Virus record (IMG/VR): IMGVR_UViG_3300020123_000428
Length of the DNA stretch: 64,000 nucleotides
Source: an uncultured virus (IMG/VR IMGVR_UViG_3300020123_000428)
Taxonomy: Duplodnaviria > Heunggongvirae > Uroviricota > Caudoviricetes
Reading direction: 5' to 3' (one strand)
Shown here: in pieces, positions 1 to 64,000 of the stretch
How the letters are laid out: each line of letters begins with the position of its first letter
Numbering within the stretch: the first letter of the stretch is position 1
Notes under the pieces: model-generated
Told to the model about the DNA's origin: nothing
The model's database searches: none
The model's input: the letters and a program-made list of their open reading frames with translations, nothing else
Made by a program: the position numbers and the translations under genes

Positions 1-550
1 GCGCGAATCGTCTTGACAGGGATCTCGTCGACGACGACCGGCGGACCCGATCCCTCTTCGACCGAGATCTCGCCGAGGTATTTGCGGTATGGCATTGGTG
101 CCTTGCGGCGCGCAGAGCGGGCATCCCTGGCTCGCACGGTGCCGATGTACTTGCCCTCTGGCGACCAGGTGAGACGGAAGGAAGTAAGAGACTGCGGCAT
201 GAGAACCTCCAAGAGGTGTGAGAGCGGGACCGAGATGGGGCGGGATTCCGCGACTCGGACGAAACAGGGTAATGCGAACGCCTTGCCAGTCGCAAGTTGG
301 CCGGTCGCGAGCCGGCCGGATTCCGGAGTGGCAGAAGATGCCCAGAACCTACCGGATCGGCGTCAGATCTGGCAGGTTTTCACCACTCCGGAGGGTCACC
401 TGTCAGGCACTTAGGCCGTCCTCACGGCGTCCGTAGTGGGGTCGGAGACCCCCGGGGTGACAGGCCAGGGGCCACAGACCACAGATCCCGCCCATGGAAA
501 TCGCCTCGAAAGTCCACCGGAGGGCCGTGTGACGTCCGGCGGACGGGCGC

Positions 551-1168
551 ATGATGGTCGGCGTGAAGACCCTCAACCCACATGACGACCTGGCGGAGGG
601 GTTTGAGCCCTCGCCGCTGCCCCCGATGGGCCCGGACGGAGCTCCGCAGATCCCCGCGCTGCGTGTGATCCCTCCAGCGAGGCCCAGCCTGTGCCACGCC
701 GGACCCTGCGTTCACTACCACCGGATCGTGATCCAGGTGGATGCGGCGGATCCGCGGGCGGTCAAGGTGCCGATCCGGCTTCCGGAGAGCGCGCCGGGGG
801 TCGAGTCGGCGCCGAGCGGCAGCGTCTACCGCGCGCCGGCGGCCTACCACACGCAGACGCACCACTACTGCTACCCGGACACGGGCATCGAGATCGATCT
901 GGGCGCGCTGCCGGTGGTCGAGTGCAACCGGTGGGAGTGCCAGCGCCCGGATCGAGCCGCTCTCGAGCACAACCGGAGGGTGCAGGAGTGGGAGGCCGCG
1001 CGTGCGGCTGCGGCGGAGGAGGCGGCCGTGATTGAGCAACAGATCGCCGAGTCCATGGCGGTGGCGCTGATCCACTGCCAGGGCTGCGGGCGGGAGTTCG
1101 AGGAGTCCGCGCTGGACATCACCATGCGGTGCCGGAACTGCGCCGCCCCACCCAAGGAGAAGAGATGA
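551..1168 (+). CDS. hypothetical protein with C-terminal Zn-ribbon
   Basis: GC3-rich ORF; CQGC...CRNC at C-terminus; stop overlaps next start (ATGA). Confidence 0.6.
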   Translation: MMVGVKTLNPHDDLAEGFEPSPLPPMGPDGAPQIPALRVIPPARPSLCHAGPCVHYHRIVIQVDAADPRAVKVPIRLPESAPGVESAPSGSVYRAPAAYHTQTHHYCYPDTGIEIDLGALPVVECNRWECQRPDRAALEHNRRVQEWEAARAAAAEEAAVIEQQIAESMAVALIHCQGCGREFEESALDITMRCRNCAAPPKEKR

Positions 1169-1617
1169 GCATCGAGCAGCTGCAGCAGGATCTGAAACAG
1201 GTTGCCGAGGCCGCCAAGGCGCTCGCCGGTCCGCTGGTTACCCCGAGCGAGATCGCGGTCTTCCTCCGGGACAACCTGGTCCCCCTGATCGAGAGCCACA
1301 TCGGCGAGTCGGCCGAGATGGACGAGTCGATCTACGGCCTGGTCCAGGAAGCCGAGGACGTCCTCCACGAGGACAACGCCGCGGTGTTCGCAGGGATCAT
1401 CACCTCCGGCGCCGTGCTCGTCACCGAGCTGGGCCACCGCGCGGGCAACGATCAGCGCCTGCTCAAGCTGATCAAGGAGTGGCGCGCGCTGGCCAAGCAG
1501 GGCGAGCAGATCCTGGAGGACATCACCATCCCGGACGATCCAGAGGCGGACGCGGAGGGTGAAGGCGAGAGCATGGACGCCGCCGAGACCCCGGCAGCGG
1601 AAGGCAAGGCCGAATGA
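1165..1617 (+). CDS. acidic helical hypothetical protein
   Basis: AAGGAG RBS before ATG 1165; coupled to both neighbours. Confidence 0.6.
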   Translation: MSIEQLQQDLKQVAEAAKALAGPLVTPSEIAVFLRDNLVPLIESHIGESAEMDESIYGLVQEAEDVLHEDNAAVFAGIITSGAVLVTELGHRAGNDQRLLKLIKEWRALAKQGEQILEDITIPDDPEADAEGEGESMDAAETPAAEGKAE

Positions 1618-3365
1618 GGCGCTCTGGTCGAGCCGACGTGCGGGTGGTCGATCCCCCGCCGCCCGAGACCCCACCCGATCCGTCGCCGGCCGAGCCCGAA
1701 CCGGCGGACCCGACCGACGATCCTCCGCTCGAGACGGCACCCGACGGGCCCAAGCCGGACGCCAAGCCGGAGAAGCGACCGGAGCGACCAGAACGCCCCG
1801 GTCGATCGGCGGCGTCCGCCCTGAACGAGATCCGCGACCAGGAGGAGGGCAGCCTCCGGGACTGGCTCACGGCGATGGGCACGGACGGCGCGTTCAAGGT
1901 CCAACTGCGCCGCGAGCAGCCCGAGCACATCTTCGTGCGGGGCAAGCAGATCAACACCAAGGGCTACCTCAACACGTTCGATCGGCCGATCGACGAGGAG
2001 TCCATCCAGCGCACCTACGGCGGCGGCACCTACTCGCTGAAGGTCACCTTCCGGTCCGAGAACGGGTCCTACCAGTACCGGCGCGGGTTTCACCGGACGA
2101 TCACGATCGCCGGCGACCCGAACCCCGAGGCGCTCCCCCAGGCATCGCCCGCCGCCGAGCCGGCCGCGCCGCAGCCCGAGGCGCCCTCGGTCGTGACCCG
2201 GGCGTTCGACATCCTGTCCACCGAGCTCCACCGGGCCCGGGACGCCCCCCGCTCGTCCGGGATCGATCCGGCGGTCCAGATGTTGATCGACCAGAACCGC
2301 GACCAGATGTTGTCCATCACCCGCCAGATGGCCGAGCTCCAGCGCGAGAACACCGCGCTGCGCAACCAGAAGCCCGTTGAGGACCCGATCAAGGAGAAGA
2401 TCCTGGGCTCGCTGATCGACGGCCAGAGCGGCCACGTGACCGCGCTCCAGTTGCGCCACGACTCCGAGATCCGCCAGATCAAGGAGTCGGCGCGGGACGA
2501 CCTGAAGCGGATCGAGGACCGTCACGACCGCGAGGTGCTGGCGATGCGGCAGAGCCACGAGCTCGCCATTGCCACTCTCAAGGCGAGCTACGAGCGCGAG
2601 ATCGCGGCGCTGCGCCAGTCGCACGAGGTGGCGATGGCGTCCGCCGTCAACACCGCCGCGATCCAGTCGCGGACGCTCGAGGGCGAGGTCAAGCGCCTCG
2701 AGCGCGATGTGGCCGATCTCCGCGCCGACAACAAGGAGCTGCGCGAGAAGAAGGACAAGTCCGTGATCGAGCAGATCAAGGACATGAAGGTGCTCAGGGA
2801 GGCGTTCAGCGATGGCGACGAGGAGTCCTCGGGCGGCGGCACCATCGGTCGGATCGTCGAGGCGGCGACCTCGCCGGCGGCGATCGAGGGGATCTCGAAG
2901 ATCCTGGGCCGGGGCGGTCCGCCGGCCGCACAGGTCCAGGCACAGGCGACCGCTGCCGCAGCGGCGGCGCGGCCGCCACGGGTGGTCCGCGACGCGACCG
3001 GCCAGCGGTTCGTGCAGCACGGCGACAAGCTGATCCCGGCCAAGCCCAAGCCGAAGGTGATCACCACCGAGGGCGGCCAGCAGATCGAGGCCCCGGTGGT
3101 GGACGCCGACCAGATCAAGATGCTGATCGCCTACCTGGAGCAGGCGTACCAACACGGGCAAGATCCGGAGGTGGTGGCGCAGAGCGGGCGGTCCACGGTG
3201 CCGCCGGATATCCTGGCGTGGATCAAGGACAACGACACCGAGGCCACATCGGGCGTTGACCTGTTCATGTCCAAGGTGGCAAAATTACCGGGCACCTCGC
3301 CGCTCGCATCACAGGCCGGACGCAACTGGCTCCGGAAGGTCGGCAAGGCGCTCGCCGGGGGATAG
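1614..3365 (+). CDS. coiled-coil protein, unknown function
   Basis: 583 aa; Pro-rich N-terminus, long heptad-like central region. Confidence 0.7.
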   Translation: MRRSGRADVRVVDPPPPETPPDPSPAEPEPADPTDDPPLETAPDGPKPDAKPEKRPERPERPGRSAASALNEIRDQEEGSLRDWLTAMGTDGAFKVQLRREQPEHIFVRGKQINTKGYLNTFDRPIDEESIQRTYGGGTYSLKVTFRSENGSYQYRRGFHRTITIAGDPNPEALPQASPAAEPAAPQPEAPSVVTRAFDILSTELHRARDAPRSSGIDPAVQMLIDQNRDQMLSITRQMAELQRENTALRNQKPVEDPIKEKILGSLIDGQSGHVTALQLRHDSEIRQIKESARDDLKRIEDRHDREVLAMRQSHELAIATLKASYEREIAALRQSHEVAMASAVNTAAIQSRTLEGEVKRLERDVADLRADNKELREKKDKSVIEQIKDMKVLREAFSDGDEESSGGGTIGRIVEAATSPAAIEGISKILGRGGPPAAQVQAQATAAAAAARPPRVVRDATGQRFVQHGDKLIPAKPKPKVITTEGGQQIEAPVVDADQIKMLIAYLEQAYQHGQDPEVVAQSGRSTVPPDILAWIKDNDTEATSGVDLFMSKVAKLPGTSPLASQAGRNWLRKVGKALAGG

Positions 3366-3400
3366 ACCTTGGCGGACCGAACGCCTCTCATCTTTTCCGG

Positions 3401-4030
3401 GTGAAGGCATGCTTGCTCGGCCCCCGACATAACCAGCGCCTCCCGCCCCTCCAGCCGATGTCCGGGCTGGGGTATGGCGGATCGCGCCTGTTCTGGTTGC
3501 CGGACCAGCCGCCGACTAGCCGGGTGGCCTACTCGGGTGCGCCGCAGACCATCGAGGTGATGCGCGACGCCGCGCTCGAGGATGCGGACCACTTCGAGAC
3601 GCGGCAGATCGCCGAGTCGGTGTGCGAGTGGCTCGACTCCAAGGACTACACCTCGGAGTATTTCGCGCTGTATCACTTCCTCCTGCAGCGCACGCGCTAC
3701 ATGCGGGATCCCAGGCGCACCGAGCTGGTCCGCGCGCCGTACGTGGTGAGCCGGCAGATCTTGGCCGGGCACCGGCCGTCGCTCGACTGCGACGACATGG
3801 CGTGCTGGCTGGCGGCGGCGGTGACCTCGGTCGGCGGCCGGGCCGAGTTCTGCACGGTGGCGTTCGAGCGGATGTTCTACGAGGGCAAGCCGCAGTACAG
3901 CCACGTGTTCACGCGCGCGCTGGAGCCGCGCACGCGCTGCATGCTGGTGCTGGATCCCGTCGCGGCGGAGAAGACCCCGCAGATGTTACGGCGGATCAAG
4001 GCCGCTGCTACCTGGCCGGTCACGGCCTGA
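3401..4030 (+). CDS. transglutaminase-like cysteine protease (putative virion maturation protease)
   Basis: LDCDDMACWL (Cys), YSHVF (His), VLDP (Asp) triad pattern; start may be ATG 3458. Confidence 0.7.
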   Translation: MKACLLGPRHNQRLPPLQPMSGLGYGGSRLFWLPDQPPTSRVAYSGAPQTIEVMRDAALEDADHFETRQIAESVCEWLDSKDYTSEYFALYHFLLQRTRYMRDPRRTELVRAPYVVSRQILAGHRPSLDCDDMACWLAAAVTSVGGRAEFCTVAFERMFYEGKPQYSHVFTRALEPRTRCMLVLDPVAAEKTPQMLRRIKAAATWPVTA

Positions 4031-4040
4031 GGAGACCTGG

Positions 4041-5879
4041 ATGGCATACAACCTACCACCCGCCTGGGATGCCGGATTCGTCCTCCCCAAGAACGTGCGC
4101 GACGAGGGCCTCGAGCGCCGCGCGTTCGTGACGAAGATGATCCCGCGCGGGACCTATGATCAGCCCACGGTCGGGACCGGCGGCTACGCCGTGCCCCGGT
4201 ACGTGATGGACGAGGGGTACGGGCAGGGCACGTACACCACCAAGTGGCAGCCCTCCGGGACCTACAACGGCCCCAAGATCCCCCACTGGCTGAACCAGCG
4301 CCCGCAGCTGGTCTCGACCGCGCCGATCCCCGGCGGTGGCCGCCAGGTCACCATCCAGCCGATGGGCGACGTGCCGATGCCCGAGCCGTTCGAGAGCTAC
4401 GGGCAGAAGGCGGCGGCCGACCTCATCTCGCGGGTGTCGGTCTTGCCGGCCGGCCAGCGCCAGCAGGTGCTGAAGGGCATCCTGGATCAGTTCGACAAGA
4501 GCGCGTGGAGCCGGACGAACGACATCTTCCAGCGCTACGTCAAGCAGGGCACGCCGCCGGCGAACGCCTTCCCGCTCGCGCTCGCCCGCGCGCTCTCGAC
4601 CGGCATCGCGGCCGAGATCATCGCGACGGGCATCCGAGGTACGGCACCCCAGGCAAACTCGCTCCTGGGCCTGGGGTGCTACGGCTGCATGGCAGCACTG
4701 GGAGCGACGGACGTGAGCCAGGTGACGGGCGGTCCCATCCTCTCGGCGGGGACGACTGGCGCCACGGCACGTCCACCCGCACCGGTGGCGACCCCCGCCA
4801 CCCCCGGTGCGCTCTGCGCGCCGCCGGCGGGGTACACGTGGGCGGCGGCCACGCCGACCGTGGCGGGGCACTGGGAGCGACTGGTCAAGGGCGCGACCCC
4901 GGTGTGGGGACCCTGCAATCCGACCACGGGGCAGACGATCGTGCCGGTCGTGCGGGACCAGCGGCCGACGTACGACTTCTACGTCGGGCCGTTCGGGTTC
5001 AACCTGGCCTCGCTGCCCGATCGCGTTTGGGCGCCGGGGCAGACGGGATCGGGCATCGCCAACCGCGCGGCGCCTCCGGACATCATGTACCTGACGCCGG
5101 ACCCGAACGCGACCCTGCCAAACCCCCCGGCCGGGAGTCCCTTGCGCGCGATCGCCGCCGACGTGATCGCGTATCTGAAGATGCGGCTCACCCAGTCCAA
5201 GGATGCCAATGGCAAGACCGACACCCCGGTCTACTACACGGGCGCCAGCGCCATCTACGGCTACCCGGAGTCGGACGCGGCCACGTGGTTCGGGGCGATG
5301 GACATCACGCCGCAGACCCCGCTCCGCATGCACGATCTGGCGAACCTGCGCACGGCGATCGCGCCGTTCGCCCGCACCAAGAACCCCAAGACCGGCGCGG
5401 ACATGATCCTCAGCGTCTCGCTCGCCAAGGCGGACGCCACCAAGGACTGGGACGCAAACTCAAACCCCCTGGCGCTCAAGGTCTGGCTCACCCGGGTGCC
5501 CGATCCGTCGGTCTGGGGCGAGCTCTGGAACCCGATGGTGTTCCTGAACCCGCTCACCGGCCTCCAGGTGACGGCCTCGATCGTGGCCGGCGCCGCCGGG
5601 TACCTGTCGGATCTGGCGTGCGGGGTCATGACCGATCCGAACGGCAAGACCGCGACGCAGGTCGCGGCCGGCACGGTCGCGGCGATGTACGGCGTGCCGC
5701 CGCAGACGGGCGTCGCGGGCGCCAACATCGCGGCCAGCGCGTGCGGGCAACCCCCGCCGCCGCCGACCGTGATCGCGCACCCGAAGTCGATCGTCCCCAT
5801 GCTACTGCTGGGGGCCGGCGCGATCGCGGCGGTCCTGATCGTGGCCCGCAAGCCCAAGAAGGCGACCCCCTCCCCATGA
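4041..5879 (+). CDS. large membrane-anchored virion protein
   Basis: 612 aa; C-terminal hydrophobic helix followed by RKPKK. Confidence 0.65.
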   Translation: MAYNLPPAWDAGFVLPKNVRDEGLERRAFVTKMIPRGTYDQPTVGTGGYAVPRYVMDEGYGQGTYTTKWQPSGTYNGPKIPHWLNQRPQLVSTAPIPGGGRQVTIQPMGDVPMPEPFESYGQKAAADLISRVSVLPAGQRQQVLKGILDQFDKSAWSRTNDIFQRYVKQGTPPANAFPLALARALSTGIAAEIIATGIRGTAPQANSLLGLGCYGCMAALGATDVSQVTGGPILSAGTTGATARPPAPVATPATPGALCAPPAGYTWAAATPTVAGHWERLVKGATPVWGPCNPTTGQTIVPVVRDQRPTYDFYVGPFGFNLASLPDRVWAPGQTGSGIANRAAPPDIMYLTPDPNATLPNPPAGSPLRAIAADVIAYLKMRLTQSKDANGKTDTPVYYTGASAIYGYPESDAATWFGAMDITPQTPLRMHDLANLRTAIAPFARTKNPKTGADMILSVSLAKADATKDWDANSNPLALKVWLTRVPDPSVWGELWNPMVFLNPLTGLQVTASIVAGAAGYLSDLACGVMTDPNGKTATQVAAGTVAAMYGVPPQTGVAGANIAASACGQPPPPPTVIAHPKSIVPMLLLGAGAIAAVLIVARKPKKATPSP

Positions 5880-6349
5880 GCCTCTACCAGAAGAACACCC
5901 GGGATCTGATCACCGCGCTGGGCATCGGGCAGTGGAACGCCACGATGATCATCCCCTACATGATGATCGCGCCGGCCACGACCGACCCCAAGTCGGCGCA
6001 GATCATCCTCCTGGTCCAGCACCTCCAGCAACTGCTCTACCAGATGGGCGCGACCGACGTGGCCAACACGGGGCGGCTGGATCCGCCGACCGCGCGCGCG
6101 CTGCGCCAGATCGTGGGCCCCAACTGGGAGCGCACGTCCTGGGGCGGCAACATCGGCGCGGTGCTGGACGCGCAGGCGGCCGGGACCCGGCTCACCCCGG
6201 CGCCCAGTGACGACGCGCCCAGCCCGATGCCGGTGGCGGTCGGCGGCCCGCTGGACTTCCTGCCGGACGTGCCCGGCGGCCTCGTGACCTACGGCGTGGT
6301 GGGGTACCTGCTCTACCGCCACTTCACGCGCGGGAGGATCGCCCGATGA
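5876..6349 (+). CDS. membrane protein with peptidoglycan-binding-like domain
   Basis: LQQLLYQMG...TGRLDPPTARALRQ resembles PG_binding_1; C-terminal TM helix. Confidence 0.55.
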   Translation: MSLYQKNTRDLITALGIGQWNATMIIPYMMIAPATTDPKSAQIILLVQHLQQLLYQMGATDVANTGRLDPPTARALRQIVGPNWERTSWGGNIGAVLDAQAAGTRLTPAPSDDAPSPMPVAVGGPLDFLPDVPGGLVTYGVVGYLLYRHFTRGRIAR

Positions 6350-7008
6350 CGTACACCAAGCCCGCGGCCCTGATGCGATCGTCACCGCCGGTCATGCAGT
6401 CCATGGGGGACGGCGACATCTGGGACTACCTCACGACGCTCATGGAGAGCGATGCGGTCGACGCGACCGACGCGCCCGCGACGGACAACGTCAACCAGAC
6501 CGTCGGCGGCGGCTCGACCACCGCCGCCGACTTCACCTCCATCAACGGCGTCTGCAAGCCCAAGAACTTCCCGGCGCTGGCCGCGGCGCGTGGATTTCAG
6601 GGCCAGCTCAACCGCGTGGCGCAGGTGAAGGGCTACGCGAAGATCGCGACCGATGGTGCGATCGGCCCCGGCACGCTGGCGCTGTTCCGGCTGGTGCAGT
6701 CGGCGGCGGGCGGATCGGTGATGGGAGATGCGTCGAGCTGCATGGGCGTGGCGCCCGATGTCGACGTGCTGGCCGGGCAGATCCAGGCGTTCGCGGACAC
6801 GCTGGGCGCGCCGGCCACGGTGCCGGGCCCGGCGATCTCGCTGCCGACCATCGTGACCGCGTCCGGCAAGACCGTCGTGGCCCCGGACGCCGGGATCCTG
6901 GGCTCGCTGGCGACGCTCTCGAGCGTGGAGAAGATCGCGCTCCTGGGCGTGGCCGGGGGGATCGGCTACCTGCTGCTGACCAGCGGCAAGAAGAAGCGGA
7001 GGAAGTGA
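6346..7008 (+). CDS. membrane protein with peptidoglycan-binding-like domain
   Basis: FQGQLN...IATDGAIGPGTLALF motif; C-terminal TM + GKKKRRK. Confidence 0.6.
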   Translation: MTYTKPAALMRSSPPVMQSMGDGDIWDYLTTLMESDAVDATDAPATDNVNQTVGGGSTTAADFTSINGVCKPKNFPALAAARGFQGQLNRVAQVKGYAKIATDGAIGPGTLALFRLVQSAAGGSVMGDASSCMGVAPDVDVLAGQIQAFADTLGAPATVPGPAISLPTIVTASGKTVVAPDAGILGSLATLSSVEKIALLGVAGGIGYLLLTSGKKKRRK

Positions 7009-7277
7009 TGTACACCCGCAACTCGCTGGGCGACGCGACGACGCCTGCCTCGACCCAGGTCACGGCGCCAGCGCCCAACTCGTTCAGCCTGCGCGACGCT
7101 GTCAACTCCGAGCCGGTGAGCACGGGGGCGGCGATCCTGCTCACGTACCACGGCTACAAGCGCACCGGGTCCCTGGCGTGGGCGCTCGTGTACGGCCTGG
7201 CGGGGAAGTGGTTCCCCGTCGAGGCGGTGCCGATCGCGATCGCCCAGGGCCTGGGGCAAAGGAAGCCCTGCCCATGA
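7005..7277 (+). CDS. small membrane virion protein
   Basis: hydrophobic segments; overlapping start/stop with neighbours. Confidence 0.55.
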   Translation: MMYTRNSLGDATTPASTQVTAPAPNSFSLRDAVNSEPVSTGAAILLTYHGYKRTGSLAWALVYGLAGKWFPVEAVPIAIAQGLGQRKPCP

Positions 7278-7600
7278 AGTTCGCATACAGCCGTGGTGGT
7301 GGCCCCCTGCTCGACTGGAGCAGCGGTCCGCCGCGTCAGACGCGCGCCGCCGACGCGACCGCGCTCGGATCGCTGGGGACGTCGAGTCTGTCCGGTCCGA
7401 CGCTGGTGTTGCCGGCGCCGGGCGCGCCGGAGCCGATCGGCGTCTCGAACCAAGCGATGGGCGGGTGCTCGTGCAGCGGATCGTGCGGGTGCGGCACCGG
7501 ATCGCCGCTGGGCGACATCGCGAGCTCGGTCCCGGGCGGCTATGTGACGATCCTGGCGGTGGCCGGGCTCGTCGCCTGGAAGCTCCTGCGGAAGCGGTGA
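7274..7600 (+). CDS. small membrane virion protein
   Basis: MKFAYSRGG...; CSCSGSCGC; C-terminal TM + RKR. Confidence 0.55.
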   Translation: MKFAYSRGGGPLLDWSSGPPRQTRAADATALGSLGTSSLSGPTLVLPAPGAPEPIGVSNQAMGGCSCSGSCGCGTGSPLGDIASSVPGGYVTILAVAGLVAWKLLRKR

Positions 7601-7605
7601 CCTCC

Positions 7606-7737
7606 ATGGCTCGATTCGACATCTCCGACTTCGTGGCGGATGGCGGATATCCGCCGCGGTACTGGTACGTCACGATGGGCGCGGCATTGCTGGTGGGCGT
7701 TGCGCTGGATCGCTGGTTCCCGCTGAGGCGGAAGTAG
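7606..7737 (+). CDS. tiny membrane protein
   Basis: MARFDISDF...; TM + RRK. Confidence 0.45.
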   Translation: MARFDISDFVADGGYPPRYWYVTMGAALLVGVALDRWFPLRRK

Positions 7738-7739
7738 CC

Positions 7740-8153
7740 ATGGGGGCCTGGGGGATGACGCCGTTCGACTCCGAGGACTTCGGGGATACCTTCGCGGAGA
7801 TCGCGGAGGGCCCCGTCGGGAAGGCGATCTACGCGCAGGCCATGCACCACATCCAGGAGGCCGCGCGGGATGGCGAGCCCCAGAAGATGTGGTCGGCGGT
7901 CGGCATCGCGCTGTGGGCCTTTCACACGGGGGCCATTGTCGGCGAGGACCGAGTGCGGCTCTCGTCCGCCGCGTGGGAGTTGCTGCAGCGTCTGGAGAAG
8001 AACGAGTCGTGGATGCGATCGTGGGCGGTCCCGGCGGCGTTCCGTCGCGTCTTCAAGGAGGTGCGCGCGCAGGTGGTGGGGATGGATGGCGAGGACACCC
8101 CGCTGACGCCGTACACCCTCCACGAGTTGTTCGGATCAGGGAGGCGTCGCTGA
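7740..8153 (+). CDS. DUF4259-like protein
   Basis: N-terminal MGAWGMTPFDSED resembles the MGAWGxGPFDND signature. Confidence 0.5.
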   Translation: MGAWGMTPFDSEDFGDTFAEIAEGPVGKAIYAQAMHHIQEAARDGEPQKMWSAVGIALWAFHTGAIVGEDRVRLSSAAWELLQRLEKNESWMRSWAVPAAFRRVFKEVRAQVVGMDGEDTPLTPYTLHELFGSGRRR

Positions 8154-8156
8154 ACC

Positions 8157-8450
8157 ATGGCCCGCTACTCGGTCTACGACTACACGCGGCACGCCTACGA
8201 CTACTACGAGGCGCCGGGGCCCGGCGGCACGCATGCCGGATCGCCGCCGCGTCCGGCATCGATCGGGGATCTGGGGGCATCGCCGGATCGGGGCGCATGG
8301 AAACTCCCGGCCGGCGCGCGCAAGGTGGGGAGCGGGGAGATGCCGCAGGGGCGCATCGCCAGCCTGTCTGGCGCGGACCTCCTCTCGAGCCCGTCATCGC
8401 TCGTGGTCTACGCCGTGATCGCCCTCGCCGCCTGGAGGTTCCTCCGATGA
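8157..8450 (+). CDS. small membrane virion protein
   Basis: C-terminal TM helix. Confidence 0.55.
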   Translation: MARYSVYDYTRHAYDYYEAPGPGGTHAGSPPRPASIGDLGASPDRGAWKLPAGARKVGSGEMPQGRIASLSGADLLSSPSSLVVYAVIALAAWRFLR

Positions 8451-9181
8451 CCTACCTGAAGCCGACCGCTGCCGTCCGCCGATACGCGCGCCCTCGTCGG
8501 CGCGGGCTCTCCGGGTTCTTCGACACCGTGACCGGCGACCTGACATCGATCTTGGGCCAGCCCTCGCCGGAGTCACAGTGCCTGACGCAGGCCAACGCGG
8601 CGTCGGCGCCGTTCGACGCCAAGATCGACGACCTCGCCAAGAACTGGAACCCGACCGGGTTCTACTCGACCGCGGACCTGCGCAGCATCGTCTCGTCGGC
8701 GATGTCCACCGTCCAGCAGGGCCAGGCGCTCCTCAACCAGGCCGCGGCCGAGCCGAACGCGTCCCAGGACAGCGTCATGCGGGCGACCGACGATCTGGGC
8801 CGAGCCGGGAGCCGCTCGCTCGACTACCTGCAGGCCGCCACGCAGGCGGATCAGCAGGGCATCGCGCTGGTCAACGCGCCGGGCCTCAAGCGCTGGGTGA
8901 CTGACACCATGGCGGCGGCGTCCTCGGCGATGGTCACCGCGGCCACCATCGGGTGCATCACGCCGTGGTGGGTGAACGCGCTGGCGACGTTCCAGTCGGC
9001 GTTCGACACCGCGTGGAGCGTGGTCAAGCAGGTGGTGGGCGCCGTGCTGGCGATCGGCGAGACCGCGCTCAAGGTCGCCGACGATCTCCCCCAGCTCACC
9101 GACCTCCTCGAGCTGGGCCTGGTGGTGATGGCTGGCTACTGGGTGTGGAACGAGTTCTTCGTCCACGGAGGTCGTCGATGA
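8447..9181 (+). CDS. membrane-anchored virion protein
   Basis: basic N-terminus RRRGLSG; C-terminal TM. Confidence 0.6.
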   Translation: MTYLKPTAAVRRYARPRRRGLSGFFDTVTGDLTSILGQPSPESQCLTQANAASAPFDAKIDDLAKNWNPTGFYSTADLRSIVSSAMSTVQQGQALLNQAAAEPNASQDSVMRATDDLGRAGSRSLDYLQAATQADQQGIALVNAPGLKRWVTDTMAAASSAMVTAATIGCITPWWVNALATFQSAFDTAWSVVKQVVGAVLAIGETALKVADDLPQLTDLLELGLVVMAGYWVWNEFFVHGGRR

Positions 9182-9690
9182 AGCGCGAGATCCCCCCCGA
9201 GGCTGAGGCGGCGGTCAGCAAGTACGTCGAGTTCCACCGGCTCGATCCGCGACAGATCGGCGCCTTCCCCGCCGAGTTCCGGATCCCCCCCCGGATGTAC
9301 CGGGCCGGCGCCGCCAAGTGGATCACCTACCAGTCCGGCAAGGTGGATCCGGAGACCCTGCGCAAGCCCTCCAAGCCGGTCAACTACATCCACGATCACG
9401 ACGCCGGGGTGATGTGCTACCTCGCCGAGCCGTACCATCCCGGGGACGCGGCCGTGCCAGTGCCGCGCGAGATCCTCGAGACCGAGGCGCTCACCCGTCT
9501 GGGCTACTGCCTGGGGTTCGAGTTCGAGGACGAGACGGGCAAGGCCGAGGCGCATAGCCAGCGCCCGCTGCCGGATCTGTACACGACACCCAACGGCCGC
9601 TGCCTCCTGGTCATCCAGTCCCGGAGGCACGTGCTGGCCATGATGTGGGGCGGGGGCCTGGGCGTGTTCGCCCGCGGTATCGACGGATAA
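9178..9690 (+). CDS. hypothetical protein
   Basis: GGAGG RBS; ATGA coupling; GC3-rich. Confidence 0.6.
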   Translation: MKREIPPEAEAAVSKYVEFHRLDPRQIGAFPAEFRIPPRMYRAGAAKWITYQSGKVDPETLRKPSKPVNYIHDHDAGVMCYLAEPYHPGDAAVPVPREILETEALTRLGYCLGFEFEDETGKAEAHSQRPLPDLYTTPNGRCLLVIQSRRHVLAMMWGGGLGVFARGIDG

Positions 9691-9696
9691 TCCCCC

Positions 9697-10161
9697 ATGA
9701 TCCCAACCAGCATCGCCGATCCCGCGGCCAGCGCGCCGACCACCATCCTCCCCCTCCTCGTGGTGGCGATCATGGCCCTGGCCGGGGTCATCGCCTACCT
9801 GTTTCGCTACTACTCCAAGCGCGTATCCCTGCTGGAAAAGGAGCGGCTGGAGCGCGAGATCGCGCATGCCAAGGAGCGCGAGTCCCTCGCCAAGGAGCGT
9901 GAGGCGTGGGCCGTCGAGCGCACCAAGCTCGAGGGCTACCGCGTCGAGCTGCGCGCCGAGTATGAGGGCAAGCACCGCGATCTCCTGCGATCGGTGTACG
10001 ACGACCTGCGCGAGTACGAGAACAACGCCCGCCGCGAGTACGCCGAGAATATGGAGACTGTCGCCGGCAAGGCCGCGGAGGCCTCCGACAAGATCGGCGT
10101 GATCCTGGACAAGTTCTATGACCGCTTCGTCGGCGGACCACGGCGATCCCCGCACTCATGA
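9697..10161 (+). CDS. TM + coiled-coil protein (possibly lysis-related)
   Basis: N-terminal TM followed by charged coiled coil. Confidence 0.55.
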   Translation: MIPTSIADPAASAPTTILPLLVVAIMALAGVIAYLFRYYSKRVSLLEKERLEREIAHAKERESLAKEREAWAVERTKLEGYRVELRAEYEGKHRDLLRSVYDDLREYENNARREYAENMETVAGKAAEASDKIGVILDKFYDRFVGGPRRSPHS

Positions 10162-10169
10162 GGTGACCT

Positions 10170-10451
10170 ATGAAGAAGACTCGATTCGCCGATGGCACTG
10201 GCAGCGGCACCCGCACACAGATCGAATCCGCGTGCGTCCGTGCGATCGATGCCTACGTGACCCTGGAGCGCCGCGCCGATCGCGTGCTCGAGGCGCTGGA
10301 CGACATCACCATCCCCGGCGTCGTGCGCCACGCGATCACGGAGGAGGACAGCCTCGTCATCGCGATCAAGGACGTCACCGGCTCGCCGGAGGGATCCAAC
10401 CCCGTGAAATCGACGCTGGCCAGTGGCAAGAAACCTGAAATAGGGGGTTGA
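10170..10451 (+). CDS. hypothetical protein
   Basis: GAGG RBS; fits the operon. Confidence 0.45.
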   Translation: MKKTRFADGTGSGTRTQIESACVRAIDAYVTLERRADRVLEALDDITIPGVVRHAITEEDSLVIAIKDVTGSPEGSNPVKSTLASGKKPEIGG

Positions 10452-11887
10452 CTAAAGTACGCGCCGACCGCGGGGTGGATCTCGTGCCCATCCTCTTCGT
10501 GAACGGCAAGCGTCGCGGCCTGCGGATCCGCGGATCGGCGTCGCTCGGCAAGGCGAACCCCGGCAAGCGTCGCGCCCGCAAGGGCAAGATGCCACCCGCG
10601 CTGGCGCGCTACTGGGCGAAGCGTCGCGGGCCCAAGCGGAAGCACCGGCAGCCGACCGCGCTGGCGCGCTACCATGCGCAGCGCCGCAAGGGGGGCAAGC
10701 GTCGCCGCGGCGCTGCCGCGCGGGCGCACGACAAGGGTCTTGCGGCGTTCGCCGCCCACAATCGCAAGCGAGGCCGTCGAGCCCGCAGGAGCAATGCTAT
10801 GGCAAAGGGATCTCGGAAGCGCGCCAAGGCCATGCGGGCCTACTGGCGCAAGCGCAAGGCGGCCGGCAAGAAGGGCGGCCTGGGGCGCACCAAGCGCGCG
10901 CGGCGCCGGCGCAGCAGCGCCGCTCCGAAGCGGCGTCGCGGCCGTGCGCGGAAGGCTGCGCACAAGCGCCGGCGGGCTCGCCGGACGCGGCGTACGCGCA
11001 CCCGGCGCACCCGCATGAGCAAGAAGATCCGTGGCCATCGCCGGCGGGCTCGCCGGGCGCGGGGTACGACCCGCCGGCGCCGCCGCTCGAGCATGCGCAC
11101 CATGCTGGGACCGGGCGGCGGGGCCGTCACGGTCAGGATGAACCCGGGCCGTCGGCGTCGCCGGCGTCGGACGCACGGGCGTCGGCGCGCGCGCCGCGTG
11201 CATCGCCGGTCGTACCGGCGATACCGCCGCGGCTACCGCCGCAACCCCGGCGGCATGCTGATCGATCTGGCCAAGAAGGCCGTGCCGGTGCTGCTGTCGT
11301 TCTACGGATCGCGGCTCATCGTCAACAAGATCGGCCCCATGCTGCCCGGCGTCTCGTCGCTGGGCTCGCTCCAGGGCCCGGCGCTCTCGATCGGTGCGGT
11401 CCTGCTCGCGAACGTCGCCACCAAGAAGGTGGGGGCGCTCGCGTCGCACCGCGAGGAGATCATGCTGGGCACGGCGTTCTCGGCCCTGGACGCGATCTTC
11501 CGCGCGTTCGCGCCGGCCAGCGTCCAGTCGATGATCGGCATGAGCGACTACGTCGCGATGAGCGACTACATCGCTGTGGGCGCGACGCCGCTCCCCGAGA
11601 ACTTCACCCTCTCGGACTACATCGCGGTCGGCAGCGACGGCGTGTCCGAGGAACTGGGGCTCGAGGAGGAGCTCGGGGTGGAGGAGGAACTGGGCGGCGC
11701 CATGGGCAACCCGCTCCTGGGCGGCATGCCCGGCGGCGCCTCGCTGCTCAAGCCGGTGCCGTCCCAGGCGTTCATCGCGCCGGTGCCGGCGCGCTCGTTC
11801 ACCAAGCAGATCCCCGCGGCGACCACGTCCTATGACGCGGCGGCCGACGTCTACGGGGGCATCTTCGGCGGCCGGTTCGGCGGCTGA
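10448..11887 (+). CDS. Arg/Lys-rich putative DNA-condensing core protein with hydrophobic and acidic C-terminal part
   Basis: ~250 aa dominated by R/K runs, then hydrophobic helices, SDY repeats and EELG repeats. Confidence 0.65.
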   Translation: MTKVRADRGVDLVPILFVNGKRRGLRIRGSASLGKANPGKRRARKGKMPPALARYWAKRRGPKRKHRQPTALARYHAQRRKGGKRRRGAAARAHDKGLAAFAAHNRKRGRRARRSNAMAKGSRKRAKAMRAYWRKRKAAGKKGGLGRTKRARRRRSSAAPKRRRGRARKAAHKRRRARRTRRTRTRRTRMSKKIRGHRRRARRARGTTRRRRRSSMRTMLGPGGGAVTVRMNPGRRRRRRRTHGRRRARRVHRRSYRRYRRGYRRNPGGMLIDLAKKAVPVLLSFYGSRLIVNKIGPMLPGVSSLGSLQGPALSIGAVLLANVATKKVGALASHREEIMLGTAFSALDAIFRAFAPASVQSMIGMSDYVAMSDYIAVGATPLPENFTLSDYIAVGSDGVSEELGLEEELGVEEELGGAMGNPLLGGMPGGASLLKPVPSQAFIAPVPARSFTKQIPAATTSYDAAADVYGGIFGGRFGG

Positions 11888-11909
11888 TCCCAACCGAACA
11901 ACGAGATCG

Positions 11910-11923
11910 ACGAGTTCCGAGAT
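11910..11923 (+). promoter_or_regulatory. 14-bp element ACGAGTTCCGAGAT, copy 1
   Basis: identical copy at 12594-12607; each lies ~75 bp before a putative capsid gene. Confidence 0.5.
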
Positions 11924-12000
11924 GTGGCTGGCGCCCCCAGCCAGGTGCTCCAGATGGTCTGGGGACACCGAATCAAACGTACGCGCAAAGGACTCCTTCG

Positions 12001-12576
12001 ATGCCTCGTCTTCACGGCTACCGCGAGCGTCTGCACCAGCCGCTCTGGGACACCCTCCTCCGCTCGACCGGCGATCCGGCGACCCCGATCGTGAACAGCA
12101 CCAAGCTGTTCGGCAACGCCAACATCGGCAACCTGGCGCTGACCAACCTCCAGACCGCCGGCCAGCTCGCCTCGGATCAGACCTACGTGATCCTGGCGCT
12201 GCGGTGCTTCATGTTCTTCGACGGGACCAACCGCCGGACGAACTACCTGGAGGTGACCGCGCAACTGTTCTGGACCCTGACCGTCGGCACCAAGCCGATG
12301 TTTCAGGCGCCGTGCTGGTACTACCCGGCCGGCGGTGGCGTCTGGGGCTTCGACTCGACCCAGTCGATCTTCAGCCACGGCACCCCGGAGCAGGCCGCGA
12401 TCCTGAAGCTGGCCCGCCCGATCATCGTCCCGGTCCGCCAGAACTTCGCCGCGCAGGCGGACTTCTTCGCGATCGGCACGACCTCGGCGCTGGATCTGCT
12501 GAACAGCGGCGCCCCCGACGACGTGAAGAACATCCTCTTCATGCTCGACGGCCTGCAGACCCGCGACGTCCAGTAG
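12001..12576 (+). CDS. putative single-jelly-roll major capsid protein
   Basis: 191 aa, beta-strand-rich, no TM, strongly biased codons, own leader, centre of virion module; fold inferred, not searched. Confidence 0.55.
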   Translation: MPRLHGYRERLHQPLWDTLLRSTGDPATPIVNSTKLFGNANIGNLALTNLQTAGQLASDQTYVILALRCFMFFDGTNRRTNYLEVTAQLFWTLTVGTKPMFQAPCWYYPAGGGVWGFDSTQSIFSHGTPEQAAILKLARPIIVPVRQNFAAQADFFAIGTTSALDLLNSGAPDDVKNILFMLDGLQTRDVQ

Positions 12577-12593
12577 GGACGCGCCGGGCCCCA

Positions 12594-12607
12594 ACGAGTT
12601 CCGAGAT
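12594..12607 (+). promoter_or_regulatory. 14-bp element ACGAGTTCCGAGAT, copy 2
   Basis: identical to 11910-11923. Confidence 0.5.
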
Positions 12608-12679
12608 CTTTATCCGCCACCACCGATCCCGGCATGCCGCCGGGATCGAGCCTGACTTCAGGAACCCCCGAGGGGAGCC

Positions 12680-13303
12680 ATGGCGACCGATCCCGCACTT
12701 GCCGCAGCCGTCCGGACGCATCGCGACGCGATCGTCAACCTCCAGAACACCGTCAACCAGCTGAGCCAGCAGGTCGCGGCGGCGCAGAGTCGCCCCCGAT
12801 CGGTGCAGGAGGAGATCGACGCCATCGAGGGCCGTCGCATCGAGTCCGTGCTCGCCGGCGAGGTGACGTTCACCGCCAACGATGTCGGCCAGCGCGCCAC
12901 GCCGATCATCATCCAGGTGTCGCAGGACGGCCCCTTCGTGATGACCCACTACCCGATGGCGCTGTGGTTCCCGTCGGCGCCCTCGACCGCCACGAACCTG
13001 AACCGGTGGCGTCCGGTGACCACGTTCCCCCTGCCGACGCAGGTGGTCGGCACCGACATCATCGACATCCAGTACGAGCTCAACGATGGCGGGTCGCAGC
13101 GCTTCATGCAGAACGAGCCCCGCGGCCCGCTCCTGTCGCGGCCTGACAACATCGTCCCGTGCCCGGTTCCCACCTTGTGGGCGCCGAACGCGGCCATCGT
13201 GTTCCAGCCGACGTACCTGTCGCTCACCTGGAACAGCGCCACTCCGCCCACCCAGGGGACGCTCCACGTCGACCTGATCGGCTACCGCATCGTCAACCTC
13301 TGA
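12680..13303 (+). CDS. putative second jelly-roll capsid protein
   Basis: 207 aa; N-terminal helix then beta-rich domain ending LHVDLIGYR, comparable to ILFMLDGLQ of the upstream protein. Confidence 0.5.
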   Translation: MATDPALAAAVRTHRDAIVNLQNTVNQLSQQVAAAQSRPRSVQEEIDAIEGRRIESVLAGEVTFTANDVGQRATPIIIQVSQDGPFVMTHYPMALWFPSAPSTATNLNRWRPVTTFPLPTQVVGTDIIDIQYELNDGGSQRFMQNEPRGPLLSRPDNIVPCPVPTLWAPNAAIVFQPTYLSLTWNSATPPTQGTLHVDLIGYRIVNL

Positions 13304-13830
13304 TGATGACTCACCGCTCCATCGGCCGCGCCGCCGGTCGCCGGGTGCTCCCCGGTGGCCATGCGGGCCTGCGCGCCGGTCGGCCGATGGGAGACGTCAT
13401 CAGCGACCTGACGGACTTCTTCACGCTCTCGAGCGGGTCGGTGGCCGCGCTGGCCGCGCAGGTGAACCGGTTCGGGGCGCAGGCGCCCTCCGGCTACCAG
13501 TTCGTGACCACGCCGATCGTTGCCACTGGCAACCTGGACGTGGGCCTGGCCACGGTGGCGCTCGCCATCTACCAGCGGCGCGCCACCGACGCCTACAACC
13601 AGTTCCACGATCAGGGCTCGGCGCAGGCGATCCAGGTCGCCAACCAGGCGCTGGGGGATCCGGTCTCGTACGTCGGCGCCCACATGGCGGACGTCACGCA
13701 GATCATCCAGGCGTTCGGCGACTCGCTGGGCATTCCGCCCGCGGCGGGCGACGCCACGTCCGGTGGCCCCTCCACGCAGACGCTCCTCTGGCTCGCGGGC
13801 CTGGGCCTGGCGATCTGGTGGATGAGGTGA
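13303..13830 (+). CDS. membrane-anchored virion protein
   Basis: RPMGD motif; C-terminal TM. Confidence 0.55.
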   Translation: MMTHRSIGRAAGRRVLPGGHAGLRAGRPMGDVISDLTDFFTLSSGSVAALAAQVNRFGAQAPSGYQFVTTPIVATGNLDVGLATVALAIYQRRATDAYNQFHDQGSAQAIQVANQALGDPVSYVGAHMADVTQIIQAFGDSLGIPPAAGDATSGGPSTQTLLWLAGLGLAIWWMR

Positions 13831-13832
13831 CC

Positions 13833-14438
13833 ATGGCGACCACCACCGCGATCTCGACCACGGATGTCCAGCAGGCGGCGGCCGAGCTGGCGCGCATGCG
13901 GCGCTCGCTGTCGGGCTGGCTCAAGTACCGGACCCTGAACGATCAGGTGCTGGCCGGGACCGCGCCGGTGCGAAAGCCCATGGCGTACGCGCAGCGCGTC
14001 GTGGCGTCGCGGCGGGACATGGCGATCGAGCAAGATCTCGCCACCAAGCTCTCGGCGCTCCTGACCGCGGTGATGCCCGGGACTCCGCTGCCGCCGCCCG
14101 ACGTCTCGTCCAACCCCCAGGCCGCGCTCCAGCTCGCGCAGATCGCGCTCCTGGGCGGGACATCGGTGCCGACGCCCACCGCGACCGGGGGCCTGTTCGC
14201 GGGGCCTCACCCGTGGCTCTGGCCGGCGCTGATCGTCGGCGGGCTGCTCCTGGTCGTGACGACCGCGATCAAGACCGCGGCGGACGTGGCCAAGGATCAG
14301 GAGCAGACCGCGTGCATCGAGGCCGGGGCGTGCACGGACTACGGGTTCTGGCTCAAGGCGGCGGGCGTGGTTACGCTCGCGTGGTTCGCCTGGGAGAAGA
14401 TGGGCGTGGGAGATATGTTCAAGAAGGGGAGGTCGTGA
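13833..14438 (+). CDS. two-TM virion protein
   Basis: two hydrophobic helices in the C-terminal half. Confidence 0.6.
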   Translation: MATTTAISTTDVQQAAAELARMRRSLSGWLKYRTLNDQVLAGTAPVRKPMAYAQRVVASRRDMAIEQDLATKLSALLTAVMPGTPLPPPDVSSNPQAALQLAQIALLGGTSVPTPTATGGLFAGPHPWLWPALIVGGLLLVVTTAIKTAADVAKDQEQTACIEAGACTDYGFWLKAAGVVTLAWFAWEKMGVGDMFKKGRS

Positions 14439-14587
14439 TCCAGGTCGCCTGACGCCGCTCGCTCTCCACGTCCCTCGCGATGCCGCCCCGTTCTCTCCTT
14501 GGGGGGCGAAATCCCGGAAAAGACGCGGGGGGCGCGAAGGGCGGGCGACTTCAGGCGACCTACCACCGACCCCTCGAGGAGGACCAC

Positions 14588-14929
14588 ATGGGATACACGA
14601 AGCGATACCGACGCCGCCACGGGCTCTCCGGCCTGGGGGATCTGACCAGCACGCTGGCGACCGCGGCCAACGTCGCGAGCGATCCGTACTTCCCCGAGGT
14701 GGTCTGCCAGATCCAGGCGCTCCAGGCCATCAACCACGGCCAGACGCCGGCCGCGTGCGCGGTGACCCCGCCGGGGACCCCGGACGACTTCGGCCTGGCC
14801 AACGCGCTCACCGGCCTCCGCGCGTACGTCTACGCCCAGGCCAACCCCTGGGCGTACGCGGTGGCGGCGATGGTGGTCGTGGGACTGCCGATGTGGATCG
14901 GCTTCGAGCTCGGCAAGGGGAGGGCATGA
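14588..14929 (+). CDS. small membrane virion protein
   Basis: GGAGGA RBS; MGYTKRYRRRHGLSGLGD; C-terminal TM. Confidence 0.6.
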   Translation: MGYTKRYRRRHGLSGLGDLTSTLATAANVASDPYFPEVVCQIQALQAINHGQTPAACAVTPPGTPDDFGLANALTGLRAYVYAQANPWAYAVAAMVVVGLPMWIGFELGKGRA

Positions 14930-15234
14930 TGAAGACCCGCACTCTCCTGTGGCTGGGCGCCGCCGGCGCGGCGGCCTACTACCTCTACCGCCAGTCGACA
15001 TCCGCGGCGGTGAGCGCCTCGGCGGCGCAGGCGGTGACGACGCCCACGACCGCGGTCGTGCCGGCCACGGGCGCGACGGTGGTGGCGCCGCCGGGCGCGA
15101 CGGTCGTCGTGCAGACCGACGATGCCGACATGGACTACGGTCCGGTCTGGGCGAGCCCGTGGCAGTCGCTGATGCCGGGGCGCGGGCGCGGACATGGCGG
15201 CCACGGTGGGCGCGGCCATGGAGGCCATCACTGA
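14926..15234 (+). CDS. small membrane protein with Gly/His-rich tail
   Basis: N-terminal TM; GHGG repeats. Confidence 0.5.
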   Translation: MMKTRTLLWLGAAGAAAYYLYRQSTSAAVSASAAQAVTTPTTAVVPATGATVVAPPGATVVVQTDDADMDYGPVWASPWQSLMPGRGRGHGGHGGRGHGGHH

Positions 15235-15884
15235 TGTCGTACACCAGGGATCCGGACCAGGCGACGCGCGGGGTCGGGGCGATCGCGGCGGCCGATCACA
15301 GCCGGGCCCGGCAGCGCCAGCGCGTTCAGGTCGGACGCGCCACGCAGCGCCGAGATCGGGCGATGGCGGCGGTGGCCCGCGGCGCGCTGGGCGCCACCAA
15401 GCAGTACAACACGACCTCCGGCTACAGCCGGCAGGTGCCGCTCCGGTCGACGCCGGTGTCGCACCCGGTAGCGACCGTCCCGCCGGCCAGCAACCCCGTC
15501 GCGACGCCGCCCGCCGGGAGCGGCGGTGGCATGTACATCCCTCCGCCGGCCGGGACGACCCTGCCGGTGGCGACCGTGCCGCCGCCGATCCAGCCGCTGC
15601 CGCCGATCTCGGCGCCGCCCGCGAGCGGCGGATCATCGAGCGGATCGGGTGGATCGGCCGGGCCCGCGGGCCCGAGCGGCTCCAGCGGCTCGACTAGCAC
15701 GGGCGTGGTGCTCACCAACCCCGGCATCGATCCGCTGCCGACGCTGGCGCCGCTCCCCGATGACGGGAGAGACCTCAGTGCGACCTCGCCGGATCACACC
15801 CTCCGCAACGTGGCGCTGATCGGCGGGGCGGCGGTCGCGGCCTACTTCCTGTTTTTCCGGAAGAAGAAGGGCACCTCGCCATGA
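15234..15884 (+). CDS. Pro/Ser-rich membrane-anchored virion protein
   Basis: C-terminal TM + RKKK. Confidence 0.55.
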   Translation: MSYTRDPDQATRGVGAIAAADHSRARQRQRVQVGRATQRRDRAMAAVARGALGATKQYNTTSGYSRQVPLRSTPVSHPVATVPPASNPVATPPAGSGGGMYIPPPAGTTLPVATVPPPIQPLPPISAPPASGGSSSGSGGSAGPAGPSGSSGSTSTGVVLTNPGIDPLPTLAPLPDDGRDLSATSPDHTLRNVALIGGAAVAAYFLFFRKKKGTSP

Positions 15885-16207
15885 GCTACTTCCGCCGCCC
15901 GATGGGGGATGGCCCCGTCACCGATCCATCGCAGGTGGATCCGACCGTCTCCACCATCGTCGGCACCGTCCCGCCGACCCTGGTCGACTGCGCGCAGCTG
16001 CCCGCGGACTCGCCGTGGCGGCAGCCGGGGCAGGTCTGCGCGCCGAAGACCAGCGTGATCGACGACCTGACCAACTTCTTCACGCTCTCGCCCTCGAGCT
16101 CGACGGCGAGCACCTCGGGCACCGGCTCGGCGATCCCGCCGATCGCGTGGGTCGGCGCGGCCGCAGTCGCGGCCTACTACCTGTTCGGCAAGAAGGGACG
16201 CCGCTGA
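15881..16207 (+). CDS. small membrane virion protein
   Basis: MSYFRRPMGD; C-terminal TM + KKGRR. Confidence 0.6.
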   Translation: MSYFRRPMGDGPVTDPSQVDPTVSTIVGTVPPTLVDCAQLPADSPWRQPGQVCAPKTSVIDDLTNFFTLSPSSSTASTSGTGSAIPPIAWVGAAAVAAYYLFGKKGRR

Positions 16208-16452
16208 TGCCGTACCTGATGCGCAAGATCCCGCGCTCCTCGTTCATGGGGATGGGCGCGGACATGTCGCCGCCGGCGGGCATCAGCAGCGACACGCCGC
16301 CGATCACGATGATGCCAGTCGCCATCGTGTCGCAGACCCCGCCGGTCTCAGCGCCGACCACCACCAGTCCCGGGCCCGGGATCCCGCCGTATCTACTGTG
16401 GGGCGGTGCCGCACTCCTGGCATACTGGGTCCTGTTCCACAAGGGGGTATGA
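16207..16452 (+). CDS. small membrane virion protein
   Basis: C-terminal TM; TGATG coupling. Confidence 0.5.
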   Translation: MPYLMRKIPRSSFMGMGADMSPPAGISSDTPPITMMPVAIVSQTPPVSAPTTTSPGPGIPPYLLWGGAALLAYWVLFHKGV

Positions 16453-16898
16453 AGATGCCGTACATGAAGCGCACCCTCATCCGTCGCCTGCCGCCGCGCG
16501 GTCGCCGCCGCGGCATGGGCTGCTCGGCCATGGGCGATTTCACCGACTCCGATCAGTGCTCGACCATCCCGCTGGGCGACCCGTACCGCAAGCCGGGCAA
16601 CTACTGCGCCACCCCGGACGGTGGTACCACGACCTTCAACGCGGACGGCACGACCTACCGCCAGCCCGGCTACACGGTCGATCCGGACCCGGCCCACCCG
16701 GCCGGTACCGGGCCCGGCGGATCGGCCACGACCGGCGCGGGCACCGGATCGTCGTTCCTGGACTCGCTGCTCAAGGTGGTGACCACCCCGACGCCGCCGA
16801 CCGTGATCGCGCCGGTCTCGACCGGGCTCTCCACCACCACCGCGATCGCGCTGGCCGGCGGCGCGATCCTCCTGGCGCTCATGCTGTCGCGGAACTGA
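16449..16898 (+). CDS. small membrane virion protein
   Basis: basic N-terminus, AMGD motif, C-terminal TM. Confidence 0.55.
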   Translation: MKMPYMKRTLIRRLPPRGRRRGMGCSAMGDFTDSDQCSTIPLGDPYRKPGNYCATPDGGTTTFNADGTTYRQPGYTVDPDPAHPAGTGPGGSATTGAGTGSSFLDSLLKVVTTPTPPTVIAPVSTGLSTTTAIALAGGAILLALMLSRN

Positions 16899-16909
16899 AG
16901 GGACCCACC

Positions 16910-17173
16910 ATGGCGTACATGCGCAACGATCTGATCAGCCGCTCCGGGTACTCCGGGGTCGGCGACATCTGGGACACGATCACCGGCGCCGCCGGCTCGG
17001 CGCTCAAGATCTACGGCTCCCAGCAGCAGGCCGCCGGCGCCGCCGCGGCGACCAGCGCCGACCTGAACGCCGCGCTGGCCGCGCAGCAGGGCATCGGGAC
17101 CGGGACGATCTTGCTCCTGGGCGGCGTCGGGATCGCGGCGTTCCTGCTCCTGCGCAAGAAGAAGGCGGCGTAG
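16910..17173 (+). CDS. small membrane virion protein
   Basis: GYSGVGDIWD; C-terminal TM + RKKK. Confidence 0.6.
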   Translation: MAYMRNDLISRSGYSGVGDIWDTITGAAGSALKIYGSQQQAAGAAAATSADLNAALAAQQGIGTGTILLLGGVGIAAFLLLRKKKAA

Positions 17174-17176
17174 CCC

Positions 17177-17722
17177 ATGGCGCAGCAGAGCCTGAGCGTC
17201 GACCTGTCGGACCCGACCGTCCAGAAGATGCTGGGCGTGGACGGCGGCGTTGCCGCTGGCAAGCGGTGCGAGGTCGTCCAGCTCGCCGGCGACGCCCCCG
17301 ATCCGACCCAGATGACGGGCCTGCGCGGTATGCAGTCGACCCACCGCCTGAACGCCGCCAAGCAGGAGGTGGTGGTGGTGTTCGGCGACGTGCTGATGAC
17401 GGTCGATGTCTACGCGCTCCCCGGCGAGCCGATGAAGGTGCACCTGTACTGCCCCCGGTGCCACAAGCACTCGACGGTGCCGGGCGACCGCAAGCGCATC
17501 GAGTTCGAGCCGCGCGCCCTGAACCCGATGCGGACCCAGATCCTGGCCGCCGGGCGCCCCGAGCTCGTGGCCCTGGCCCACTTCGGGCGGATCTCGATCG
17601 AGGCGTTCGAGTGCCCGTGGGAGATCGGCGATGCGCCGCACGTCGCGGGCGCGGTGCACACCGGCGCGTCGATGTGCCGGCTCAAGCTGGTGATCGACTG
17701 CAATCGCGCGCGGGAGGCGTGA
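17177..17722 (+). CDS. putative Zn-binding protein
   Basis: CPRC plus distal Cys residues. Confidence 0.55.
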   Translation: MAQQSLSVDLSDPTVQKMLGVDGGVAAGKRCEVVQLAGDAPDPTQMTGLRGMQSTHRLNAAKQEVVVVFGDVLMTVDVYALPGEPMKVHLYCPRCHKHSTVPGDRKRIEFEPRALNPMRTQILAAGRPELVALAHFGRISIEAFECPWEIGDAPHVAGAVHTGASMCRLKLVIDCNRAREA

Positions 17723-17729
17723 TCCGTCG

Positions 17730-19505
17730 ATGCCGCGCATGGCGCATCTCCAGGAGATGGATGACGCCGCCATGGACGGCATGGCGCGGGCGCTGTGGGT
17801 CCACGCGTACATGATCTGGGTGACGGAGGTCGAGCCGGCGCCCGAGATCACATCCGACGACTGGGGGTCTCAGGCGCCGAACACGGCGGTCACCCGGCGC
17901 GTGTCGATGCAGTCCGCCCGCGCGCTGGCGGAGTTGATCCAGCAGGTCAACGACCTGGGTGCGCGTCCGCTGGGCGCGTTGTTCCTGCGGATGAGCGCGC
18001 GCGCCGACGCCAACCGGGCGTACATGTTCGGACGTGAGATCGCCCTCCTGTGCGTGGGCGTGCGCGACCGCGCGGACAGCACGCTGATCCCGCCCGGCCA
18101 CGCGTTCCCGGTGCTGCCCTCGTTTCACATCGAGCTCGACGATGACGGCCAGGAACTCACGTGGGAGGGCGGCGTGGAGGCGACCGAGAACCCGGCGTGG
18201 CCGTCCTCGAGCGTCCAGAGCCTCCTCTTCGAGCGCGGGCGGTACACCGAGCGCCAGGCCCAGCGCTGGGCGCAGGATCACGGCTACCGCCACACCGCGG
18301 TCGACACGACGGGCGACTACATCCACCTGCGGCAGTTCCCGCCCGACGGTCGGCCGTGCCGCAACATCGAGTTCGGCCACGGCGTCCACGCGGTGGTGTG
18401 CGCGACATCGAACCCCGGCACGGGCCCGACCGTGCTGATCTTGGAGGACGATCCGAAGATCCAGTCGGCGCTGAGCCGGTGGGTGAAGAAGATCTTCGGC
18501 GCCAGGAACGTCCACATCGCGGTCGCGGACAACGTCGATGCGGCGGTCGCCGACCTCTCGGCCCACGACGTGAAGCTCATCGTGAGCGACGTCGATGTCA
18601 TCGGCAACCAGAGCGGCCTGGACTTCTTCGAGCACGTCAAGACCCAGCGACCGGACCTGGTCGATCGGTTCATCTTCTTCACCGGCAACTCGGCCGCGCA
18701 GGCGGTGCACTACCGCTACGTCCCCAAGGGCGGCGCGACCTTCGAGGACTTCAAGCGGGTGTACCGGGCCGACCGCGCCGAGCTGGAGGGTGGGCCGGCG
18801 CCGGAGGGCGCATCGCCCGTGGCCCTCCCGCGCACCCGCGCCACGTCCGCGCCGATGACGCTGGCCGAGTTCGCCGAGGCCGTGACGCAGGCGATGCGAC
18901 GCGTGCCCGAGGGCCAGTCCTCCGATGGGCGGTTCCAGGGGCGGGTCGGGGACAATGTGTTCATTGCGGCCGCGTGGCGAGCGCTCCGGGACCCGCGGCT
19001 CTCGGCGATGACGCTCGAGCAGTTCAAGCACCGGCTACTGCAGGCCAACCGTGAGCAACTGCTCCTCCTGAGTCGCGCGGACGCCCAGGGCGACATGGAC
19101 ACGGACGATCTCGTGACGTCCGAGATCGAGGACATGGGCGCGCGGTTCCACTTCATCCAGGATCTGCGGCGCAACGGGGGCATGTCGCTCCGCGAGTTCG
19201 CCCGGCTGGTGAGCGTCGAACTGCCCTACATCCCCGTCGAGCCCGATGTCGATGGCTACCGGGCCCGTGGGCGGTTCGGGCGCAAGGTCTTTATCAGCGC
19301 GCTGTGGCGCCAGATGAAGACGCACCCCCGCTTCGATGGCATGACGCTCCCGCAGTTCCAGCAGCGCCTCGTTCAGGCCCACCGGGAGCGGCTCTTGACC
19401 CTGGCGCGCGCGGACCTCGTGGCGGCGATGGACCCGCGCGAAGTCGCCGAGTCCGAGACCGACGTCGACGGGATCGCCCAGTTTCATTTCGTGGTGGACG
19501 AGTGA
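17730..19505 (+). CDS. multidomain protein with receiver (REC)-like domain and duplicated C-terminal domain
   Basis: VLILEDD...LIVSD...SGLDF...FIFFTG...VPK receiver pattern; two copies of VFI..W..MTL.QF..RL..A.RE.LL.L.RAD. Confidence 0.65.
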   Translation: MPRMAHLQEMDDAAMDGMARALWVHAYMIWVTEVEPAPEITSDDWGSQAPNTAVTRRVSMQSARALAELIQQVNDLGARPLGALFLRMSARADANRAYMFGREIALLCVGVRDRADSTLIPPGHAFPVLPSFHIELDDDGQELTWEGGVEATENPAWPSSSVQSLLFERGRYTERQAQRWAQDHGYRHTAVDTTGDYIHLRQFPPDGRPCRNIEFGHGVHAVVCATSNPGTGPTVLILEDDPKIQSALSRWVKKIFGARNVHIAVADNVDAAVADLSAHDVKLIVSDVDVIGNQSGLDFFEHVKTQRPDLVDRFIFFTGNSAAQAVHYRYVPKGGATFEDFKRVYRADRAELEGGPAPEGASPVALPRTRATSAPMTLAEFAEAVTQAMRRVPEGQSSDGRFQGRVGDNVFIAAAWRALRDPRLSAMTLEQFKHRLLQANREQLLLLSRADAQGDMDTDDLVTSEIEDMGARFHFIQDLRRNGGMSLREFARLVSVELPYIPVEPDVDGYRARGRFGRKVFISALWRQMKTHPRFDGMTLPQFQQRLVQAHRERLLTLARADLVAAMDPREVAESETDVDGIAQFHFVVDE

Positions 19506-19508
19506 TCA

Positions 19509-20126
19509 ATGGGCTACACCCGCACGCTCCGCCCCGCGCTCGGCGCCACGCCGATCGCCGCCGACGCTCCTGAGCCCGGCAAGCCACAGCCCCCGATCTA
19601 CCCGCTGGTGGTCGGCGATCACGGCGGCTGGCTCGAGGTGCGCAGCACCACGGCGGACGGATCGTGCGGGGTGCACGGCTATCCGTGCCGCCATCCGGGG
19701 GTCGATGTCGCCGGCGCCGCAGGCACCACCGTCGTGGCGCCCGAGACCGGATCGATCGTGATGGTCGGTGACGGGTCGGCGGCGCCGTTCGTGGGCTACG
19801 GGCCGTGGTTCGCGATCATCGCGGGCGCGGACAGTGGCAAGTTCCACTTCCTGGGGCACCTGGATCCCACGGGCGCGGCCTTGGCGCCGGTGGGCGCGCA
19901 GGTCACCGCAGGGGATCCGATCGGGGTCACGAGCTCGGCGAATCATACCCACTGGGAGGTCCGTGATCAGATCGTGCCGAACTTCGCCGCCGGCGAGGAC
20001 AACTTCACCAACAACAGCGACCCGATCGGCTGGTTAACGACCGCCGCGATCGGGGCCGGGACGCTCTTGGTGGCGGGTGCTGCGGCGGCGATCTTCCTCT
20101 GGCTCTTACTTCGGAGGCGTCCATGA
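19509..20126 (+). CDS. M23-family peptidoglycan peptidase with C-terminal membrane anchor
   Basis: HPGVD (HxxxD), GHL, HTHWEV (HxH) motifs. Confidence 0.75.
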   Translation: MGYTRTLRPALGATPIAADAPEPGKPQPPIYPLVVGDHGGWLEVRSTTADGSCGVHGYPCRHPGVDVAGAAGTTVVAPETGSIVMVGDGSAAPFVGYGPWFAIIAGADSGKFHFLGHLDPTGAALAPVGAQVTAGDPIGVTSSANHTHWEVRDQIVPNFAAGEDNFTNNSDPIGWLTTAAIGAGTLLVAGAAAAIFLWLLLRRRP

Positions 20127-23100
20127 GCAACCTCTTCATCAACCTGCCCACGCCGATCGGCAACGGGGTCGGCGCGTCGGTCGACATGTCGGCGACCGGC
20201 GCGACCAAGACCATCGTCGTGGTCGGCACGGCGCTGGTCACCCTGAACATCGAGATCAACAACGACGCCGCGCAGGGCGGCAGTTGGACCTCGGCAGCCA
20301 CGATCCAGAACACCGGCACCGTCACCATCAACGTGGCCTGCCGGTGGATGCGCGTGCGGGCGTCCGGCTACAACACCAGCGTCGGCGGGACCAGCTCGGT
20401 CAACGTCGGCGCGACCGATGACGGGACCGTGTTCGCGTCGCTGCCGGTGTCGGTCGGCAACGGCGTGGGCGCCGCGGTCGATGTCAGCGCGAACCTGGGG
20501 CTGTTCAAGACCGTCCAGGTCGGCGGGACGTTCGGGGGGACGACCCTGATCGAGGTGTCCGAGGATGGCACGACCGAATGGGCGCAGCCGTTCTCGTTCC
20601 AGAACCCGGGCGCGCAGTCAGCGGTGATCGTGACCCGGTTCATGCGCGTGCGCCGGGTCGGCGTTCCGGTGCTGAACCCCGGCCTGCCGGTGGTCAACGT
20701 CGGGTTCGCGTCGACCGCGGAGGGCAGCACCAAGCCGTCGCTGGCGATCGCGGGCGGCACCCAGACCGCCAGCTCGGGTACCGTCCTCTTTTCCAACACC
20801 AACGGCGTGACCTTCGGGCTCTTGGGCTCGGTGATGACGGCCTCGGTGCAGACCGCGGGCGGCACGGCCACCGGCGTCGGGGTCAGCGCGGGCACCGAGC
20901 TGGCCACCACCGGCGTGGTGGTCCTCTCGAACGCCAACGGCGTCTCGTTCGGGATGCACAACGCCACGGTGACGGCCTCGTACACGCAGTCGACCGCGCC
21001 GGCGGCCATCGCCGCCGGATCGCAGACGGCAGGTTCCGGGACGGTGGTGCTCGCCAACTCGAACGGCGTGTCCTTCGGCATGTCGGGCTCCTCGCAGATC
21101 ACGGCCAGCTATAGCCAGTCGACATCGCCCGCCGCCATCGCGGCCGGATCGCAGACCGCCGGTTCCGGCACCGTGGTGCTGGCCAACAGCAACGGTGTCT
21201 TCTTCGGAATGTCCGGGTCGTCACAGATCACCGCGAGCTACACGCAATCGACAGCGCCGGCCGCGATCAGCGCCGGCACCGCCTCCGTCGGCGCGGGCAC
21301 CGTCGTCCTCTCGAACTCCAACGGGGTGTCCTTCGGGCTGTCGGGCTCGACCGTCACCGCCTCCGTGGAGGCGCAGTCGGTCGCGCCGGCCGCGATCGCG
21401 GCCGGATCGCAGACCGGTAGTTCCGGCACCATCCTGTTCTCGAACGCCAACGGCGTGGTGTTCGGCATGAACGCCTCATCCCAGGTCACGGCGAGCTACA
21501 CCCAGTCGACAGCGCCGGCCGCGATCAGCGCCGGGACCGCGTCCGTCGGCGCGGGCACGGTGGTGTTCTTGAACAGCAACGGTGTCTCGTTCGGCCTGTC
21601 CGGCTCCACGGTCACGGCGTCCGCGGCCGCGCAGTCGGTGGCGCCAGGCGCCATCGCGGCGGGCACACAGACCGCCAACTCCGGTACGGTCGTCTTCTCG
21701 AACTCGAACGGCGTCTCCTTCGGGATGGCCGGATCGTCGCAGATCACCGCCAGCTATACGCAGTCGACGGCGCCCGCCGCGATCAGCGCCGGGACTGCCT
21801 CGGTCGGCGCCGGCACGGTCGTGCTGTCGAACTCGAACGGGGTCTCGTTCGGGCTCTCGGGATCGACGGTGACAGCCTCGGTCGGCGCGCAGTCGACCGC
21901 GCCCGGCGGGATCGCCGCCGGATCGCAGACCGCGACATCCGGCACCGTGGTGTTCTCGAACAGCAACGGCGTGTCCTTCGGGCTGTCGGGGTCGACGGTC
22001 ACCGCCTCGATCGCGGCCGGCGTGTCCGCGCCCGCGGTGGCGGCCGGAACGCAGACCGCCACGGGTGGCACGGTGGTGTTCTCAAACTCGAACGGGGTCT
22101 CGTTCGGGATGGCCGGATCGTCGCAGGTCACGGCGTCGTATACGCAGTCCACGGCGCCCGCGGCCATCAGCGCCGGCACGGCCTCGGTTGGGGCCGGCAC
22201 CGTCGTGTTCTCGAACTCGAACGGGGTCTCGTTCGGCCTCTCTGGGTCGACGCTCACGGCGAGCTACACGCAGTCGACCGCGCCCGCCGCGATCAGTGCC
22301 GGGACCGCGTCCGTTGGTGCGGGGACGGTCGTATTCTCCAACTCGAACAGCGTCTCGTTCGGTCTATCCGGATCGACCGTCACCGCCAGCATCAACGCTG
22401 GCCAGCCCTCGGTCGGGTGGCTGTTCGGAGATGGCACCGATGGCGCGGCCACGATGGATGGCGCGGCGACGGTCGCCGGCTGCACTCTCGCCGCGAGCGT
22501 GTACACCGCGACGCGGCCGGTATTCTTCACCCAGATCACCGGCAGCGCCAACATCACCCTCAAGCCCGACGGGTATCCGATCTACTGCTCGGGTACCTGC
22601 GCGGGACCTGGCTCGGGCACCTTCACGATCGACAGCTCCGGCAACCCCGGACAGTCCGGCGCCGCTGGCGGCGCTGGTGGCACCGCGACCTGGACGACCC
22701 CCCGTTACCTGCCTGCGGGGGTGACCGGCGGCGCCGGTGGAGGTGCCGGCCAGAACGGCACCGCGGCCGGGGCATCGCCGCGGGAGTTCTCGGGCGCGGC
22801 GGCCTCGGGCGGCACCACCGCGGGCGGCGTGGCCGGCCCCGGTGGCAACGGCGGCACGGGGCGCGGCGGTGGTGGTGGCGGGTCTGGCGGCGTGACCGGC
22901 GGCGCCGGCAACCCGGGCGGCGCGGGCGGCGGCATCACGGCCAAGTCGCCAGTCAGTGGCGATCTGCACCAGGCCGAGCAGGCCACCACCTTCCGCGACA
23001 ACACCACGGTCGCCTGGAGCTCGGGATCCGGTGGCGGTGGCGGCGGCGGCGCCGGTGGTGGCGGTGGATCCGGCGGGGGCGGCGGGTCCGCGGGGTCGCC

Positions 23101-23395
23101 GATCGTCCTACACGTGTTCGCGTGGAGCAACATCGCCCACATCGCGATCCAGTCCCTGGGGGGCGGCGGGGGAGCGGGTCAGGCCAGCGCCATGGCGGGC
23201 GGTGGCGCGTGCGGCGGCGGCGGCTCCGGTGGCATCGTCGTGATCGAGACCGCCGCGGCTACGTCGGCGACCCCCACGCCGACCGTCACCGGGGGCGGCG
23301 CGGGCGCGGGCGGCGGGGGCGGCACCGGATTCTTCGCGGGAGCGGCCGGCGGGACCGGCGGAAACGGCCTGTTCATCCTCCTGAACCCGCCCTGA
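20123..23395 (+). CDS. spike/fibre protein with ~42-aa repeats and Gly-rich C-terminal domain
   Basis: 1090 aa; ~13 repeats centred on VVFSNSNGVSFG; FGDGTDG then Gly-rich region. Confidence 0.7.
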   Translation: MSNLFINLPTPIGNGVGASVDMSATGATKTIVVVGTALVTLNIEINNDAAQGGSWTSAATIQNTGTVTINVACRWMRVRASGYNTSVGGTSSVNVGATDDGTVFASLPVSVGNGVGAAVDVSANLGLFKTVQVGGTFGGTTLIEVSEDGTTEWAQPFSFQNPGAQSAVIVTRFMRVRRVGVPVLNPGLPVVNVGFASTAEGSTKPSLAIAGGTQTASSGTVLFSNTNGVTFGLLGSVMTASVQTAGGTATGVGVSAGTELATTGVVVLSNANGVSFGMHNATVTASYTQSTAPAAIAAGSQTAGSGTVVLANSNGVSFGMSGSSQITASYSQSTSPAAIAAGSQTAGSGTVVLANSNGVFFGMSGSSQITASYTQSTAPAAISAGTASVGAGTVVLSNSNGVSFGLSGSTVTASVEAQSVAPAAIAAGSQTGSSGTILFSNANGVVFGMNASSQVTASYTQSTAPAAISAGTASVGAGTVVFLNSNGVSFGLSGSTVTASAAAQSVAPGAIAAGTQTANSGTVVFSNSNGVSFGMAGSSQITASYTQSTAPAAISAGTASVGAGTVVLSNSNGVSFGLSGSTVTASVGAQSTAPGGIAAGSQTATSGTVVFSNSNGVSFGLSGSTVTASIAAGVSAPAVAAGTQTATGGTVVFSNSNGVSFGMAGSSQVTASYTQSTAPAAISAGTASVGAGTVVFSNSNGVSFGLSGSTLTASYTQSTAPAAISAGTASVGAGTVVFSNSNSVSFGLSGSTVTASINAGQPSVGWLFGDGTDGAATMDGAATVAGCTLAASVYTATRPVFFTQITGSANITLKPDGYPIYCSGTCAGPGSGTFTIDSSGNPGQSGAAGGAGGTATWTTPRYLPAGVTGGAGGGAGQNGTAAGASPREFSGAAASGGTTAGGVAGPGGNGGTGRGGGGGGSGGVTGGAGNPGGAGGGITAKSPVSGDLHQAEQATTFRDNTTVAWSSGSGGGGGGGAGGGGGSGGGGGSAGSPIVLHVFAWSNIAHIAIQSLGGGGGAGQASAMAGGGACGGGGSGGIVVIETAAATSATPTPTVTGGGAGAGGGGGTGFFAGAAGGTGGNGLFILLNPP
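20740..22395 (+). repeat. ~13 imperfect ~126-129 bp coding repeats
   Basis: repeated TASYTQSTAPAAISAGTASVGAGTVVFSNSNGVSFGLSGS. Confidence 0.85.
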
Positions 23396-23411
23396 TCCGG
23401 GGTCGCGATAG

Positions 23412-24239
23412 GTGAGCCGATCCCCCCGGGTTGGCGCGCCGGTCTTGCCACTGTCACACCGCCAGGAGCATAGTGACGGTCGCATGCTGCTCGACATGAC
23501 CGAGGTGGCGAGCCGCCTCACGCAGGGCCAGGCCGGATCCGGGCTGGGCTTCGACCGCGTGCTCCACATCCAGGGGTCGACGTACCGGGACTCGTCGACC
23601 ATCATCATCATGCCCAGCCGGACGCCGACCCTGCACTACCGGGTGGTGGCCGCGCTGCAGGGGCTCATCGCCCCCATGAACCAGCGCCGGTGCATGATGT
23701 TCTGCGTGGGGGACGAGGTCGGCGTGGCCTACGACAACCTGATCGGCCACATCCTGGCCGACAAGGATCTCTCGTCGTACCGCTACGTGATGACCATCGA
23801 GAGCGATAACCTGGTGCCGCCCGACGCGCAGCGCCGGCTGACCGAGACCATCGAGGCCGGGATGTTCGACGCGGTCTCCGGGATCTACTTCACCAAGGGC
23901 GACATCAACATGCCCATGGCGTACGGCGATCCGGCGCACTTCGAGGCCACCGGCGAGCTCGAGTTCCGTCCGCGCGACGTGGCGGCGTGCCTGGCGGCCG
24001 GTCAGGTGATGCCCGTCAACGGCATCGCGATGGGCTGCGCGCTCTGGCGGATGGACCTCTTCCGCAAGATGCCCCGTCCGTGGTTCGTGACGGTCGACGA
24101 CCTGGTCGACGGCAAGGCGATGGGGTTCACGCAGGATCTCTGGTTCTGCAAGGCGGCGCGGCTCGCCGGGCACCGCTTCGCGGTCGACTGCCGGGTGAAG
24201 GTCGGCCACATGGACCTCGTCACCGAGCAGGTCTACTGA
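23412..24239 (+). CDS. GT-A fold glycosyltransferase-like protein
   Basis: IESDNL (DxD-like), MGCALW, TQDLWFC, VKVGH motifs; start uncertain. Confidence 0.65.
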   Translation: MSRSPRVGAPVLPLSHRQEHSDGRMLLDMTEVASRLTQGQAGSGLGFDRVLHIQGSTYRDSSTIIIMPSRTPTLHYRVVAALQGLIAPMNQRRCMMFCVGDEVGVAYDNLIGHILADKDLSSYRYVMTIESDNLVPPDAQRRLTETIEAGMFDAVSGIYFTKGDINMPMAYGDPAHFEATGELEFRPRDVAACLAAGQVMPVNGIAMGCALWRMDLFRKMPRPWFVTVDDLVDGKAMGFTQDLWFCKAARLAGHRFAVDCRVKVGHMDLVTEQVY

Positions 24240-24241
24240 GC

Positions 24242-24433
24242 ATGCTCGTGCTCCTCCTGTGCGGCGCGGTCTGTGCCACGCTGCAGCACGGCTGTAGCTG
24301 GGCGCGGCGCCGGCTCGAGGACGAGGACGGCGTGTCGCGGCAGGATCTGGGGGTCCTCCTGTTCCTGGAGGGCGCGATGCAGATGGCGACGACCGCGCTG
24401 ATCGCCTTGGCGGTCGTGGAAGGAACGCGATGA
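24242..24433 (+). CDS. small membrane protein
   Basis: hydrophobic; fills gap, coupled to next gene. Confidence 0.35.
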   Translation: MLVLLLCGAVCATLQHGCSWARRRLEDEDGVSRQDLGVLLFLEGAMQMATTALIALAVVEGTR

Positions 24434-25677
24434 AGATCTTGATCACCGGCGGCTGTGGATTTCTGGGCTCGCACATCGTCGAGCACCTCCTGAAGACGAC
24501 CGACGCCGACACCCAGATCGTCATCCTGGACAAGCTCACCTACGCCTCGAACGGGTTCGACCGGTTGCGCGACATCAGCGCCAGCCTGCCCTACGGACTC
24601 CCCGAGCGCGTGCAGGTGCTGGGATGCGACCTGTCCCAGTCCCTGCCCGAGGGGGTCCTCCGCGAGCTGGGCCCGGTGGACTACATCATCCACGCCGCGG
24701 CGGAGAGCCACGTCGACAACAGCATCGTCGATCCGCTCCCCTTCCTGATGAGCAACGTCATCGGGACGCACCACCTGCTCATGGCCGCGCGCGCGATGAC
24801 CGGCCTGCGGCGGATCTTCCTGGTGTCGACGGACGAGGTCTACGGGCCGGCGCCCGCGAAGGGCTACGGCGACTTCGTGACCCGTGGCGTCCGCCACCTC
24901 GTTCAGGAGGCGTCGGACGCGCTCAACATGGCCGGTAACGCCTGGAACTCCCTGCCGAAGGACATCCAGACCGCCTTCAGCAAGTTCAAGGAGGTCAGCG
25001 GCGGGTTCTGGCTGCGCCGGACGCACCTCCTGTACAGCGGCTTCGACGAGGAGGCGCGGTTCCGGCCAGCCAACCCCTACGCGGCCTCGAAGGCCGGCGC
25101 CGAGGCGGTGGCCATGGCCTACGCCAACACGTACGGGCTGGCCATCACCATCGTCAACACCATGAACCTCATCGGCGAGCGCCAGCACGCCGAGAAGTTC
25201 GTGCCGCTGGTGATTCGCAAGGTGCTCGCCGACGAGACGGTCGTCATCCACGCCGACCCCAGCCAGACCCAGTCGGGGAGCCGGTTCTACCTGCACTGCC
25301 GGACGTTCGCGAACGCGCTGGCGTGGCTGATGGACCAGGACGCCGCCGCGCCCGCGCTGGCGCTACGCGCAGCGCTGCCTGCTATCCCGACGTCCGCGCT
25401 CCCTCTCAAGCTCCATGTCTGCGGCGAGCGCGAGATCACCAACCTGGACCTGGCGCGCCTCATCGCCGAGTACGTGGGCCGGCCGCTCCGCTACCAGCTC
25501 GTGGACTTCCATTCGAGCCGGCCGGGCCACGATCTGCGCTACGCGATGAACGACAGCCTGATCACCCGCATGGGGTGGAAGCGCCCCATGGGCCTCGAGC
25601 AGTCCCTGGAGAAGACCGTCCGTTGGTACCTCGCCCATCCCCGCTGGCTCGATGCGGGCAAGAAGGAGACACGCTGA
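24430..25677 (+). CDS. rfbB: dTDP-glucose 4,6-dehydratase-like SDR
   Basis: TGGCGFLG, DKLTYA, HAAAESHVD, STDEVYG, YAASK, RPGHDLRY. Confidence 0.85.
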   Translation: MKILITGGCGFLGSHIVEHLLKTTDADTQIVILDKLTYASNGFDRLRDISASLPYGLPERVQVLGCDLSQSLPEGVLRELGPVDYIIHAAAESHVDNSIVDPLPFLMSNVIGTHHLLMAARAMTGLRRIFLVSTDEVYGPAPAKGYGDFVTRGVRHLVQEASDALNMAGNAWNSLPKDIQTAFSKFKEVSGGFWLRRTHLLYSGFDEEARFRPANPYAASKAGAEAVAMAYANTYGLAITIVNTMNLIGERQHAEKFVPLVIRKVLADETVVIHADPSQTQSGSRFYLHCRTFANALAWLMDQDAAAPALALRAALPAIPTSALPLKLHVCGEREITNLDLARLIAEYVGRPLRYQLVDFHSSRPGHDLRYAMNDSLITRMGWKRPMGLEQSLEKTVRWYLAHPRWLDAGKKETR

Positions 25678-26297
25678 TGTCGGAGTTCCTGCACGTCCTC
25701 ATGGTCGGGTTCGCCATCATCGGCGCCGGGATGGTCCCCGTGGTGATCACCATCGCGGTGGCGCGGTACCGCGCGCGGCGCCGGGAGGATCGGCTCTCGT
25801 TCCTGGGCGTCCCGACCGGGTCACTGACCGGCTGGGACGCGACGCTCGAGTACGGGGACCACGAGGGCGGCATCTTCGATCGCGACACGCTAGATGCGTC
25901 GGTCGCACTGGAGCACAACCGGCGTGATCACGAGGAGTTCATGCGAGAGATCCAGATGGCGGAGGAGCGCCGCCACCGCGCGGAACAGCGCGCGCGCCGT
26001 GAGAAGCGGTGGGCGTGGCTCCCGTGGTCGAAGTACCGTCGCCGCAGGGCCGCCGAGTTGCGCTGGCAGGTCTCTCAGCTGGAAGATGAACTGAAGCTCG
26101 CGCGCTGGCGGGCCGCGCAGTACCGTCGACTTGCGATGGATCATGTCGACTGGATGGGCAGTGGTCTACTGGAGCAGATCAAGAATATCGACGATACCAT
26201 CGCGGTGGTGTTCGAGACTCCACGCGCGCACGCAACGGACCCGAGTCCCGCCGATGACGATATCCCGGCCAACGCGTACGAGGATCTCCTGCAATGA
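25677..26297 (+). CDS. membrane-anchored hypothetical protein
   Basis: N-terminal TM; AGGAG RBS; TGATG coupling. Confidence 0.5.
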   Translation: MSEFLHVLMVGFAIIGAGMVPVVITIAVARYRARRREDRLSFLGVPTGSLTGWDATLEYGDHEGGIFDRDTLDASVALEHNRRDHEEFMREIQMAEERRHRAEQRARREKRWAWLPWSKYRRRRAAELRWQVSQLEDELKLARWRAAQYRRLAMDHVDWMGSGLLEQIKNIDDTIAVVFETPRAHATDPSPADDDIPANAYEDLLQ

Positions 26298-27157
26298 GCG
26301 ACCTCGGGACGCGCCCGGCCGACCCGGGACACGTGAGCGACCTCGGGACGCGCCCGGCCGACCCGGGACACGTGCTGCGCGTCGAGCCGGACCCTGCCGC
26401 GCAGGGGCATACTCCACAGATCAGCCCGGAGATTCCGGGACCCGCCGATGATGCGTGTGGCGTGGCTGGTTCCGTTGAGGTCACGATCGCCAAGCCGCCG
26501 GCGACCCGCCGGCTCGACCTTGCCAGTGGCCAGAACGTCCGCGTGGGATTCGAAGGCGTCGACATCTGGCCGGGCGCGCAGCACGTCGTGAACCTCCAGC
26601 AGTACCCCTGGCCGTTCGAGGACGAGAGCGTGCTCGAGGTCAACTGCAGCCACTACATCGAGCACATCCCGATGGAGATGATCGTCGGTCGCCGCTGCAG
26701 GTGCTGCGGCGGCCACGGCATTGTGCGCTTCGAGGGGTCGGCGGAGCGATGCTCACACTGCCAAGATGGGGTGCAGGCATGGCCTGCCAAGGACGCCCTC
26801 TTCGCATTCTTCGACGAGTGCTACCGCATCCTGGTGCCCGACGGCTGGCTCCACGTAGTGGTGCCGGCGCACCGCTCGGACCGGGCGTTCCAGGACCCGA
26901 CGCACCGGAGGTTCATCACCGCGCAGACCTTCGCGTACATGAACCAGGAGTGGCGGCGGATCAACCGGCTCGACCACTACAACGTCGACTGCAACTTCGT
27001 GGGCAACGCCAACCCGGTGGTGGACCAGACACTGACCCTGCGGCACCCCGACGTCGCCCAGCAGATGATCCAGCGCAACTGGAACACCGTGATCGACTGG
27101 ACCGCCAGCATGCAGAAGAAGCCCCGCATGACGGTCAAGGTGTTCACGTCGCCATGA
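26294..27157 (+). CDS. class I SAM-dependent methyltransferase-like protein with Zn-finger insertion
   Basis: LDLASG, WPFEDESV, SHYIEH, ECYRILVPDG, DPTH; true start may be downstream of 26441. Confidence 0.7.
   Translation: MSDLGTRPADPGHVSDLGTRPADPGHVLRVEPDPAAQGHTPQISPEIPGPADDACGVAGSVEVTIAKPPATRRLDLASGQNVRVGFEGVDIWPGAQHVVNLQQYPWPFEDESVLEVNCSHYIEHIPMEMIVGRRCRCCGGHGIVRFEGSAERCSHCQDGVQAWPAKDALFAFFDECYRILVPDGWLHVVVPAHRSDRAFQDPTHRRFITAQTFAYMNQEWRRINRLDHYNVDCNFVGNANPVVDQTLTLRHPDVAQQMIQRNWNTVIDWTASMQKKPRMTVKVFTSP
26295..26441 (+). repeat. 39-bp tandem duplication and three GCCCGG-N5-CCGGGAC hairpins
   Basis: 26295-26333 equals 26334-26372; hairpins at 26313-26330, 26352-26369, 26424-26441. Confidence 0.7.
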
Positions 27158-27315
27158 ACGTCTCGCACCACAAGCCCGCCGCGCGCGGCGTCAACCAGCT
27201 CATGTACGTGGGCGACGATGCGGCGATCGAGAGCGCGACGGCGAGCGGGTGGTCCACCCCGGTGAAGGTGGCGCTGGCGGCGGCGCTGGCGTACCTGCTC
27301 CTGGGGCGTCGGTGA
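27154..27315 (+). CDS. small membrane virion-type protein
   Basis: MYVGDD; C-terminal TM + RR. Confidence 0.45.
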   Translation: MNVSHHKPAARGVNQLMYVGDDAAIESATASGWSTPVKVALAAALAYLLLGRR

Positions 27316-27827
27316 AGCGCCTTCCGATCCGCTACATGGCGGCGACCGACACGTCGCCCGCGGGGATCCTCGCGCTGGCGTACCTGCCGGCGCTCCTGCG
27401 CATCGCGCCGGTGCGGGTCGGGTCGATCTCGGGGGGCCTGAGCGGACGCTGGGAGGGCTACGCCGCGCTCCTGGGGACGCCGCTGGCGACCGAGTACGTC
27501 AACGTGGTGTGCTGTGCGCCGGACCGCTGGACCTGGGTGCAGCGCGTCACCATCCCGAACCGGCCGGTCAACGGGGTCCCACAGCCGGCCGAGGTCGCGG
27601 AGAAGCGCCAGGAGCTCTACACGAGCGGCGTGCGCAACGTCCTCCTGACCCAGGTGCCTCCGGCGCCCCTGACCCGGGAGCAGCGCCAGACCGCGCTCCG
27701 CTACGAGGCGGTGGTGTCGCCGGATGCCCACACGCGACGTCTCTGGGACGGCCTCCATCCGGTGGTGTTCATGGTATCTGTTCCAGTCACGGATCACGCG
27801 GCGCTGCGCGCGGCGCTGGTCCCGTAG
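27312..27827 (+). CDS. hypothetical protein
   Basis: GTGA coupling; GC3-rich. Confidence 0.5.
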   Translation: MKRLPIRYMAATDTSPAGILALAYLPALLRIAPVRVGSISGGLSGRWEGYAALLGTPLATEYVNVVCCAPDRWTWVQRVTIPNRPVNGVPQPAEVAEKRQELYTSGVRNVLLTQVPPAPLTREQRQTALRYEAVVSPDAHTRRLWDGLHPVVFMVSVPVTDHAALRAALVP

Positions 27828-27843
27828 CAAAGGGGTTCTCGAG

Positions 27844-28155
27844 ATGGTTCCAGACATCGGTGACATCGTTCTGTTTCACTTCGAAGACCCGTACGTTCCG
27901 GCCGGGCGCTTACGAGTGCGACCCGCGATGGTGATCGCTGTGGGTACGCCAGCCGGACCCGGGGTTGGCTGGCCACTCGATCTCCAAGTGTTCTTCCACG
28001 TGGATGATCACATCTGGTGGCAGCACAGCGTTGTGGTCGTGCCATCGCCGTGTGTGACCGGAGTGCCGGCCCACCTCGAGCCGGACCTGGAGCACGGGCA
28101 GGTTCATCGCCTGCCGATACGCCACGGTACGTGGACGCATCGGAAGGGGGGCTGA
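27844..28155 (+). CDS. hypothetical protein (SH3-like start)
   Basis: PDIGDIVLF...RPAMVI..V pattern. Confidence 0.45.
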   Translation: MVPDIGDIVLFHFEDPYVPAGRLRVRPAMVIAVGTPAGPGVGWPLDLQVFFHVDDHIWWQHSVVVVPSPCVTGVPAHLEPDLEHGQVHRLPIRHGTWTHRKGG

Positions 28156-28157
28156 CC

Positions 28158-28679
28158 GTGACGACACCGACACCCAGTATCCCAGGAGCGCCGACGACCA
28201 CGATCTACCTCGCGTCGAGCTGGCGCAATCCGTATCACAGCGTGGTCCTCGCCGAACTACGCAAGCGGCGGTGCGAGGTCTACGACTTCAAGACCGACGG
28301 CCACGCGATGGCGTGGAAGGACTTGGATCCGGAACTTGCCACTGACCTGACCGCGGATCGGTTGCAACGGGTGCTGCAACTTCCCGGATCCGACCGAGCC
28401 TTCGCAGCCGACATGAACGCGATGAAGTGGGCCGACGCGTGCGTGCTGCTGCTGCCGTGCGGACTGTCGGCGCATCTCGAGGCCGGGTGGTTCGCGGGCA
28501 AGGGGAAGCCGGTGGCGGTGCTGGCTCCGGAGCTTCGCGAGCCCGAGCTCATGTACAAGATGTTCGAGCGGAACGCTGTATTTCGCGATGGCGCGGTCAC
28601 CCCGATCTTCGGGCTAATCGATCAGGTAGCGGACTACCTGAGCAGCGCCCATCTGCGGAACCGGACGTGGGACCCGTGA
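28158..28679 (+). CDS. nucleoside 2-deoxyribosyltransferase-like protein
   Basis: IYLASSWRN...DMNAMKWADACVLL...SAHLEAGW..GKGKPV. Confidence 0.7.
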   Translation: MTTPTPSIPGAPTTTIYLASSWRNPYHSVVLAELRKRRCEVYDFKTDGHAMAWKDLDPELATDLTADRLQRVLQLPGSDRAFAADMNAMKWADACVLLLPCGLSAHLEAGWFAGKGKPVAVLAPELREPELMYKMFERNAVFRDGAVTPIFGLIDQVADYLSSAHLRNRTWDP

Positions 28680-28891
28680 GCGTCGCCGGGTGGCTACTCG
28701 CCATCGGGATGGTGGTCGGCATCGTTGCCCGGGTGCCGAACTGCGACATCGGTCTACTCGTGGTCATCGCGGTCGCGATGGTGTGGCCGCCAGCGACGAC
28801 GGGCGCCGAGCAGTACCCAACGGCTGATGCTGCCGGGCGCGACGGGCGCCGCTCGACGGTGGACCGATCCTGCGCCTGAAGGAGATACGAG

Positions 28892-29626
28892 ATGATGACG
28901 AGCGACGAATGCAAGGAACGACTGGAGACCGCAGCGCGCGCGGTGACCGACATGCTGGATGATCTGGGCAATGCGAGCCCGGACGGCCAGGATGCCAGGA
29001 TGGACATCTTCAGGGCAGCGTATCGATCTCTGTCCGAGGACGACAAGGCCCGCATCACCACCTTGTTCCGAAGGGGTAGCCTCGCAGTGCTGAGCGATGC
29101 GCTTATCGGCAACAAGGCGATCGCTCAGGCCGCGTTCCGCGACCTCGCGGGGATCGCTCGGCGCATCGATCAGTCCCCCGACAAGGAGCACGCGGTCGAC
29201 GAGTTGCTCGATGCCGCCAACGAGCTCGGCGCCGACGACCAGAAGGAACTGCTCAAGGTACTTGAGTTCATCGGCATCCTCCGCGTGATGAAGAACGATC
29301 CGGAGGAGGCATCAGCCGACCCGGAGCCCCACAGCAAGACCGTGCTGCGCCGCCTGTTCGCTGAGAACCCATCCCCGCTCCCCAACCAGGCGCCGGCACT
29401 CGAGTGCGCGGTGATGTTCGCCGGAGGCGGTACCAGCGAGGGCGCGCTCTCGGAGACGCCGGATGGCGGCCTCCGCATGCTGACGCCCATGACGCCCCAG
29501 GCCCCCGGCCTCCGGCCCGGCAAGGTGATGATGATCGAGAAGTTCTTCGCCTACGAGGACATCGTCGCGGTCGCGGTCCGCCGCGAGGTCACCATCGAGG
29601 CGCCCACCCGCATCGTCTCGCACTAG
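28892..29626 (+). CDS. hypothetical protein
   Basis: AAGGAG RBS; 244 aa. Confidence 0.6.
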   Translation: MMTSDECKERLETAARAVTDMLDDLGNASPDGQDARMDIFRAAYRSLSEDDKARITTLFRRGSLAVLSDALIGNKAIAQAAFRDLAGIARRIDQSPDKEHAVDELLDAANELGADDQKELLKVLEFIGILRVMKNDPEEASADPEPHSKTVLRRLFAENPSPLPNQAPALECAVMFAGGGTSEGALSETPDGGLRMLTPMTPQAPGLRPGKVMMIEKFFAYEDIVAVAVRREVTIEAPTRIVSH

Positions 29627-29805
29627 GCGTGCCGCGGGCAGCGGTCGTCCCGCCAGCCCAGCGCGTCGACCGCCGCCCGGAGCGCCCGCCGCGCCTCATC
29701 GGTCGAGATCACCTCGGAGGCCGGCCGCGCGCCCACGGCGATCTCGATCCCGACTCCCTCGGCGCAGCCGGGCTCGTGGCAGTACACGATCACCCGGACG
29801 TTCAC
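29623..29805 (-). CDS. small Zn-finger protein
   Basis: CHEPGC...CPRH. Confidence 0.45.
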   Translation of the reverse strand: MNVRVIVYCHEPGCAEGVGIEIAVGARPASEVISTDEARRALRAAVDALGWRDDRCPRHA

Positions 29806-30221
29806 GCGTCGGGATCCTCATCGTCGTCGCCCTCGGCATCCTCGCCCTCGTCTTCGTCACCCTCCTCGTCTTCGTCGTCCTCGGAGAAGCGACTGTTCAG
29901 CTCGGTGATCACCTCGTCCTCGAGCGAGTACGCCAGCTCGTCGATGCGCCCCTGGAGCCACGCCTCGTAGGCGGTGTCCGCATCGATCGCCTCGCCGGCG
30001 GTCTTGATCCAGTCCTCGTTGTCGGCGATCCAGCGCCGCTTGGTCTTGCCGCTGGCGAGGGCCGCGGCCGCGCTCTGCGCCTGGCGCTGCAACTCCTCGC
30101 GGATCGGCACACCGTTGACCACCTTGTCGGCGATGTCGGCAGCGGTGAAGTCGTGGCGGAGCAGTTTCTCGCTCCGTCCGTCGAGGTACCAGAGGATGTA
30201 GTCGCCCTTGATCGTGGCCAT
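29802..30221 (-). CDS. hypothetical protein with acidic tail
   Basis: 139 aa; D/E-rich C-terminus. Confidence 0.6.
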   Translation of the reverse strand: MATIKGDYILWYLDGRSEKLLRHDFTAADIADKVVNGVPIREELQRQAQSAAAALASGKTKRRWIADNEDWIKTAGEAIDADTAYEAWLQGRIDELAYSLEDEVITELNSRFSEDDEDEEGDEDEGEDAEGDDDEDPDA

Positions 30222-30272
30222 GGGCGAATCATACTTGACTTGCGACCACCGCCGCGTCTATTTTTGTGTCAC

Positions 30273-30467
30273 ATGACGAGCAAGAGAGATCCGGCGAGGG
30301 GAGGCGCAGAGCTCGACCTGACCGTGCTGGCCCACACCCGCATCTCTCGGCGGGCCTCCGAGCTACTGCGGAAGCGCGCCCAGCAGGAGGGCATCAAGCC
30401 GGGCACCTGGGTGCGGCAGCAGATCTACCGCGGCCTGGGGCTCATCAAGGACGCCGATGGCGAATAG
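30273..30467 (+). CDS. ribbon-helix-helix-like regulator
   Basis: HTRISRRASELLRKRAQQEGIKPGTWVRQQI; divergent from 30221; TTGACT at 30235 upstream. Confidence 0.5.
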   Translation: MTSKRDPARGGAELDLTVLAHTRISRRASELLRKRAQQEGIKPGTWVRQQIYRGLGLIKDADGE

Positions 30468-30753
30468 CACCCCCCAGCAGTCCCCCGGCGTCACGGGCCC
30501 CATCGACCGGGTCCCGTGCCCGCACTGCGGCAAGCCCAACGACTTCCGGGACCTGTCCAGCCAGCAACTCCTGGACACCGGGCACCGGCTGTTCTGCGAT
30601 TCCTGCGGCAACTCGATGGAGATCGCCGCTATCCGCACCATGACGTTCCTGCTCGTGCGGCCGCTCCGCGGCGGCGGAGCGCGCCCTATCGCGGGGCCGC
30701 ATGACGCCCGGACGATCAGCCCGGCGCAACTGCAGCGCCTCCTGAAGAGGTAA
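30457..30753 (+). CDS. Zn-ribbon protein
   Basis: CPHCGK...CDSCGN. Confidence 0.55.
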   Translation: MANSTPQQSPGVTGPIDRVPCPHCGKPNDFRDLSSQQLLDTGHRLFCDSCGNSMEIAAIRTMTFLLVRPLRGGGARPIAGPHDARTISPAQLQRLLKR

Positions 30754-30756
30754 CCG

Positions 30757-31173
30757 ATGGACGCCCTCGAAGAGGATACCCGGGCCGTGCTGGCATCCAT
30801 GATCGGCAAGACCATGCAGTCCGTGGTCGCGGTGACGGTGCCGAATGCCTACAAGGGTCGGCCGAACCAGATCGACTTCCACGCCGAGAGCGGCGAGCGC
30901 TACCGGATGTACCACGACCAGGACTGCTGCGAGTCCACGGACATCGAGGACATCGTGGGCGACCTGTCGGACCTGGTGGGCTCTCCCATCGTCATGGCCG
31001 AGGTGGTGACCAGCCAGACCGACCCGCAGCGGACCGACAGCTTCTCCGAATCATGGACCTGGACGTACTACAAGTTCGCGACCGCCAAGGGCTACGTCAC
31101 CATCCGGTGGTACGGCGACTCCAACGGCTACTACAGCGAGTTCGCGCGGTTCGTGCGAGTCGATACGGAGTGA
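30757..31173 (+). CDS. conserved phage protein
   Basis: YHDQDCCES.IEDIVGDL...IRWYGDSNGYYSE, a pattern recalled from phage hypothetical proteins. Confidence 0.65.
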   Translation: MDALEEDTRAVLASMIGKTMQSVVAVTVPNAYKGRPNQIDFHAESGERYRMYHDQDCCESTDIEDIVGDLSDLVGSPIVMAEVVTSQTDPQRTDSFSESWTWTYYKFATAKGYVTIRWYGDSNGYYSEFARFVRVDTE

Positions 31174-31176
31174 CCG

Positions 31177-31371
31177 ATGGAACCGCGCGCATCCCGGCTC
31201 GGCCTCGACGAGATCTCCCAGATCCGGGAGCGCTCCGCCGAGGGCCTCTCGATGATCGACACCCGCCGGATCCTGGCCCACCTCGAGTGGCAAGATCAGG
31301 AGCTCGAACGCATCCGCTACGAGCGCGACATGGCCATGGACCAGTTGGCCGACACCAGGAGCGCCCAATGA
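31177..31371 (+). CDS. hypothetical protein
   Basis: GGAG RBS; operon fit. Confidence 0.45.
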   Translation: MEPRASRLGLDEISQIRERSAEGLSMIDTRRILAHLEWQDQELERIRYERDMAMDQLADTRSAQ

Positions 31372-31697
31372 CCGCCAACTCCCGGACCGATTTCCACATC
31401 ACCCTGTGTCGACCGATGCGCATCATGCTCCAGGACACGAGCGTGGAGTTCCTCGAGTTCGACGCCGTCCGTAACTACGACTGCGACGACATCCAGATGC
31501 GGATGGCCTTCCTTGAGGTGTCCCGCCTCTACCTGAGGGTCTGGCCGACTCCGGCACCGACACCCGCATACAGGCCTGCGCCTACGCCCACGCCAGACAA
31601 GCCAGCACGCCCCGTCAAGATGGCGGTTCGGCTGCTCATTCCGGTCGATAACATCTCTGGCATGGTCGAGCGTGCGCCGGATCTCAAGAAGGCGTGA
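31368..31697 (+). CDS. hypothetical protein
   Basis: AGGAG RBS; ATGA coupling. Confidence 0.45.
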   Translation: MTANSRTDFHITLCRPMRIMLQDTSVEFLEFDAVRNYDCDDIQMRMAFLEVSRLYLRVWPTPAPTPAYRPAPTPTPDKPARPVKMAVRLLIPVDNISGMVERAPDLKKA

Positions 31698-31735
31698 CAT
31701 CGTGGCCGGGTCTCGCCGTTCGTAACCCCAAGGGG

Positions 31736-32557
31736 ATGACTCCAATGCCGAGGACGCAAGCATACAAGGTATTCACGCACGATCTCCGACCCCCGGTACG
31801 TGGTGGGGATCCGGTCTGGGCGGGCGGCGTACCGCACATGCTACCGCGCACGGAGGTGGACACGTCCGACGAGGAATGCGCGGCAGGCTGGAACGCGTGC
31901 GCGATGGCGGAGGACGCGCTGCGCATCGCGGGGCTGTGGCCGGATGGCCGCCCAAGCCGGCTGTTTCGCGTCGAGACCAACGAGCCGGTGTTCGTGCGCG
32001 GCGACAAGGTGCGCGCCGCCACGTGGACCATCGTCGAGGAGTCGGCGGTGGACGACGCGGTCCACGCGCTGTCCCGGAAATGGTTCAGCGCCGAGTTTGC
32101 CGACGAGATGGCGCTCGAGCAACTGACATGGCGAGCCGCGCTCACGCGACCGGCGCGTGACCCGGCGCTCGTCGAGCAACACCTCGCACGAGCGCTCGAA
32201 GCGCGCGGTCTGCCGTGGACGTTGCGGCGCTTCGACACCGCCAGGGACGCCTGGGACGCCTGGGCCGCCTGGGCCGCCAGGGCCGCCAGGGACGCCAGGG
32301 ACGCCTGGGCCGCCAGGGCCGCCAGGGACGCCAGGGACGCCTGGGACGCCTGGGACGCCTGGGCCGCCTGGGCCGCCTGGGACGCCTGGGACGCCTTGAC
32401 CCACTACTTCGCTAGCGCGAAGAAGTGGGTCAGCGGACCGCGTGCCCAGTACACCATCGGTATCCGCGACGCCTATGCCCACGGCCTTGCCATCGCTATC
32501 CCCACAGCCCACAACCAGATCGGCTGGGCTCTCGACAACCGAACGGATCACCGATGA
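31736..32557 (+). CDS. phage protein with A(W/R)(D/A) tripeptide repeats
   Basis: ORF with internal 9-bp tandem array. Confidence 0.6.
   Translation: MTPMPRTQAYKVFTHDLRPPVRGGDPVWAGGVPHMLPRTEVDTSDEECAAGWNACAMAEDALRIAGLWPDGRPSRLFRVETNEPVFVRGDKVRAATWTIVEESAVDDAVHALSRKWFSAEFADEMALEQLTWRAALTRPARDPALVEQHLARALEARGLPWTLRRFDTARDAWDAWAAWAARAARDARDAWAARAARDARDAWDAWDAWAAWAAWDAWDALTHYFASAKKWVSGPRAQYTIGIRDAYAHGLAIAIPTAHNQIGWALDNRTDHR
32240..32395 (+). repeat. 9-bp tandem repeat GCC(A/T)GGG(A/C)C, ~17 units
   Basis: directly visible. Confidence 0.9.
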
Positions 32558-32883
32558 AAACGCTCCTGATCACGCTGATCGTCATCATTGCCGCCTGCGG
32601 CGATCCCGATACCTCCTCGGTGTCACAGGAACTGACCGCCTGCACCGGCGACGATGGCCTGCACATCATCTGCTACAGCACTGACTGGCCGGGGCCCTGC
32701 GCCCAACTCTCGAACTGCAACCCCACGGGGTACTGTCCGGAGTCCACCTCGACAGAGATCGCATACTGCGCCAACGTCAAGAACTGCGGTCGCCCCGAGT
32801 ATGGGAACTACTGCACCGGACAGGCGTGCCCCAACGGCACCCCGCAGTTCCAGCACTGGTGCCTGCTCGGTAGCCCACCCTGA
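32554..32883 (+). CDS. Cys-rich lipoprotein
   Basis: signal peptide with lipobox IAAC; many Cys. Confidence 0.6.
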   Translation: MKTLLITLIVIIAACGDPDTSSVSQELTACTGDDGLHIICYSTDWPGPCAQLSNCNPTGYCPESTSTEIAYCANVKNCGRPEYGNYCTGQACPNGTPQFQHWCLLGSPP

Positions 32884-32916
32884 GTCGGGCCAAAGGAGCG
32901 GACGTCCGCCAGACGC

Positions 32917-33170
32917 GCTGTGGCGCCACCACAGACCCTGAACAGTGAAGGAGGAGATCCAATGCGCACCTAGAGCCCGTCACCGATGAGATTGAGTCGC
33001 TCCCAACTCCCACAGAGCGACGGACAAAGGCAGGCGGCACGGCGCCCTATCCGTGCAAACAAGGGTTGGCTCCGGACCCACCCACGGAGACGCGTCGGGC
33101 GCGTTATGGAGACCCGGAGAAGCAAGCGTACGATAGCCGGAGACGAGACCGAGATGAGACGGAGACATGT
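32917..33170 (+). CRISPR. degenerate hairpin-repeat mini-array
   Basis: GCTGTGG-N5-CCACAGAC 32917-32936; GCTCCG-N10-CGGAGAC 33069-33091; further GGAGAC half-repeats. Confidence 0.4.
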
Positions 33171-33649
33171 CACAGACAAGGGTTCACGAGATGCGCTTTC
33201 CACTGGCAAGAACACAGGCCATGGCACCGAGCTGGGAGGTCCACCGGTACGGTATCCTCCACGTGGTGACCGACCTCCAGGGTCGCCTCGTGGCGGTCGC
33301 GGTGAACCAGGAGACCACGGGGCACTTTCTCGTGTCCCACGTCGCCCAGGACACCCGGCGGTTCTTCGTGGCGTGGTCCGGCCCGCTGCCCCGGCCGGGT
33401 GACTACCTGATGGTGCCCCGGCGGGCGAAGTACGCCTACGAGATCGTGGGTGAGCCCGTGGTGCGCGGTCCGGGCGATGTGGTGGTCGACGTCCGGCAGG
33501 TCCCGCTCCCGCTTCCTGCGCACATCCGGCCGACGATCCACCGCTGGGCGTGGCACCACCGGGTCGGACGGTTCACCGGAAACGCGGTGGGGCGTGCTCG
33601 CGCGCCTGAGCAGCGAGACACGCTGTCAATCTCCTCTGGCGAGACGTGA
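33167..33649 (+). CDS. hypothetical protein
   Basis: GC3-rich core; start uncertain; 3' end overlaps hairpin repeats. Confidence 0.45.
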   Translation: MSQTRVHEMRFPLARTQAMAPSWEVHRYGILHVVTDLQGRLVAVAVNQETTGHFLVSHVAQDTRRFFVAWSGPLPRPGDYLMVPRRAKYAYEIVGEPVVRGPGDVVVDVRQVPLPLPAHIRPTIHRWAWHHRVGRFTGNAVGRARAPEQRDTLSISSGET

Positions 33650-33685
33650 TCAGGAGTGGTCGGAACGGCCCGCGGGACGCGGGAC
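33596..33685 (+). CRISPR. degenerate hairpin-repeat mini-array
   Basis: GCTCGC...GCGAGAC 33596-33619; half repeat 33639-33645; GCCCGC-N5-GCGGGAC 33668-33685; spacers 19 and 22 nt. Confidence 0.5.
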
Positions 33686-33713
33686 GCGCTTCAAGCGGAA
33701 AGGAGTTCAAGCG

Positions 33714-34019
33714 ATGATGACGATGCTCAAGCAGTGGTGGAAGATCGCTCGCATCCCCGAGGCACTGGATGCGGCGGAGTCGGAGATCGTGGCGAGGATC
33801 TCCGGCATCAGGCGATCGCTGACCCTGGCACGTGGCATGGTCGGCGGCGGGTACCTGATCGTCGGTCGGAACAACCGGACCATCGCGTACGGCACTCACC
33901 GGCAGGCTCGGGACTTCGCTGACACGCTCGCCCGCAACACCGGCGAGTGCGTCACGGTGGCGGTCATCCTGGAGCACCGCCACTGCCCCAACTGCCCGCA
34001 CACCCAGGAGTCGAACTAG
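33714..34019 (+). CDS. hypothetical protein
   Basis: AAGGAG RBS. Confidence 0.5.
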   Translation: MMTMLKQWWKIARIPEALDAAESEIVARISGIRRSLTLARGMVGGGYLIVGRNNRTIAYGTHRQARDFADTLARNTGECVTVAVILEHRHCPNCPHTQESN

Positions 34020-34021
34020 CC

Positions 34022-34258
34022 ATGACGCGGCACATCGATCGCCTGATCTGGCCGCTGATCTGCCGGCGGCGGGGGTACGCCATCGTTCTGATCTTGCTCC
34101 TGGCTGGGCTGGTCGCCCAGCTCATCGAGCCTGACATGCTGCACAGCACCGTGCTGTGGTGCGCGCTGGACGTGGCCATCGCGATGGCGGCGGTCCTGGT
34201 CATCGACTCCCGCGCCCGCTACGTGGTGTGGCGCAGCGCCCAGCGGCGGAGGCTCTAG
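34022..34258 (+). CDS. two-TM membrane protein
   Basis: two hydrophobic helices. Confidence 0.45.
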   Translation: MTRHIDRLIWPLICRRRGYAIVLILLLAGLVAQLIEPDMLHSTVLWCALDVAIAMAAVLVIDSRARYVVWRSAQRRRL

Positions 34259-34261
34259 GCG

Positions 34262-34528
34262 ATGTCGGACCTCACGGATCCGCAATTGGCACGCCTGCTC
34301 GAGGACTTGCCCCAGATGGCGAGCCGCGACCTCGAGGTCGGGGACGCGGTGCTGATCTCGGTCTCCGCGATCGCGACCGAGCTTCAGCGCCGGCGCGAGG
34401 CCCACCGCCAGATGCTGCTCGAGGTCGAGTCCCTCGAGTGGTTCGCCCAGCGGCCGGATTCGCGCCACCCGGTCACCCAGGGCGCCGTGCTGCGCGTCCT
34501 GGAAGCCATCCGCAAGGCGGGTGGCTGA
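34262..34528 (+). CDS. hypothetical protein
   Basis: operon fit. Confidence 0.45.
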   Translation: MSDLTDPQLARLLEDLPQMASRDLEVGDAVLISVSAIATELQRRREAHRQMLLEVESLEWFAQRPDSRHPVTQGAVLRVLEAIRKAGG

Positions 34529-35091
34529 TGCCCCGCCACAACGGCTACGCGGTGTTCAGCGCGTGCAGTACGTACCGCTACGAGCTGGGCGGGGACATCG
34601 GGCCCCAGGAGCCGCTCAGCCTGTTCCACACCTCGCCGGTGTCGGCGCGGGACCCGATCCTCTGGATCATGGCCAACCCCTCGAAGGCCGGCGCCCAGGA
34701 CACCGACCCGACGGTCAGCACCACCGTGGTGTTCTCGGAGATCTGGGGCTACAACCGCTACATGGTGGGGAACCTGTCGGCGTTCGTTTCCACCGACCCT
34801 CGGGGCATGAAGCGAGCCCACGCGGCCGGCACGGACATCGTGGGGCCCGACAACGATCGCCACCTGATCGAGATGATCGGCCGGGTCCGGTCCGCCGAGC
34901 AGAGCGGCCGCCGGGGCCGCATCATGGTGGCCTGGGGCAAGGGCGCCGACCCCGAGCGCGTCCGCCAAGTGATGTCCCTGGTCCAGGGTGATGTCTACTG
35001 CCTGAAGACCAACCAGGACGGATCCCCGGTCCACCCGCTCTACCAGCCCCACCGCCTGGAGCCGTTCGTGTGGAGGGCGCCATGGATGTGA
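34528..35091 (+). CDS. DUF1643 family protein
   Basis: YRYEL...IMANPSKA...DPT...NL..F..TDP...AWG...HPLY. Confidence 0.8.
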   Translation: MPRHNGYAVFSACSTYRYELGGDIGPQEPLSLFHTSPVSARDPILWIMANPSKAGAQDTDPTVSTTVVFSEIWGYNRYMVGNLSAFVSTDPRGMKRAHAAGTDIVGPDNDRHLIEMIGRVRSAEQSGRRGRIMVAWGKGADPERVRQVMSLVQGDVYCLKTNQDGSPVHPLYQPHRLEPFVWRAPWM

Positions 35092-35456
35092 TGTGCTGCC
35101 CGCTGAGCGAGGCGGATGACGCGCCCAGCGTCTACAACACCACCCACCCGGTCGCGCGCAAGGAGCACCGCTGCGAGGAGTGCGGCGAAACCATCGGCAA
35201 GGGACAGAAGTACGAGCTCTACAAGAGCCTGTTCGATGGTCGTTGGTCGACCACGCGCACGTGTCTGTCGTGCGCCGAAATCCGCAACCACTTCGCGTGC
35301 GGCCAGTCGTACTACATCGGCCAGCTCTGGGAAGACCTCGAGCAGAACTTCTTCCCTGACATGAAGGCCGGCGGACCGTGCTTCACCGGGCTATCGCCGG
35401 AGGCGCGGGCTCGGATGTTCAAGCGCCGCCTCGCGTGGCTGGAGAAACACCGATGA
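35082..35456 (+). CDS. Zn-binding phage protein
   Basis: ARKEHRCEECGETI...TCLSC. Confidence 0.6.
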   Translation: MDVMCCPLSEADDAPSVYNTTHPVARKEHRCEECGETIGKGQKYELYKSLFDGRWSTTRTCLSCAEIRNHFACGQSYYIGQLWEDLEQNFFPDMKAGGPCFTGLSPEARARMFKRRLAWLEKHR

Positions 35457-35839
35457 TCGAGTTCAACGAGGACACCTACTGCCTGGGCATCTGGTACCTG
35501 CAGGGGCACCGCAGCGACTGGCTGGCGGCGGTGACGCGCGATGGCAACGGTCCCCTGGTGCTGCGGTACCGGTTCCGCCGCTATCGCGACGGGAAGGCAT
35601 TCGACAGCGACGACGAGAAGAGTTGGTGGCAAGCCACCTGCCCGAACGGTGGCTCCGAGGACGAGATCATCCGCGTGGTCGACGGCATCATGAACGATCT
35701 GATCGCCAAGGGGTTCTCGGTCGGTGAACCGTGGAGAGCCATCGTCCGCGGCGGAGCCGAGGTCGCGCTCCAGCAACTCCAACAGGCGCCGTTCATCCAC
35801 CTCCGACGGGTGGACGACGAGAGCCCGGACCAGAACTGA
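35453..35839 (+). CDS. hypothetical protein
   Basis: ATGA coupling. Confidence 0.55.
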   Translation: MIEFNEDTYCLGIWYLQGHRSDWLAAVTRDGNGPLVLRYRFRRYRDGKAFDSDDEKSWWQATCPNGGSEDEIIRVVDGIMNDLIAKGFSVGEPWRAIVRGGAEVALQQLQQAPFIHLRRVDDESPDQN

Positions 35840-35920
35840 TGAGCGCCCCCATCGTCGCGACCGGCTGGCGCGTGTGGCTCGCCTACGAGGCAAAGCCCGG
35901 GATCACCCGCGCGTCCTGCC

Positions 35921-36211
35921 ATGACCGAGGTCATGCAGGCGTCGCCGATCGAGGATTGCGCACGCGGCGTCAAGATCCGCGGATGGTCGAAGGACTTGCA
36001 GGGACCGATGGAGTTCGTGAGCCCGTACCTCGAGTGCGGACGGCCGATCCGCTTCGTCATCATGCCGATGATAATGCCGGTCCTCCAAGAGCAGCCCGTC
36101 ACCCCGGAGTGGCGCGCCCAGACGCTGGAGCGGCTGGCCGAGGTGTACGAGCACCGCGCCATGCTGGACACGCGCATCCGCACCCTGAGGAGCCAACGTG
36201 ACGACGAGTGA
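35921..36211 (+). CDS. hypothetical protein
   Basis: ORF in operon; start uncertain. Confidence 0.4.
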   Translation: MTEVMQASPIEDCARGVKIRGWSKDLQGPMEFVSPYLECGRPIRFVIMPMIMPVLQEQPVTPEWRAQTLERLAEVYEHRAMLDTRIRTLRSQRDDE

Positions 36212-36446
36212 ACCGCCGATCGCTGAGGTCGTGCTGACCCACGCCACCGAGCCGCGGGGCTACCGCCTATGCCGCTGCTCAGTGTGCGACGAGGTCCACC
36301 GCTGCACGCCCAGCAGCGACTTTTTCACCGTCGGCGGTGAAGCGGACGAGCCCCTCGAGAACGGCAAGCCGCTCTTCTGCGCGTCGTGCTTCTTCGATTG
36401 GTGCGCGCGGCACATGGATCGCTCTCGCTCTCGAGCACCGTCGTGA
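36198..36446 (+). CDS. Zn-finger protein
   Basis: CSVC...CASC. Confidence 0.45.
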   Translation: MTTSEPPIAEVVLTHATEPRGYRLCRCSVCDEVHRCTPSSDFFTVGGEADEPLENGKPLFCASCFFDWCARHMDRSRSRAPS

Positions 36447-36454
36447 TCACGCGC

Positions 36455-36979
36455 ATGTCCAACGCAGAGTACCTCCGCCAGCTCCGCCGGAAGGCGATCG
36501 AGCAGGGGTTGTGCTACTCCTGCCGCGCGCGCCGATGTACGCCGGGTGCGCGATACTGCGCGGAGTGCATCGAGCGAGCGGCCAACCACGAGCGCACGCT
36601 GGTCGCCACCAGGCGGTGCATCTGCTGCTGCGCCAACCTCCCCCGTGGCTGGCGTAAGCAGCGGTGTCCCGGATGCACCTCAGCGGAGGCCGAGCGCAAG
36701 CGGGCGCAGAAGGCTCGGTGGATCGCCGCCGGGATGTGTAGCCAGTGCGGCAAGCACTCGCCGATGCCGCAGCGGCGCCGCTGCTACGAATGCAATGAGG
36801 CCGGCCGGCTCCGGATGCTGGGCTACGAGCGCCGCCGGGGTCGCAAGCCCAAGCCCAAGCCGTGCGCCATCTGCAACCGCTTGGGCCTCGATGGCACCAA
36901 CCACACGAGGCACACCCACGCCCGTCACATGGCGCTGCTCGCCCGCGCTTTCCCCTCGAAGGGGACTGGAACTAAATAG
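36455..36979 (+). CDS. multi-Zn-finger basic protein
   Basis: repeated CxxC pairs. Confidence 0.55.
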   Translation: MSNAEYLRQLRRKAIEQGLCYSCRARRCTPGARYCAECIERAANHERTLVATRRCICCCANLPRGWRKQRCPGCTSAEAERKRAQKARWIAAGMCSQCGKHSPMPQRRRCYECNEAGRLRMLGYERRRGRKPKPKPCAICNRLGLDGTNHTRHTHARHMALLARAFPSKGTGTK

Positions 36980-36991
36980 TAATTTAGTTCC
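36968..36991. promoter_or_regulatory. AT-rich perfect inverted repeat GGAACTAAAT-N4-ATTTAGTTCC
   Basis: 10-bp arms in a rare AT-rich intergenic patch. Confidence 0.55.
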
Positions 36992-37031
36992 GCTCAACCC
37001 ACAGTCCTGCGTAATTTCAAGGAGTTACATC

Positions 37032-37610
37032 GTGTCTGATCCACTTCCTTTCATGCTGACCGGTGACCACATCCTCGTGCGCTTCCTTCCCCCGCATGCC
37101 GACGCGCCGAATCTTCGGCATGCCGAGGTCATCCAACTGGGACCCCGCTTGCCGCTGGGGCTCACCGAGCGCCCGCTCTGCGTCGGGGACTCCGTTCTGA
37201 TGAGCAGCGATGCGGGATCGTGGGTGGGGGTCGAGATGCCCGAAGGGCAGCCACTGTGCATCGTCCGGTTTGCAGACGTGCTGGCGATCATCAGTGCCCC
37301 AGAGGTCAAGGACACCCAGAAGCGTGACCATGGGGCGCAGATGCTCCTGATCCCGTTCAAGGGCAAGCCGTTCGAGATCAGGCTCCCCAAGCCTGCGGTC
37401 GGCGACGCTGGCGTTCTGCGCGACTGGAGCGATCGCTTCTACGTGTTCGACCCACTCGGCCATAGGCCACCGCTCCGGTTTGTCGAGGTCAAGTGCCTCG
37501 ACATACGGGACGCGCGTACCCCATCTCAGTGCCAGCACGCCACCCGCTGCGACATCGACATCGAGACCGGCCTGCCGACATGCGTCTCTCGCCCGGAGCC
37601 GCAGCCGTGA
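37032..37610 (+). CDS. GroES/Cpn10-like domain protein with C-terminal extension
   Basis: TGDHILVR...AEVIQLGP...LCVGDSVL...IVRFADVLAII; AAGGAG RBS before GTG. Confidence 0.55.
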   Translation: MSDPLPFMLTGDHILVRFLPPHADAPNLRHAEVIQLGPRLPLGLTERPLCVGDSVLMSSDAGSWVGVEMPEGQPLCIVRFADVLAIISAPEVKDTQKRDHGAQMLLIPFKGKPFEIRLPKPAVGDAGVLRDWSDRFYVFDPLGHRPPLRFVEVKCLDIRDARTPSQCQHATRCDIDIETGLPTCVSRPEPQP

Positions 37611-37815
37611 ACGAGGGGCAGGCGAAACGCCTTCGACGACTCCTGTCTCCGGGCAGCCGAGTCGCGGTTCTGGCGCGGTGGCCTCGGCTGAACCACCGTG
37701 AGCGCGGCCGACTTATGCGCCAGATCGAGGCCGAGGCGGAGACGCTCTCGTGGCGCCACACAACTCCGCCGGTGTGGGATCCGGTCGGCATCTCCGTGGC
37801 GATCGGACGCGACCT

Positions 37816-37980
37816 ATGAAGCGCAGCAAGCTCTCCCTGTCCCGGGAGACCATCCGCGCCTTCGCGGCGGCAACTCCCTCGATGGCCACCTCGATGACGA
37901 GCAACCCCAAGAAGCAATCCGAGTTCGTGCCGCCAATGGCCGGATGCACCAGCGCCGGGCTGGCGGAGTGCACCCGATGA
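37816..37980 (+). CDS. RiPP/lanthipeptide-precursor-like peptide
   Basis: leader MKRSKLSLSRETIR; Ser/Thr/Cys-rich core. Confidence 0.45.
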   Translation: MKRSKLSLSRETIRAFAAATPSMATSMTSNPKKQSEFVPPMAGCTSAGLAECTR

Positions 37981-38660
37981 GCGACCACAAGTACGAGGCG
38001 CTCGGCGATGGCGACCTGACGCCCGAGCAGCTCGACGGCATGGAGATGTGGGATCGCAGCGACATGCTCAGCGCGCGCCACCGCTTCGTCGGCGCGGTGC
38101 TGGTGCGCCGCGCTGTGGCCGAGATCCGTCGCCACCGCGCCGCCCAGTCCACCAGCGCGGAGCGGGTGCGGAGCGCGGTGAGGGATGCAATCGACAGCGA
38201 GGTTTGCATCGACAACGATCAGGTGTCGGCAATCGCTGACCGCGTCGCGTCGCTGCTGGCAGCCTCGTCGTCGGACACCGCCTGCGGTGCCGGTGCCGAC
38301 CGCCACCGCGCCGCAGCGCCTCAAGAGCAAGTCCCGGACGAGACCATCAATCGCTTCCTTGATCCCGGCTGGGAGCGCATCGGGCGGATCGACAAAGCGG
38401 AGCGCCGCTCGCTCTGGATTCGTGAGTCGCCAGACGTCATCGAGCTCTGCGCCGGGCGCGAGGGAGACGACGCGTATGTGCGGATCACGCCGGAGAATCC
38501 GCAATGGCGCGACCTGTCCAGCGTGTTGGGCTGCGCGCGGTTCGCGGCCGAATACGAGGACGACGACGGGCGCACGCTGGAGCGCGAGGCCACCGCTCAG
38601 CGCGTGGTGGTTCCGACGAAGCGGCGGAAAGCCGGATCTCGCCCGTCACGCGAGCCCTGA
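37977..38660 (+). CDS. hypothetical protein
   Basis: ATGA coupling. Confidence 0.5.
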   Translation: MSDHKYEALGDGDLTPEQLDGMEMWDRSDMLSARHRFVGAVLVRRAVAEIRRHRAAQSTSAERVRSAVRDAIDSEVCIDNDQVSAIADRVASLLAASSSDTACGAGADRHRAAAPQEQVPDETINRFLDPGWERIGRIDKAERRSLWIRESPDVIELCAGREGDDAYVRITPENPQWRDLSSVLGCARFAAEYEDDDGRTLEREATAQRVVVPTKRRKAGSRPSREP

Positions 38661-38711
38661 TGTGGATGGATGGCTACCCGGGCGGCGGATACAATGCCAG
38701 TGGCAAGTGGG

Positions 38712-39070
38712 GCTCGCCCCCGGGCGAGACACGATGACAAGGCCTTCACCTCCAAAGGAGAGCCGCATGCTGACCCGACATGTCGACCGCCCTCGCCTCC
38801 GCCCCTGCATCGCCTGCATCCTCGTCGCGCTGCTCTGCACGGCCGTCGCGGGTGCGATGTGTGCGTCGATCGACTACGTAGCGCGGATGGCGGTGACCGA
38901 CTATGGTCAGTCGCTGGGGACCATCAACACGTGCACGCTGCCGGTGGTCGACAAGGAATAGCTCCGGATCCGGAGACCGTCGCGCGCCCCGAGCGATCGC
39001 GGACAGCAGGCAACGGAGACAACTGCACGAACGACTCAGGGGCTGGCTCGGTGCCCACGCAAACCGACGA
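38712..39070 (+). CRISPR. dispersed hairpin repeats
   Basis: GCTCGCCCCCGGGCGAGAC 38712-38730; GCTCCGGATCCGGAGAC 38961-38977; half repeat CGGAGAC 39014-39020. Confidence 0.45.
38734..38961 (+). CDS. small membrane protein
   Basis: hydrophobic segment; start may be 38767. Confidence 0.35.
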   Translation: MTRPSPPKESRMLTRHVDRPRLRPCIACILVALLCTAVAGAMCASIDYVARMAVTDYGQSLGTINTCTLPVVDKE

Positions 39071-39097
39071 CCGAATCATGAACCGAAGGAGATCGAG

Positions 39098-41002
39098 ATG
39101 GGTAAGAAGACCGAACGTATCGCCGAGCTCGAGGAGACACTCGCATCCTCCCGGATGCTGATCTTGAGCATCGCGCAGGATCTCAACATCGCCGCGCTGC
39201 TGCCGCATGACTGGCGTCAGCACCCGTTCCAGGTGGCGCGGCTGTTTACTCGGGCGATCGGGATCCGGCCAGCGCCGGGCCCCGTCGCTCCGACGAGCTC
39301 GGCGGACGCCGAGACCGAAGCCGATCCTGTGTCGCGCTCGGCGCCGGCCGAGACGGGTACGACTAGACCGCGCTCGGCGTTCCCCGAGACGCCTGAGCTC
39401 CCGTCGTTCGACGCCATGGTCGACGACCAGGTGGCGAAGATCGAGCGAGCCAAGGCGCCGGTCGGCGCGAACGCCGTGGTCATCTCCGACCCAGGCGCCG
39501 AAGTACCGCTGGAGATGATGCATACGCTGCGCAACGTCATCGATGCGGTCGCCCAGGAGCTCGGCATCGAGCACGAAGGGCAGGCCCCGTTCGACGTGCT
39601 GTACGCCTGCTACAACGAGATCCGGCGGATAAAGAACCCCGACGGTACGATCGATGCCGACACCGGAGATGAGGCGCTGTCCAAGGGGGATTCCCTCGCC
39701 GAGGCGGTGGCGCACGGCCAGCGCACCGAGAACACGCTGCGGGAGCAGCTCGAGGCGTCGCGCACCCTGGTGAACCGGATCGCCGGCGCGCTGCAGATCA
39801 GCACGTGGTCACCGGATGGCGCAGAACTGCTTGAGCGCGTCCAGGCGTGGTCGACGGCACGCACGATCCTCCGGCGGTGGCACCGCTCGATCACGATCGA
39901 GGTCTCCGCCGATAGCAACGTGCGGGTCCCGGCGAGGCACGTACGGATCAGCCTGGCCGAGTTGATCGATCGGATGGATGGGCCCGGCTCGGCGGACCGA
40001 GACTTCAGGACGATGAAGACCGAGACCACCACAGCAACGTCCGCGACGAGCTCGGCGCCGGCGGAGACGGCAGCCCAAACAGCGACGACGTCCACGGACA
40101 AGGCGTGCCAGGTCTGCGCGCGTTTGGAGGCGCACCCGGACCACCGGGATCGCGGGATGACCAACTATCACCAGTTCGTGTCGAGCTCGGCGCCGGCCGA
40201 GACTGTTGCAGCGCCCGAGACAACCACAGCGGCAGCATCGCCCAGCGTCCTGACGGCGTGCCGGGTGTGCGGCATGCCCGAGGGGTTCTTCGATCACCAT
40301 GGGCTGGGGCCGATCGCCCACCCGTTCGTCCCCGGCGGCCAGTTCGCACCGGTGACCACGACGCGCTCGGCGCCGGCCGAGACGGTTGACACTCCGTCGG
40401 CGGCTCCAGGGATGCCGGTCGGCCTGCTCCTCGATGAGGAGAAGATCCAGCTTCTGCAGTGGCTGTCCGACCACTCCACGATGATCGGGGGGGCCAGCGG
40501 GCCGCGCGTCGTGCTTGACGACGTGATCCGGGCAGCCAAGATCGCGCTCGCCAGCGCCAAGCACCCGGACGACCCCGAGGAGCGGATGAAGCGGATCCGC
40601 GAGCGCATGAGCCGCCTGAAGCACGGACCGAAGGGCACCGGGCAACCTGGCTCGTGCGAGCCCGACTGCCTGAAGTGCGAGCTCGACCGCGAACTGAAAG
40701 CGCTGCAACTGGGACGCGCGGCGCCGATCCAGTGCATTCGCTTCACCGTGAGCCTCATCCGCGAGGCCGAACTCCCCGGCCAGTGGGTGTCCATCTTCCA
40801 TGAGCTCAACCTCAAGTCGGGCGGCGTGACGCCGCAACGCGCCCTCCTGGCAGGGGCTGCCGCCGTGCGGATGCTGGTGGACCACCGTATGACCCAGGAC
40901 AAGATGTTGGCCCACGAGGTGTTCGCGGCGCTGAAGGCCCAGGGCGGGTTCCGGGGCTTGTCGGACCGGATGATCCTGGCCGACGACAAGGAGCAGGGCT
41001 GA
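39098..41002 (+). CDS. large mosaic protein with SAPAET-type repeats
   Basis: AAGGAG RBS; TGATG-coupled to the Cas12m-like gene; CxxC...H motifs. Confidence 0.65.
   Translation: MGKKTERIAELEETLASSRMLILSIAQDLNIAALLPHDWRQHPFQVARLFTRAIGIRPAPGPVAPTSSADAETEADPVSRSAPAETGTTRPRSAFPETPELPSFDAMVDDQVAKIERAKAPVGANAVVISDPGAEVPLEMMHTLRNVIDAVAQELGIEHEGQAPFDVLYACYNEIRRIKNPDGTIDADTGDEALSKGDSLAEAVAHGQRTENTLREQLEASRTLVNRIAGALQISTWSPDGAELLERVQAWSTARTILRRWHRSITIEVSADSNVRVPARHVRISLAELIDRMDGPGSADRDFRTMKTETTTATSATSSAPAETAAQTATTSTDKACQVCARLEAHPDHRDRGMTNYHQFVSSSAPAETVAAPETTTAAASPSVLTACRVCGMPEGFFDHHGLGPIAHPFVPGGQFAPVTTTRSAPAETVDTPSAAPGMPVGLLLDEEKIQLLQWLSDHSTMIGGASGPRVVLDDVIRAAKIALASAKHPDDPEERMKRIRERMSRLKHGPKGTGQPGSCEPDCLKCELDRELKALQLGRAAPIQCIRFTVSLIREAELPGQWVSIFHELNLKSGGVTPQRALLAGAAAVRMLVDHRMTQDKMLAHEVFAALKAQGGFRGLSDRMILADDKEQG
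39297..39390 (+). CRISPR. intragenic three-repeat mini-array
   Basis: 19-nt GCTCGG-N6-CCGAGAC at 39297, 39336, 39372; spacers 20 and 17 nt. Confidence 0.55.
39987..40383 (+). CRISPR. intragenic hairpin repeats
   Basis: repeats at 39987-40003, 40050-40068, 40185-40203, 40365-40383; half repeats at 40020 and 40215. Confidence 0.5.
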
Positions 41003-42927
41003 TGTCGGTCCGCGTCTACGAGTACGGTCTGCGCGCGCCCACCTTCAACGCCGATCTGGTGGACGAGCAGATCTTCAAGGCCCACCGGTACCGCAACCTC
41101 CTGACCGAGATCGAGCAAGCGCGGCGCGTGGCCGTGCGGCAGATCATGAGCGCGCACCCCGACATGGTCCCGCTCGATGAGGAACTCCGGGTCCTGAACG
41201 AGCAGATCGAGGCCGCGCGGCAGGTCATCATGAGCGCTCGCAAGGCGACCCGGTCCCGCTCGGAGACCGCCGAGCAGCGCGCCCAGGTCCGCGAGCTCAC
41301 CGCCAAGGCCAAGGGGTTGCGGGAGCAGATCAAGGGCATCCGCAAGGCGGTGGCGGAGGACACCGCGATCCGCGAGGCGCTCGATCGCGCGGACGAGGAG
41401 TCGGAGGAGAAGATCCGCCAAGCCCGCGCGGTGTGTGGCGTGTACTGGGGGACCTACCTCCTGCAGGAGGCGGCGGCGCGGCAGGCTCGCCAGGAGCGCA
41501 TGCCGCCCAAGTTCCAGCGCTACCGCGGCGAGGGCCGGGTGTCGGTGCAGCTCCAGAAGGGCCTCGAGCTGGCGGACCTCTGGGGGACCGACACCCAGAT
41601 CCGCATCGAGCCGGTGGCCGAGGCCGCCCATGATCCGCTCACCCGCCGCGGCGATCGCCGGCGGCTCGCCCGCACCAACGTCATGATCCGGGTCGGCTCG
41701 GACAAGGGCAAGCCGATCTGGGCCACGTGGCCGATGATCTACCATCGCCCGCTGCCCAAGGGCGCGGTCCTGAAGGTCGCCACGGTCAGCCGACGTCGGC
41801 GCAACTGCTCGACCTGGGACTGGCGCCTCCACGTCACCGTGGACACCAGCGCGTGCGAGGCGCGCCCGGTGCCGGCAGGCGGCGTGGTCGCCCTGAACCT
41901 GGGCTTCTGCATGCGTCCCGGTGGCGGCGTCCGTGCCGGCTACATGGTCGGCAGTGATGGCGAGGAGCGGGAGATCTTGGTCAACAAGTCCGACGCCTAC
42001 CGCGGTCGGGACCTCTCCGTGGAGGAGCAAGCCCGGCTGGGCGAGTGGATCCCCAACGGCTTCGCCAAGGCGGAGAGCATCCAGTCGATCCGCGACAAGA
42101 ACCTCGACCGGTTGCGCGCCGCCCTCCTGGCGTGGCGCGGCCGCGCCGAGCTCGACATCGGGGCGATCACCGAGATGATCCAGGAGTTCCGGCGGGGCCC
42201 CCGCGACAACCCCCGCACCTGGAACTGGGGGGACCCGCCCCCGCCGGTGATCGCGCCCGAGATCCCGGAGTGGCTCATGACGACGACGCAGGCCATGCAC
42301 GCCTGGCGATCCCCCGACCGCTTCCGGTCCCTGTACCGCGCCTGGGGCCGCCAGCGCTTCGAGGGCGACGGGGTGGGCTACGAGTGCCTGGGTGCGTGGG
42401 TCGAGCGGGACGAGCACCTGGAGCACTACGAGGCCGGTCTGCGGCGCTCCGCACTCCTGGACCGCCGCGAGTCCTACCGCATCCTGGCCGCCCAGATGGC
42501 CCGCACCTACGCCACCCTGGTCATCGACGACACCGATCTGCGCGCCTTCCAGCGCAGCCCCTCCCCCGAGAGTGGGGATGTCGAGTTCAACGCCGTGAAG
42601 CGGAACCAGCGCCTCGCCGCCGGCAGCGAGCTACGAGGCGTCCTCATGAACGCCTTCGGGCCCGGCCGGACGGTCAAGCTCTCGGCCAAGGATGTCACCC
42701 GCCGCTGCTACCACTGCGGCACCATCAACCAGTGGGAGCGATCCACCGCCGACCGCCTCCACACCTGCAGCGAGTGCAAGGTCCAGTGGGACCAGGACGC
42801 CAACGCCTGCCGGAACCTCCTGCGAGAGCACGAGCACACCAAGGACGCACCCGCAGCGCCGGCCCCGGACAAGAAGCCCAGCCGCTCTGAGCGCCTCCTG
42901 GAGGCCAAGCGCCGGCGGGCCGCGTGA
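41002..42927 (+). CDS. cas12m: Cas12m-like (type V-M) / TnpB-superfamily RNA-guided DNA-binding protein with non-canonical RuvC
   Basis: 641 aa; long N-terminal coiled coil; YWGTY, RYRGEGRVSVQLQ, YHRPLP, VALNLGF (RuvC-I, N for D), WRSPDRF..L..AW, LVIDDTDL (RuvC-II, D for E), CYHC/CSEC Zn finger, WDQDANA (RuvC-III); blocks match my recollection of MmCas12m. Confidence 0.8.
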   Translation: MSVRVYEYGLRAPTFNADLVDEQIFKAHRYRNLLTEIEQARRVAVRQIMSAHPDMVPLDEELRVLNEQIEAARQVIMSARKATRSRSETAEQRAQVRELTAKAKGLREQIKGIRKAVAEDTAIREALDRADEESEEKIRQARAVCGVYWGTYLLQEAAARQARQERMPPKFQRYRGEGRVSVQLQKGLELADLWGTDTQIRIEPVAEAAHDPLTRRGDRRRLARTNVMIRVGSDKGKPIWATWPMIYHRPLPKGAVLKVATVSRRRRNCSTWDWRLHVTVDTSACEARPVPAGGVVALNLGFCMRPGGGVRAGYMVGSDGEEREILVNKSDAYRGRDLSVEEQARLGEWIPNGFAKAESIQSIRDKNLDRLRAALLAWRGRAELDIGAITEMIQEFRRGPRDNPRTWNWGDPPPPVIAPEIPEWLMTTTQAMHAWRSPDRFRSLYRAWGRQRFEGDGVGYECLGAWVERDEHLEHYEAGLRRSALLDRRESYRILAAQMARTYATLVIDDTDLRAFQRSPSPESGDVEFNAVKRNQRLAAGSELRGVLMNAFGPGRTVKLSAKDVTRRCYHCGTINQWERSTADRLHTCSECKVQWDQDANACRNLLREHEHTKDAPAAPAPDKKPSRSERLLEAKRRRAA

Positions 42928-43319
42928 CGCCGCGCGAGCGATGGGATGCGGCGGTGGCGCTCCAGCACCAGACGGTAGCGCAGATCGCCAGACTTCCGCT
43001 GGACGAGGCCGGCGACAGTTCGTGCACGGATCTGGTCAACCGCGCCACCTACGAGCTGATGGAGGCGTACCGGGAGTTGAGGTACGAATACGAGTCGCAC
43101 GCTTGGCGTGGGTCAGAACCACATCCGTTGTACGACTTGCTCATGCCAGAGTGGTACGCGGCGTACAATCTGCACCGTGAGGCGATGTTCCAGCGGGAAC
43201 GCGTGGGCACGCTCTACCGAGCCACTCTGGCTATCGATGAGCAGTGCCTCGCAATGGCGCGCGTGTATTCGGCGATCCCGTCGCACCTGAAGGTGGACTC
43301 GACCGGCGTCGAGGCATGA
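42924..43319 (+). CDS. hypothetical protein
   Basis: GTGA-coupled to the cas12m-like gene. Confidence 0.5.
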   Translation: MTPRERWDAAVALQHQTVAQIARLPLDEAGDSSCTDLVNRATYELMEAYRELRYEYESHAWRGSEPHPLYDLLMPEWYAAYNLHREAMFQRERVGTLYRATLAIDEQCLAMARVYSAIPSHLKVDSTGVEA

Positions 43320-43366
43320 TGAACTCGGACAACATTCCGAGGCCGGCTCGATGTGCTCTGGGAATG

Positions 43367-43506
43367 GCTCGTCGCCGACGAGACCAGCTGTCGTCCCTGG
43401 TTCCGCTCGGGGATGCCCGAGACGAGTGGGAAGTTGTGGTCAGGATCCGCTCGGGGATCGCCGAGGACAGGTCACAGCCGAGACGCGTTCATCAACTGCC
43501 CGAGAC
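43367..43506 (+). CRISPR. degenerate mini-array downstream of cas12m-like gene
   Basis: hairpins 43367-43384, 43405-43423, 43449-43468; half repeats CCGAGAC at 43478 and 43500; spacers 20 and 25 nt. Confidence 0.6.
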
Positions 43507-43531
43507 CCGTGCTCTCAGTCCCAAAGAGGTT

Positions 43532-43903
43532 ATGATGAATCCCCGCGATCAAGAGTTGTTCGACGGCCGCCCGAAGATCACCAAGCCGTGCCCTCATTGT
43601 TCCGGGCATGGCCGGGTCACAGTCGGCTATGCGCTCATCCACTTCGAGCGTGCGTCGATGCCTGAGCCACTGGACAGGATCCCGCCCGACGCGATCTGCG
43701 CCCTGGTCGTCGGCTCCTCCGGCATCTACGAGTGCTGCAAGGAGGCGGTCGAGATCGCGGCTCGAGCGCAACGTCCCGTTGCCTTCGAGTTCTGCAGTCA
43801 GATCGTCATCGCCAGAGCAGGGGATGATCCGGTCCGGCTCGCACGCGAGTGGTGGATGATCGAGTACAAGGAGACACCAGAGGCCAGCGCCGCGCGACGA
43901 TGA
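43532..43903 (+). CDS. hypothetical protein (CPHCSGHG)
   Basis: GAGG RBS; flanked by mini-arrays. Confidence 0.5.
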   Translation: MMNPRDQELFDGRPKITKPCPHCSGHGRVTVGYALIHFERASMPEPLDRIPPDAICALVVGSSGIYECCKEAVEIAARAQRPVAFEFCSQIVIARAGDDPVRLAREWWMIEYKETPEASAARR

Positions 43904-43911
43904 CACAAGGT

Positions 43912-44030
43912 GGTCCAGCTCGGTGGGTTCGACCGAGACGCGCTCTCGTCAACCATCGGGTTCCGCTCGGGGAATCCCGAGACGCCAGAGCAAGGGATGT
44001 CCGGTCCAGCCCAGTGGCAGAACCTGGGAC
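43912..44030 (+). CRISPR. three-repeat mini-array
   Basis: GGTYCM + hairpin + AC at 43912-43939, 43959-43983, 44003-44030; two 19-nt spacers. Confidence 0.65.
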
Positions 44031-44109
44031 AGTTGTGCTGCCTTGCCAGTGGAAAGTTCACTTGACACCCGACGTCTGCTTCGCACAGGCTGTCGGGTAA
44101 GGAGATCCC

Positions 44110-44514
44110 ATGCTCACCGCCGAACAACTCCATGACCTGCACCGCCGCGCTGATGCGGTGACCCTGCCCAGTGCCGGGCCGTTCTGTGCTCGGACCGCGG
44201 CTCGACTGCTCTCGGGGACCCACTTCCTGACCAGCGCGTGGGGCCCGCCAGCCATGCAGGCCGCGTGTGCGCGTCTCGCTCAGGGAGAGATCACCCAGAC
44301 CGACGAGTTGCCCATCAGCATCCTGTCGGCGGCGGTCCGCGGGCTCCTCCTGGTGTTCTCGGTGGAGCACGTCCGCGCCGCGCTGGCGTTCTGGGCCAGC
44401 GAGAACGATCCCGCCGTCTGGCGCGCGGTCACCGAGGATGGATCGGCATGGCTCGACGTGACCCGTCGAGACGGTGGTGGCGATGCGCAGCGGCTAGCTC
44501 GGCAGAACGGCTGA
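44110..44514 (+). CDS. hypothetical protein
   Basis: AAGGAG RBS; 3' end overlaps hairpin repeats. Confidence 0.5.
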   Translation: MLTAEQLHDLHRRADAVTLPSAGPFCARTAARLLSGTHFLTSAWGPPAMQAACARLAQGEITQTDELPISILSAAVRGLLLVFSVEHVRAALAFWASENDPAVWRAVTEDGSAWLDVTRRDGGGDAQRLARQNG

Positions 44515-44517
44515 GAC
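44451..44517 (+). CRISPR. two-repeat mini-array
   Basis: GCTCGACG-N5-CGTCGAGAC 44451-44472; 24-nt spacer; GCTCGGC-N6-GCTGAGAC 44497-44517. Confidence 0.5.
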
Positions 44518-44571
44518 GCGTCTGAGAACGACTCGCGATCTCTTGCGAGGCATGTCCGCAGCTTAGCTGCA

Positions 44572-44934
44572 TCAGATGTGGTACCGAATGTAGATCTCGA
44601 GCGAGGGAGGTCCCCCGTCCATGGACGGCGTGGCGATCTCGATGAGGAAGTTGGCGTTCGTGGTGCCCTGCTTGTTGATGGCGATGGGCCCCAGCGGGCT
44701 ACCGAGCTGGGAGGCGAAGCACGCCTCGACGGCCACGACATCCTGCAGTCCCCGGATGTGGCCCTGATAGTTGTAGGGCTGCGGCGCGAAGGTCTCCGGC
44801 AGCACCAGATCGGGCGTGGCCTGGCTGCCGAACAGGCCGATCGATGCCGAGGAGTTCGCCGCGATCGCGGTCCCCGTGATGCGGAGCATGTTGTCGGCGA
44901 TCTGCGTGACGGTCGGGGTACCCACGAACGGCAT
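44572..44934 (-). CDS. beta-rich protein, paralogue 1 (possibly structural)
   Basis: clear similarity to 45091-45450 (QI.D...RITG...PD.VLP.TF.PQ.Y.Y...LEIY.RYH). Confidence 0.65.
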   Translation of the reverse strand: MPFVGTPTVTQIADNMLRITGTAIAANSSASIGLFGSQATPDLVLPETFAPQPYNYQGHIRGLQDVVAVEACFASQLGSPLGPIAINKQGTTNANFLIEIATPSMDGGPPSLEIYIRYHI

Positions 44935-45090
44935 GGAGGTCTCTCCCTGAATTGGAGGGTGACCCTTGCCGGCGGCGGTTGTGCGCACGCGCGCCGCGTT
45001 AGCGGCCTCGAGCACCGGGGAAGCGATGTCGGTGTGGTGCCTCCCGGGCGGTCATGCCCGACGTCTCACTGGCCATTTAGGCCAATGCGA

Positions 45091-45450
45091 CTACTCGTGG
45101 TAGCGGACGTAGATCTCGAGCGCCGGCGTCGCGATGGTGAAGCCGTTGCTCAGGGTCGCCCGGAAGTCGGCATCGGTGGTGCCGGTCTTGGCGACGCCGA
45201 CCTGCTCGAAGTCCGCCACGACCGCAGCGGGGTTGGCGGTCACCTGGACGGCGTCGGCCAGGTGGACCGTGTTCGCCCCGTAGGTGTAGTTCTGGGGGTT
45301 GAACGTCGCCGGGAGCACGACATCGGGCGTCGCGCCGCTGTGGCCGGTGAGCGCGATCGTGCCGCTGGCACCCGCCGCCAGCGAGAGTCCGGTGATGCGC
45401 ACGAGACGGTCGGAGATCTGCAGGATGGTCGCGGTGCCGGTGAATGCCAT
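45091..45450 (-). CDS. beta-rich protein, paralogue 2
   Basis: similar to 44572-44934. Confidence 0.65.
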   Translation of the reverse strand: MAFTGTATILQISDRLVRITGLSLAAGASGTIALTGHSGATPDVVLPATFNPQNYTYGANTVHLADAVQVTANPAAVVADFEQVGVAKTGTTDADFRATLSNGFTIATPALEIYVRYHE

Positions 45451-45499
45451 GGGGGAGACGGTATCACCGCTCACCTTGCAGGTTCAATACCTACCTGAT

Positions 45500-45594
45500 G
45501 TCTCGGGTGGTGGTTAGTTCCGTTGGCGTCTCGGAGCACACGACGCCGTCGTCTCGGTTCCGTCCCATCGGCCGTAGTCTCGGCGTCCCCGAGC
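45500..45594 (-). CRISPR. one full hairpin followed by three CCGAGAC half-repeats
   Basis: GTCTCGG on + strand at 45500, 45528, 45551, 45577; spacers 16-21 nt. Confidence 0.55.
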
Positions 45595-45766
45595 GGGTCA
45601 CGTGCTACTGTAGCACGGTCGACGAGCACCCTGGGGCTATGCACAAGAAACTCACCTGTCTCTGCAACCGGCAATCGCACGTCGGCCGAGTGACCCAGGT
45701 GGATGTCGCCTGCGCCTGAAACGGATGCTGGGGGGCTCGTCGACCGTCTGACCAGGAGCGGAAACC

Positions 45767-45940
45767 ATGAAGCGCAAGCTGATCCTCAAGTCCCAGACCC
45801 TGCGCGTGCTCTCGTCGCGTGATCTCGCCACCGCGGTCGCTGGCGAGGCCGCCATCAGCGCGGCATGGTGCCAGACCCAGCGCAATTGTCCGCCGCCGGC
45901 CAGCGATGGCTTCAGCTGCGGCGGCAACACGCACGACTGA
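45767..45940 (+). CDS. RiPP/lanthipeptide-precursor-like peptide
   Basis: AGGAG RBS; MKRKLILKSQTLRVLSSRDLATAVAG leader; Cys/Ser/Thr core; 57 aa, below ORF-track cutoff. Confidence 0.55.
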   Translation: MKRKLILKSQTLRVLSSRDLATAVAGEAAISAAWCQTQRNCPPPASDGFSCGGNTHD

Positions 45941-45960
45941 TCCAGGATCACGTCGATGTC

Positions 45961-46011
45961 GTCTCCGGGTTCGGCCTCGGAGCGCGGTCTGTCGTCTCGG
46001 ACGCGCCGAGC
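45961..46011 (-). CRISPR. two hairpin repeats
   Basis: 45961-45983 and 45994-46011. Confidence 0.4.
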
Positions 46012-46183
46012 TCGCCCGCTGAACCTCTATGGGCCTCGGCGCCGCCGAGTTGGTCCACGCAGACATAGCACATGCGGACGTTCGCCACCTCGCGCCAGCG
46101 ACGGTGTGGCTTGGCTCGATACCCGGCGTCCCGGCGCCGCCGGCCGCAGCGCGGGCATCGCCGGGTCTTGTGGCCACGTCGTT

Positions 46184-46735
46184 TCAGGGTTGCTCTCGCT
46201 TCGCGTGCGCGAGGTCGGCCTCGGAGGGTCCGCCTCCCAGGTCCCCGGTCAGGTCGGACAGGTCCTGATCGCCCAGGGCGGTCTCCGGCATCGGCGCGCC
46301 GTCCATCAGCGTGGCGACCTTGAGCGGCGATGGCGGCGGCGCCGGCGGGGCCGCTGGCGGGGCGCCCAGCCGGACCAGCACCCCCTTGGCCGCCGTGCGA
46401 TCTTTGGGCACCGGCACGGTGCGGGGCTCGGGCGCCCGCACGGTGCGGTCCTTGTACACCATCCGCGGTGGCGGCGCCGGGACCGGGCGCCGAGCCGGCG
46501 CCGGCGCAGGTGTCTGGACGTTGTTGCGGGCGACCGCCTGGACCACGGCGCCGACATCGACCGAGGCCGGCACCGCAGTCAGGTGGCCGTTGACCAGCAG
46601 ATCGTGATCCGGGGGGATCTTGGTCACCACGCCCCGCACGGGGACCGTGTACGGCGTGGCGTTGGCGAGCTCGAACGATGTCCCCGGGCTCTCGGCCGCG
46701 GGCCTCTCTTCGGTCGGGGGCTGACTCATGATCAC
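46184..46735 (-). CDS. Pro-rich hypothetical protein
   Basis: GAGG RBS. Confidence 0.5.
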   Translation of the reverse strand: MIMSQPPTEERPAAESPGTSFELANATPYTVPVRGVVTKIPPDHDLLVNGHLTAVPASVDVGAVVQAVARNNVQTPAPAPARRPVPAPPPRMVYKDRTVRAPEPRTVPVPKDRTAAKGVLVRLGAPPAAPPAPPPSPLKVATLMDGAPMPETALGDQDLSDLTGDLGGGPSEADLAHAKREQP

Positions 46736-46751
46736 CTCTGGCCGGAGGGTA

Positions 46752-47147
46752 TCACGTGTGGACGCGCAGGCGGTCGCCGACGATGCGAGACGTGCTGGGC
46801 GGCAACTCGTCCAGGTCCCCCGCCACCCAGCGGTCCACCAGCGCCCGGAACTCCGAGGCCCTCTTGAGCTCCACGGGCGGCAGGTGCGCCGCGTCCACCC
46901 GCGCCACCGCGTCCCCGGGCTGGCGCTCGAAGAACGCGATCCGCACCAGCGGGTCCCGGCGCCCGGTCGCGCACGGCACGCTGATCCAGGTCTTCGCCGC
47001 GCTGAAGATGTCGAACTCGACCACCATCACCACATGGTCCGACACCTGCCACTCCCGGGCGCTGTCGTCCCGGGCGGACAAGAGCGCCGAGAACCGCTCG
47101 CACACCTGTTGGTATCGCATCTGCCCGGAACGTAGCATTGTGGTCAT
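46752..47147 (-). CDS. hypothetical protein
   Basis: ORF in minus arm. Confidence 0.45.
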   Translation of the reverse strand: MTTMLRSGQMRYQQVCERFSALLSARDDSAREWQVSDHVVMVVEFDIFSAAKTWISVPCATGRRDPLVRIAFFERQPGDAVARVDAAHLPPVELKRASEFRALVDRWVAGDLDELPPSTSRIVGDRLRVHT

Positions 47148-47237
47148 GCGCCTCGGTATCTGAAATGAACCGAGTCTCACCGTTCGATACCCTTGTCACC
47201 AGACGACGACGGATGCTGCCATCGCCTGCAACCGCTC

Positions 47238-47406
47238 GTCTCGGTTCACCCGAGCCGGTTCTCAACCAATACCGGCATCGATAGCGTCTCGGTTCAGCCG
47301 AGCCGATCTCGACAAGAGTCCCGGCGATCCGGCGATCCGGGCCAGTCTCAACCCAGCGCGCTTGTCTCGGACGCAATCCCGAGCCCATCTCGGAAAACGC
47401 CGAGCG
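47238..47406 (-). CRISPR. four-to-five-repeat mini-array
   Basis: hairpins 47238-47256, 47286-47304, 47318-47343, 47364-47385 and degenerate 47387-47406; the four main units are each preceded by GAGA. Confidence 0.6.
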
Positions 47407-47408
47407 CG

Positions 47409-47780
47409 TCACATCGCTTCGGAGATGCCCCGGCCCTTGCCGAAGATCACCTTCCAGATCGCGCCGGCCAGCGGAATGGAGAGCGTGGCCGCGATCTGGA
47501 GCCACTTCTGGAGCTCGGCAGTCTTGAGCGTCTGCACTCCCGCCTGGAGCTGCGCCATCACGTTGGCTTGCCACTGGGCGGTGGCCGGATCGGTCAGGGT
47601 CGGCTGCGAGAGCGTGCTGGCTGACGCCGGATCGTCGCCCAGCGAGCCCAGCGCCGGCCCCATCTGGCGGTGCACCCGCGCCCGCGACAACGGGGTCGAG
47701 ACGCCGCCGATGGCCGTGTACCAGCGGGGGCCGTGAGCGGTGTCGCCGGAGAGCGCGCGATGCTTGCGGTGGTAGGACAT
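47409..47780 (-). CDS. membrane-anchored virion-type protein
   Basis: basic N-terminus, ALGSLGD, C-terminal TM. Confidence 0.6.
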   Translation of the reverse strand: MSYHRKHRALSGDTAHGPRWYTAIGGVSTPLSRARVHRQMGPALGSLGDDPASASTLSQPTLTDPATAQWQANVMAQLQAGVQTLKTAELQKWLQIAATLSIPLAGAIWKVIFGKGRGISEAM

Positions 47781-47792
47781 GGGGCCCCTTGT

Positions 47793-48407
47793 TCAGTTGG
47801 TGGCGAACACGCCCAGGTTGGCGGCGCCGATGGCGTCGTCGATCGCCAGGTCCGACAGATCGCCCTGCGCTGGCGGCGATGCCTGCGGACCTGCGTTGGT
47901 CACCTTGCCGCCGCTGGACACGCCGTAGCGCCCGGCGTCGAAGGCGTCGTTGTACGTGAACTCGTTCGGGTCCTCGTCCGTCGGTTGCAGCATGGCCGCC
48001 TGGCTCTGGGCGGCGAGCTGGTTCTGGGCGGTCGTGGTCGCGGCCGCGATCTCCGGCGTCGCATCCGCGATCACCCACCCCAGGGTCGGTAGGTAGAGTT
48101 GGATGATGGACTGGATCGCCGCGATCGCGGAGCCGACCACCACGGGCGTGTGGTACTTCTCGATCCACTTCACTCGGTGGGCCAGGAACCACGCCGCCAG
48201 GAACGAGCCGACCGAGGTCACCGCGCCCGCGTGCTTCGCCCAGCCGGGCGAGAGCTTGGCGACCTGGGTGGCGGCGATCCGGGTGGCGAACCGCGTGGCC
48301 GCGAACCCCGCGAACCCCGGCACGATGTACTCGACCAGGTCCGTGAAGAGGGGCGGGTTGCGCCGCATGGGCTTCACGTACCGACGATGCATTGTGGAAC
48401 GCGCCAT
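47793..48407 (-). CDS. membrane virion-type protein
   Basis: MRRNP then hydrophobic helices and acidic tail; architecture like C-half of 10448-11887. Confidence 0.6.
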   Translation of the reverse strand: MARSTMHRRYVKPMRRNPPLFTDLVEYIVPGFAGFAATRFATRIAATQVAKLSPGWAKHAGAVTSVGSFLAAWFLAHRVKWIEKYHTPVVVGSAIAAIQSIIQLYLPTLGWVIADATPEIAAATTTAQNQLAAQSQAAMLQPTDEDPNEFTYNDAFDAGRYGVSSGGKVTNAGPQASPPAQGDLSDLAIDDAIGAANLGVFATN

Positions 48408-48507
48408 GTCCTGTGTTGCTCCTGCGCGGCCCCGGGTACGCGCCGTAGGCCACAGGGTAGCCCGGGATCGGCCGGTGGTTCAAGCCCCTTCCTCGGCAGC
48501 GCGTGGT

Positions 48508-48662
48508 GTCCCGGCCTCCCCGGGCAGGTCCCCTCGTAGTTCATGAGCCGTCTCGGTCGCCCGAGCGTCGCTAGTTCCCCGTCCCCGCTTGGGGGGCTCA
48601 TCTTGAGCGCCGCCAGCACACGTCTCGCAGGCAGGGCACACCCGTCTCGCCGCTTCGCGAGC
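48508..48662 (-). CRISPR. mini-array with covarying hairpins
   Basis: hairpins 48508-48525, 48550-48566, 48581-48597, 48644-48662; half repeat 48622-48627; spacers 14-24 nt. Confidence 0.6.
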
Positions 48663-48671
48663 AGATACCTA

Positions 48672-49109
48672 CTAACTCCCGGTCGGCGCGGTGACCCCCC
48701 CGTGGACGGCGCAGCCCAGCACCGTCTCCAGGAACCGCCGCAGCACCGGCGTCGCGTCGTGGGCGTGGTGGACGATCTCGCGTAGCGAGGTCCGAGCCAG
48801 CGCCGTGAGCGTCATCAGCAGCTTCAGGTATGACCCGCCCAGCTTGGGCTCGATGTGGTGCCACTGGTTCGAGATCATGATCTCCATCACCTGGTCCGGC
48901 TCGACACCGTAGGTCGCCAGGATCCCGGCCACATGCCCCAGGATCAGGAACACGGTCGAGCACTCACCGGTGTGCAGCGAGAACTCGCGGAGTCCCAGAC
49001 CCACCAGCTCGCGCTGCAGGAGGGACGGGCCGGCCGAGGTCGCCGCCTGCATCAGGCGATCGACGAAGTGGTTCGCCTGCTGCTGGGTCTCGTCGTGCGG
49101 GGTCGTCAT
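48672..49109 (-). CDS. hypothetical protein
   Basis: GGAGG RBS. Confidence 0.55.
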   Translation of the reverse strand: MTTPHDETQQQANHFVDRLMQAATSAGPSLLQRELVGLGLREFSLHTGECSTVFLILGHVAGILATYGVEPDQVMEIMISNQWHHIEPKLGGSYLKLLMTLTALARTSLREIVHHAHDATPVLRRFLETVLGCAVHGGVTAPTGS

Positions 49110-49402
49110 GATCGGGGCCTCCTTGCCTTGGGCGTCTTGGTCTTGCCAGTGGCCGCGGTGACCGGCGGGGTCACCACGGCCTGGAGCTCGGGGCCGGGCT
49201 CGATCACGCGCTCGGGGCGCGACGGCTTGCCGCTGAACCCGCCATCATCGAACCAGCATCGGACGCAGAGGTACACCGGCACGCCCGATCCCGGCCGCGG
49301 CTCCATCTCGAGCATGATGGTGCCGTGCGCCGCCGGGCGCTCGCAGTCCTCGCAAGCGATCCCGATCGAGAGCGGGACCTCGATGTCCGAGGTCGTGGCC
49401 AT
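49106..49402 (-). CDS. Zn-finger protein
   Basis: CEDC...CVRC. Confidence 0.5.
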   Translation of the reverse strand: MATTSDIEVPLSIGIACEDCERPAAHGTIMLEMEPRPGSGVPVYLCVRCWFDDGGFSGKPSRPERVIEPGPELQAVVTPPVTAATGKTKTPKARRPRS

Positions 49403-49413
49403 GGTCGGTCCGG

Positions 49414-49773
49414 TCAGCGCGAGGCCGGGGTATCGTACTCGGCGCTGGCGGTCGCACCGCTCTGATCGATCGCCGCCGGCGCCGTGTTGGCGGCCAGCAC
49501 CGACACCAGGGTTCCGATCGTCACCCCCAGCGCCGCGATGGCCACGTTGACCGCGCTGGCGGTCGCGGTCTTGCCGTCGATGAAGACGGTGCGGGATACG
49601 CTGCCATCCGTGGTCGGCAGCATGCCCACGGTGCACGCCCCGCTGGGGCAACTCACGTTGATGGGTGTGGTCACGTCGATCACGTTGTTCGCCGGGTTCG
49701 CGGCGTCGAAGTGGGTGTAGAGGACCAGAGGTCCGTAGTTGATGGACTTTCCGACATGGACAGAAGACGTCAT
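49414..49773 (-). CDS. hypothetical protein
   Basis: GC3-rich ORF. Confidence 0.5.
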   Translation of the reverse strand: MTSSVHVGKSINYGPLVLYTHFDAANPANNVIDVTTPINVSCPSGACTVGMLPTTDGSVSRTVFIDGKTATASAVNVAIAALGVTIGTLVSVLAANTAPAAIDQSGATASAEYDTPASR

Positions 49774-49812
49774 GCGGACGGTGTAGCACCGGGGTCTGAC
49801 AGGCTGGACGCA

Positions 49813-50145
49813 TCAGATCGGGGGTCCAGCCGGCGGAGATCCCGGGCGTGAATCGGAAGGCGAGCGGCTCACGCTTCCGCACCGCGCGTCGTAAAGTCTG
49901 GCTAGGTCGCCGATGCCCCGGTAGAAGCGACGAGAACCGCGGCAGATCGCTCGGGAGATCATCACGACGATTACGATAGGCCACCCGACTGTCGCCAACA
50001 CGTCGATAACAAAACGTGCGTCTGGTGTCAGCGCCAGCAGACCGAGACCACGGCGCTGTACAAGGAGCAAGGTGACGCACGTGCCTAACATCCCGTACAT
50101 CAGCAGGGAGAGGAGTATTACGACTGCGAGATCAAACGTGCTCAT
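49813..50145 (-). CDS. two-TM membrane protein
   Basis: hydrophobic helices; atypical composition. Confidence 0.4.
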   Translation of the reverse strand: MSTFDLAVVILLSLLMYGMLGTCVTLLLVQRRGLGLLALTPDARFVIDVLATVGWPIVIVVMISRAICRGSRRFYRGIGDLARLYDARCGSVSRSPSDSRPGSPPAGPPI

Positions 50146-50469
50146 TGCGTGGATGCCTCACCGTGGAGTTCCACGCCTGTCAGCGACCGGTACGGCACCA
50201 CCCGGCGGGTGATCGCCATGGTCTTCCGGCCGCAATGGTTGCAACGGACGAGACTCACTGGACTCACCGCCGCCGCCGCCCGCGGTCGTCCCAGAGGTCA
50301 AGCACGAACGGCAGGCCGATCGCCCCCACGAACACCAGACCGCCGAAGACGTTGGTCAGCGCGGTGGTGTTGCCGGTCGCGGCGAGCGCGATCATGAGCG
50401 CGCCGGTCAGCACGATCCCGACCAGAACCAGAACGAAGATTTGCTTCTTGGACACGGACGTCTCTCCCT

Positions 50470-51176
50470 TCAGTGCATCGGATAGGTCACGCAGGTCACC
50501 CGGGCATCCCAGCACGCCCGGCACTCCCCGCACTTGTTGTCGCGCTTCTCCACCGCCAGGCACTCGACCGCACCGCGGCGCGCGACCAGCCGGACGCCGC
50601 TCAGGCTGTAGGGCACGCTGGCCACCGCGGAGGTCGGCAGATCCTCGAGATCGCGAGGCACCACCGGCTCGGAGTCGATCATCTTGCCCGAGAGCCGGAT
50701 GACCAGGTTGTCCGGATCACGCCGCCGCCCGCCCGGAACGCGGTCACGATCTCGTACTCGCGGGTCGGCAGCCAGTGCCGGACCTCCGGCGTCCGCGCGC
50801 ACACGGCCACGATGTTCCGCAGGTGCCAGAGGCCCTGCAGGTCCCCCGAGTCGTGCCACCGGAAGTAGTTCTGGGGCGGCTGGCAGGCCCGGCTGATGAG
50901 CGTCACCATCGCGTCCACCCACCGCGGGTGGTGGATGCCGCGCCAGCGCCGCTCGTGCCCCTCGAGCAGCGGCTTCCAGCTGCGATACCAGTCCGTCATG
51001 GCGTAGCAGCCCGAGCACACCGAGCCACGCACCCCGCGCAGCTTGCCGCCGGTGATGCACTTCTGGGCGCTGATCCCGTACGAGTAGCCGGGCATCTTGC
51101 TGGGGTGTCCCAGCGCACCAGCGATCTCCTGGGCCTCCTTGACGGTCATCAGCATGGGCAGGCGGACGCGCGGCAT
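50470..51176 (-). pseudogene. GP88-like phage protein split by a 1-nt frameshift
   Basis: SKMPGYS, CSGCYA, YFRWHDSGD, HWLPTRE in one frame; PDNLVIRLS...CGECRACWD in another; join near 50713. Confidence 0.65.
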
Positions 51177-51574
51177 CACCGGCCGTCCCCTGTGGCCTTG
51201 CACGCCTGTGCGTATTCGTGTTGGAACTTCCTGACCATGGACGCCAACCACGCCCGCATGGTCGCCTGATCGTAGTCCCGGAACATCCCCGAGAAACTGC
51301 CGCGCTCGCGGTGGTGCTGGCGGCAGAGTGGGATGCACGTCTCGTCCGGCGCCTTGCGCCCCATGCCGCGGCGCCCCGCGTGGTCCGCCTCGACGTGTCC
51401 GCCGCACGGGCTGGGGTTGGGCAGGAGGCGGGCGCAGCACGGCTGGCGCCATACCCAGACGATGTAGGCCATGTCCCGGGGACGCTGGCGGTAAGCCGAC
51501 TTGCCACTGGCACGAAGCCGGGACGTCCGGCGCAGCGGGGTCTTGCGCTTGAGCGGGGTGTGCTTCATCCCCAT
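51176..51574 (-). CDS. DUF968/HNH-like putative nuclease
   Basis: QPCC...EADH...GMGRKAPD..CIPLCRQHH. Confidence 0.65.
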   Translation of the reverse strand: MGMKHTPLKRKTPLRRTSRLRASGKSAYRQRPRDMAYIVWVWRQPCCARLLPNPSPCGGHVEADHAGRRGMGRKAPDETCIPLCRQHHRERGSFSGMFRDYDQATMRAWLASMVRKFQHEYAQACKATGDGR

Positions 51575-52323
51575 CCGATCGTGTCACTGCGCACGAGCTT
51601 GTCGATGTCCCAGTGTGCAATGACGTCATCGATCATGGCCACGCACTCCGCATATGGTGCACCCGGTTTGTTGGGGCCAGACCGGAGTCCGTACATGTCG
51701 GAGGCGTCCGCTACGTAGGTCATGGTGGCCTCGCCGCGCGAGAACGTGAACATGACGCGCCCAGCGCAGTCGAAGGTCATGAGCGTGGTCGTGCCGAACA
51801 CCCCGGCATTGCCGCGATGGGACTCGGACTTGATCCGCGGCATCAGTTTGCGGTACGCGAGCCGCACGAACCGACGCCACGAATGGTCGATGACCTTCAT
51901 CTGCGCGCCCAGGGTGGCCTCCAGCTCGGTCTCCAGCCAGCGCTCACCGGTGAGCAGCGGCATCAACCGACAGACGGAGTGCGCCACCAGCACGCGGTGT
52001 ATTCCACCAGCGTAGACATCGACCAGATCGGGGATGTCGTGTCCAGTTTCTCTCCGGTAGGTCGACCGCTCCGATTCCCATCGTGGGGACGATGCGAACT
52101 CGGCGTATGCCTCGACCACAAGTTGGGGGATGTGGCGGGTGAAACTGCCATCGATCGGATCGTCGGGGGATTCGGACTCCTCGAGCCATGTGGACAACAT
52201 CCAGGCGAGTCGGTCCTCGCCGCGGCCGCACGCATATTCCGGGTGACCGTACTCGTCGGTCAGTCCTTCCCCTTTCCTGTACCAGAACCAACGGAGTCGG
52301 TTGATGAAGTCGGTCTTGTTCAT
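51565..52323 (-). CDS. hypothetical protein
   Basis: AAGGAG RBS; 252 aa. Confidence 0.55.
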   Translation of the reverse strand: MNKTDFINRLRWFWYRKGEGLTDEYGHPEYACGRGEDRLAWMLSTWLEESESPDDPIDGSFTRHIPQLVVEAYAEFASSPRWESERSTYRRETGHDIPDLVDVYAGGIHRVLVAHSVCRLMPLLTGERWLETELEATLGAQMKVIDHSWRRFVRLAYRKLMPRIKSESHRGNAGVFGTTTLMTFDCAGRVMFTFSRGEATMTYVADASDMYGLRSGPNKPGAPYAECVAMIDDVIAHWDIDKLVRSDTIGWG

Positions 52324-53468
52324 CGATCTCCTTTGCCTCGCCGAACCGGCTTGGCCAGATGCTGCCTACCATCGAGGTACGGGGCGCCGATGACGCCGCC
52401 CGGCTTGCGCTTCGATCCGACGCCCGCGGAGATGGCTCCGCTCCGGTCATCATCTCGATGCCCAGGAGATCGGTCGCCTTCCACCCAGGCCCACGGGTTC
52501 GCCTGCTTCAGGAAGTACGGGACGTCGGCATCGGCGCACTGATCACGCAGATCTCGGAGCCATGCGGTAGCGCACGGCCGCGCGCCAGGCCCGCTCTCGC
52601 AGCCCGCGATCACCCAGTGCACCCGCGGATCCTGCGTGCTCCCGTCGCGCTGCGGTACCGACCAGCGTCCAGTAAGCGCGTCGATCGGGATTGGGTTGGG
52701 TCGTACCCGGCGCAGGTCGACCAGACCGAGCAACGGCTCGCAACTGAGGAACCGGACCGCCGCCGGCGTCGCCAGCAGGTGCGGGATCCGCTCGTCGGCG
52801 GCCTCCTGGTTCTCGACCGATACGCCGATCCAGACGTTCGGCAACGGCCATGATGTTCCATAGGTGGCAGCATTGGGGAGGTCGAGCAGCTTGTGGTTTG
52901 GCCGGCCATCATCGTCATCTCCCCACACGTCGCCAGCGCTCGCCTCCCACGCGCAGGTGAGCAGAGCGCTCGGGCCGAACCGCATCATGTCATGCCCGTC
53001 TCCGTGCTCCTCCGCCCATTCGAACCACTTGCGCATCCGCTTCGCGCGCTTCGTGAGCACCTGGAACGTGTGCTGCGGGCACGCCGCCATCACCCCGAAC
53101 ACCGCCGCGATCTGCTCGTTGCTCAGGCTCTCGTGGAACAGGTCGGACATCGAGTTAACGAAGATCTCCCGGGGGTGCCGCCACCGCAGCGGTTCGGCGA
53201 GCTTGTTCGGGTCGAGCACCACCTTGCCAGTCCAGCGCGGCTCGTCGTACGAGCCCGCAGCGGTAACACACGTGTAGCGGAGCCCGCTGACCATCGAGCG
53301 AACACTCACCAGCCCGTCGTACGGGGACGGCTTCCCCTTGGCCATTCGCACGATGCGCGCGGCCTGCTGCTCGGCGTAGCAGTGCCGGCATCCCTCGCTC
53401 ACCCGGGAGCATCCCCGCGTGGGGTTCCATGTCGTCTCGGTCCACTCGATCTTCGTCTCACGGCTCAT
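52320..53468 (-). CDS. DUF5131 (phage Gp37/Gp68) family protein
   Basis: IEWT..TWNP..GC..VS.GC..CYA, FVNSMSDLFHE, QVLTKR, LSCEPLLG, WVIAGCESG. Confidence 0.85.
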   Translation of the reverse strand: MSRETKIEWTETTWNPTRGCSRVSEGCRHCYAEQQAARIVRMAKGKPSPYDGLVSVRSMVSGLRYTCVTAAGSYDEPRWTGKVVLDPNKLAEPLRWRHPREIFVNSMSDLFHESLSNEQIAAVFGVMAACPQHTFQVLTKRAKRMRKWFEWAEEHGDGHDMMRFGPSALLTCAWEASAGDVWGDDDDGRPNHKLLDLPNAATYGTSWPLPNVWIGVSVENQEAADERIPHLLATPAAVRFLSCEPLLGLVDLRRVRPNPIPIDALTGRWSVPQRDGSTQDPRVHWVIAGCESGPGARPCATAWLRDLRDQCADADVPYFLKQANPWAWVEGDRSPGHRDDDRSGAISAGVGSKRKPGGVIGAPYLDGRQHLAKPVRRGKGDR

Positions 53469-54241
53469 CGCTCAACCCTCCGGAACGTGATGGCCCACAC
53501 CCACGGATTGGCCGCCCACGCCGCCGACGTGTCGACGACAGTGCGCCACGGCTTGAGCGTGTAGCTCGGGTCTCCGAGGTGCAGGTACTCACGCCGGCGC
53601 CGCTTGCCATTGACGCGATCCCACAGGTCGGCGAACGGAAGGCGGTGCGGCTGGTCGCCGAGGCGGCAGCGATCGAACCCCGGACCGGGCACCCGTTGCT
53701 CCGGCGAGATGTGCCCGTGCGGCGGCGTGTACGGCTCCACGCCCTCGGCCCGCGCGTCGTCCTCGGTGATCTCCTGGACGCGCTGCACGCGGACCTCGGT
53801 GATCTCGAGGGCGATGCGCGACGCCCAGCGGGGCATGAAGATCCCAGGGCGCCAGAAACACCCCTCCTGGAGCTGGCCCCAGTCCGCCCGGAGCGCCACG
53901 TTGTACTGCGCGCGCAGGGGCTCGGGGGGAACTCCGCGCACCGATTCCCGGAGCCAGTCGGTCTCATCGCCGTACGCGTGCAGTCCCCACGTCTCCTTGA
54001 CCCACAGGCGATCTCCGGGATACCCGTACGGGCAGTACGAGCGCGGATACATCGGTGGCTCGCACCCGTCCATTCGATAGATCTTCAGGTAGGGTCCGGG
54101 ACCGAATACCGTTCCACCGGGATCGACGACGACACCCGCCGCGTCTGCCGGTAGCTTCACGGCTCTCCTCGTCTGGGTCTTGCGCCCCTCCAGGATCGCA
54201 CGGACCATCTCGGCCTTGAACAGGATCGGGCGCTCCTTCAC
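53465..54241 (-). CDS. ASCH/PUA-like phage protein
   Basis: MKERPILF..MVRAILEGRKTQTRR...GDRLWVKETW...FMPRWASR...NPWVW. Confidence 0.75.
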   Translation of the reverse strand: MKERPILFKAEMVRAILEGRKTQTRRAVKLPADAAGVVVDPGGTVFGPGPYLKIYRMDGCEPPMYPRSYCPYGYPGDRLWVKETWGLHAYGDETDWLRESVRGVPPEPLRAQYNVALRADWGQLQEGCFWRPGIFMPRWASRIALEITEVRVQRVQEITEDDARAEGVEPYTPPHGHISPEQRVPGPGFDRCRLGDQPHRLPFADLWDRVNGKRRRREYLHLGDPSYTLKPWRTVVDTSAAWAANPWVWAITFRRVER

Positions 54242-54510
54242 GACGGCCCACCCAACAGGCCTCGGAGCGCCACCAACACAGCCTGTGAATCATCGAAGGA
54301 TGAGTAGGGGCCGCCATCGAGCGCTTGGTCCACCGCCCGGAATACCGTGATCCCTCCGTGCTCTCGCCACCGTACGACGGCCAGGCCATCCGCCGTGCGA
54401 ATGTCGATGTGGTAATGACCATCCACCCGCAGCGGAGGGTCCACCGTGACCACGGCTCCGGGAAACGCGCTGCAAATCGCTGCCACGAAGTGGTCCAGCG
54501 ATGACTTCAT
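54238..54510 (-). CDS. hypothetical protein
   Basis: coupled to both neighbours. Confidence 0.4.
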   Translation of the reverse strand: MKSSLDHFVAAICSAFPGAVVTVDPPLRVDGHYHIDIRTADGLAVVRWREHGGITVFRAVDQALDGGPYSSFDDSQAVLVALRGLLGGPS

Positions 54511-55130
54511 GATCTCCCCCACGTCGACCAGCGGGTCAGGTGCGCGAAGGTCCGCTCGAACTTCCGGGGGCTGGGCCCGAAGTAGATCAGCGCCGGCTCG
54601 AACCGGCACGACATCCGCTTCATCCCGGCCTTGGGGGCATCTGGGTCCAGGAACGCGATCCGCTGGAGCCCCAGGATGCGGGGGTTGTGCTTGGGCTTCA
54701 GGCACTGGTCCCGCCACCAGTGCGCCGAGGTCGACATCATGCACAGGCGCACCAGCTCGCGGACGTGGCCCACCTCGATCTCGTGCAGCATCTTGGCGGT
54801 CCAGGCGGCCGCCTGCGAGTAGGGGTCGTTCTGGTAGACCACGCGCGTCATCGGCCTGGGCACCAGTACCCACGGACGGACCAGTCCGCCGCGCGACAGC
54901 TTCAGCCGCGCCGCCACGAGCGAGCGGTCATTGGAGCAGGGGTCGACGTCCACCTCGCCGTAGAGGTCGTGGAGCGGCACGGTGATCTCGGGTGGCGAGC
55001 ACCAGGAATCGGAGTCCGACGGCTTGCGATCTCCAGCGCCGGCGGGAACCTGCGCGGACAGCACCCGCGCGACCCACGCCTTGCTGCGTCCGAGCGCTGC
55101 CGCGACCTGCCCGGCCGTGTACGTGCTCAT
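54507..55130 (-). CDS. phage DNA N6-adenine methyltransferase-like protein
   Basis: DSWCSPP, DVDPCS, VYQNDPYS (NPPY variant), RIAF. Confidence 0.65.
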   Translation of the reverse strand: MSTYTAGQVAAALGRSKAWVARVLSAQVPAGAGDRKPSDSDSWCSPPEITVPLHDLYGEVDVDPCSNDRSLVAARLKLSRGGLVRPWVLVPRPMTRVVYQNDPYSQAAAWTAKMLHEIEVGHVRELVRLCMMSTSAHWWRDQCLKPKHNPRILGLQRIAFLDPDAPKAGMKRMSCRFEPALIYFGPSPRKFERTFAHLTRWSTWGRS

Positions 55131-55387
55131 CGCTTGCCACTGTCAAACTGCAGGTCGGCCAGCCTGACCAGCGCCCGCACGCTATCGCGAAGGATTGCCA
55201 ACTCGCGGTCCTGGCGCTCCATGTGGCTACGGAGCCGGGCGTTCTCGACCTCGTGCTCGCGGATGCAGAGCAGATCGGCGTTTCGCTGCTGGGCGAACTC
55301 CCCCTGGATCTTCTCGATCTGGTTTCTGGTCTCGCGGACGGCCTGGTGTGCGTCCGCGAGTGCGCTCGCTTGGGTCTTGCGTGTCAT
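55127..55387 (-). CDS. coiled-coil hypothetical protein
   Basis: GGAG RBS; ATGA coupling. Confidence 0.45.
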   Translation of the reverse strand: MTRKTQASALADAHQAVRETRNQIEKIQGEFAQQRNADLLCIREHEVENARLRSHMERQDRELAILRDSVRALVRLADLQFDSGKR

Positions 55388-55419
55388 CTCGGATCTCCGT
55401 GTCCCTTTGTACCTACCAA

Positions 55420-55860
55420 TCAGTCGAGGTCCAACAGCGCGAATCGCACGCGGGAGGCGTCCTGATCTTCCACGCCATCGACCGACTCCGGGGGTGATGT
55501 GGTCAGTCGGCGCACCTCGGCGAGCGCGGCCTCCAACTCGGTGGCCAACTGTCGGGCGCGGGCCTGCGCGGCCGTCCGCGCGGCGGCATGGCGCTCGGCC
55601 TCATCGGTGAGGCGGCGGATGCGGGCCTGGGCGGAGGCCTCCGCGGCGCGGGCCTCGTGGGCGGCCACGCGGGAGCGCTGCGCCTCTCCGCGAGACCGCT
55701 CGATCTCGGCGCGGGTCTCGGCGAGCGACTGCTCCAGCTTTGCGCGGATCGTGGGGGCGCCGCTGGCGGCGCACGCCTTGTGCAGCACCTCCGTCTCCGC
55801 CACCACGACCTGGTTCCGAGCCACGATGGGCTGGAGGCAGATGGCGCAGCGGGCTCCCAT
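55420..55860 (-). CDS. Zn-finger + coiled-coil protein
   Basis: CAIC...HKAC. Confidence 0.5.
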   Translation of the reverse strand: MGARCAICLQPIVARNQVVVAETEVLHKACAASGAPTIRAKLEQSLAETRAEIERSRGEAQRSRVAAHEARAAEASAQARIRRLTDEAERHAAARTAAQARARQLATELEAALAEVRRLTTSPPESVDGVEDQDASRVRFALLDLD

Positions 55861-55915
55861 GGCGGCATAGGATACGTCTCGCTCGGTCTCGTGGTCTACC
55901 TCACGAGATAGTCCG

Positions 55916-56182
55916 TCAGAACTCGCTGCAGAACCAATCACCGAGGTTGCAGTCCACCAGAGGCGTGGAGACGCCGTCGATGTCGACCTTGGCGTTCTGG
56001 ACCTCCTGATCGGTCATCTCCTCCCAGGAGATGTCGCCGTCCGCCTTGCACTCGTCGTACGACTTGCCCCACTGACCGAACTCGATCTGGGCGTCTCGCA
56101 AGATCTGCTCGGCGTGGGCCATGTCTTGGGCCACCACCACGTAGTCGGCGCCATCGTCCATCGCGAAGTATCGCTTGATCAC
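55916..56182 (-). CDS. acidic hypothetical protein
   Basis: AAGGAG RBS. Confidence 0.5.
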   Translation of the reverse strand: MIKRYFAMDDGADYVVVAQDMAHAEQILRDAQIEFGQWGKSYDECKADGDISWEEMTDQEVQNAKVDIDGVSTPLVDCNLGDWFCSEF

Positions 56183-56652
56183 GGGATCTCCTTTTCGTGT
56201 CGAGCTATCTCATCTTCGGTGACCTCTCCCCAGATCGGATCGCCCGCGGACATCGGCCACATCACGCGCAGCGTGGTCGCGTCCATCTGCTGCGTGCCGT
56301 GCTCGGTCGCGACCAGAGCGACCCAGCGGTCGGCTCCCATCCGGTGGACCTTCGTGTTGCCGGTGTTCGGGGAGACCGTGACGCCGTACTGCACCGGCAC
56401 GAACCGGACCGACAACAGGGTCCCGTAGAAGGTCTTGCTGGCGTTCAGGTCGGGATAGTACCGCGCCAGGATCTCCTCGCGTCGATCGGGGGGCGCCATC
56501 GCCATATCCCGCCTGAGTCCTTCGATCGCAGGGTTGCGATCACCGGATCGAGTTCTCGCCATGTCATCATCGACACGGCGTCTCGCCGCCGCTCGGCGTT
56601 CCTCATCAGGTACCGACCACTCGACACGCATCGGGTGCATCATCGCTGACAC
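56179..56652 (-). CDS. hypothetical protein
   Basis: operon fit. Confidence 0.45.
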   Translation of the reverse strand: MSAMMHPMRVEWSVPDEERRAAARRRVDDDMARTRSGDRNPAIEGLRRDMAMAPPDRREEILARYYPDLNASKTFYGTLLSVRFVPVQYGVTVSPNTGNTKVHRMGADRWVALVATEHGTQQMDATTLRVMWPMSAGDPIWGEVTEDEIARHEKEIP

Positions 56653-56933
56653 CCCACGGTGCGGTCATCCACCACGATCGGATGCTGTCCCCCGGTGCAG
56701 TGCAGCCGGCCGTACAGGCACCCGCTGGGCACCACCGACCGATCCGGTCGTCCGTACGTCCCGTCGTAGTCCGGATCGCCAACGGGGTTCTGGGTGCACA
56801 GGAACTCGCCGGACGGGCGGATCCCGTTGTTGTGCCAGTGGCCAGGGCACGCCGCGTGGTGCGGACGGAGCACCTGCGCCGCGATCGCCAGCAGCACCCC
56901 GATGATCACGTAGTACCAGTTCGAGCAGTCCAT
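56640..56933 (-). CDS. Cys-rich secreted/membrane protein
   Basis: N-terminal TM; TGATG coupling. Confidence 0.45.
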   Translation of the reverse strand: MDCSNWYYVIIGVLLAIAAQVLRPHHAACPGHWHNNGIRPSGEFLCTQNPVGDPDYDGTYGRPDRSVVPSGCLYGRLHCTGGQHPIVVDDRTVGCQR

Positions 56934-57499
56934 CAGGTTCCTGCCGGCTGGTTGTTGGCGAGCGCGCGGAGGCGATCGGCTACCTCGGGGCAGTCGATCT
57001 GGTCGCACGCCTCGCGCAGCCCAGCTTCAAGAGCGGAGACCCGGTTGTTCCGGATGGCCAGGTTGTCATCCAGCCATTGGACAAACTCCGACAGCGCCCC
57101 AGAGACGGGCGGATGAGATCCGGCGAGGGCGAGGGCGCGGATCGCATCAATGCCCCGGACCTCCGCCAGCGCCGCCTCGAGTTGGTCGGCGAGGTCGCGG
57201 AGGTTGTTGCGCATCCACGCTATGCCACGCGCATCAGCACCACCGTGCGGACCGTTCCCGGTGGTTGCGAAGCACGTGGCGTCAAGTTCGATTGGCTTGT
57301 CCGATGCCGCAACCGCCACGACGTGCATGGGTTGACCAGAGAACTCGGCGTGCGCCTCGCGAAACTGGATCAACTGATCGTCGAGTTCGTCCGAGCGGTA
57401 GAGCCCAGCGACTGCTGTACCTGTGGTCATCGCCTCGTCGTGCTTCTTGGCCCCGCTCACCAGCCGAGCGCAGAGCGCGGGGTCGAGCTTGGCGGTCAC
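56933..57499 (-). CDS. hypothetical protein
   Basis: GAGGA RBS. Confidence 0.5.
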   Translation of the reverse strand: MTAKLDPALCARLVSGAKKHDEAMTTGTAVAGLYRSDELDDQLIQFREAHAEFSGQPMHVVAVAASDKPIELDATCFATTGNGPHGGADARGIAWMRNNLRDLADQLEAALAEVRGIDAIRALALAGSHPPVSGALSEFVQWLDDNLAIRNNRVSALEAGLREACDQIDCPEVADRLRALANNQPAGT

Positions 57500-57852
57500 T
57501 GGTCGTCCTCTCGGTCCGCGGTCGCGGCGCTGTATTCGCTCGCCGGTCTCCAGTGGCTCATGTTCGACTTGCCAGGGTCATGGCCGTGTGTGCGAAATGC
57601 GCCGCACACCAAGCATACCTGGGTCTGATAACTGCCCCACGCGCGTGGAGCGTCTCTACCCCGTTCGGTGCGAGCGTGATCGCACTTGGCGTGCGCAATC
57701 GCGTCCAGCGCCGATGTCAAATCGTCGCGTAACGACTTGGCATTGTCGACTCGAAGCACGTGATCTTCGCCGCCCAGACGAACCATCACCCGAGGCCCAC
57801 GTCCGGTGTCGTGCCATGTCACAGGCCCATGATCGTCCGGCGGATTCGTCAT
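57496..57852 (-). CDS. hypothetical protein
   Basis: overlapping start/stop. Confidence 0.45.
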   Translation of the reverse strand: MTNPPDDHGPVTWHDTGRGPRVMVRLGGEDHVLRVDNAKSLRDDLTSALDAIAHAKCDHARTERGRDAPRAWGSYQTQVCLVCGAFRTHGHDPGKSNMSHWRPASEYSAATADREDDQ

Positions 57853-58136
57853 CGGCGAACCTTGGCCAGAGCGGCACCATAGGCATCCTGACGACGGATC
57901 AGATCGGCATCAGCGTTGGCGATCTCTGCGGCACCGCGGTCGGTCAGGGCACGCTGGCGGTGCGCCTCGAAGCGAACACGGGCAGCGACCCGCTCTTGTT
58001 CTCGCAGTGCCAGCGCCGCCGCCGCGATCTCCAGGAGCACGGGCGCAGCTGATGCGAGGTCCGCGTCGTGGTTCGCGCCCTCGTCTCGACACAGCCGCTG
58101 CAACTCCGCGATGCTCGGTCGGTCGTCGGCGGTCAT
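57849..58136 (-). CDS. hypothetical protein
   Basis: overlapping start/stop. Confidence 0.4.
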   Translation of the reverse strand: MTADDRPSIAELQRLCRDEGANHDADLASAAPVLLEIAAAALALREQERVAARVRFEAHRQRALTDRGAAEIANADADLIRRQDAYGAALAKVRR

Positions 58137-58324
58137 GGGGCCTTGAACCCCTGCGCCTGCAGCCACTCGACCATCACGTAAATCAGACCGCGCGCGGTCT
58201 CCGATGCAACGTAGCGCTGATGCTGGTCCTGCTGCGCGAACCTATCGACCAATTCGCGCTCCTTGAGCCGGATCTTGGCGAGCAGTGCATCGGCGTCCTC
58301 GTCCTTGCACACGATGACCTTCAT
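58133..58324 (-). CDS. hypothetical protein
   Basis: operon fit. Confidence 0.4.
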   Translation of the reverse strand: MKVIVCKDEDADALLAKIRLKERELVDRFAQQDQHQRYVASETARGLIYVMVEWLQAQGFKAP

Positions 58325-58325
58325 C

Positions 58326-58838
58326 TCACCCCTCCCCAGTCGGCAGGGTGGTGGAGGCGGTCCGGCGCAACTCCTCGCGGATATCCATCCAGAGCTTGCC
58401 CAGCACGTTCTTGCCGTCCCGGTTCGGGCCCCAGCCCCAGAAGTCGTCGCGCCACGAGTTCTCGATGAGATCGCGGTCGCCGGTCTCGATCAGCTTGCGC
58501 CGGACGTACTCGTGCTGCTTCACCTTCGCGATGAGGATTTCGCGCATGATGTCGACCTTCACCGCGTCCCAGTCCTTGTGGCGCTGGTCCTTGTGGCGCT
58601 GGGCGATCTGGTATGCCTCGTGTGCGGACGGGGCCATCAGGATCTCCCACCGGATATCACGGCGCCCCGAGGGGAATTTCTCCCAGTGATACACCGCCTC
58701 GGCAGTGTCGAATCGGTGACCTCCCCAATTCACCGTGAACGCGCTGAAGTTCGAGAGCACGTAGAACTCCGGCTCGTAGAAGAACACCTGCTCCTGGGTG
58801 TCGAGCCCGTGCGTTGCCTGTCCCGGTGATATCGCCAT
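58326..58838 (-). CDS. NADAR family protein
   Basis: FYVLSNFS...TAEAVYHWEKF...WDAVKVDIM...LIENS..DDFWG...GKNVLGKLWMDIR. Confidence 0.85.
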   Translation of the reverse strand: MAISPGQATHGLDTQEQVFFYEPEFYVLSNFSAFTVNWGGHRFDTAEAVYHWEKFPSGRRDIRWEILMAPSAHEAYQIAQRHKDQRHKDWDAVKVDIMREILIAKVKQHEYVRRKLIETGDRDLIENSWRDDFWGWGPNRDGKNVLGKLWMDIREELRRTASTTLPTGEG

Positions 58839-58875
58839 CTCGTGATCTCCTTCCGTGGTTGCTCGTCGATCTTCG

Positions 58876-58917
58876 GTCTCGTGGATCGCCAGGCAGCAAC
58901 GTCTCGTTCCACCGAGC
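58876..58917 (-). CRISPR. hairpin repeat + 19-nt spacer + half repeat
   Basis: GCTCG-N6-CGAGAC 58901-58917; CGAGAC 58876-58881. Confidence 0.45.
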
Positions 58918-58929
58918 CGGCCTTGCGAC

Positions 58930-60027
58930 TCACAAGTCTGCCATGCTGGCCATGCGGACGTCACGCCATTCGATCACCCGTCTGGCGGTAGACACCTCTG
59001 CGGCCAGGTCGCACCCGGCCAGCCAGCGGGCGTTCATCCTGACCCCGGAATGCACGCTGTACTTCGCCAGGACAACGAAATCGTCCAGGGTGACCCGTCC
59101 GGCCACCCAGACCGCCAGGAGCGCGCTGAGCGCATTCTGGTGCGTCCGGTCGTACTGCGGGTCCCAGAGTCCCTGGGCGAGCTCGCGGAGGACGTCCGCC
59201 AGCGTGTAGGGCGGGACCAGCGTGAGCGGGGCTCGATCCCCTCTCCCCCGATCCCCCTCTCCGGAAGAGATCCAGATCTCTGGGATCTGGGATCTGGGAT
59301 CTGGGATCCTGTTGGTATCCGATACGGTATCGGATACGGTTTCCGGAGCCCTGATTTTATTCGGTTGATGCAGAGCGGCAGAGTTATCCACAGAAGCGAG
59401 TGATTCCTGTGGATAGTCTGGTTCACCGGACGGAGCGATACCGTTTCCGGCCAACAGAGCCGGTAGGGAGGGCGAGCCGAAGAGGCTCGGCTGAGTGTGT
59501 GTGCTGGTGTCGGAGTCGGCCAGCCGGCGGACGCCGCGGCGGCGCGGAGGGGGGATCGCCACCCGGGCGAACGTGTCGCGCCACGCGTTCTCGTGATCGG
59601 CCGAGACCTCCTTGCCCGACAGCCGGGCCCCAGTGTCCAAGATCCACCGCAGCGTAACTACATGGGCGTCGCGCACGCCGCACTCGGGGACGCTCCGAAA
59701 GCGGGTCCACCAGCCGCGGATCATCTTGCCATTGGACGGATACTCCCCCGCGTCCGGCAATTCGCAGAGCCGCAGCACGCGGTACTTCGAGTCGTACTCG
59801 ACCATGCCGCGCTCGATGAGCGCGTCGAGCGCGGTCACCACCTCATCGCCCGGCAACTTGGCGGCGTCGGCCATCGAGGGGATGCCGCCCTGCCAGAGGC
59901 CGGGGGCGTGGCGCTTGGCCTCGCCGCTGGTGAACAGCGCCAGCCAGAGGATACGGGGCGCGCAGGGCAGCGCGACCCAGGGCTCCCAGTCCCAGAGGCT
60001 GGATCCAAGGCGGGTGAAGGCCGTCAC
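58930..60027 (-). CDS. putative replication initiator protein
   Basis: N-terminal wHTH-like region, low-complexity linker carrying DNA repeats and DnaA boxes. Confidence 0.55.
   Translation of the reverse strand: MTAFTRLGSSLWDWEPWVALPCAPRILWLALFTSGEAKRHAPGLWQGGIPSMADAAKLPGDEVVTALDALIERGMVEYDSKYRVLRLCELPDAGEYPSNGKMIRGWWTRFRSVPECGVRDAHVVTLRWILDTGARLSGKEVSADHENAWRDTFARVAIPPPRRRGVRRLADSDTSTHTQPSLFGSPSLPALLAGNGIAPSGEPDYPQESLASVDNSAALHQPNKIRAPETVSDTVSDTNRIPDPRSQIPEIWISSGEGDRGRGDRAPLTLVPPYTLADVLRELAQGLWDPQYDRTHQNALSALLAVWVAGRVTLDDFVVLAKYSVHSGVRMNARWLAGCDLAAEVSTARRVIEWRDVRMASMADL
59270..59416. other. putative replication origin inside the initiator gene
   Basis: CTGGGAT x4, 12-bp-period GATACGGT repeats, AT-rich patch, TTATCCACA 59384-59392 and inverted TGTGGATAG 59408-59416. 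Confidence 0.55.
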
Positions 60028-60431
60028 TTGCGGGGCCTCGCTGTGCGGCGCCGACGGTAGTTGATGAGGGCGACGCCGTGGACGGGCGTGTTCCAGAGGT
60101 CGTCGCGCTGGCGGGTGAGGTCGATGATCTCCTGCTGGAGCTCGGCGCGCTTCTTGTTGACGTGCGTGACCCATGCGTTGTGGTCGTCGACCATGCGCTG
60201 GAATGCCTCGGCCTGGCGCTTGTAGGCGGCGACCCACTCGGCGCTGTCGTGCGCGAGGCGGCGCAGGTACCACCAGGGGTCGAGCGACCGCTGACAGGCG
60301 CTGCAGGTGAGCTCGGCAATGGTCTCGTCGACCGTGACGCTGGTGTGCGGGCAGAGGCTGATCTGCCGAGCCCGGATGAGCGGCAGGAGATCGACGACCG
60401 GCGCCGGGGGCGGGGGCGGGTCGTCGCTCAC
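60024..60431 (-). CDS. Zn-finger + coiled-coil protein
   Basis: CPH...CSAC...LDP. Confidence 0.55.
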   Translation of the reverse strand: MSDDPPPPPAPVVDLLPLIRARQISLCPHTSVTVDETIAELTCSACQRSLDPWWYLRRLAHDSAEWVAAYKRQAEAFQRMVDDHNAWVTHVNKKRAELQQEIIDLTRQRDDLWNTPVHGVALINYRRRRTARPRK

Positions 60432-60649
60432 CAGTCATTGCTCCCGCTGGGGCCCGCCGGCTCGGGGTAGTTCCGATCGTCGCCCAGCGGCTCCCGCCAG
60501 TACGAGCCATCGCGCATCGCCAGCCCGACCTCCATGAGCCCCCACCACCACAGGTATTGCCGCAGGACGGGGAAGCGAAACATCAGGGGAGACCTCCGCG
60601 TGTCATTCTCGCGACGATACTCCCACTCCGGATGGATCTGCGCGCCCAC
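60428..60649 (-). CDS. hypothetical protein
   Basis: coupled ORF. Confidence 0.35.
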   Translation of the reverse strand: MGAQIHPEWEYRRENDTRRSPLMFRFPVLRQYLWWWGLMEVGLAMRDGSYWREPLGDDRNYPEPAGPSGSNDW

Positions 60650-60770
60650 GTCACGGTGAGCGTGATCGATCGGCGCGCACTGAAGATCTGGATAGCCCTA
60701 CGGGTAGCGCGATATCGGAGCCCGACCGCTAGGAACGCCCGCAGACGCTCCGACGTTTCAGGAGATCATT

Positions 60771-62039
60771 TCATGGACGCATGGACGCGCGCCACGCCGG
60801 CGGCTCGAGAGCGGTCGCGAACGTCGCGGCGACCCTCCGATCCCGGGTGCTTGCCGCTTGCAAGAGCACGGCGGCCTCGAAACTGCGCGACAAGAAGGCC
60901 AGGCCATCGGCGATCTCGATCTGTAGACTGGGGATGCGCTGTCCGGCCTCGAGCACGCGCCGGACGTCGTCGCGATCGATGTCCCAGACCTCGCCGTGTA
61001 CCTCGTAGTGCGCGACGAGATCGTCGACCGAGAACACGTACACGGTGTCGGGCATGACCATCGCGACGTTCTCGGGGATCTCGGAGACGACCTGGTAGAA
61101 CGCGTTGGTCCGGATGTGGATGGTGCTGATCCGGAACATCGGCGGGAGCATACTGTCGGCGACCGTGACTGCGTCCTCCCGGCGCAGCGTAGTTACCGGG
61201 AGCTTGGCGCCGCGGACCTCCATCATCTGCTGGCTCGGGCGTCCGATCGGCCGCGCCTGAAACAAGATCCCCCGCGCCTGCAGGCCGTCCGGATCGTGGG
61301 CCTCATCATCCTCCTGGGGGGCGGTCGGGATGGCCGACGGATCGATCACGGCGATGTGGCCCGGATCGGTGATGACCCACCGGCCACCCACCATGCCGAA
61401 GTTGCCCTCGTGCAGGTCCCCGAAGAAGATGTGCTGCTCCTCCCAGATCTGCACGAGTCCCTGTCCGATCGGCTGCAACTCCGGGAAGTCGGTCTGCTGG
61501 GCCATCGTGTGGCACGCACGCAGCCACTTCGCCAAGAGCGGACCCATCAGGCGGCTGTGCTTCTGGACCTCGCGGAAGGCGTTCTGGGCCGCGAGGTGCT
61601 GGCGCTCCATCAGGTCCCGCGCGTCCTCGGGGAGTTCGCTCATGCCGCCGACGCGCTCGGCCGAGTCTCGCCACAGCAGGTACACGCGCCGGTTGTCGTG
61701 AAACTCGCCAGTGTCCTTGACCACGTGGTAGTGGACGCAGATCGGCGCCACGAGCTGGTTGGCCAGAGTGGCCGCGAACTCGGCCTCGGTGTGGTCGGTG
61801 GTGATCTTCAGGACCACCGCCGGATCCAGCGTGGGGATCACGCAGCCGTACGCGCCGCAGCCGTACTCCTTGACCGCGGCGACCACGCGACTCCCGCGGG
61901 CGACCGGGCGGACGTCCATGAGCCGCGGCAGCCATCGCGACGGCATCGAGTCCTCGAGATCCTCGTAGACCCGGCCGATGATCTCCGCCACCCAGGGCGG
62001 GTTCTGGACGAAGGCGTCGGGTGACGGGCGCGCGCGCAT
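60771..62039 (-). CDS. protein-kinase-like protein
   Basis: GCGAYGCV glycine loop, VLKIT, GDLHEGN catalytic loop, ITDPG. Confidence 0.7.
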   Translation of the reverse strand: MRARPSPDAFVQNPPWVAEIIGRVYEDLEDSMPSRWLPRLMDVRPVARGSRVVAAVKEYGCGAYGCVIPTLDPAVVLKITTDHTEAEFAATLANQLVAPICVHYHVVKDTGEFHDNRRVYLLWRDSAERVGGMSELPEDARDLMERQHLAAQNAFREVQKHSRLMGPLLAKWLRACHTMAQQTDFPELQPIGQGLVQIWEEQHIFFGDLHEGNFGMVGGRWVITDPGHIAVIDPSAIPTAPQEDDEAHDPDGLQARGILFQARPIGRPSQQMMEVRGAKLPVTTLRREDAVTVADSMLPPMFRISTIHIRTNAFYQVVSEIPENVAMVMPDTVYVFSVDDLVAHYEVHGEVWDIDRDDVRRVLEAGQRIPSLQIEIADGLAFLSRSFEAAVLLQAASTRDRRVAATFATALEPPAWRASMRP

Positions 62040-62925
62040 GGTGGTATCTTACGAGGGATTCATGGAGATCTCCGAGAAGAACCTGTCGGGGTTCCGCGAC
62101 TGGCTCCGGGGGCGCGGGCGGACCGAGGGGACGGCCGAGACCTACTGCATGAACCTCCGCACCTGTGGCGCCGACCCCAAGGGGCTGACCCACCGCCTGA
62201 TCGCCGGCGACCTCGCCCCGACCACGCTGCGCTGTAACCTCGCGTCCCTCCGAGCCTGGGCGCTGTACGCCAAGGACGGCACCCTGTCCCAGACCCTGGC
62301 CGACCTGCGCCTCCCGCCGCCGCGCCGCATGAAGTCCCGTGATCCGCTGGATCGCGAGGACTGGAAGCGGATAGTGCGCCACCTCCAGACCTGCGACATG
62401 ACCAACGAGGCCATGCGTCAGATCCTGCTCATCATGGCGCTCCGGGGCCTCAGGTCCGGCGACGTTCTGCGGCTCCGCCGCGCCGAGGTCGTCCGCGCCG
62501 TTGCCAGCGGCAAGCTCTCCTACGAGGGCAAAGGCAGGAAGCGCATCGAGCTCTCGGCGGCGCCGATCCGGGGGCCGCTCGAGGCGCTCGCGCAGATGCG
62601 CGGCTGGGACCGCGTGCGTGACCTCCTCGGAACCGCTCGCTCCGGCGAGACGCTTGCATCGTCGGCGCTGCGCAAGAAGGTGTGGCGTGCCGCGATCCGC
62701 ACCGGCGCCGCGGCCGGCATCGACGAGATGAACCCGCACCGCTACCGGCACACGTTCGCGACGCAGTACCTGGCCCAGCTCGCTGGCGACCCCAATAGCA
62801 TCGTGAAGCTGCAGCGGTACATGCACTGGGAGTCGATGGGGACCGCGGCGCGGTACGTCGACCACGTGTCCCGCGAGCAACTCGATAAGGTGGGCGACGA
62901 CATGGTGTCCGACCTCCTGACCTGA
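62038..62925 (+). CDS. tyrosine recombinase/integrase
   Basis: GLRSGD (R), GKG (K), HRYRHTFA (HxxR), MHW, ARY (Y); start 62038 or 62062. Confidence 0.85.
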   Translation: MVVSYEGFMEISEKNLSGFRDWLRGRGRTEGTAETYCMNLRTCGADPKGLTHRLIAGDLAPTTLRCNLASLRAWALYAKDGTLSQTLADLRLPPPRRMKSRDPLDREDWKRIVRHLQTCDMTNEAMRQILLIMALRGLRSGDVLRLRRAEVVRAVASGKLSYEGKGRKRIELSAAPIRGPLEALAQMRGWDRVRDLLGTARSGETLASSALRKKVWRAAIRTGAAAGIDEMNPHRYRHTFATQYLAQLAGDPNSIVKLQRYMHWESMGTAARYVDHVSREQLDKVGDDMVSDLLT

Positions 62926-62987
62926 CCCCGGCCATTGCAGGGGGCTATCCACGGGCGCGCGGTCGCTGATAGCATCAGCGCCAGCCC

Positions 62988-64000
62988 ATGCCAGACAAAC
63001 TCTACGCCATCCTCGAGTTCACCGGAATTCCCGTCGATGGCACGCAGACGCTGCCCCACGGCCTGACGATCAACGGCCAAGTGCTGGTGCCGGACTTTGT
63101 GTCCCCGCAGTACCCGGGGACGTTCGAGGTGACCAGCACGACGACCTCGGGCATCACGCTCCACAACGTCTCGAGCGCCAGTGGCAACTGCTTGGTCTGG
63201 TGCTACGCGATCCACCCGGTGGCCCGATCGTTCGGGGCACCGCCCGACGATGGGAACATCCACCAGCATCTGACGCCCCAGCCGTTCGTGCTGGGGTCGC
63301 CGAATGTCCCGGCGGGATCCTTTGATCAGTTCAACGTGAAGAACTTCGGCGCCATCGGCGACGGGGTGCACGACGACACCGGAGCCATCAACCGCGCGAT
63401 GGCGGCGGCGGCGCTCGTCCAGCTCAGCGGGGCGTTCGGGGCCATGGTGTTCTTCCCGAAGGGGGTCTACAGCGTGAGCGCGCCGGTGCAGGTACCAGAC
63501 GGCGTGGGGTTACAGGGCGTGGGGACGCCGGGCTCGGTCATCCGCGCGTCGGCGACGTTCAATGGGACGGCGCTGGTCCAGAACCTCCATCAGGACGGCA
63601 CGCAGGAGTTCATGTTCGTCGAGGGGCTCACGCTCGACGGCAACCATGCGGCGGGGGCGGTGTGCAGCACCGCGGTGCTGGACATCGTGTCGATCTTCGT
63701 GAACTCGTTCGTCCGCGACGTCGAGATCCTGAACGGCAGCAGCGTCGGCTTGCACGTGGGCGCTCTCCGCGCGATGGGGCCGATCCTGTTCGACAACATC
63801 TGGGTGGCGAACAACCTGGGCGACGGCATCTGGTGCCAGGAGATGCCCGGGAACGTCGGCGCCTGCGACGGGCTGCTGTTTCTCCACACCGCGAGCGAGC
63901 ACCAGGGGTCCAACCACGTGGCGCTGCGTCTCACGGGGCTGGGGAGCGCATCGGGCTGGTCCTTCATCAACCTCCACATCGAGCAGGGCCAGATCGGGGC
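62988..64000 (+). CDS. pectate-lyase-3-like beta-helix spike/depolymerase (partial, runs off window)
   Basis: FNVKNFGAIGDGVHDDTGAINRA...VFFPKGVY; open to window end. Confidence 0.75.
   Translation, partial: MPDKLYAILEFTGIPVDGTQTLPHGLTINGQVLVPDFVSPQYPGTFEVTSTTTSGITLHNVSSASGNCLVWCYAIHPVARSFGAPPDDGNIHQHLTPQPFVLGSPNVPAGSFDQFNVKNFGAIGDGVHDDTGAINRAMAAAALVQLSGAFGAMVFFPKGVYSVSAPVQVPDGVGLQGVGTPGSVIRASATFNGTALVQNLHQDGTQEFMFVEGLTLDGNHAAGAVCSTAVLDIVSIFVNSFVRDVEILNGSSVGLHVGALRAMGPILFDNIWVANNLGDGIWCQEMPGNVGACDGLLFLHTASEHQGSNHVALRLTGLGSASGWSFINLHIEQGQIG

Follow-up and report, generated by a model that had tools for sequence, protein, structure and literature searches.

The window, that is the whole 64-kb stretch of phage DNA that was analyzed, carries two adjoining genes, ORF A and cas12m, with the stop codon of the first overlapping the start codon of the second (TGATG at 41000-41004), and a series of short hairpins within, between and around genes (Table 1). 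Judged by its sequence, the gene that follows ORF A is cas12m, coding for a type V-M effector with an N-D-D variant of the RuvC site. Compared with solved structures, a profile built from 25 homologues of the effector matched 23vw_A with an E value of 3e-125 and Cas12m2 (8hio/8hhl) with an E value of 1e-58, and the effector as a single sequence yielded an E value of 4e-58. N299 is aligned to D of 23vw and to H of Cas12m2. D-E-D, H-D-D and N-D-D orthologues of Cas12m all bind double-stranded DNA without cutting it, and cleavage of pre-crRNA inside the repeat depends on Cas12m, as reported by Bigelyte 2024 (PMC11013384). A scan of viral_contigs with the effector as a single protein revealed no relative; a scan with the effector alignment did recover relatives.

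The N-terminal ~290 residues of ORF A are homologous to proteins of ~340-370 aa whose genes immediately precede cas12m in sister phages and which were recovered by tblastn in related loci. The start at 39098 agrees with the N-termini of the homologues (MGKKTE...), and the gene is a conserved partner adjoining cas12m in seven distinct loci. A word-index homology search among proteins of 348-1110 aa matched ORF A to itself alone, and residues 1-295 had no match above the chance range in the ESM Atlas. With a mean pLDDT of 49.5, the AlphaFold2 model of ORF A is too poor for a fold search.

Table 1. Genes, hairpins and half repeats in the window
Feature	Position	Strand	Remarks
Three in-frame hairpins	26313..26441	+	at 26313, 26352, 26424; stem variant CCCGG/CCGGG; N-terminus of ORF 26294-27157; peptides RPADPGH (twice) and SPEIPGP
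Leader hairpin, same shape	38961..38977	+	GCTCCGGATCCGGAGAC; 5' leader of ORF A, immediately past the upstream stop codon; from a relaxed search in which ~11 of 41 matches are expected by chance
ORF A	39098..41002	+	634 aa; without Pfam or PHROG family; seven in-frame hairpins
Hairpin 1	39297..39315	+	GCTCGGCGGACGCCGAGAC; peptide SADAET; -11.4 kcal/mol
Hairpin 2	39336..39354	+	GCTCGGCGCCGGCCGAGAC; peptide SAPAET; -13.8 kcal/mol
Hairpin 3	39372..39390	+	GCTCGGCGTTCCCCGAGAC; peptide SAFPET; stem 5 bp
Hairpin 4	39987..40003	+	GCTCGGCGGACCGAGAC; peptide SADRD; 2 nt shorter
Half repeat CCGAGAC	40020..40026	+	peptide KTET
Hairpin 5	40050..40068	+	GCTCGGCGCCGGCGGAGAC; peptide SAPAET; degenerate copy
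Hairpin 6	40185..40203	+	peptide SAPAET
Half repeat CCGAGAC	40215..40221	+	peptide APET
Hairpin 7	40365..40383	+	peptide SAPAET
cas12m	41002..42927	+	641 aa; assigned to type V-M effectors; RuvC N299 / D (VIDDTDL) / D (WDQDAN)
Intergenic hairpin	43405..43423	+	covarying stem CTCGGG/CCCGAG; opens a small degenerate array
Intergenic hairpin variant	43449..43468	+	ends GAGGAC; half repeats come next, at 43478 and 43500
Intergenic hairpin	43918..43939	+	strict motif search
Intergenic hairpin	43965..43983	+	sequence 3' of the hairpin similar to 43811-43838
Hairpin	45577..45594	-	three half repeats come next (45551, 45528, 45500); lies upstream of a gene on the same strand starting near 45450
Intergenic hairpin	45994..46011	-	motif search
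Intergenic block	47238..47405	-	hairpins 47387-47405 (ends GAGAT), 47364-47384, 47286-47303, 47238-47255
Intergenic hairpin	48550..48566	-	motif search
Solitary repeat	58901..58929	-	keeps the canonical 5' half (GTCGCAAGGCC...); 19 nt, then a CGAGAC half repeat; lies upstream of a gene on the same strand

The original prediction, that the gene upstream of the effector contains seven hairpin repeats in frame, was correct in its particulars: all seven lie where they were predicted, with the predicted peptides, as do the two half repeats. The first three, cluster 1, follow each other with periods of 39 and 36 nt, corresponding to gaps of 20 and 17 nt. The bias toward A/T-ending codons near the hairpins was also borne out, GC3 being 33/51 (0.65) in the 24 nt after the hairpins versus 401/454 (0.88) in the rest of ORF A (Fisher p 4e-5). 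The codon phase at the start is identical for all seven; since hairpin 4 is 2 nt shorter, its 3' arm is translated in a different phase. Hairpin 5, which carries CGGAGAC and was detected with mismatches allowed, outside the strict pattern, has a synonymous change of GCC to GCG that destroys one stem pair, and it folds (-7.4 kcal/mol, z 0.11) no better than shuffled sequences. Neither does cluster 1 in its 116-nt context (z -1.07), for which the predicted minimum-energy fold joins arms belonging to different copies. The ORF A repeats are no assembly artefact, since short contigs from two separate soil studies agree with the window at 39178-39391, 39214-39364 and 39938-40188 with zero differences. 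Contigs from four soil DNA runs are identical to the window where they cover the hairpins, and in these parts they showed neither indels nor differences in copy number at the repeats. The hairpin blocks of ORF A are lineage-specific linker insertions, in segments that the low-confidence model leaves unstructured, and both the seven ORF A copies and the three at 26.3 kb sit within ORFs showing a coding GC3 signature.

In the Cas12m guide scaffold, C(-22)-C(-17) are paired with G(-8)-G(-3) and a further pair is formed by G(-23) and A(-2) (Omura 2023, PMC10442227). The geometry of G-CTCGGC...GCCGAG-A-C is that of the scaffold described there. Canonical arrays beside 25 orthologues consist of 36-nt repeats with the same hairpin at their 3' end (e.g. 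L001, L054); across these arrays, pairing amounts to 93% in stem II, where five of six pairs covary, and to 82% in stem I, and the terminal GAC never varies. The module found in the window matches stem II, the closing G.A pair and the terminal C of the 36-nt repeat. The ORF A copies contain neither the 5' half of the repeat nor the pseudoknot stem I, because their loops comprise just 3-6 nt. When a covariance model built on the canonical repeat was run over the window with filters off, no match was significant: the best, at 58901-58929, is marginal (17.3 bits, E 0.14), and the ORF A copies scored 8.9 bits (39331-39354, E 6.9) and 8.3 bits (40184-40203, E 9). As these copies are short of the 5' half and stem I and are missed by the model, binding of Cas12m to them is an extrapolation. 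Tandem Repeats Finder revealed no array in the 64-kb window in which unique spacers separate 36-nt repeats. The window is taken from a contig of at most 81.6 kb, and a canonical array could lie in the remaining ~17 kb. Sixty distinct window ORFs scanned against Pfam contained no adaptation gene, nor, except for the TnpB-like domain of Cas12m, a transposase family. Canonical type V-M CRISPR-Cas12m loci were reportedly described by Wu in 2022. With such loci, as presented in Omura 2023 (PMC10442227) and Bigelyte 2024 (PMC11013384), the present one shares a Cas12m-family effector, here with N-D-D RuvC, the lack of visible adaptation genes and the part of the repeat scaffold specified above. It differs from them in that a regular array is absent from the window and in that modules devoid of the 5' half and of stem I occur on either strand across some 10 kb and are also embedded in frame in coding sequence.

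The strict motif GCTCGG-N2-12-CCGAGAC has 15 matches in the window, as compared with a mean of 0.19 and a maximum of two in shuffled sequences. Six of the 15 are in ORF A and nine outside it in non-coding DNA, and all lie within 39.3-48.6 kb. The module is spread across some 10 kb of both strands, including the intergenic DNA on either side of cas12m. All 21 rows recorded in the window are oriented in the sense direction of the genes. The module lacks a T-run and hence is not an intrinsic terminator. No Rfam family was recognized in the whole window at gathering thresholds, no tRNA genes were found in it, and a megablast search of 38900-43400 against a phage DNA database gave no match. The 17 nt following the hairpin at 43965 (from 43984) form a local near-duplicate of the sequence at 43811, with two mismatches; judged by eye, the likeness to 43811-43838 reaches ~28 nt with one gap.

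In sister phages hairpins occur even inside cas12m, in differing frames. Of the 15 closest Cas12m proteins, 11 contain hairpin-type peptides, the underlying hairpins being deduced from the peptides except in L035 and L036, of which the DNA was examined. In L035, one 18-nt hairpin gives TSPAAPGP in one phase and DQPGGAGT in another, and four hairpins use three phases. Across the window and 15 related loci the hairpins follow the direction of transcription: among 80 rows, assigned with a crude gene caller, 23 are coding sense (four of which, in L007, really belong to a 5' leader), one coding antisense, 45 intergenic sense, five intergenic antisense and six mixed. Four copies in L007 are antisense to both neighboring genes. 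The hairpins also cluster at cas12m. The complete genome G001 (86,334 bp) contains 36 copies versus none in the reversed control, and 27 of them are located at 23-37 kb around cas12m; G003 has two copies and G002 none. Hairpin arrays lie directly upstream of cas12m in four relatives (L007, L037, L046, L036); in two others (L033, L044) they precede the ORF A homologue. In the L007 array three of the four gaps measure 13-14 nt and are near-identical to each other, and other inter-hairpin gaps in L007 measure 6-16 nt. These gaps are too short for guides, which favors the hairpin itself as the working unit.

The repeats of ORF A are a nucleotide-level element tied to the CRISPR repeat of the effector and not a peptide repeat. 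The stems covary among the copies (CTCGGC/GCCGAG, CTCGGG/CCCGAG, CCCGG/CCGGG), and the stem is retained, together with the flanking G and the terminal AC, while loops and neighboring sequence drift. Three of the four SAPAET copies use the exact codon set required for pairing, for which the probability is 0.04 per copy. Three hairpins flank a Cys/His knuckle unit that has been tandemly duplicated at the protein level, so that duplication within the gene accounts for part of the copy number. Over three aligned units, 27 of 28 columns of the hairpin region are invariant; the remainder of the two full units shows a much lower likeness (alignment-wide mean column identity 57%), their proteins being 39% identical. 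Homologues that keep the peptide and lose the pairing, which the original prediction regarded as the mark of a purely protein-level repeat, were not seen: the homologues are mostly without the hairpins, and five of six have an aligned linker that does not contain the peptide. The linker of the sixth, L044, has hairpin-type peptides of its own.

The occurrence of many guide-handle hairpins between and within genes suggests that Cas12m acts on the phage's own messages, and binding or processing of hairpin-bearing transcripts by Cas12m is plausible on sequence grounds. To the following reading we assign a probability of about one half: the module is a 17-19-nt RNA, G-CUCGG(N)-loop-(N)CCGAG-AC, that represents the 3' helix of the Cas12m repeat, and its copies would be dispersed cis sites on phage messages to which Cas12m binds. 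According to this scenario, the module would have departed from an array in a lineage of roughly 80-kb soil phages and been scattered sense-wise between the genes around cas12m. It would also have entered, or expanded in, linker-coding stretches, i.e. ORF A, ORF 26294-27157 and cas12m of sister phages, and would simply be translated there. Cas12m most likely binds the hairpins when they are part of the phage's own transcripts and, as in the case of pre-crRNA, probably cuts back the RNA on their 5' side. The main role of the hairpins would be that of cis sites, linking how much Cas12m is present to what becomes of the ORF A-cas12m message and of messages nearby; short RNAs, composed of the handle plus 17-20 nt, might arise as a by-product. 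Only tentatively do we go further and propose that Cas12m of this lineage works without an array, that the handle has become a dispersed cis element and that the effector is a hairpin-specific regulator or processor of phage mRNAs. In a bolder variant, insertion of a handle would make the adjoining gene segment a guide against sister phages devoid of the insertion, and would by the same event remove the PAM of the carrier.

The proposal that the mRNA doubles as pre-crRNA is thus retained in part. The repeats are indeed hairpins related to the CRISPR repeat of the effector; they are partial, consisting of stem II, the G.A pair and the terminal C only, and the searches described below disclosed no spacer target. 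The module is not peculiar to ORF A, being dispersed on both strands and present in a second gene, and its copy number in ORF A is in part a product of the tandem duplication. Auto-regulation is mechanically possible, since the hairpins would share a transcript with the effector gene.

In their standalone, degenerate repeat units near cas genes, and in the role proposed here, an effector-mediated feedback on Cas expression, the hairpins resemble crRNA-like RNAs/CreR (Shmakov 2023, PMC10120712; Liu 2023, preprint 10.1101/2023.03.10.532045). As portrayed in those accounts, crRNA-like RNAs/CreR reside in intergenic DNA and work by means of a spacer with partial complementarity to a promoter, whereas here many copies lie within ORFs, the searches gave no match to a promoter and the action proposed is one in cis, on RNA. 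By its own description, the search of Shmakov 2023 (PMC10120712) excluded matches overlapping ORFs. Phages with solitary CRISPR-repeat mimics are known from the Racr RNA anti-CRISPRs (PMC10651486) and the phage crRNA-like RNAs (10.1101/2024.10.29.618823); the mimics described in these reports imitate host repeats and disarm host Cas, whereas here the phage encodes the matching effector.

An alternative, which we consider unlikely, is a working mini-CRISPR in which the hairpin and the next 17-25 nt are excised as a guide that sends Cas12m to foreign DNA of host genes or competing phages, with coding being secondary. The gaps of cluster 1 suit the 17-bp heteroduplex reported for Cas12m2 (Omura 2023, PMC10442227), the codon usage past the hairpins is atypical, as for imported sequence, L046 and L033 contain intermediate forms with longer loops and 24-25-nt gaps, and the near-duplicate at 43984 and 43811-43838 would be in keeping with it. 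Arguing against this possibility are the missing stem I, the gaps of L007, which are not spacers, and the outcome of the target searches. The 17-nt candidate spacers matched nothing in the window beyond chance with up to three mismatches, a 10-nt-seed search of the window remained at chance level, and by the same measures no match to cas or cargo promoters exceeded chance, the 43984/43811 pair being the one local near-duplicate. Two spacers, searched as 21-nt and 20-nt stretches, had zero exact matches each in viral_contigs, and the spacer of the solitary repeat at 58.9 kb matched itself alone. The lack of adaptation genes among the scanned ORFs also speaks against a working mini-CRISPR, though Cas12m loci are generally without them according to the preprint 10.64898/2026.09.14.751636. 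In that preprint, of September 2026, phage-encoded Cas12m was first claimed in print. Its locus, which has an ordinary array, is similar to ours in encoding a phage Cas12m without cas1, cas2 and cas4 and in that no protospacers were found; as described there, the effector is of the D-E-D form and eight spacers make up a single regular array, with nothing dispersed or in frame.

Equally doubtful to us is the view that the hairpins are decayed or selfish debris, i.e. pieces of old CRISPR repeats multiplied by slippage or palindrome recombination at harmless sites and without present function. It would account for the numerous half repeats and degenerate copies, the insertions into segments that are unstructured in the low-confidence model, the homologues that manage without hairpins and the strongly unequal copy number among sister phages. 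Palindromes of this kind are familiar from the Rickettsia palindromic elements (RPEs), which lie between genes and in frame in genes, where they add peptides, and which are presumably far longer than the module. Intragenic REPs are likewise short palindromes found between genes and in frame, adding peptides, as recounted by Di Nocera 2013 (PMC3733652). The window shares with them one palindromic family that is intergenic and present in two genes, and in L035 appears in several phases; it shows no genome-wide spread and no RAYT-type transposase among the ORFs scanned. Unlike RPEs and REPs, the module gathers at one gene, is oriented with transcription and derives from a CRISPR repeat. The strong preference for the sense orientation, the retention of stem, flanking G and terminal AC, the concentration around cas12m and the recurrence of the position just upstream of cas12m in four relatives are not what mere debris would lead one to expect.

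It is improbable that the hairpins are independent of Cas12m and serve as a site for another RNA-binding protein or RNase, as an mRNA stabilizer or as a recombination site, with likeness to the repeat reflecting common descent only. Hairpins between co-directional genes occupy the usual spot of processing or stabilizing elements, and ORF A is conserved beside cas12m; however, the unpaired G and AC that are conserved agree precisely with the Cas12m scaffold, and an intrinsic terminator is excluded by the lack of a T-run. That the element was seen solely in genomes retrieved via Cas12m counts less, as this is a sampling bias. A protein-level SAPAET linker repeat, palindromic through chance codon choice, is hardly credible, for although all seven copies share one phase, their Ser/Ala/Pro/Glu/Thr-rich peptides resemble flexible linkers and three are within the tandem duplication, it is contradicted by copies in non-coding DNA and on the opposite strand, by other phases in relatives, by a codon identity beyond expectation and by the peptide-free linkers of homologues.

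A full-text literature search found no description of in-frame CRISPR-handle hairpins. CRISPR repeats are regarded as non-coding. Here, the structural core of a Cas12 guide scaffold is translated in frame in proteins, the effector of sister phages included, and has many copies around the effector gene in a window where no ordinary array was seen. If the hairpins are sites on phage messages that Cas12m binds, as in the reading we prefer, a natural DNA-binding CRISPR effector would be wired through RNA handles to its own message and to those of its neighbors, and the sites would define a minimal handle of 19 nt. Such a handle would be of interest in practice, since work is under way to develop Cas12m into a compact platform for CRISPRi and base editing. 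The findings also widen the occurrence of phage-encoded Cas12m to an entire family of soil phages of roughly 80 kb.

ORF A, the gene directly upstream of cas12m, contains the seven in-frame hairpins of the original prediction, three in cluster 1 (39297, 39336 and 39372) and four further 3' (39987, 40050, 40185 and 40365), and the observation as such is confirmed. Translation yields SADAET, SAPAET, SAFPET and SADRD followed by three copies of SAPAET, as had been read; the half repeats, consisting of the CCGAGAC-type 3' arm alone, are translated as KTET and APET. Cluster 1 has the predicted periods of 39 and 36 nt and gaps of 20 and 17 nt. The terminal TGATG of ORF A overlaps the beginning of the following gene. 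A search of the window with the motif allowing up to two mismatches gave 10 matches versus 1.62 expected, and the strict pattern GCTCGGN{2,12}CCGAGAC gave 15 versus 0.19 expected (largest shuffle 2). The remark that nearby codons unusually often end in A or T was correct, since GC3 in the 24 nt 3' of the ORF A hairpins is 33/51 compared with 401/454 in the remaining ORF (p 4e-5). Nine hairpins, the seven ORF A copies and two intergenic copies, were each folded alone; eight of them (six ORF A copies and both intergenic ones) reached -7.5 to -13.8 kcal/mol. In copy 40050 one pair is broken and the folding is no better than that of shuffles. The segments 39178-39391, 39214-39364 and 39938-40188 were reproduced without difference in contigs from two independent soil studies.

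Coordinates of ORF A, cas12m and hairpin features in the window
Feature	Position	Strand	Remarks
CCCGG/CCGGG-variant hairpins	26313-26330, 26352-26369, 26424-26441		in frame, N-terminus of ORF 26294-27157
Hairpin-shaped unit	38961-38977		ORF A leader
ORF A	39098-41002	+	634 aa; begins MGKKTERIAELEE; GAAGGAG ribosome site upstream
cas12m	41002-42927	+	641 aa; own AAGGAG ribosome site
Solitary repeat unit	58882-58929	-	retains canonical 5' half (GTCGCAAGGCC...CGAGAC)

Pfam gave the cas12m product a single match, below threshold, to the Cas12f1-like TNB domain. The solved Cas12m structures, in contrast, were matched by a profile built from 25 homologues with E values of 3e-125 (23vw_A) and 1e-58 (Cas12m2), and pairwise alignments place N (VALNLGF), D (VIDDTDL) and D (WDQDAN) at the RuvC positions. 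Passages of Bigelyte 2024 (PMC11013384) describe D-E-D, H-D-D and N-D-D orthologues that bind dsDNA in a PAM-dependent manner without cutting it, a single short crRNA as guide, and a cleavage of pre-crRNA inside the repeat that depends on Cas12m and Mg and is independent of RuvC. More than 120 homologues of the window Cas12m were found, many on contigs of ~80 kb, and three related viral records, complete genomes with terminal repeats, measure 78.8-86.4 kb. The window content is phage-like (DUF5131, Dam, M23 peptidase, integrase); Cas1, Cas2 and Cas4 were not among the 60 distinct window ORFs scanned against Pfam. A 590-aa phage ORF (17730-19502) contains a response-regulator receiver domain (PF00072, E 2e-7). 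Repeats of other kinds are also present. A 129-nt tandem repeat (20921-22387, ~10.7 copies, higher-order periods of 258 and 387) spans minus-strand ORFs at 20371-22563 and encodes a highly repetitive Ser/Gly/Ala-rich protein region, and ORF 31694-32554 contains 17.6 copies of the 9-nt unit CGCCTGGGA (32239-32396, 92% matches).

Ordinary arrays of 36-nt repeats with a period of ~72 nt were found 3' of Cas12m orthologues in other contigs, and several of these repeats share the window motif as their 3' end (...GCTCGGCGCCCTCGAAGCCGAGAC in locus L001, ...GCTCGGGGGCGTAGAACCCGAGAC in L054). In an alignment of 25 repeats, one per array, in which pairs were counted for an H-type pseudoknot, stem II was 93% paired, with both sides changed in five of six pairs, and stem I 82%, with covariation in all four pairs. 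Overall, 88.8% of the cells were paired; shuffles gave 62.2%, and sliding the partner columns gave no more than 44%. The terminal GAC was invariant. This pairing is consistent with the Cas12m2 structure, where, as stated in a section of Omura 2023 (PMC10442227), the stem joins C(-22)-C(-17) to G(-8)-G(-3) and a further pair forms between G(-23) and A(-2). Based on the alignment and the Cas12m2 pairing, the window module G-CTCGGC-loop-GCCGAG-A-C is, judged by its sequence, stem II with the G.A closure and the terminal C. The 5' half of the repeat (GTxGCAAxGCC) and stem I are missing because the loops comprise only 3-6 nt, and for lack of these parts a covariance model of the full repeat, run on the whole window, did not detect the ORF A copies (8-9 bits, E 7-9). 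Its best match, marginal at 17.3 bits and E 0.14, was the solitary unit (58901-58929); behind it, after 19 nt, comes a CGAGAC half repeat. This unit is flanked by a stop codon on one side and the following minus-strand gene on the other, and its 19-mer has no second match in the window.

A crude GC3-based gene caller applied to the window and 15 related loci assigned 80 hairpin rows to coding sense (23), coding antisense (1), intergenic sense (45), intergenic antisense (5) and divergent or convergent gaps (6); two window rows are nested, four "coding" rows of locus L007 really belong to the cas12m 5' leader, and four antisense rows stem from a single non-coding block of that locus. The 460-nt block (13500-13960), located between two minus-strand genes, contains a 33-nt tandem repeat as well as four plus-strand hairpins; it is antisense to its neighbours and possibly a separate small transcription unit. 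Copy 45994 adjoins a small plus-strand ORF (45767-45940; 57 aa, MKRKLILKSQ...CGGNTHD, with a Cys-rich tail) inside an otherwise minus-strand block. Hairpin arrays occur immediately 5' of cas12m in L007, L037, L046 and L036; in L033 and L044 they lie 5' of the ORF A homologue. A complete relative, G001, contains 36 copies compared with none in the reversed control, 27 of them at 23-37 kb around cas12m; two further complete relatives contain 0 and 2, and one of the two (L010) has an ordinary array instead. The uneven copy number among sister phages, the half repeats and the degenerate copy 40050 would suit functionless repeat debris tolerated in disordered linkers, but the orientation bias, the preservation of G, stem and AC, and the recurrent placement before cas12m do not, and we regard debris as unlikely.

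It is considerably less probable that a factor other than Cas12m reads the element, for which ORF A, as a conserved neighbour, would be the candidate. ORF A homologues lie directly 5' of cas12m in seven distinct loci (L008, which is the L038 contig, L009, L033, L034, L035, L036 and L044), and the family may be a Cas12m-associated partner gene; the window copy (homology region 39098-39970) matched neither Pfam nor PHROG. In the alignment, cluster 1 is an insertion into a variable linker that precedes the conserved TFDDxVD motif; beyond residue ~290, cluster 2 forms part of a lineage-specific block.

Of the 15 strict copies, nine are in non-coding gaps outside ORF A, three on the plus strand 3' of cas12m and six on the minus strand between minus-strand genes at 45.6-48.6 kb. 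The compensated-stem variant GCCCGG...CCGGGAC occurs five times in the window versus 0.36 expected; in ORF 26294-27157 the variant hairpins read RPADPGH twice and SPEIPGP, the first two forming a perfect 39-nt tandem duplication. Copy 39987 still has the hairpin, but its loop is 2 nt shorter and its 3' arm is consequently translated in a different phase. In L035, whose Cas12m is 58% identical to that of the window, the cas12m frame holds four hairpins in three phases, and one 18-nt hairpin is translated as TSPAAPGP and also as DQPGGAGT. This frame (951-2618) has one in-frame stop within the conserved YLLQEAAAD motif; it may be a pseudogene, or the stop may be a sequencing error, the contig being short and of low coverage. 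Of the 15 closest Cas12m proteins, 11 contain hairpin-type peptides (2-8 each), seen at the protein level; the other four and the window's Cas12m have none. The exact pairing codon set is used in three of the four SAPAET copies; local codon usage predicts a probability of 0.04 for this in each copy. Copies 40050, 40185 and 40365 bracket two diverged Cys/His knuckle copies (ACxVC...DH...HxFV; 39% identical, E 5e-6); across three aligned units 27 of 28 columns of the hairpin region are invariant, the rest of the two full units is far more diverged, and mean column identity alignment-wide is 57%. The homologue alignment does not show what would have refuted the original prediction, SAPAET peptides kept with the pairing lost: five of the six aligned ORF A homologues have no such peptide in the linker, and L044 has hairpin-type peptides of its own. 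A pure peptide repeat, contradicted at the nucleotide level by the non-coding copies, the several phases and the homologues without the peptide, is very improbable.

The proposal that the ORF A mRNA doubles as pre-crRNA is partly supported, in that the hairpin is a nucleotide element matching the core of the repeat used by Cas12m. Real guides are less likely to be the main purpose, because the L007 gaps are short (often 6-16 nt) and, in the array 5' of cas12m, near-identical to each other in three of four cases, stem I is missing, the segments behind the hairpins have no targets in the window, and two spacers had no exact matches in viral_contigs. As an exception, the 17 nt that come first behind the intergenic hairpin 43965 agree with 43811-43827, a stretch of the upstream gene 43535-43903, apart from two mismatches (15/17), and 43984-44011 is by eye alike to 43811-43838 at ~27 of 28 positions with one gap; the resemblance may reflect a partial self-target or have arisen by local duplication. 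Cas12m PAMs are T- or C-rich in the passages of Bigelyte 2024 (PMC11013384) that report them. Since the hairpins end in GAC, we infer that self-DNA beside them is probably not bound by Cas12m.

The nearest described kinds include ordinary type V-M loci and, among in-gene palindromes, RPEs. REPs are another example of the latter (Di Nocera 2013, PMC3733652), and phage solitary repeats that mimic host repeats are related as well (Racr, PMC10651486; preprint 10.1101/2024.10.29.618823). Repeat-like regulatory mini-arrays and CreR RNAs (for the latter, Liu 2023, preprint 10.1101/2023.03.10.532045) are intergenic and act on promoters, whereas the window copies are partly in frame; the screen that found such mini-arrays set aside ORF-overlapping matches, according to a section of Shmakov 2023 (PMC10120712). 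A September 2026 preprint (10.64898/2026.09.14.751636) presents what it claims is the first Cas12m encoded by a phage; that locus has a regular array. Full-text literature searches brought up no report of guide-scaffold hairpins that are translated within genes.

In the reading we favour, the module would be transcribed in sense within phage messages. From this and its likeness to the guide part held by Cas12m, we think, by analogy, that Cas12m binds the module RNA and probably cuts 5' of it. Such cutting would split the ORF A message at as many as seven sites, and the cas12m cistron would stay on a fragment that starts with the bound handle and carries its own ribosome site. The outcome would be feedback between the Cas12m level and the operon message, and modules in neighbouring gaps would exert comparable control.

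Follow-up and report, generated by a model that had tools for sequence, protein, structure and literature searches.

Closest described systems

The described systems closest to the locus considered here are those of type V-M, whose Cas12m effectors (MmCas12m/Cas12m2, GoCas12m and PmCas12m; PDB 8hhl, 23vw and 23vu) are proteins of ~550-650 aa with a RuvC/TNB C-terminal half and a D-E-D, H-D-D or N-D-D triad. Variants with the N-D-D triad are described as binding DNA without cleavage (PMC11013384; preprint 10.64898/2026.03.26.714355). In the crRNA of Cas12m2, G(-23).A(-2) closes a 6-bp helix (-22..-17 / -8..-3) that is followed by C(-1) and a 17-bp heteroduplex, while nucleotides -36..-30 are reported as disordered (PMC10442227). 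A 17-bp heteroduplex is also reported for PmCas12m (PMC10442227; preprint 10.64898/2026.03.26.714355), which is said to trim its guides to 17-18 nt (preprint 10.64898/2026.03.26.714355). The Cas12m locus of myxophage MV-1 is, by its description, like the present one in being phage-borne and in having neither adaptation genes nor identified targets, and unlike it in its D-E-D triad and in its single ordinary array, which has eight spacers (bioRxiv 10.64898/2026.09.14.751636).

Repeat-derived RNAs outside ordinary arrays offer a further comparison. The crRNA-like CreR/CreA RNAs (Shmakov et al., bioRxiv 10.1101/2023.03.03.530964) and the viral Cracrs (10.1101/2024.10.29.618823) are described as repeats, worn or shortened, that bear a short spacer-like tail and lie beside or upstream of cas genes; they are sometimes multiplexed and serve to bind rather than cut. 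Degenerate repeats and short spacers of this kind are present in the window, that is, the whole 64,000-nt stretch of uncultured Caudoviricetes DNA that was analysed. However, these RNAs are reported to recognise a partial match in a cas or toxin promoter, and for the window spacers the only PAM-proximal matches of this sort within these 64 kb of an 81.6-kb contig were low-complexity ones. Moreover, viral Cracrs exploit a Cas protein of the host, but the phage here has one of its own, and type V-M is not among the types named in the available portions of that literature. Solitary repeat units, or Racrs, are likewise single repeat-derived hairpins with no clear spacer in phage intergenic regions, but they are presented as mimics of host repeats acting as decoys, whereas the cognate effector is here phage-encoded and adjoins the units (PMC11656645).

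The Cas12m effector and its gene neighbourhood

The gene upstream of the arrays, taken for an effector in the preliminary description, does encode a Cas12m homologue. In a phmmer search against the PDB, its best match was 23vw_A (E 3.8e-58), aligned in two stretches spanning residues 7-329 and 420-608, and Cas12m2 (8hhl) was also matched (E 2e-20). The Pfam TNB match (E 1.7e-5) reached 25.3 bits, below the 26.3 cut-off, and the TNB zinc finger CxxC..CxxC is present. The RuvC triad reads N299-D509-D599 and is invariant across 25 aligned relatives; the N299 column holds H in Cas12m2 ('ALHLGW') and D in 23vw ('AIDLGW'), and D509 and D599 are conserved. In its size, its RuvC/TNB C-terminal half and its non-canonical N-D-D triad the protein thus falls within type V-M, and, as in that type, no Cas1, Cas2 or Cas4 was found among the 72 window ORFs scanned. 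Judged by the triad, it would bind DNA without cleaving it and silence transcription. TnpB/omega-RNA ends were considered and dismissed, since the protein clusters with Cas12m and true arrays occur in relatives. Homologues numbered 127, and the loci of relatives were found by alignment-based searches, single-protein locus searches having returned none.

Among the neighbouring genes (Table 1), orf131 has a single distant homologue (P0123, E 7.8e-8) and no match in Pfam or PHROG; its best Atlas score, 0.75, is a lead only. The small gene noted between the two arrays is a genuine gene of the phage whose occurrence does not depend on cas12m, with a homologue in the cas12m-less phage G002 (43% identity, E 3e-20 by tblastn; 46% by pairwise alignment). 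It had no Pfam or PHROG match, and its model (pLDDT 76) no Foldseek match in the PDB at E<=0.001. The promoter-like block in the leader of the next gene recurs 5' of the homologous gene in L044, L045 and G002. Within 42800-44700, a promoter scan returned no sigma-70-like site, and the two terminator-like sites both lie away from hairpin units. An integrase gene (61978-62925) is present, the carrier being a temperate-looking phage of about 80 kb; a tRNA scan gave no clue to the attachment site. Rfam models at the gathering threshold had no match in the whole window, nor had 38900-45500 in the phage database by blastn.

Table 1. Positions of genes, mini-array elements and dispersed hairpin units in the window
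Feature	Positions	Strand	Remarks
Three G-CCCGG-loop-CCGGG-AC hairpins	26307-26441	+	start of ORF 26294-27157
orf634	39098-41002	+	634 aa; directly 5' of cas12m; seven in-frame hairpin units
In-frame units of orf634	39297-39315, 39336-39354, 39372-39390, 39987-40003	+	
In-frame units of orf634, continued	40050-40068, 40185-40203, 40365-40383	+	40050-40068 imperfect
cas12m	41002-42927	+	641 aa; start overlaps stop of upstream ORF
orf131	42924-43319	+	131 aa; GTG start overlaps cas12m stop; GC3 0.80
Mini-array 1	43361-43506	+	three units, two spacers, two half-units
Array 1 unit 1	43361-43384	+	GGAATGG CTCGTC gcc GACGAG AC
Array 1 spacer 1	43385-43398	+	14 nt
Array 1 unit 2	43399-43423	+	GGTTCCG CTCGGG gatg CCCGAG AC
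Array 1 spacer 2	43424-43442	+	19 nt
Array 1 unit 3	43443-43468	+	worn; terminates in GGAC
Array 1 half-units	43469-43484, 43485-43506	+	retain only ..CCGAGAC
Small gene between arrays	43535-43903	+	122 aa; alternative ATG 43532; GC3 0.77
Mini-array 2	43912-44030	+	three units, two 19-nt spacers
Array 2 unit 1	43912-43939	+	
Array 2 spacer 1	43940-43958	+	19 nt
Array 2 unit 2	43959-43983	+	
Array 2 spacer 2	43984-44002	+	19 nt
Array 2 unit 3	44003-44030	+	stem CCCAG/CTGGG, both sides changed
Leader of next gene	44031-44109	+	promoter-like block (..CCAGTGGAAAGTTCACTTGAC..)
134-aa gene	44110-44514	+	kept beside cas12m in relatives; tblastn matches in many loci
Hairpins ahead of minus-strand genes	45500-48662	-	units listed below
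Unit	45577-45594	-	then three CCGAGAC half-units
Units	45961-45983, 45994-46011, 47238-47255, 47286-47303	-	
Units	47364-47384, 47387-47411, 48550-48566, 48644-48662	-	47387-47411 ends AT
Unit	48508-48531	-	CCGG stem

Anatomy of the two mini-arrays

Two hairpin clusters do lie downstream of cas12m, as had been described. The first begins six bases earlier than stated (43361 rather than 43367, counting its 5' flank); its repeats are present, but the first unit has a different stem and the last two are halves only. Units of the two arrays measure 24-28 nt and consist of GGTYCNG, a G-closed 5-6-bp stem, a loop, the return stem and AC. The spacers between them are 14, 19, 19 and 19 nt long and mutually unlike, the second array having the two 19-nt spacers assigned to it. 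The arrays have a period of 44-47 nt, near the length of a single trimmed crRNA and equal to a handle plus a 17-19-nt guide. The 25-mer at 43399 is repeated at 43959 with 2 mismatches and at no other window site with <=3 mismatches, and any match to it occurred in 0/100 shuffles. The two units are thus nearly identical, as claimed, and the 25-28-nt unit of these arrays is indeed the best local definition of the repeat. Of the core GCTCGG-N2-9-CCGAGAC the window has 15 copies, whereas 100 shuffles contained 0.20 on average and never more than 3. Model R1 gave E-values of 0.011, 8.9e-5 and 0.0016 on the units of array 1, which were part of its training set.

Among sequencing runs, six soil-metagenome DNA runs (best share 0.32) and no RNA run were matched, and mini-array 2 was found identical letter for letter in a contig from another soil run. 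No array variants were seen in the short identical contigs from four soil-metagenome DNA runs, and the 25-nt repeat, searched as an IUPAC pattern, was found neither in viral_contigs nor in metagenome_contigs.

The anatomy of the units equals that of the solved Cas12m2 crRNA, with the G.A closure, then C(-1) and the guide directly 3', the units of the arrays adding a 7-nt 5' flank. Canonical relatives also show a second helix, or pseudoknot, between the 5' part of the repeat and the loop (e.g., ATGGT/ACCAT in L046 and GCCAC/GTGGC in L045), which the window units do not form: their loops of 3-9 nt have, by eye, no complement to the 5' flank. Since such loops are too short for the second helix of canonical repeats, binding of the units by Cas12m is not assured. 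As RNA, the whole arrays fold no more stably than shuffles (z -1.09 and +0.67). Part of the last spacer (43984-43999) nearly matches 43811-43826 (15/16, or 16/17 counting the preceding C of the repeat); the match continues, with one indel, into the flank of the next repeat and has ATC on its 5' side, and it looks like a local duplication (43810-43838 / 43983-44012).

A hairpin family dispersed through the operons

The two arrays do not form a closed system, since the same hairpin is scattered over about 11 kb. They belong to a larger family of handle hairpins distributed over the operons near cas12m, of which they are the most regular and best-preserved examples. The window holds 35 GCTC..GAGAC units, with pairing extended in 26, and 23 of these 26 lie at 37.8-48.7 kb around cas12m on the transcribed strand, which the strand of the units always follows. 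Spacing in the other clusters is irregular (2-60 nt), half-units lacking the 5' arm occur, and some copies lie within coding sequence; these features do not fit one guide per unit. Two further units stand at the 3' end of the 134-aa gene (44451-44472 and 44497-44517). In orf634, six of the seven units encode peptides of the S-A-x-x-E-T type and the one at 39987-40003 reads GSADRD; the segment that bears them is a variable linker absent from homologues. Of the three hairpins at 26307-26441, two sit in an exact 39-nt tandem duplication; R1 matched them with E-values of 0.0033, 0.0033 and 0.016, and they belong to the 7 of its 24 window matches that lie outside the training set.

The flanks are nearly invariant, with G before the stem in 19/19 units and AC straight after it in 17/19, the exceptions being 47387-47411 and the worn 43443-43468, which ends in GAC. 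Stem cells were paired in 86/86 cases, in units that had been chosen for pairing. In a separate test with the pattern GCTC-NN-(3..12)-NN-GAGAC, in which the two free pairs were scored for complementarity, these were complementary in 26/35 window matches, against 1/12 in the reversed-sequence control, and in 66/79 matches of phage G001, with 10 pair types, against 1/16. Pairing of the hairpin stem is therefore under selection.

Canonical repeats of relatives and the link to cas12m

The 36-nt repeats of phage Cas12m relatives end in G-CTCxxx..xxxGAG-AC (L011, L074, L016, L009 and others; L006; L046). The window units match this 3' handle (G-CTC...GAG-AC) and are homologous to true Cas12m repeats. 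Gaps between successive hairpins in the relatives are 47-51 nt, which implies spacers of roughly 35 nt, and 411 guides were collected from canonical arrays in 42/123 records. The automatic classes of arrays are crude, L024 and L046 being classed as 'none' in the tree despite visible canonical arrays. The relatives' arrays lie 3' of cas12m on the same strand, and those of the window are placed likewise. Unlike the canonical type V-M arrangement, the window has repeats of 24-28 nt instead of ~36, spacers of 14-19 nt instead of ~35, an array split by a gene with three units per cluster, dozens of extra handle copies in neighbouring operons and within coding sequence, and a temperate-looking phage as its carrier. 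Gaps of 6-14 nt are frequent in the L001 group, where some 'spacers' also recur within one array.

The hairpin units are linked to cas12m. The complete sister phage G002, the one cas12m-less genome on which this contrast rests, has no hairpin cluster and no R1 match, against 9 R1 matches in G001, and its GCTC..GAGAC pattern is not enriched (10 matches versus 9). The syntenic phage G004 has cas12m, yet no cluster of >=3 hairpins.

Searches for targets

When guides were searched against the window, G001, G003, G004 and the remaining loci, no trans target emerged other than matches to homologous arrays and those expected by chance; shuffled guides had 47-74 matches at <=2 mismatches. The 67 guides of G001 had no match at <=1 mismatch elsewhere in its complete genome, array copies aside. 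Array queries against the phage database (E<=10) gave chance-level matches only, and no whole spacer aligned with a meaningful E-value. IMG/VR was scanned with the three 19-nt spacers as 17-mers. The spacer at 43424-43442 matched 17/17 in 15 viral contigs, in 8 of them 19/19, always at one site of a ribonucleotide-reductase gene in phages of 44-54% GC; this match may be chance and is a lead, not evidence. The other two spacers gave 2 unrelated matches and 0 matches. In relatives, a spacer of the ordinary array of G003 perfectly matches the phage's own cas12m gene, and in L010 the Uma2 gene adjoining cas12m is matched perfectly, on both strands, by two spacers. The 5' flanks at the G003, L010 and ribonucleotide-reductase sites read RGS.

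Proposed guide function and alternative explanations

The mini-arrays are a variant of the known type V-M, namely crRNA-like mini-arrays with a cut-down repeat. The main reading, to which we give a probability of about one half, is that these clusters represent CRISPR arrays in miniaturised form (psi-repeats), belonging to a type V-M system of the phage, and that they make DNA-binding guides. The 24-28-nt unit would correspond to the 3' handle of the 36-nt repeat typical of the family (G, 5-6-bp stem, loop, return stem and AC), and the arrays would be transcribed with the operon orf634-cas12m-orf131-array 1-small gene-array 2. The N-D-D Cas12m would bind each hairpin and trim the transcript to crRNA-like RNAs of about 42-45 nt, whose 17-19-nt 3' tails would guide it to bind, and not cut, DNA, blocking transcription of the target. 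The preliminary description had argued that such short spacers suit a binding-only effector; 19 nt is long enough, given the 17-bp heteroduplex and the trimming to 17-18 nt, but an effector of this kind does not require shortness, as relatives use 36-nt repeats and ~35-nt spacers. Because no convincing target was found, guide function is only plausible.

It is possible, with clearly lower probability, that the hairpins are handle-only cis elements, which Cas12m binds or cleaves in the phage's own mRNAs while their 3' flanks guide nothing to DNA; their effect would be on transcript boundaries, stability or translation, or on Cas12m itself through titration or autoregulation. The irregular spacing, the half-units, the seven in-frame copies in orf634, the unvarying transcribed strand and the unmatched guides of G001 all agree with this, as does the position of clusters, which end 25-33 nt before start codons (e.g., 43506 before 43532/43535 and 45500 before 45474), a distance shared by the cas12m leaders of L001, L055, L111, L050, L052 and L053. 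The regular 19-nt spacing and mutually unlike spacers of the two arrays are, in contrast, guide-like, canonical relatives plainly use guides, and the literature, in its available portions, reports no mRNA-regulating role of Cas12m. We consider it doubtful, though worth stating, that the handle hairpin has colonised the phage's operons (leaders, gaps and linkers), the nuclease-dead Cas12m now regulating the phage's own gene expression in one lineage of ~80-kb soil phages. Cas12m might cut or hold phage mRNAs at the hairpins; alternatively, sense-strand tails might guide it to the template strand of the genes encoding them, which would yield self-limiting RNA-guided silencing around cas12m. The cas12m-matching spacer of G003 and the Uma2-matching spacers of L010 point the same way.

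An unlikely origin is that of decaying relics, in which a canonical array was broken by gene insertion and recombination and functionless hairpins spread by duplication. Worn units and half-units, the local duplication within the small gene and array 2, and a mosaic of hairpin regions among phages with 87-97% identity in cas12m would be expected of it; however, selection is indicated by the compensatory stem changes and invariant G..AC flanks, which recur in dozens of copies, the units are always on the transcribed strand, and cas12m is intact with conserved active-site columns. Quite improbable is an origin as hairpins in phage RNA or DNA that have nothing to do with Cas12m (terminators lacking a U-tract, RNase sites or REP-like repeats), since the units agree in sequence with the 3' portion of true Cas12m repeats, are absent from G002, show no T-run terminators at their sites and have no Rfam family match, even though they are intergenic and clustered and such DNA often contains short GC-rich hairpins (shuffles give ~105-132 generic G..AC ones). 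REP/BIME repeats are clustered, short, GC-rich intergenic palindromes that are mosaic between strains. The window units resemble them in clustering, GC-richness, intergenic site and mosaic make-up, but no RAYT-like gene was seen in their company, and they are homologous to CRISPR repeats and co-occur with cas12m. Finally, the units would be RNA decoys or hijackers of the Racr or Cracr type, soaking up or redirecting a host Cas12m, with very little probability: phage genomes are reported to contain solitary repeats as well as multiplexed crRNA-like arrays that act on host Cas proteins (PMC11656645; 10.1101/2024.10.29.618823), and truncated repeats with short spacers fit, but this phage encodes its own matching effector beside the units.

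Implications

If the mini-arrays are processed and used as guides, the 25-nt unit with its 19-nt spacer would be the smallest natural Cas12m guide cassette, at about 44 nt per guide and with no pseudoknot partner, and it would be of direct use for compact Cas12m-based CRISPRi and base editors in multiplexed designs. It would also mean that a phage retains a binding-only CRISPR effector while the array dissolves into the phage's own transcription units, so that the line separating systems of defence or competition from those of gene regulation would be blurred. The window would then be a testable case of CRISPR repeats turning into regulatory RNA elements.

Mini-arrays downstream of cas12m

The sequence was inspected directly and then parsed by script, which located two regular mini-arrays around a small gene, as the preliminary description had proposed, although the borders of array 1 needed small corrections. 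Both are built of 24-28-nt units, in which a G is followed by a 5-6-bp stem, a loop, the return stem and AC (the handle hairpin). The 25-mers at 43399 and 43959, said to be near-identical, lie where claimed and differ at two positions; no further copy with up to three mismatches occurs in the window, a copy was found in 0 of 100 shuffles, and the GCTCGG-N2-9-CCGAGAC core is present 15 times against 0.20 expected. Array 2 starts nine bases past the stop codon of the small gene, and its final unit retains the overall shape with a CCCAG/CTGGG stem. The four array spacers are mutually dissimilar.

Coordinates of the two mini-arrays, the small gene between them and the promoter-like block
Feature	Position	Strand	Remarks
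Array 1 unit	43361-43384	+	GGAATGG CTCGTC gcc GACGAG AC
Array 1 unit	43399-43423	+	GGTTCCG CTCGGG gatg CCCGAG AC
Array 1 worn unit	43443-43468	+	
Array 1 half-units (n=2)	ends 43484 and 43506	+	only ..CCGAGAC kept
Array 1 spacers			14 nt (43361 unit to 43399 unit); 19 nt (43399 unit to worn unit)
Small gene	43535-43903	+	alternative ATG 43532; ribosome-binding site and start follow array 1
Array 2 units	43912-43939, 43959-43983, 44003-44030	+	separated by two 19-nt spacers
Promoter-like block	window 44040-44075; L044 about 3290-3320; L045 about 9240-9270; G002:C1 about 43560-43600		

The Cas12m effector and the repeats of its relatives

The product of ORF 41002-42927 (641 aa) matched solved Cas12m proteins (23vw_A, E 3.8e-58; Cas12m2 8hhl, 2e-20; UnCas12m4a, 1e-19) and TnpB at E of about 0.5 only; the 127 homologues found all stem from unnamed sources or metagenomes. 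Its RuvC-I residue is N299, aligned with His in Cas12m2 and Asp in 23vw, followed by D509 in RuvC-II and D599 in RuvC-III, and all three are invariant in an alignment of 25 sequences of the closest relatives. N-D-D Cas12m proteins have been described as catalytically inactive DNA binders (PMC11013384; bioRxiv 10.64898/2026.03.26.714355). A Pfam scan found no Cas1, Cas2 or Cas4 domain among the 72 window ORFs. With genes for an integrase, a tail-spike-like protein, an M23 peptidase, DUF5131 and a Dam methylase, the window, which covers 64 of the 81.6 kb of its contig, has the look of a temperate phage. A 591-aa phage protein (17730-19505, +) matched the response-regulator receiver domain PF00072 at E 2.2e-7, just above the cut-off, and its gene is followed by one for an M23 peptidase.

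Loci encoding Cas12m relatives were gathered from viral (43), metagenomic (80) and genome (6) sources, and ordinary arrays in 42 of 123 records yielded 411 guides. These arrays usually lie on the same strand directly downstream of cas12m, with repeats of about 36 nt and gaps of 47-51 nt between hairpins. In a large share of them (e.g. L011, L074, L016, L009, L014, L061, L030 and L006) the repeat ends in G-CTCxxx-loop-xxxGAG-AC, the same pattern as in the window units. In the solved Cas12m2 crRNA, a G.A pair closes the 6-bp helix and is followed by C(-1) and the guide, and the seven 5' nucleotides of the 36-nt repeat are disordered (PMC10442227); the anatomy of the window units matches this handle. 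Because they share both the repeat-end pattern of the relatives and the anatomy of the solved crRNA, the units are, judged by sequence, the 3' two-thirds of the type V-M repeat. They are without the longer loop of canonical relatives, where it is able to pair with the 5' part of the repeat (L046, L045). In a 74-row Cas12m tree, the window falls inside a well-supported 19-row clade (SH-aLRT 99), in which canonical-array loci (L006, L074 and, by eye, L046) are mixed with 'short' loci, the array classes being automatic and crude assignments.

Dispersed hairpins and their association with cas12m

The window contains 35 matches to the looser pattern GCTC-NN-(3..12)-NN-GAGAC. The two free pairs are complementary in 26 of these and, with the sequence reversed as a control, in 1 of 12; the pairing is under selection. 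Most paired units (23/26) lie within 37.8-48.7 kb, on the plus strand as far as 44517 and on the minus strand from 45577, which tracks the switch in gene orientation. Ahead of minus-strand genes, the dispersed sites occupy leaders and gaps; others lie at the 3' end of a 134-aa gene (44110-44514, +). In clusters beyond the flagged arrays the spacing ranges from 2 to about 60 nt, several units being 3' halves only. Upstream of cas12m, the 634-aa gene orf634 (39098-41002, +) carries seven handle hairpins in its linker, all in one reading frame: peptides of the S-A-x-x-E-T type are encoded by six (SSADAET, RSAPAET, RSAFPET, SSAPAET), the seventh (39987-40003) encodes GSADRD, and three come after repeated CxxC...H..H modules. 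This hairpin segment is missing from the homologues in L044, L045, L003 and the cas12m-less phage G002.

Two further regions were noted. ORF 26294-27157 starts with a 39-nt (13-codon) exact tandem duplication (region 26294-26441, +); the hairpin G-CCCGG-ccgac-CCGGG-AC is present in each copy, with a third of this kind at 26418-26441. A 57-aa ORF (45767-45940, +), antisense to the surrounding minus-strand genes, has a GC3 of 0.88, a basic leader-like N-terminus, a Cys-rich C-terminus and no Pfam match, and hairpin units at 45961-46011 lie directly beside it on the opposite strand.

In the complete 86-kb phage G001, whose Cas12m is 45% identical, nine hairpin clusters are spread across the genome and the paired pattern matches (66/79) comprise ten pair types. 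Within the G001 group, cas12m genes share 87-97% identity, yet the hairpin region of the cas12m leader is mosaic: some hairpin-plus-tail modules are shared and others are not, and the stems vary on both sides (CTCGGC/GCCGAG, CTCGTC/GACGAG, CTCAGC/GCTGAG, CTCCG/CGGAG, CTCTGG/TCAGAG). The syntenic phages L002 and L003 carry the hairpins G-CCAGCG..CGCTGG-AC and G-CCCGGC..GCCGGG-AC in the corresponding gaps.

The complete family member G002 (79.9 kb, terminal repeats) lacks Cas12m and retains homologues of the small gene, orf634 and the 134-aa gene, with no hairpin at any of the three. A promoter-like block (CACTGTCAAG-N8-CTTGAC, a variant in the window) precedes the 134-aa gene in four relatives, G002 included. 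The family marker (alignment A4) was a pair of paralogous small proteins of 147 and 127 aa (44572-45015 and 45091-45474, both -), which are conserved, at 42-53% identity, in every related phage found. The hairpins appear to accompany cas12m, for which the contrast with G002, one cas12m-less genome, is the best evidence; however, G004, in which cas12m is present and hairpins occur only singly or in pairs, weakens this link.

Hairpins in the window and four related phages (R1, a small covariance model trained on handle hairpin units, gives rough E-values, and most of its window matches belonged to the training set)
Genome	cas12m	Clustered hairpins (clusters)	Matches to looser pattern (paired)	Reversed-sequence control (paired)	R1 hits at E<=0.05
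G002	absent	0 (0)	10 (3)	9 (1)	0
Window	present	12 (4)	35 (26)	12 (1)	24, 7 new
G001	present	51 (9)	79 (66)	16 (1)	9
G003	present	30 (6)	61 (41)	8 (2)	
G004	present	0 (0)	14 (4)	19 (5)	

Spacers and candidate targets

No target was established for the spacers of the flagged arrays in the window, the other loci or four whole phages, nor for the three 19-nt spacers in IMG/VR. The sole near match in the window joins 43984-43999 to 43811-43826 inside the small gene (15/16, or 16/17 with the preceding repeat C; 5' side ATC) and reads as a probable local duplication, since the match runs on, with one indel, into the flank of the next unit. Short PAM-proximal matches were of low complexity only, and guide searches of the other loci and the four phages returned just homologous arrays and chance-level matches. 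The first 17 nt of spacer 43424-43442 matched 15 IMG/VR contigs (L159-L173) at 17/17, extending to 19/19 in 8 of the 15, all at one site in the ribonucleotide-reductase gene of phages of 44-54% GC, with AGG, GGG, GGC or AGC as 5' flanks; the other two 19-nt spacers gave two unrelated matches and none. The ribonucleotide-reductase match may be due to chance, because the background is 0-2 independent matches per 17-mer and a two-base extension is a 1-in-16 event, and the distance in GC content from the window (68%) speaks against the two sharing a host.

Perfect self-matches do occur in ordinary arrays of relatives. One 35-nt spacer from the G003 array near G003:C1:18361 (-) is identical to a stretch of the phage's own cas12m in sense orientation (G003:C1:11461-11495, locus L006 / G003; 5' flank ..CCGAGG). 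In L010, a gene for a Uma2-family endonuclease (PF05685, E 2.9e-19) lies upstream of cas12m at a distance of about 870 nt, and two spacers of the array at 9776-10529 match both strands of one site in it (7096-7160, 30/30 each). Cas12m proteins studied so far are reported to use T-rich PAMs, unlike the 5' flanks of these self-matches (AGG, TGC and AGG), and the sites are regarded as candidates for binding only.

Known systems and proposed function

Type V-M is already known from plasmids and 'some prophages' (PMC11656645), and a preprint dated September 2026, which describes a phage Cas12m with an eight-spacer ordinary array, claims it as the first (10.64898/2026.09.14.751636). In other CRISPR types, mini-arrays, solitary repeats and crRNA-like regulators have been described (10.1101/2023.03.03.530964; 10.1101/2024.10.29.618823), and viral multiplexed 'Cracr' arrays are reported to hijack host Cas proteins (10.1101/2024.10.29.618823). 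Among the listed papers on Cas12m, solitary phage repeats and mini-arrays, no description was found of V-M repeats in truncated form with spacers of 19 nt, or of handle hairpins scattered in a phage's own genes.

The main rival to a guide function treats the hairpins as handle-only cis elements, by which Cas12m would act on phage mRNAs or be titrated. It accounts better for in-frame copies, half-units and irregular clusters, but less well for the flagged arrays with their regular 19-nt spacing, and it is considered possible, though rather doubtful. Three other explanations are judged less likely than both this rival and the preferred reading: decay of relic arrays is improbable, hairpins independent of Cas12m are slightly more so, and decoys directed against a host Cas12m are very improbable.

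The preferred reading, at a probability of roughly 0.5, is that the flagged arrays serve as type V-M guide arrays. What the sequences show is the anatomy of the units, their homology, the association with cas12m and the selection on pairing; transcription, binding, processing and targeting are inferred. The arrays would be transcribed as part of the cas12m operon, with Cas12m binding every handle and trimming the RNA, and the 17-19-nt tails would guide DNA binding. The 44-47-nt period would correspond to one trimmed crRNA, and these would therefore be the tightest possible V-M arrays.

Follow-up and report, generated by a model that had tools for sequence, protein, structure and literature searches.

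A hairpin with a type V-M repeat core and a train of half-repeats in a gene leader of an uncultured virus

What is a complete hairpin that is followed, within one gene leader, by three further copies of its own 3' arm? The question is raised by an uncultured virus of the class Caudoviricetes (IMG/VR record IMGVR_UViG_3300020123_000428), of which one stretch of 64,000 nucleotides, called the window in the following, was analysed as a whole. A preliminary description of this DNA had suggested that one 5' arm could pair alternatively with several 3' arms, as a compact way to multiplex guides, or that a Cas1-independent route had duplicated the 3' arm only.

Layout of the train and of the hairpin family

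The train had been described on the minus strand as a full hairpin and then three CCGAGAC units after 19, 16 and 21 nt, a reading that was confirmed letter for letter. The locus is composed as follows:

45601-45617: perfect 17-bp palindrome CGTGCTACAGTAGCACG, located between divergent genes, 6 nt from the hairpin on its 5' side
45577-45594, minus strand: full hairpin GCTCGGGGACGCCGAGAC (arms GCTCGG and CCGAGAC around the loop ggacg), a minimal type V-M repeat core
45558-45576, minus strand: 19-nt stretch in guide position, immediately 3' of the full hairpin, as read from the sequence
45551-45557, minus strand: half-repeat 1, CCGAGAC, the 3' arm alone
45535-45550, minus strand: 16-nt stretch from half-repeat 1 to half-repeat 2
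45528-45534, minus strand: half-repeat 2, CCGAGAC
45507-45527, minus strand: 21-nt stretch from half-repeat 2 to half-repeat 3
45500-45506, minus strand: half-repeat 3, CCGAGAC, 49 nt upstream of the ATG of gene X
45091-45450, minus strand: gene X, clade-specific, whose leader carries the train; G001, a syntenic 86-kb relative of the window, conserves its ATG (45450)

Repeat-to-repeat distances within the train (45500-45594) are 28, 23 and 26 nt, and half-repeat 1 is preceded by GGGACGGAA, which is similar to the loop of the full hairpin at 45577-45594. Gene X, to which Pfam and PHROGs scans assigned no family, has a paralogue at 44572-44934. The palindrome looks, by its letters, like an operator.

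The total number of CCGAGAC copies in the window is ordinary (32, with 23.0 +/- 4.7 expected and 7/100 shuffles reaching 32). What is unusual is their clustering: four copies on one strand within at most 100 nt were obtained in 0/200 first-order Markov simulations of the window, the maximum per 100 nt being 1 in 134 simulations, 2 in 65 and 3 in 1. The complete pattern CTCGG-N5-CCGAG occurs 5 times in the window vs 0.41 expected, a number that 0/100 shuffles reached.

The hairpin belongs to a family of the form G-CTC-(stem and loop)-GAG-AC, whose variable stem positions covary and whose full units have loops of 2 to 14 nt. Family copies outnumber the reversed control in the window (29 vs 6), in G001 (72 vs 3) and in a second relative, G003 (47 vs 9). 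Within the window the units are spread across some 30 kb and occupy gene leaders as well as a coding frame; 27/29 copies are co-oriented with genes, 28/29 lie above 30 kb, in the non-structural part, and 17/29 fall in intergenic DNA, which makes up 17.5% of the window. Same-direction intergenic DNA holds GAGAC 44 times co-oriented vs 7 times anti-oriented. No T-run was found 3' of the family hairpins, the last unit lies at varying distances from the start codon (28, 37, 49 and >100 nt), and in G001 and its relatives the units directly precede the cas12m start, with near-identical short spacers. The other parts of the window that bear on the question are:

about 33596-33645, plus strand: full hairpin of the CTCGC/GCGAG variant, then half-repeat GCGAGAC
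39298-40383, plus strand: six full hairpins and further halves, in frame in the ORF 39098-41002 upstream of cas12m
41002-42927, plus strand: Cas12m homologue of 641 aa, recognised by its PDB match
43368-43506, plus strand: units 3' of cas12m, namely two full hairpins, one near-full (GAGGAC end) and two half-repeats
about 48622-48662, minus strand: full hairpin of the CTCGC/GCGAG variant, then a half-repeat of the same variant, GCGAGAC
58901-58929, minus strand: GTCGCAAGGCCGGCTCGGTGGAACGAGAC, the unit of the window closest to an ordinary V-M repeat (19.4 bits, E 0.0043 with the R1 model described below)
58876-58881, minus strand: half-repeat CGAGAC after the unit 58901-58929

Five of these places had been named as further cases of the full-then-half layout, and all of them show it: 33596-33645 and 48622-48662; 43449-43506, where the "full" hairpin terminates in GAGGAC instead of GAGAC; 58876-58917, with a stem of just 4 pairs; and 39987-40026, within a coding frame. 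The in-frame hairpins of 39298-40383 encode S-A-P-A-E-T-like linkers, and at 33140-33166 there are tandem GAGAC micro-repeats 0 to 6 nt apart.

An Rfam scan of the whole window gave 0 families, and a sigma-70 promoter and terminator scan of 43200-48800 gave 0 promoters and 1 terminator-like site vs 1.9 expected. Comparison with cultured phages gave no match for 38000-50000 (megablast) and noise only for the train (blastn, E = 4). Four soil DNA runs mapped to 43300-48700 yielded short identical contigs at low depth, with no variants. For the train and for 43380-43540, minimum free energy (MFE) folding was not better than for shuffled sequences (z -1.11 and +0.88, respectively). Such z-scores are uninformative for short hairpins that are held by protein.

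The type V-M core and the Cas12m of the phage

Fifteen ordinary V-M repeats, taken from 9 virus records where they stand beside cas12m (8 IMG/VR loci and the array of G003), served as the reference set. The sole invariant columns of these 36-nt repeats are C14, T15, C16, G32, A33, G34, A35 and C36 (CTC...GAGAC); every cell of their 6-bp helix (100%) is paired, with a covariation score of 0.614 vs 0.219 that 0/500 shuffles reached, and in the ordinary arrays of relatives the period is about 72. In the crRNA of Cas12m2, A(-2) is the partner of G(-23), a helix joins C(-22)..C(-17) to G(-8)..G(-3), and C(-1) is followed by the guide; the G:A pair and C(-1) are read base-specifically by His269 and Arg270 (PMC10442227). 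The train hairpin matches this 3' core as G-CTCGG-ggacg-CCGAG-AC, i.e. with the helix CTC..GAG and then A-C before the guide, and is thereby shown, at the level of sequence, to carry exactly the conserved elements: G, CTC, covarying stem, GAG and A-C.

The upstream part of the ordinary repeat is less well represented. Its pseudoknot stem (helix 9-11/20-22) is paired in 93% of cells in ordinary repeats, whereas in the train hairpin only 2/3 positions could pair, and most minimal hairpins have no upstream stem able to form it; window units that do have one lie at 43399-43423, 43443-43468, 43959-43983 and 58901-58929. Since this stem is missing from most minimal hairpins, their binding by Cas12m is something that we infer. 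Tandem Repeats Finder gave no ordinary array at period 55-80 in the window. A model built solely from ordinary V-M repeats of other viruses (R1) gave 38 matches on the window at E up to 10, with the best at 58901-58929 and several family members at E 0.2-9; the train's own hairpin is not among the 38.

Concerning the effector, the homologue encoded 2.6 kb from the train matches PDB entry 23vw_A with E 3.8e-58 and Cas12m2 (8hhl) with 2e-20, and contains the PF07282 TNB domain. It shows the features of the Cas12m class: a TnpB-like RuvC fold with zinc ribbon, the His-Arg pair of the WED domain, which in this class reads C(-1) and stacks on G:A and where His248-Arg249 align with His269-Arg270 of Cas12m2 (all 29 homologues compared have R249, and at least 90% of them H248), and a RuvC triad of the non-cutting type. 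The RuvC positions read N-D-D (ALNLG vs AIDLG; IDD vs LEE; WDQD conserved), one of the inactive triads described for Cas12m (PMC11013384), and the enzyme is regarded as nuclease-dead. No cas1 or cas2 family was found in Pfam and PHROGs scans of the called ORFs. The CRISPR-like framing of the preliminary description, which had named no effector, is thus well supported by the V-M repeat-core architecture and the nearby Cas12m.

The effector clade is large, with 127 homologues at E <= 1e-5 among 8,000 candidates scored. An alignment-based search of IMG/VR found 46 cas12m virus loci (a single-protein search of viral contigs found none), and a metagenome search found 295 stretches, of which 80 were kept. 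As to the host, the closest relatives in 185,579 species genomes are contigs of metagenome-assembled genomes at 36-38% identity (Polyangiaceae, Pirellulales and others). Units and cas12m co-occur across divergent viruses, some of 40-51% GC while the window genome has 68%, and every genome rich in units has its own cas12m; G002, a virus without cas12m, has just 3 family hairpins. The relatives form a range from ordinary arrays of 36-nt repeats to dispersed minimal hairpins.

We consider, with a probability of roughly 0.6, that a type V-M repeat gave rise to the element, a degenerate mini-array placed in the leader of gene X and belonging to the nuclease-dead Cas12m of the phage, with the halves as a by-product. 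Judging from the family, the leader would be transcribed together with gene X, Cas12m would hold the hairpin by its G:A pair and its final C, and the following ~17-19 nt would serve as guide, DNA being bound without cutting. Comparison with relatives suggests that the three CCGAGAC were copied locally from the 3' arm of their hairpin, probably through duplication and deletion mediated by repeats within the train and not by Cas1-type acquisition. Because the halves alone cannot form the helix that Cas12m holds, they are most likely not independent guide heads.

Origin and possible use of the half-repeats

The claim that a half generally carries the stem variant of its upstream hairpin stands: of the 20 orphan GAGAC copies of the window that follow a full hairpin within 100 nt, 15 match (null mean 4.99; 0/5000 resamplings reached 15), including halves of the minority variants CTCGC/GCGAG and CTCCG/CGGAG. 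Matching is weaker in two relatives (5/11, p 0.07, and 4/11, p 0.01). The halves of the window also show a polarity: where the 7-nt 3' arm of a hairpin recurs exactly as an orphan, it does so 12 times downstream of that hairpin and 0 times upstream, or 8 times after it and 0 before it under a stricter orphan definition. This polarity is absent in relatives, where the counts are 8 downstream vs 7 upstream (G001) and 5 vs 5 (G003).

Matching and polarity in the window are both what would be seen if the single 5' arm (G-CUCGG) alternated among the four CCGAG-AC arms, giving four handles with four guides while the earlier spacers are looped out; we regard this as possible but doubtful. The closest long relative, L125, has the order F h F h h F h (F full, h half) right after cas12m, the 19-, 16- and 21-nt spacers are near the 17-bp heteroduplex of Cas12m2 (PMC10442227), and in a 121-nt context ViennaRNA places 0.96 of the predicted ensemble on the fourth arm, so that distal pairing appears feasible. 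The same calculation lets the proximal hairpin dominate at three other loci (0.52, 0.996 and 0.97), and co-transcriptional folding favours the nearest arm. Loops that already range from 2 to 14 nt in full units suggest that the loop is not tightly read, whereas the crRNA loop of Cas12m2 contacts the protein (PMC10442227). The variant matching is equally predicted by local duplication, and the polarity on which alternative pairing leans is not shared by G001 and G003. Spacing counts against it as well: gaps of just 12, 1 and 1 nt separate the halves of the orthologous leader in L123, and these, like those of 0 to 6 nt at 33140-33166, are too short to be guides. Some unit-to-unit gaps in G001, of 7-12 nt, are likewise far too short, and together with those of L123 they also weigh against the mini-array reading.

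The relatives point to local duplication and deletion as the source of the halves. G001-like relatives, whose flanking genes are 83-98% identical, differ by indels of whole units, and the spacers within one of their arrays are near-copies of each other. One of them, L130, has a half-repeat, made by plain deletion, in place of the full unit of the others; L074 has a full hairpin and a half where L075 has a full hairpin alone, with the same 20 nt downstream. The loop-like letters in front of half-repeat 1 and the tandem micro-repeats at 33140-33166 agree with such an origin. The coming and going of units, and a half-repeat produced by deletion, speak against alternative pairing as a general rule. 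The previously suggested copying of the 3' arm only is compatible with the polarity and with the traces of duplication, and the lack of a cas1 or cas2 family in the scans agrees with units that arose independently of Cas1.

The by-product account has its own difficulties: a polarity of 12 vs 0 is not expected from random loss of 5' arms, and random decay fails to explain three halves that keep 7/7 letters while their surroundings differ. The unexplained polarity and the intact halves mean that the label of by-product may be wrong. A further-reaching reading, which we hold to be unlikely, is that in a clade of soil phages with genomes of roughly 80-86 kb a nuclease-dead V-M system has become a genome-wide device of the phages' own, with the half-repeats as working parts. 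Tens of minimal Cas12m handles would then sit in early-gene leaders, with one 5' arm serving several 3' arms, so that one leader might load alternative guides, or might titrate or time Cas12m on phage messages and DNA; the half-repeats would be a new, Cas1-free means of building and using guide sets.

Spacers, other roles and known systems

The searches with stretches in guide position count against the degenerate mini-array reading, as do the lack of an ordinary array in the window and the absence of the train hairpin from the R1 matches. The 24 nt after 148 hairpins (window, G001 and G003), searched against about 1.3 Mb of related sequence, gave no signal above control, with 59 hits of at least 15 nt vs 120 for the upstream control stretches, a set inflated by neighbouring hairpins. 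An exact IMG/VR search with four 19-nt spacers matched unrelated viruses for three of them and none for the fourth; one control 19-mer matched none. Two matches are exactly 19 nt long and one 22 nt, the latter being that of the stretch 45558-45576 (19 nt exact, 22 nt counting GAC), inside a tail-module ORF of an unrelated virus. The 5' flanks of the three (GAC, AGG and ACG) differ and hence define no common PAM. With a chance rate per 19-mer of roughly 0.15-0.3, scaled from 67 hits of a 16-base pattern, the three matches are suggestive at best and are not counted as support, and all other window guides were at background level against the virus matched by 45558-45576.

Instead of guides against foreign DNA, the units could be cis-acting sites for Cas12m binding or processing on the phage's own messages, which we judge to be quite unlikely. 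Each hairpin would then mark a cut by Cas12m on its upstream side, the enzyme remaining at the 5' end so created, so that early genes are stabilised, timed or repressed, possibly through binding of the DNA from which the RNA comes, with the extra GAGAC copies tuning the effect. Cas12m enzymes are described as processing pre-crRNA upstream of the scaffold and as silencing transcription without cutting (PMC11013384, PMC10442227). The orientation of the units with genes, their restriction to the non-structural part, the excess of co-oriented intergenic GAGAC, the units directly before cas12m with near-identical short spacers and those in frame within a coding gene all agree with such sites; so does the flank GAC of the sole spacer match longer than 19 nt, which repeats the letters of the repeat end. 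Known Cas12m PAMs are T- or C-rich (PMC11013384), so self-binding beside GAC is unexpected, and the distance between last unit and start codon is not constant.

A role as RNA anti-CRISPRs, in which the hairpins would sequester Cas12m from a host or a rival element and the halves would be debris, is highly improbable. Viral solitary repeat units that mimic repeats and inhibit cognate Cas proteins, type V-A included, exist (PMC10651486), and many copies without convincing targets would suit a decoy. The solitary units described there are as a rule without cas association, whereas here each genome with many units has its own cas12m, and in the relative G003 the same repeat forms an ordinary array, with unique spacers.

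That the hairpins are unrelated to CRISPR (terminators, REP-like elements or operators) and resemble V-M repeats by coincidence is hardly credible: short GC-rich intergenic hairpins are not surprising in a genome of 68% GC, the adjacent palindrome indicates that other protein-binding sites exist there and MFE folding was unremarkable, but the same eight letters are invariant, the stems covary, the loop length varies in a way that a double-stranded DNA site does not tolerate, no T-run follows and the units track cas12m in divergent viruses, some of them of lower GC. Three related candidates were set aside by reasoning only: primase sites or replication-strand signals, which are inseparable from transcription direction and leave the covarying stems unexplained; a double-stranded operator, given loops of 2 to 14 nt; and IS200/IS605 or REP hairpins, as Pfam and PHROGs scans of the called ORFs gave no Y1 transposase family.

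Among known systems, the type V-M arrays of MmCas12m, GoCas12m and Cas12m2 are the closest, sharing a homologous effector, the G, the CTC...GAG helix and the A-C before the guide, as well as the lack of a cas1 or cas2 family in scans, as reported for V-M generally (PMC10691335). The window differs from them in having no regular 36-nt array; its units are 17-20 nt long, variable in stem and loop, mostly without pseudoknot stem, irregularly spaced, dispersed and accompanied by trains of 3' arms only. Solitary units, Racr and viral mini-arrays are likewise single repeat-like viral hairpins outside arrays, often behind promoters (PMC10651486, PMC11656645), but those mimic host repeats in viruses without a cas gene, whereas here tens of copies share the phage with a cognate cas12m. 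The definition of a solitary-unit or RNA anti-CRISPR virus, one lacking the cognate cas gene, therefore does not apply to the window. The crlRNA or mini-array regulators and standalone omega-RNAs are also repeat-derived, lie outside arrays and use the effector for regulation or extra targets (bioRxiv 10.1101/2023.03.03.530964, PMC10691335); these elements occur singly or in small numbers at a locus and are partly complementary to a defined promoter, and no such target was found here. In the account of Sigma-TnpB guide RNAs given in PMC10691335, the "half DR" figures only as an evolutionary intermediate, with no trains behind a full repeat.

Cas12m is under development as a compact programmable DNA binder. 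If a hairpin of 17-20 nt without pseudoknot stem suffices, its guide RNAs could be about half shorter, and if one 5' arm serves several 3' arms, this would be a new and very compact encoding of guide sets. Effector handles in the early-gene leaders of a phage would, if true, amount to a CRISPR system rebuilt for the virus's own use. The natural series from ordinary arrays to dispersed minimal units is relevant to the growth and decay of arrays in the absence of Cas1 and Cas2.

The Cas12m of myxophage MV-1 is phage-borne as well, without adaptation genes or tracrRNA, and differs in having one adjacent array with one consensus repeat and eight spacers and an intact D-E-D triad (bioRxiv 10.64898/2026.09.14.751636), compared with the N-D-D triad and the minimal, dispersed repeats of the window. 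That preprint claims the first phage Cas12m; a 2024 review already mentions V-M in prophages (PMC11656645). Beside the claim stand the 46 IMG/VR cas12m loci found here.

The train and the hairpin family

The train lies on the minus strand in the leader of a small gene, here called gene X, with the following elements and neighbours.

45594..45577, minus strand: full hairpin GCTCGG-ggacg-CCGAGAC, as read from the window sequence
45551-45557, minus strand: half-repeat 1, CCGAGAC, 19 nt after the full hairpin
45528-45534, minus strand: half-repeat 2, CCGAGAC, 16 nt after half-repeat 1
45500-45506, minus strand: half-repeat 3, CCGAGAC, 21 nt after half-repeat 2
45091-45450, minus strand: gene X, with a conserved ATG at 45450
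45767-45940, plus strand: 57-aa ORF, weakly called
Gap of 292 nt, between the 57-aa ORF and gene X, which holds the train

The preliminary description, of a full hairpin followed by three CCGAGAC units at 19, 16 and 21 nt, is borne out by the sequence. The total of 32 CCGAGAC in the window is unremarkable (23 +/- 4.7 expected, with 32 or more in 7 of 100 shuffles); four of them on one strand within 100 nt were found in 0 of 200 simulated windows. In the same divergent gap, 6 nt 5' of the hairpin, CGTGCTACAGTAGCACG (45601-45617) forms a perfect 17-bp palindrome, which looks like an operator. Gene X and its paralogue (44572-44934, minus strand), each of about 120 aa, are found only in this phage clade.

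The hairpin family, as set up for a pattern scanner, opens with G and CTC, continues with two or more extra pairs, a loop and the complementary arm, and closes with GAG and then AC. It has 29 members in the window (6 in the reversed sequence), 72 in G001 (3 reversed), a complete and syntenic virus record of 86,334 bp (65-80% nucleotide identity to the window), and 47 in G003 (9 reversed), a relative of 78,782 bp. Only the letters G, CTC, GAG and AC are fixed, while the inner stem positions covary (CTCGG/CCGAG, CTCGC/GCGAG, CTCCG/CGGAG, CTCAG/CTGAG, also longer) and the loop varies from 2 to 14 nt, which points to an element that is folded as a single strand rather than a double-stranded site. 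Orientation is that of the surrounding genes for 27 of the 29 window hairpins; 17 are intergenic, where the intergenic share of the window is 17.5%, and 28 lie above 30 kb, outside a block that we take as structural because it is collinear with G001. Bare GAGAC in same-direction intergenic DNA is likewise oriented, 44 co-oriented vs 7 anti-oriented, and G002, a virus that was picked up solely through the DNA pattern and is devoid of cas12m, has only 3 hairpins. The presumed structural block also encodes a 591-aa protein (17730-19505, plus strand) with a match to the PF00072 response-regulator receiver domain just above cut-off (E 2.2e-7), unusual for a phage.

Six full hairpins, along with additional halves, share a single reading frame in the ORF directly 5' of cas12m (39098-41002, plus strand) and encode S-A-P-A-E-T-like linkers between Cys-x2-Cys motifs. 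The GC3 of this ORF is 0.80-0.94 along the entire length and homologues lie upstream of cas12m in six other loci (L074, L075, L123, L125, L127 and L147), so these repeat-derived hairpins stand inside a real coding gene.

Cas12m and the ordinary V-M repeats

Sequence comparison clearly identifies ORF 41002-42927 as a Cas12m: it falls just under the cut-off for the Pfam Cas12f1-like TNB domain (25.3 bits, cut-off 26.3) and matches the solved structures 23vw_A (E 3.8e-58) and 8hhl, Cas12m2 (E 2e-20). At the RuvC positions it has N (ALNLG), D (IDD) and D (WDQD), and N-D-D is listed as one of the non-cutting triads of Cas12m (PMC11013384). The Cas12m2 crRNA scaffold has the architecture of the window motif; it consists of a non-canonical G(-23):A(-2) pair and of C(-22)-C(-17) paired with G(-8)-G(-3), with C(-1) as the final repeat letter and the guide next, and base-specific reading concerns G:A and C(-1), through His269 and Arg270 (PMC10442227). 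These two align to His248-Arg249 of the window protein, and R249 does not vary across 29 homologues, at least 90% of which keep H248. The homologue alignment used as query returned 46 IMG/VR virus loci and 295 metagenome stretches, 80 of which were kept (within L073-L202). Such homologues are common in virus contigs, several of them 78-86 kb long with terminal repeats; a 2026 preprint presents its own case as the first phage Cas12m (bioRxiv 10.64898/2026.09.14.751636). Scans of the window's called ORFs returned no cas1 or cas2 families.

At many retrieved loci an ordinary array stands directly 3' of cas12m, its 36-nt repeats spaced with a period of ~72 and each ending in CTC...GAGAC; G003 has one too, with gene X-type genes on both of its sides. 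When 15 such repeats, drawn from the G003 array and 8 IMG/VR loci (9 virus records), are aligned, CTC and GAGAC alone remain as invariant columns, with the hairpin helix paired in 100% of cells, including three covarying pairs, and a second helix, a pseudoknot, in 93%. A covariance model trained only on these repeats picks out window 58901-58929 (GTCGCAAGGCCGGCTCGGTGGAACGAGAC, E 0.0043), which is among the places listed in the preliminary description, and gives weak scores for several other units; the train's own hairpin is absent from its 38 matches (E up to 10). Most window units have neither the 5' third of the repeat nor the pseudoknot stem, and they appear to be repeat-derived but cut down. 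No ordinary array and no Rfam family were found in the window. We hold with high confidence that the train hairpin is a minimal derivative of the type V-M repeat and goes with the Cas12m that the phage itself encodes; judging from its family, the hairpin would be bound and used as a Cas12m handle.

Polarity and origin of the half-repeats

The half-repeats, copies of the 3' arm only, are real, polar and variant-matched. The claim that a half matches the stem variant of its upstream hairpin stands for the window, where 20 orphan GAGAC follow a full hairpin at a distance of up to 100 nt and 15 of them could pair with its 5' arm (null mean 4.99, reached in 0 of 5000 resamplings), minority variants included (33597-33645, 48622-48661, 33070-33166 and 38962-39020). 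The effect is weaker in G001 (5/11, p 0.07) and G003 (4/11, p 0.01). As an exact orphan copy, the 3' arm of a hairpin recurs 12 times downstream of it and 0 times upstream in the window, or 8 and 0 when orphans are restricted to those outside any hairpin with a loop of at most 30 nt; orphan 5'-arm copies, 3 and 3, show no positional bias. All ten clusters with both full hairpins of at least 5 pairs and halves begin with the full hairpin, and an eleventh, at 58905, begins with a 4-pair hairpin.

This pattern is not private to the window genome. Among the long relatives L125 is the closest (identical gene order, Cas12m 51% identical), and its ordinary-array position directly 3' of cas12m (11960-12260, plus strand) reads F h F h h F h, F being a full and h a half unit; its full repeats there retain the pseudoknot stem (AAGCCACGCTCGGGTGGCTATCCGACCCGAGAC), and F h also occurs 5' of several minus-strand genes. 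The ordinary arrays of more distant viruses contain almost no orphans, bar a degenerate last repeat ~70 nt past the last full one. The leaders of gene X orthologues read as follows.

L123: F h h h
L074: F h
L075: a lone F; the 20 nt downstream are identical to those in L074
G001: one half and six full units

Regarding origin, G001 was aligned over the region 5' of cas12m with five relatives that share 83-98% identity in the flanking genes. The GAGAC columns show no change, whereas whole units come and go; spacers within one array are near-copies (ACACATTCCCGTCA-like), and one relative (L130) has a bare CGAGAC at the position of a full unit in the others. In the window, a tandem GAGAC micro-repeat (GGAGACGAGACCGAGATGAGACGGAGAC, 33140-33166, plus strand) after a CTCCG/CGGAG hairpin seems to be an expansion of the 3' arm by slippage, and the letters 5' of half-repeat 1 (GGGACGGAA) resemble the loop of the full hairpin (GGGGACG). 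Comparison supports units that would multiply and shrink via local duplication and deletion, not by uptake of foreign pieces, which explains the stem-variant matching of the halves. By itself this leaves unexplained why the full hairpin is always first, and why all three halves keep 7 of 7 letters with unrelated stretches between them. Either a polar mechanism copies the 3' arm with what follows, or the 3' arm is selected given an upstream 5' arm.

Guides, regulation and alternative pairing

Comparison of the stretches after the window, G001 and G003 hairpins with related sequence gave no excess of matches. Four 19-nt stretches following full hairpins were searched in IMG/VR as exact patterns. 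The train stretch (45558-45576, minus strand) is identical to L233 3345-3363 (minus strand), from one unrelated virus on two contigs (G007/G008) of 62% GC and devoid of hairpin enrichment; with GAC from the end of the repeat, the identity extends to 22 nt. The matched stretch sits in an 878-aa ORF flanked by the tape-measure and a tail-protein gene, and could be a protospacer or chance. The second stretch matches one family of ~50% GC viruses (8 contigs) and the third one contig; the fourth, and a single control 19-mer, have no IMG/VR match. The 5' flanks of the three matches are GAC, AGG and ACG, and two of the matches do not run past 19 nt. Given a chance rate per 19-mer of ~0.15-0.3, itself only a rough estimate, three matches in four are suggestive and no more, and we do not count them as support for guides. 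Runs found to contain the phage were soil DNA only, yielding identical low-depth contigs; among RNA runs none was found.

One minority possibility is that the entire unit set would regulate the phage's own early messages in cis. Cas12m literature, in the main-text parts covered, describes V-M systems of phages and prophages as well as solitary repeat units and regulators that resemble repeats; neither minimal V-M handles in dispersed positions nor trains of 3' half-repeats are described in those parts.

That one 5' arm serves several 3' arms and guides, as proposed initially, is another minority possibility. When each pairing of 5' and 3' arms was forced in ViennaRNA, whose shares depend on context and leave out co-transcriptional folding and protein, the partner of the train's 5' arm, in a 121-nt context, was the fourth 3' arm for 0.96 of the ensemble, a result of self-folding within the enclosed stretch; the proximal hairpin took 0.52 at 43440-43520, 0.996 at 48610-48670 and 0.97 at 33590-33660. 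Pairing of a single 5' arm with distal arms would thus be feasible, as the modelling goes. Halves spaced 12, 1 and 1 nt apart (L123) or 0-6 nt (window 33140-33166) are too close for guides, so some halves at least are not guide heads.

 Upstream of the gene X orthologue in L074 (~14400-14560, minus strand) and L075 (~8310-8450, minus strand), both relatives at 40% identity, four to five CTGGACGMC direct repeats follow the hairpin unit, and in L074 a GTCTCGG stretch could pair with either flanking CCGAGAC, giving possible alternative hairpins. The window also holds a 9-nt unit (CGCCTGGGA, 17.6 copies, 92% identity) at 32239-32396 (plus strand), inside ORF 31838-32557. At 20921-22387 (minus strand) it has long tandem repeats, their periods being 129, 258 and 387 nt; the four to five small ORFs that these cover (21238-22563, also minus strand) are mutual copies.
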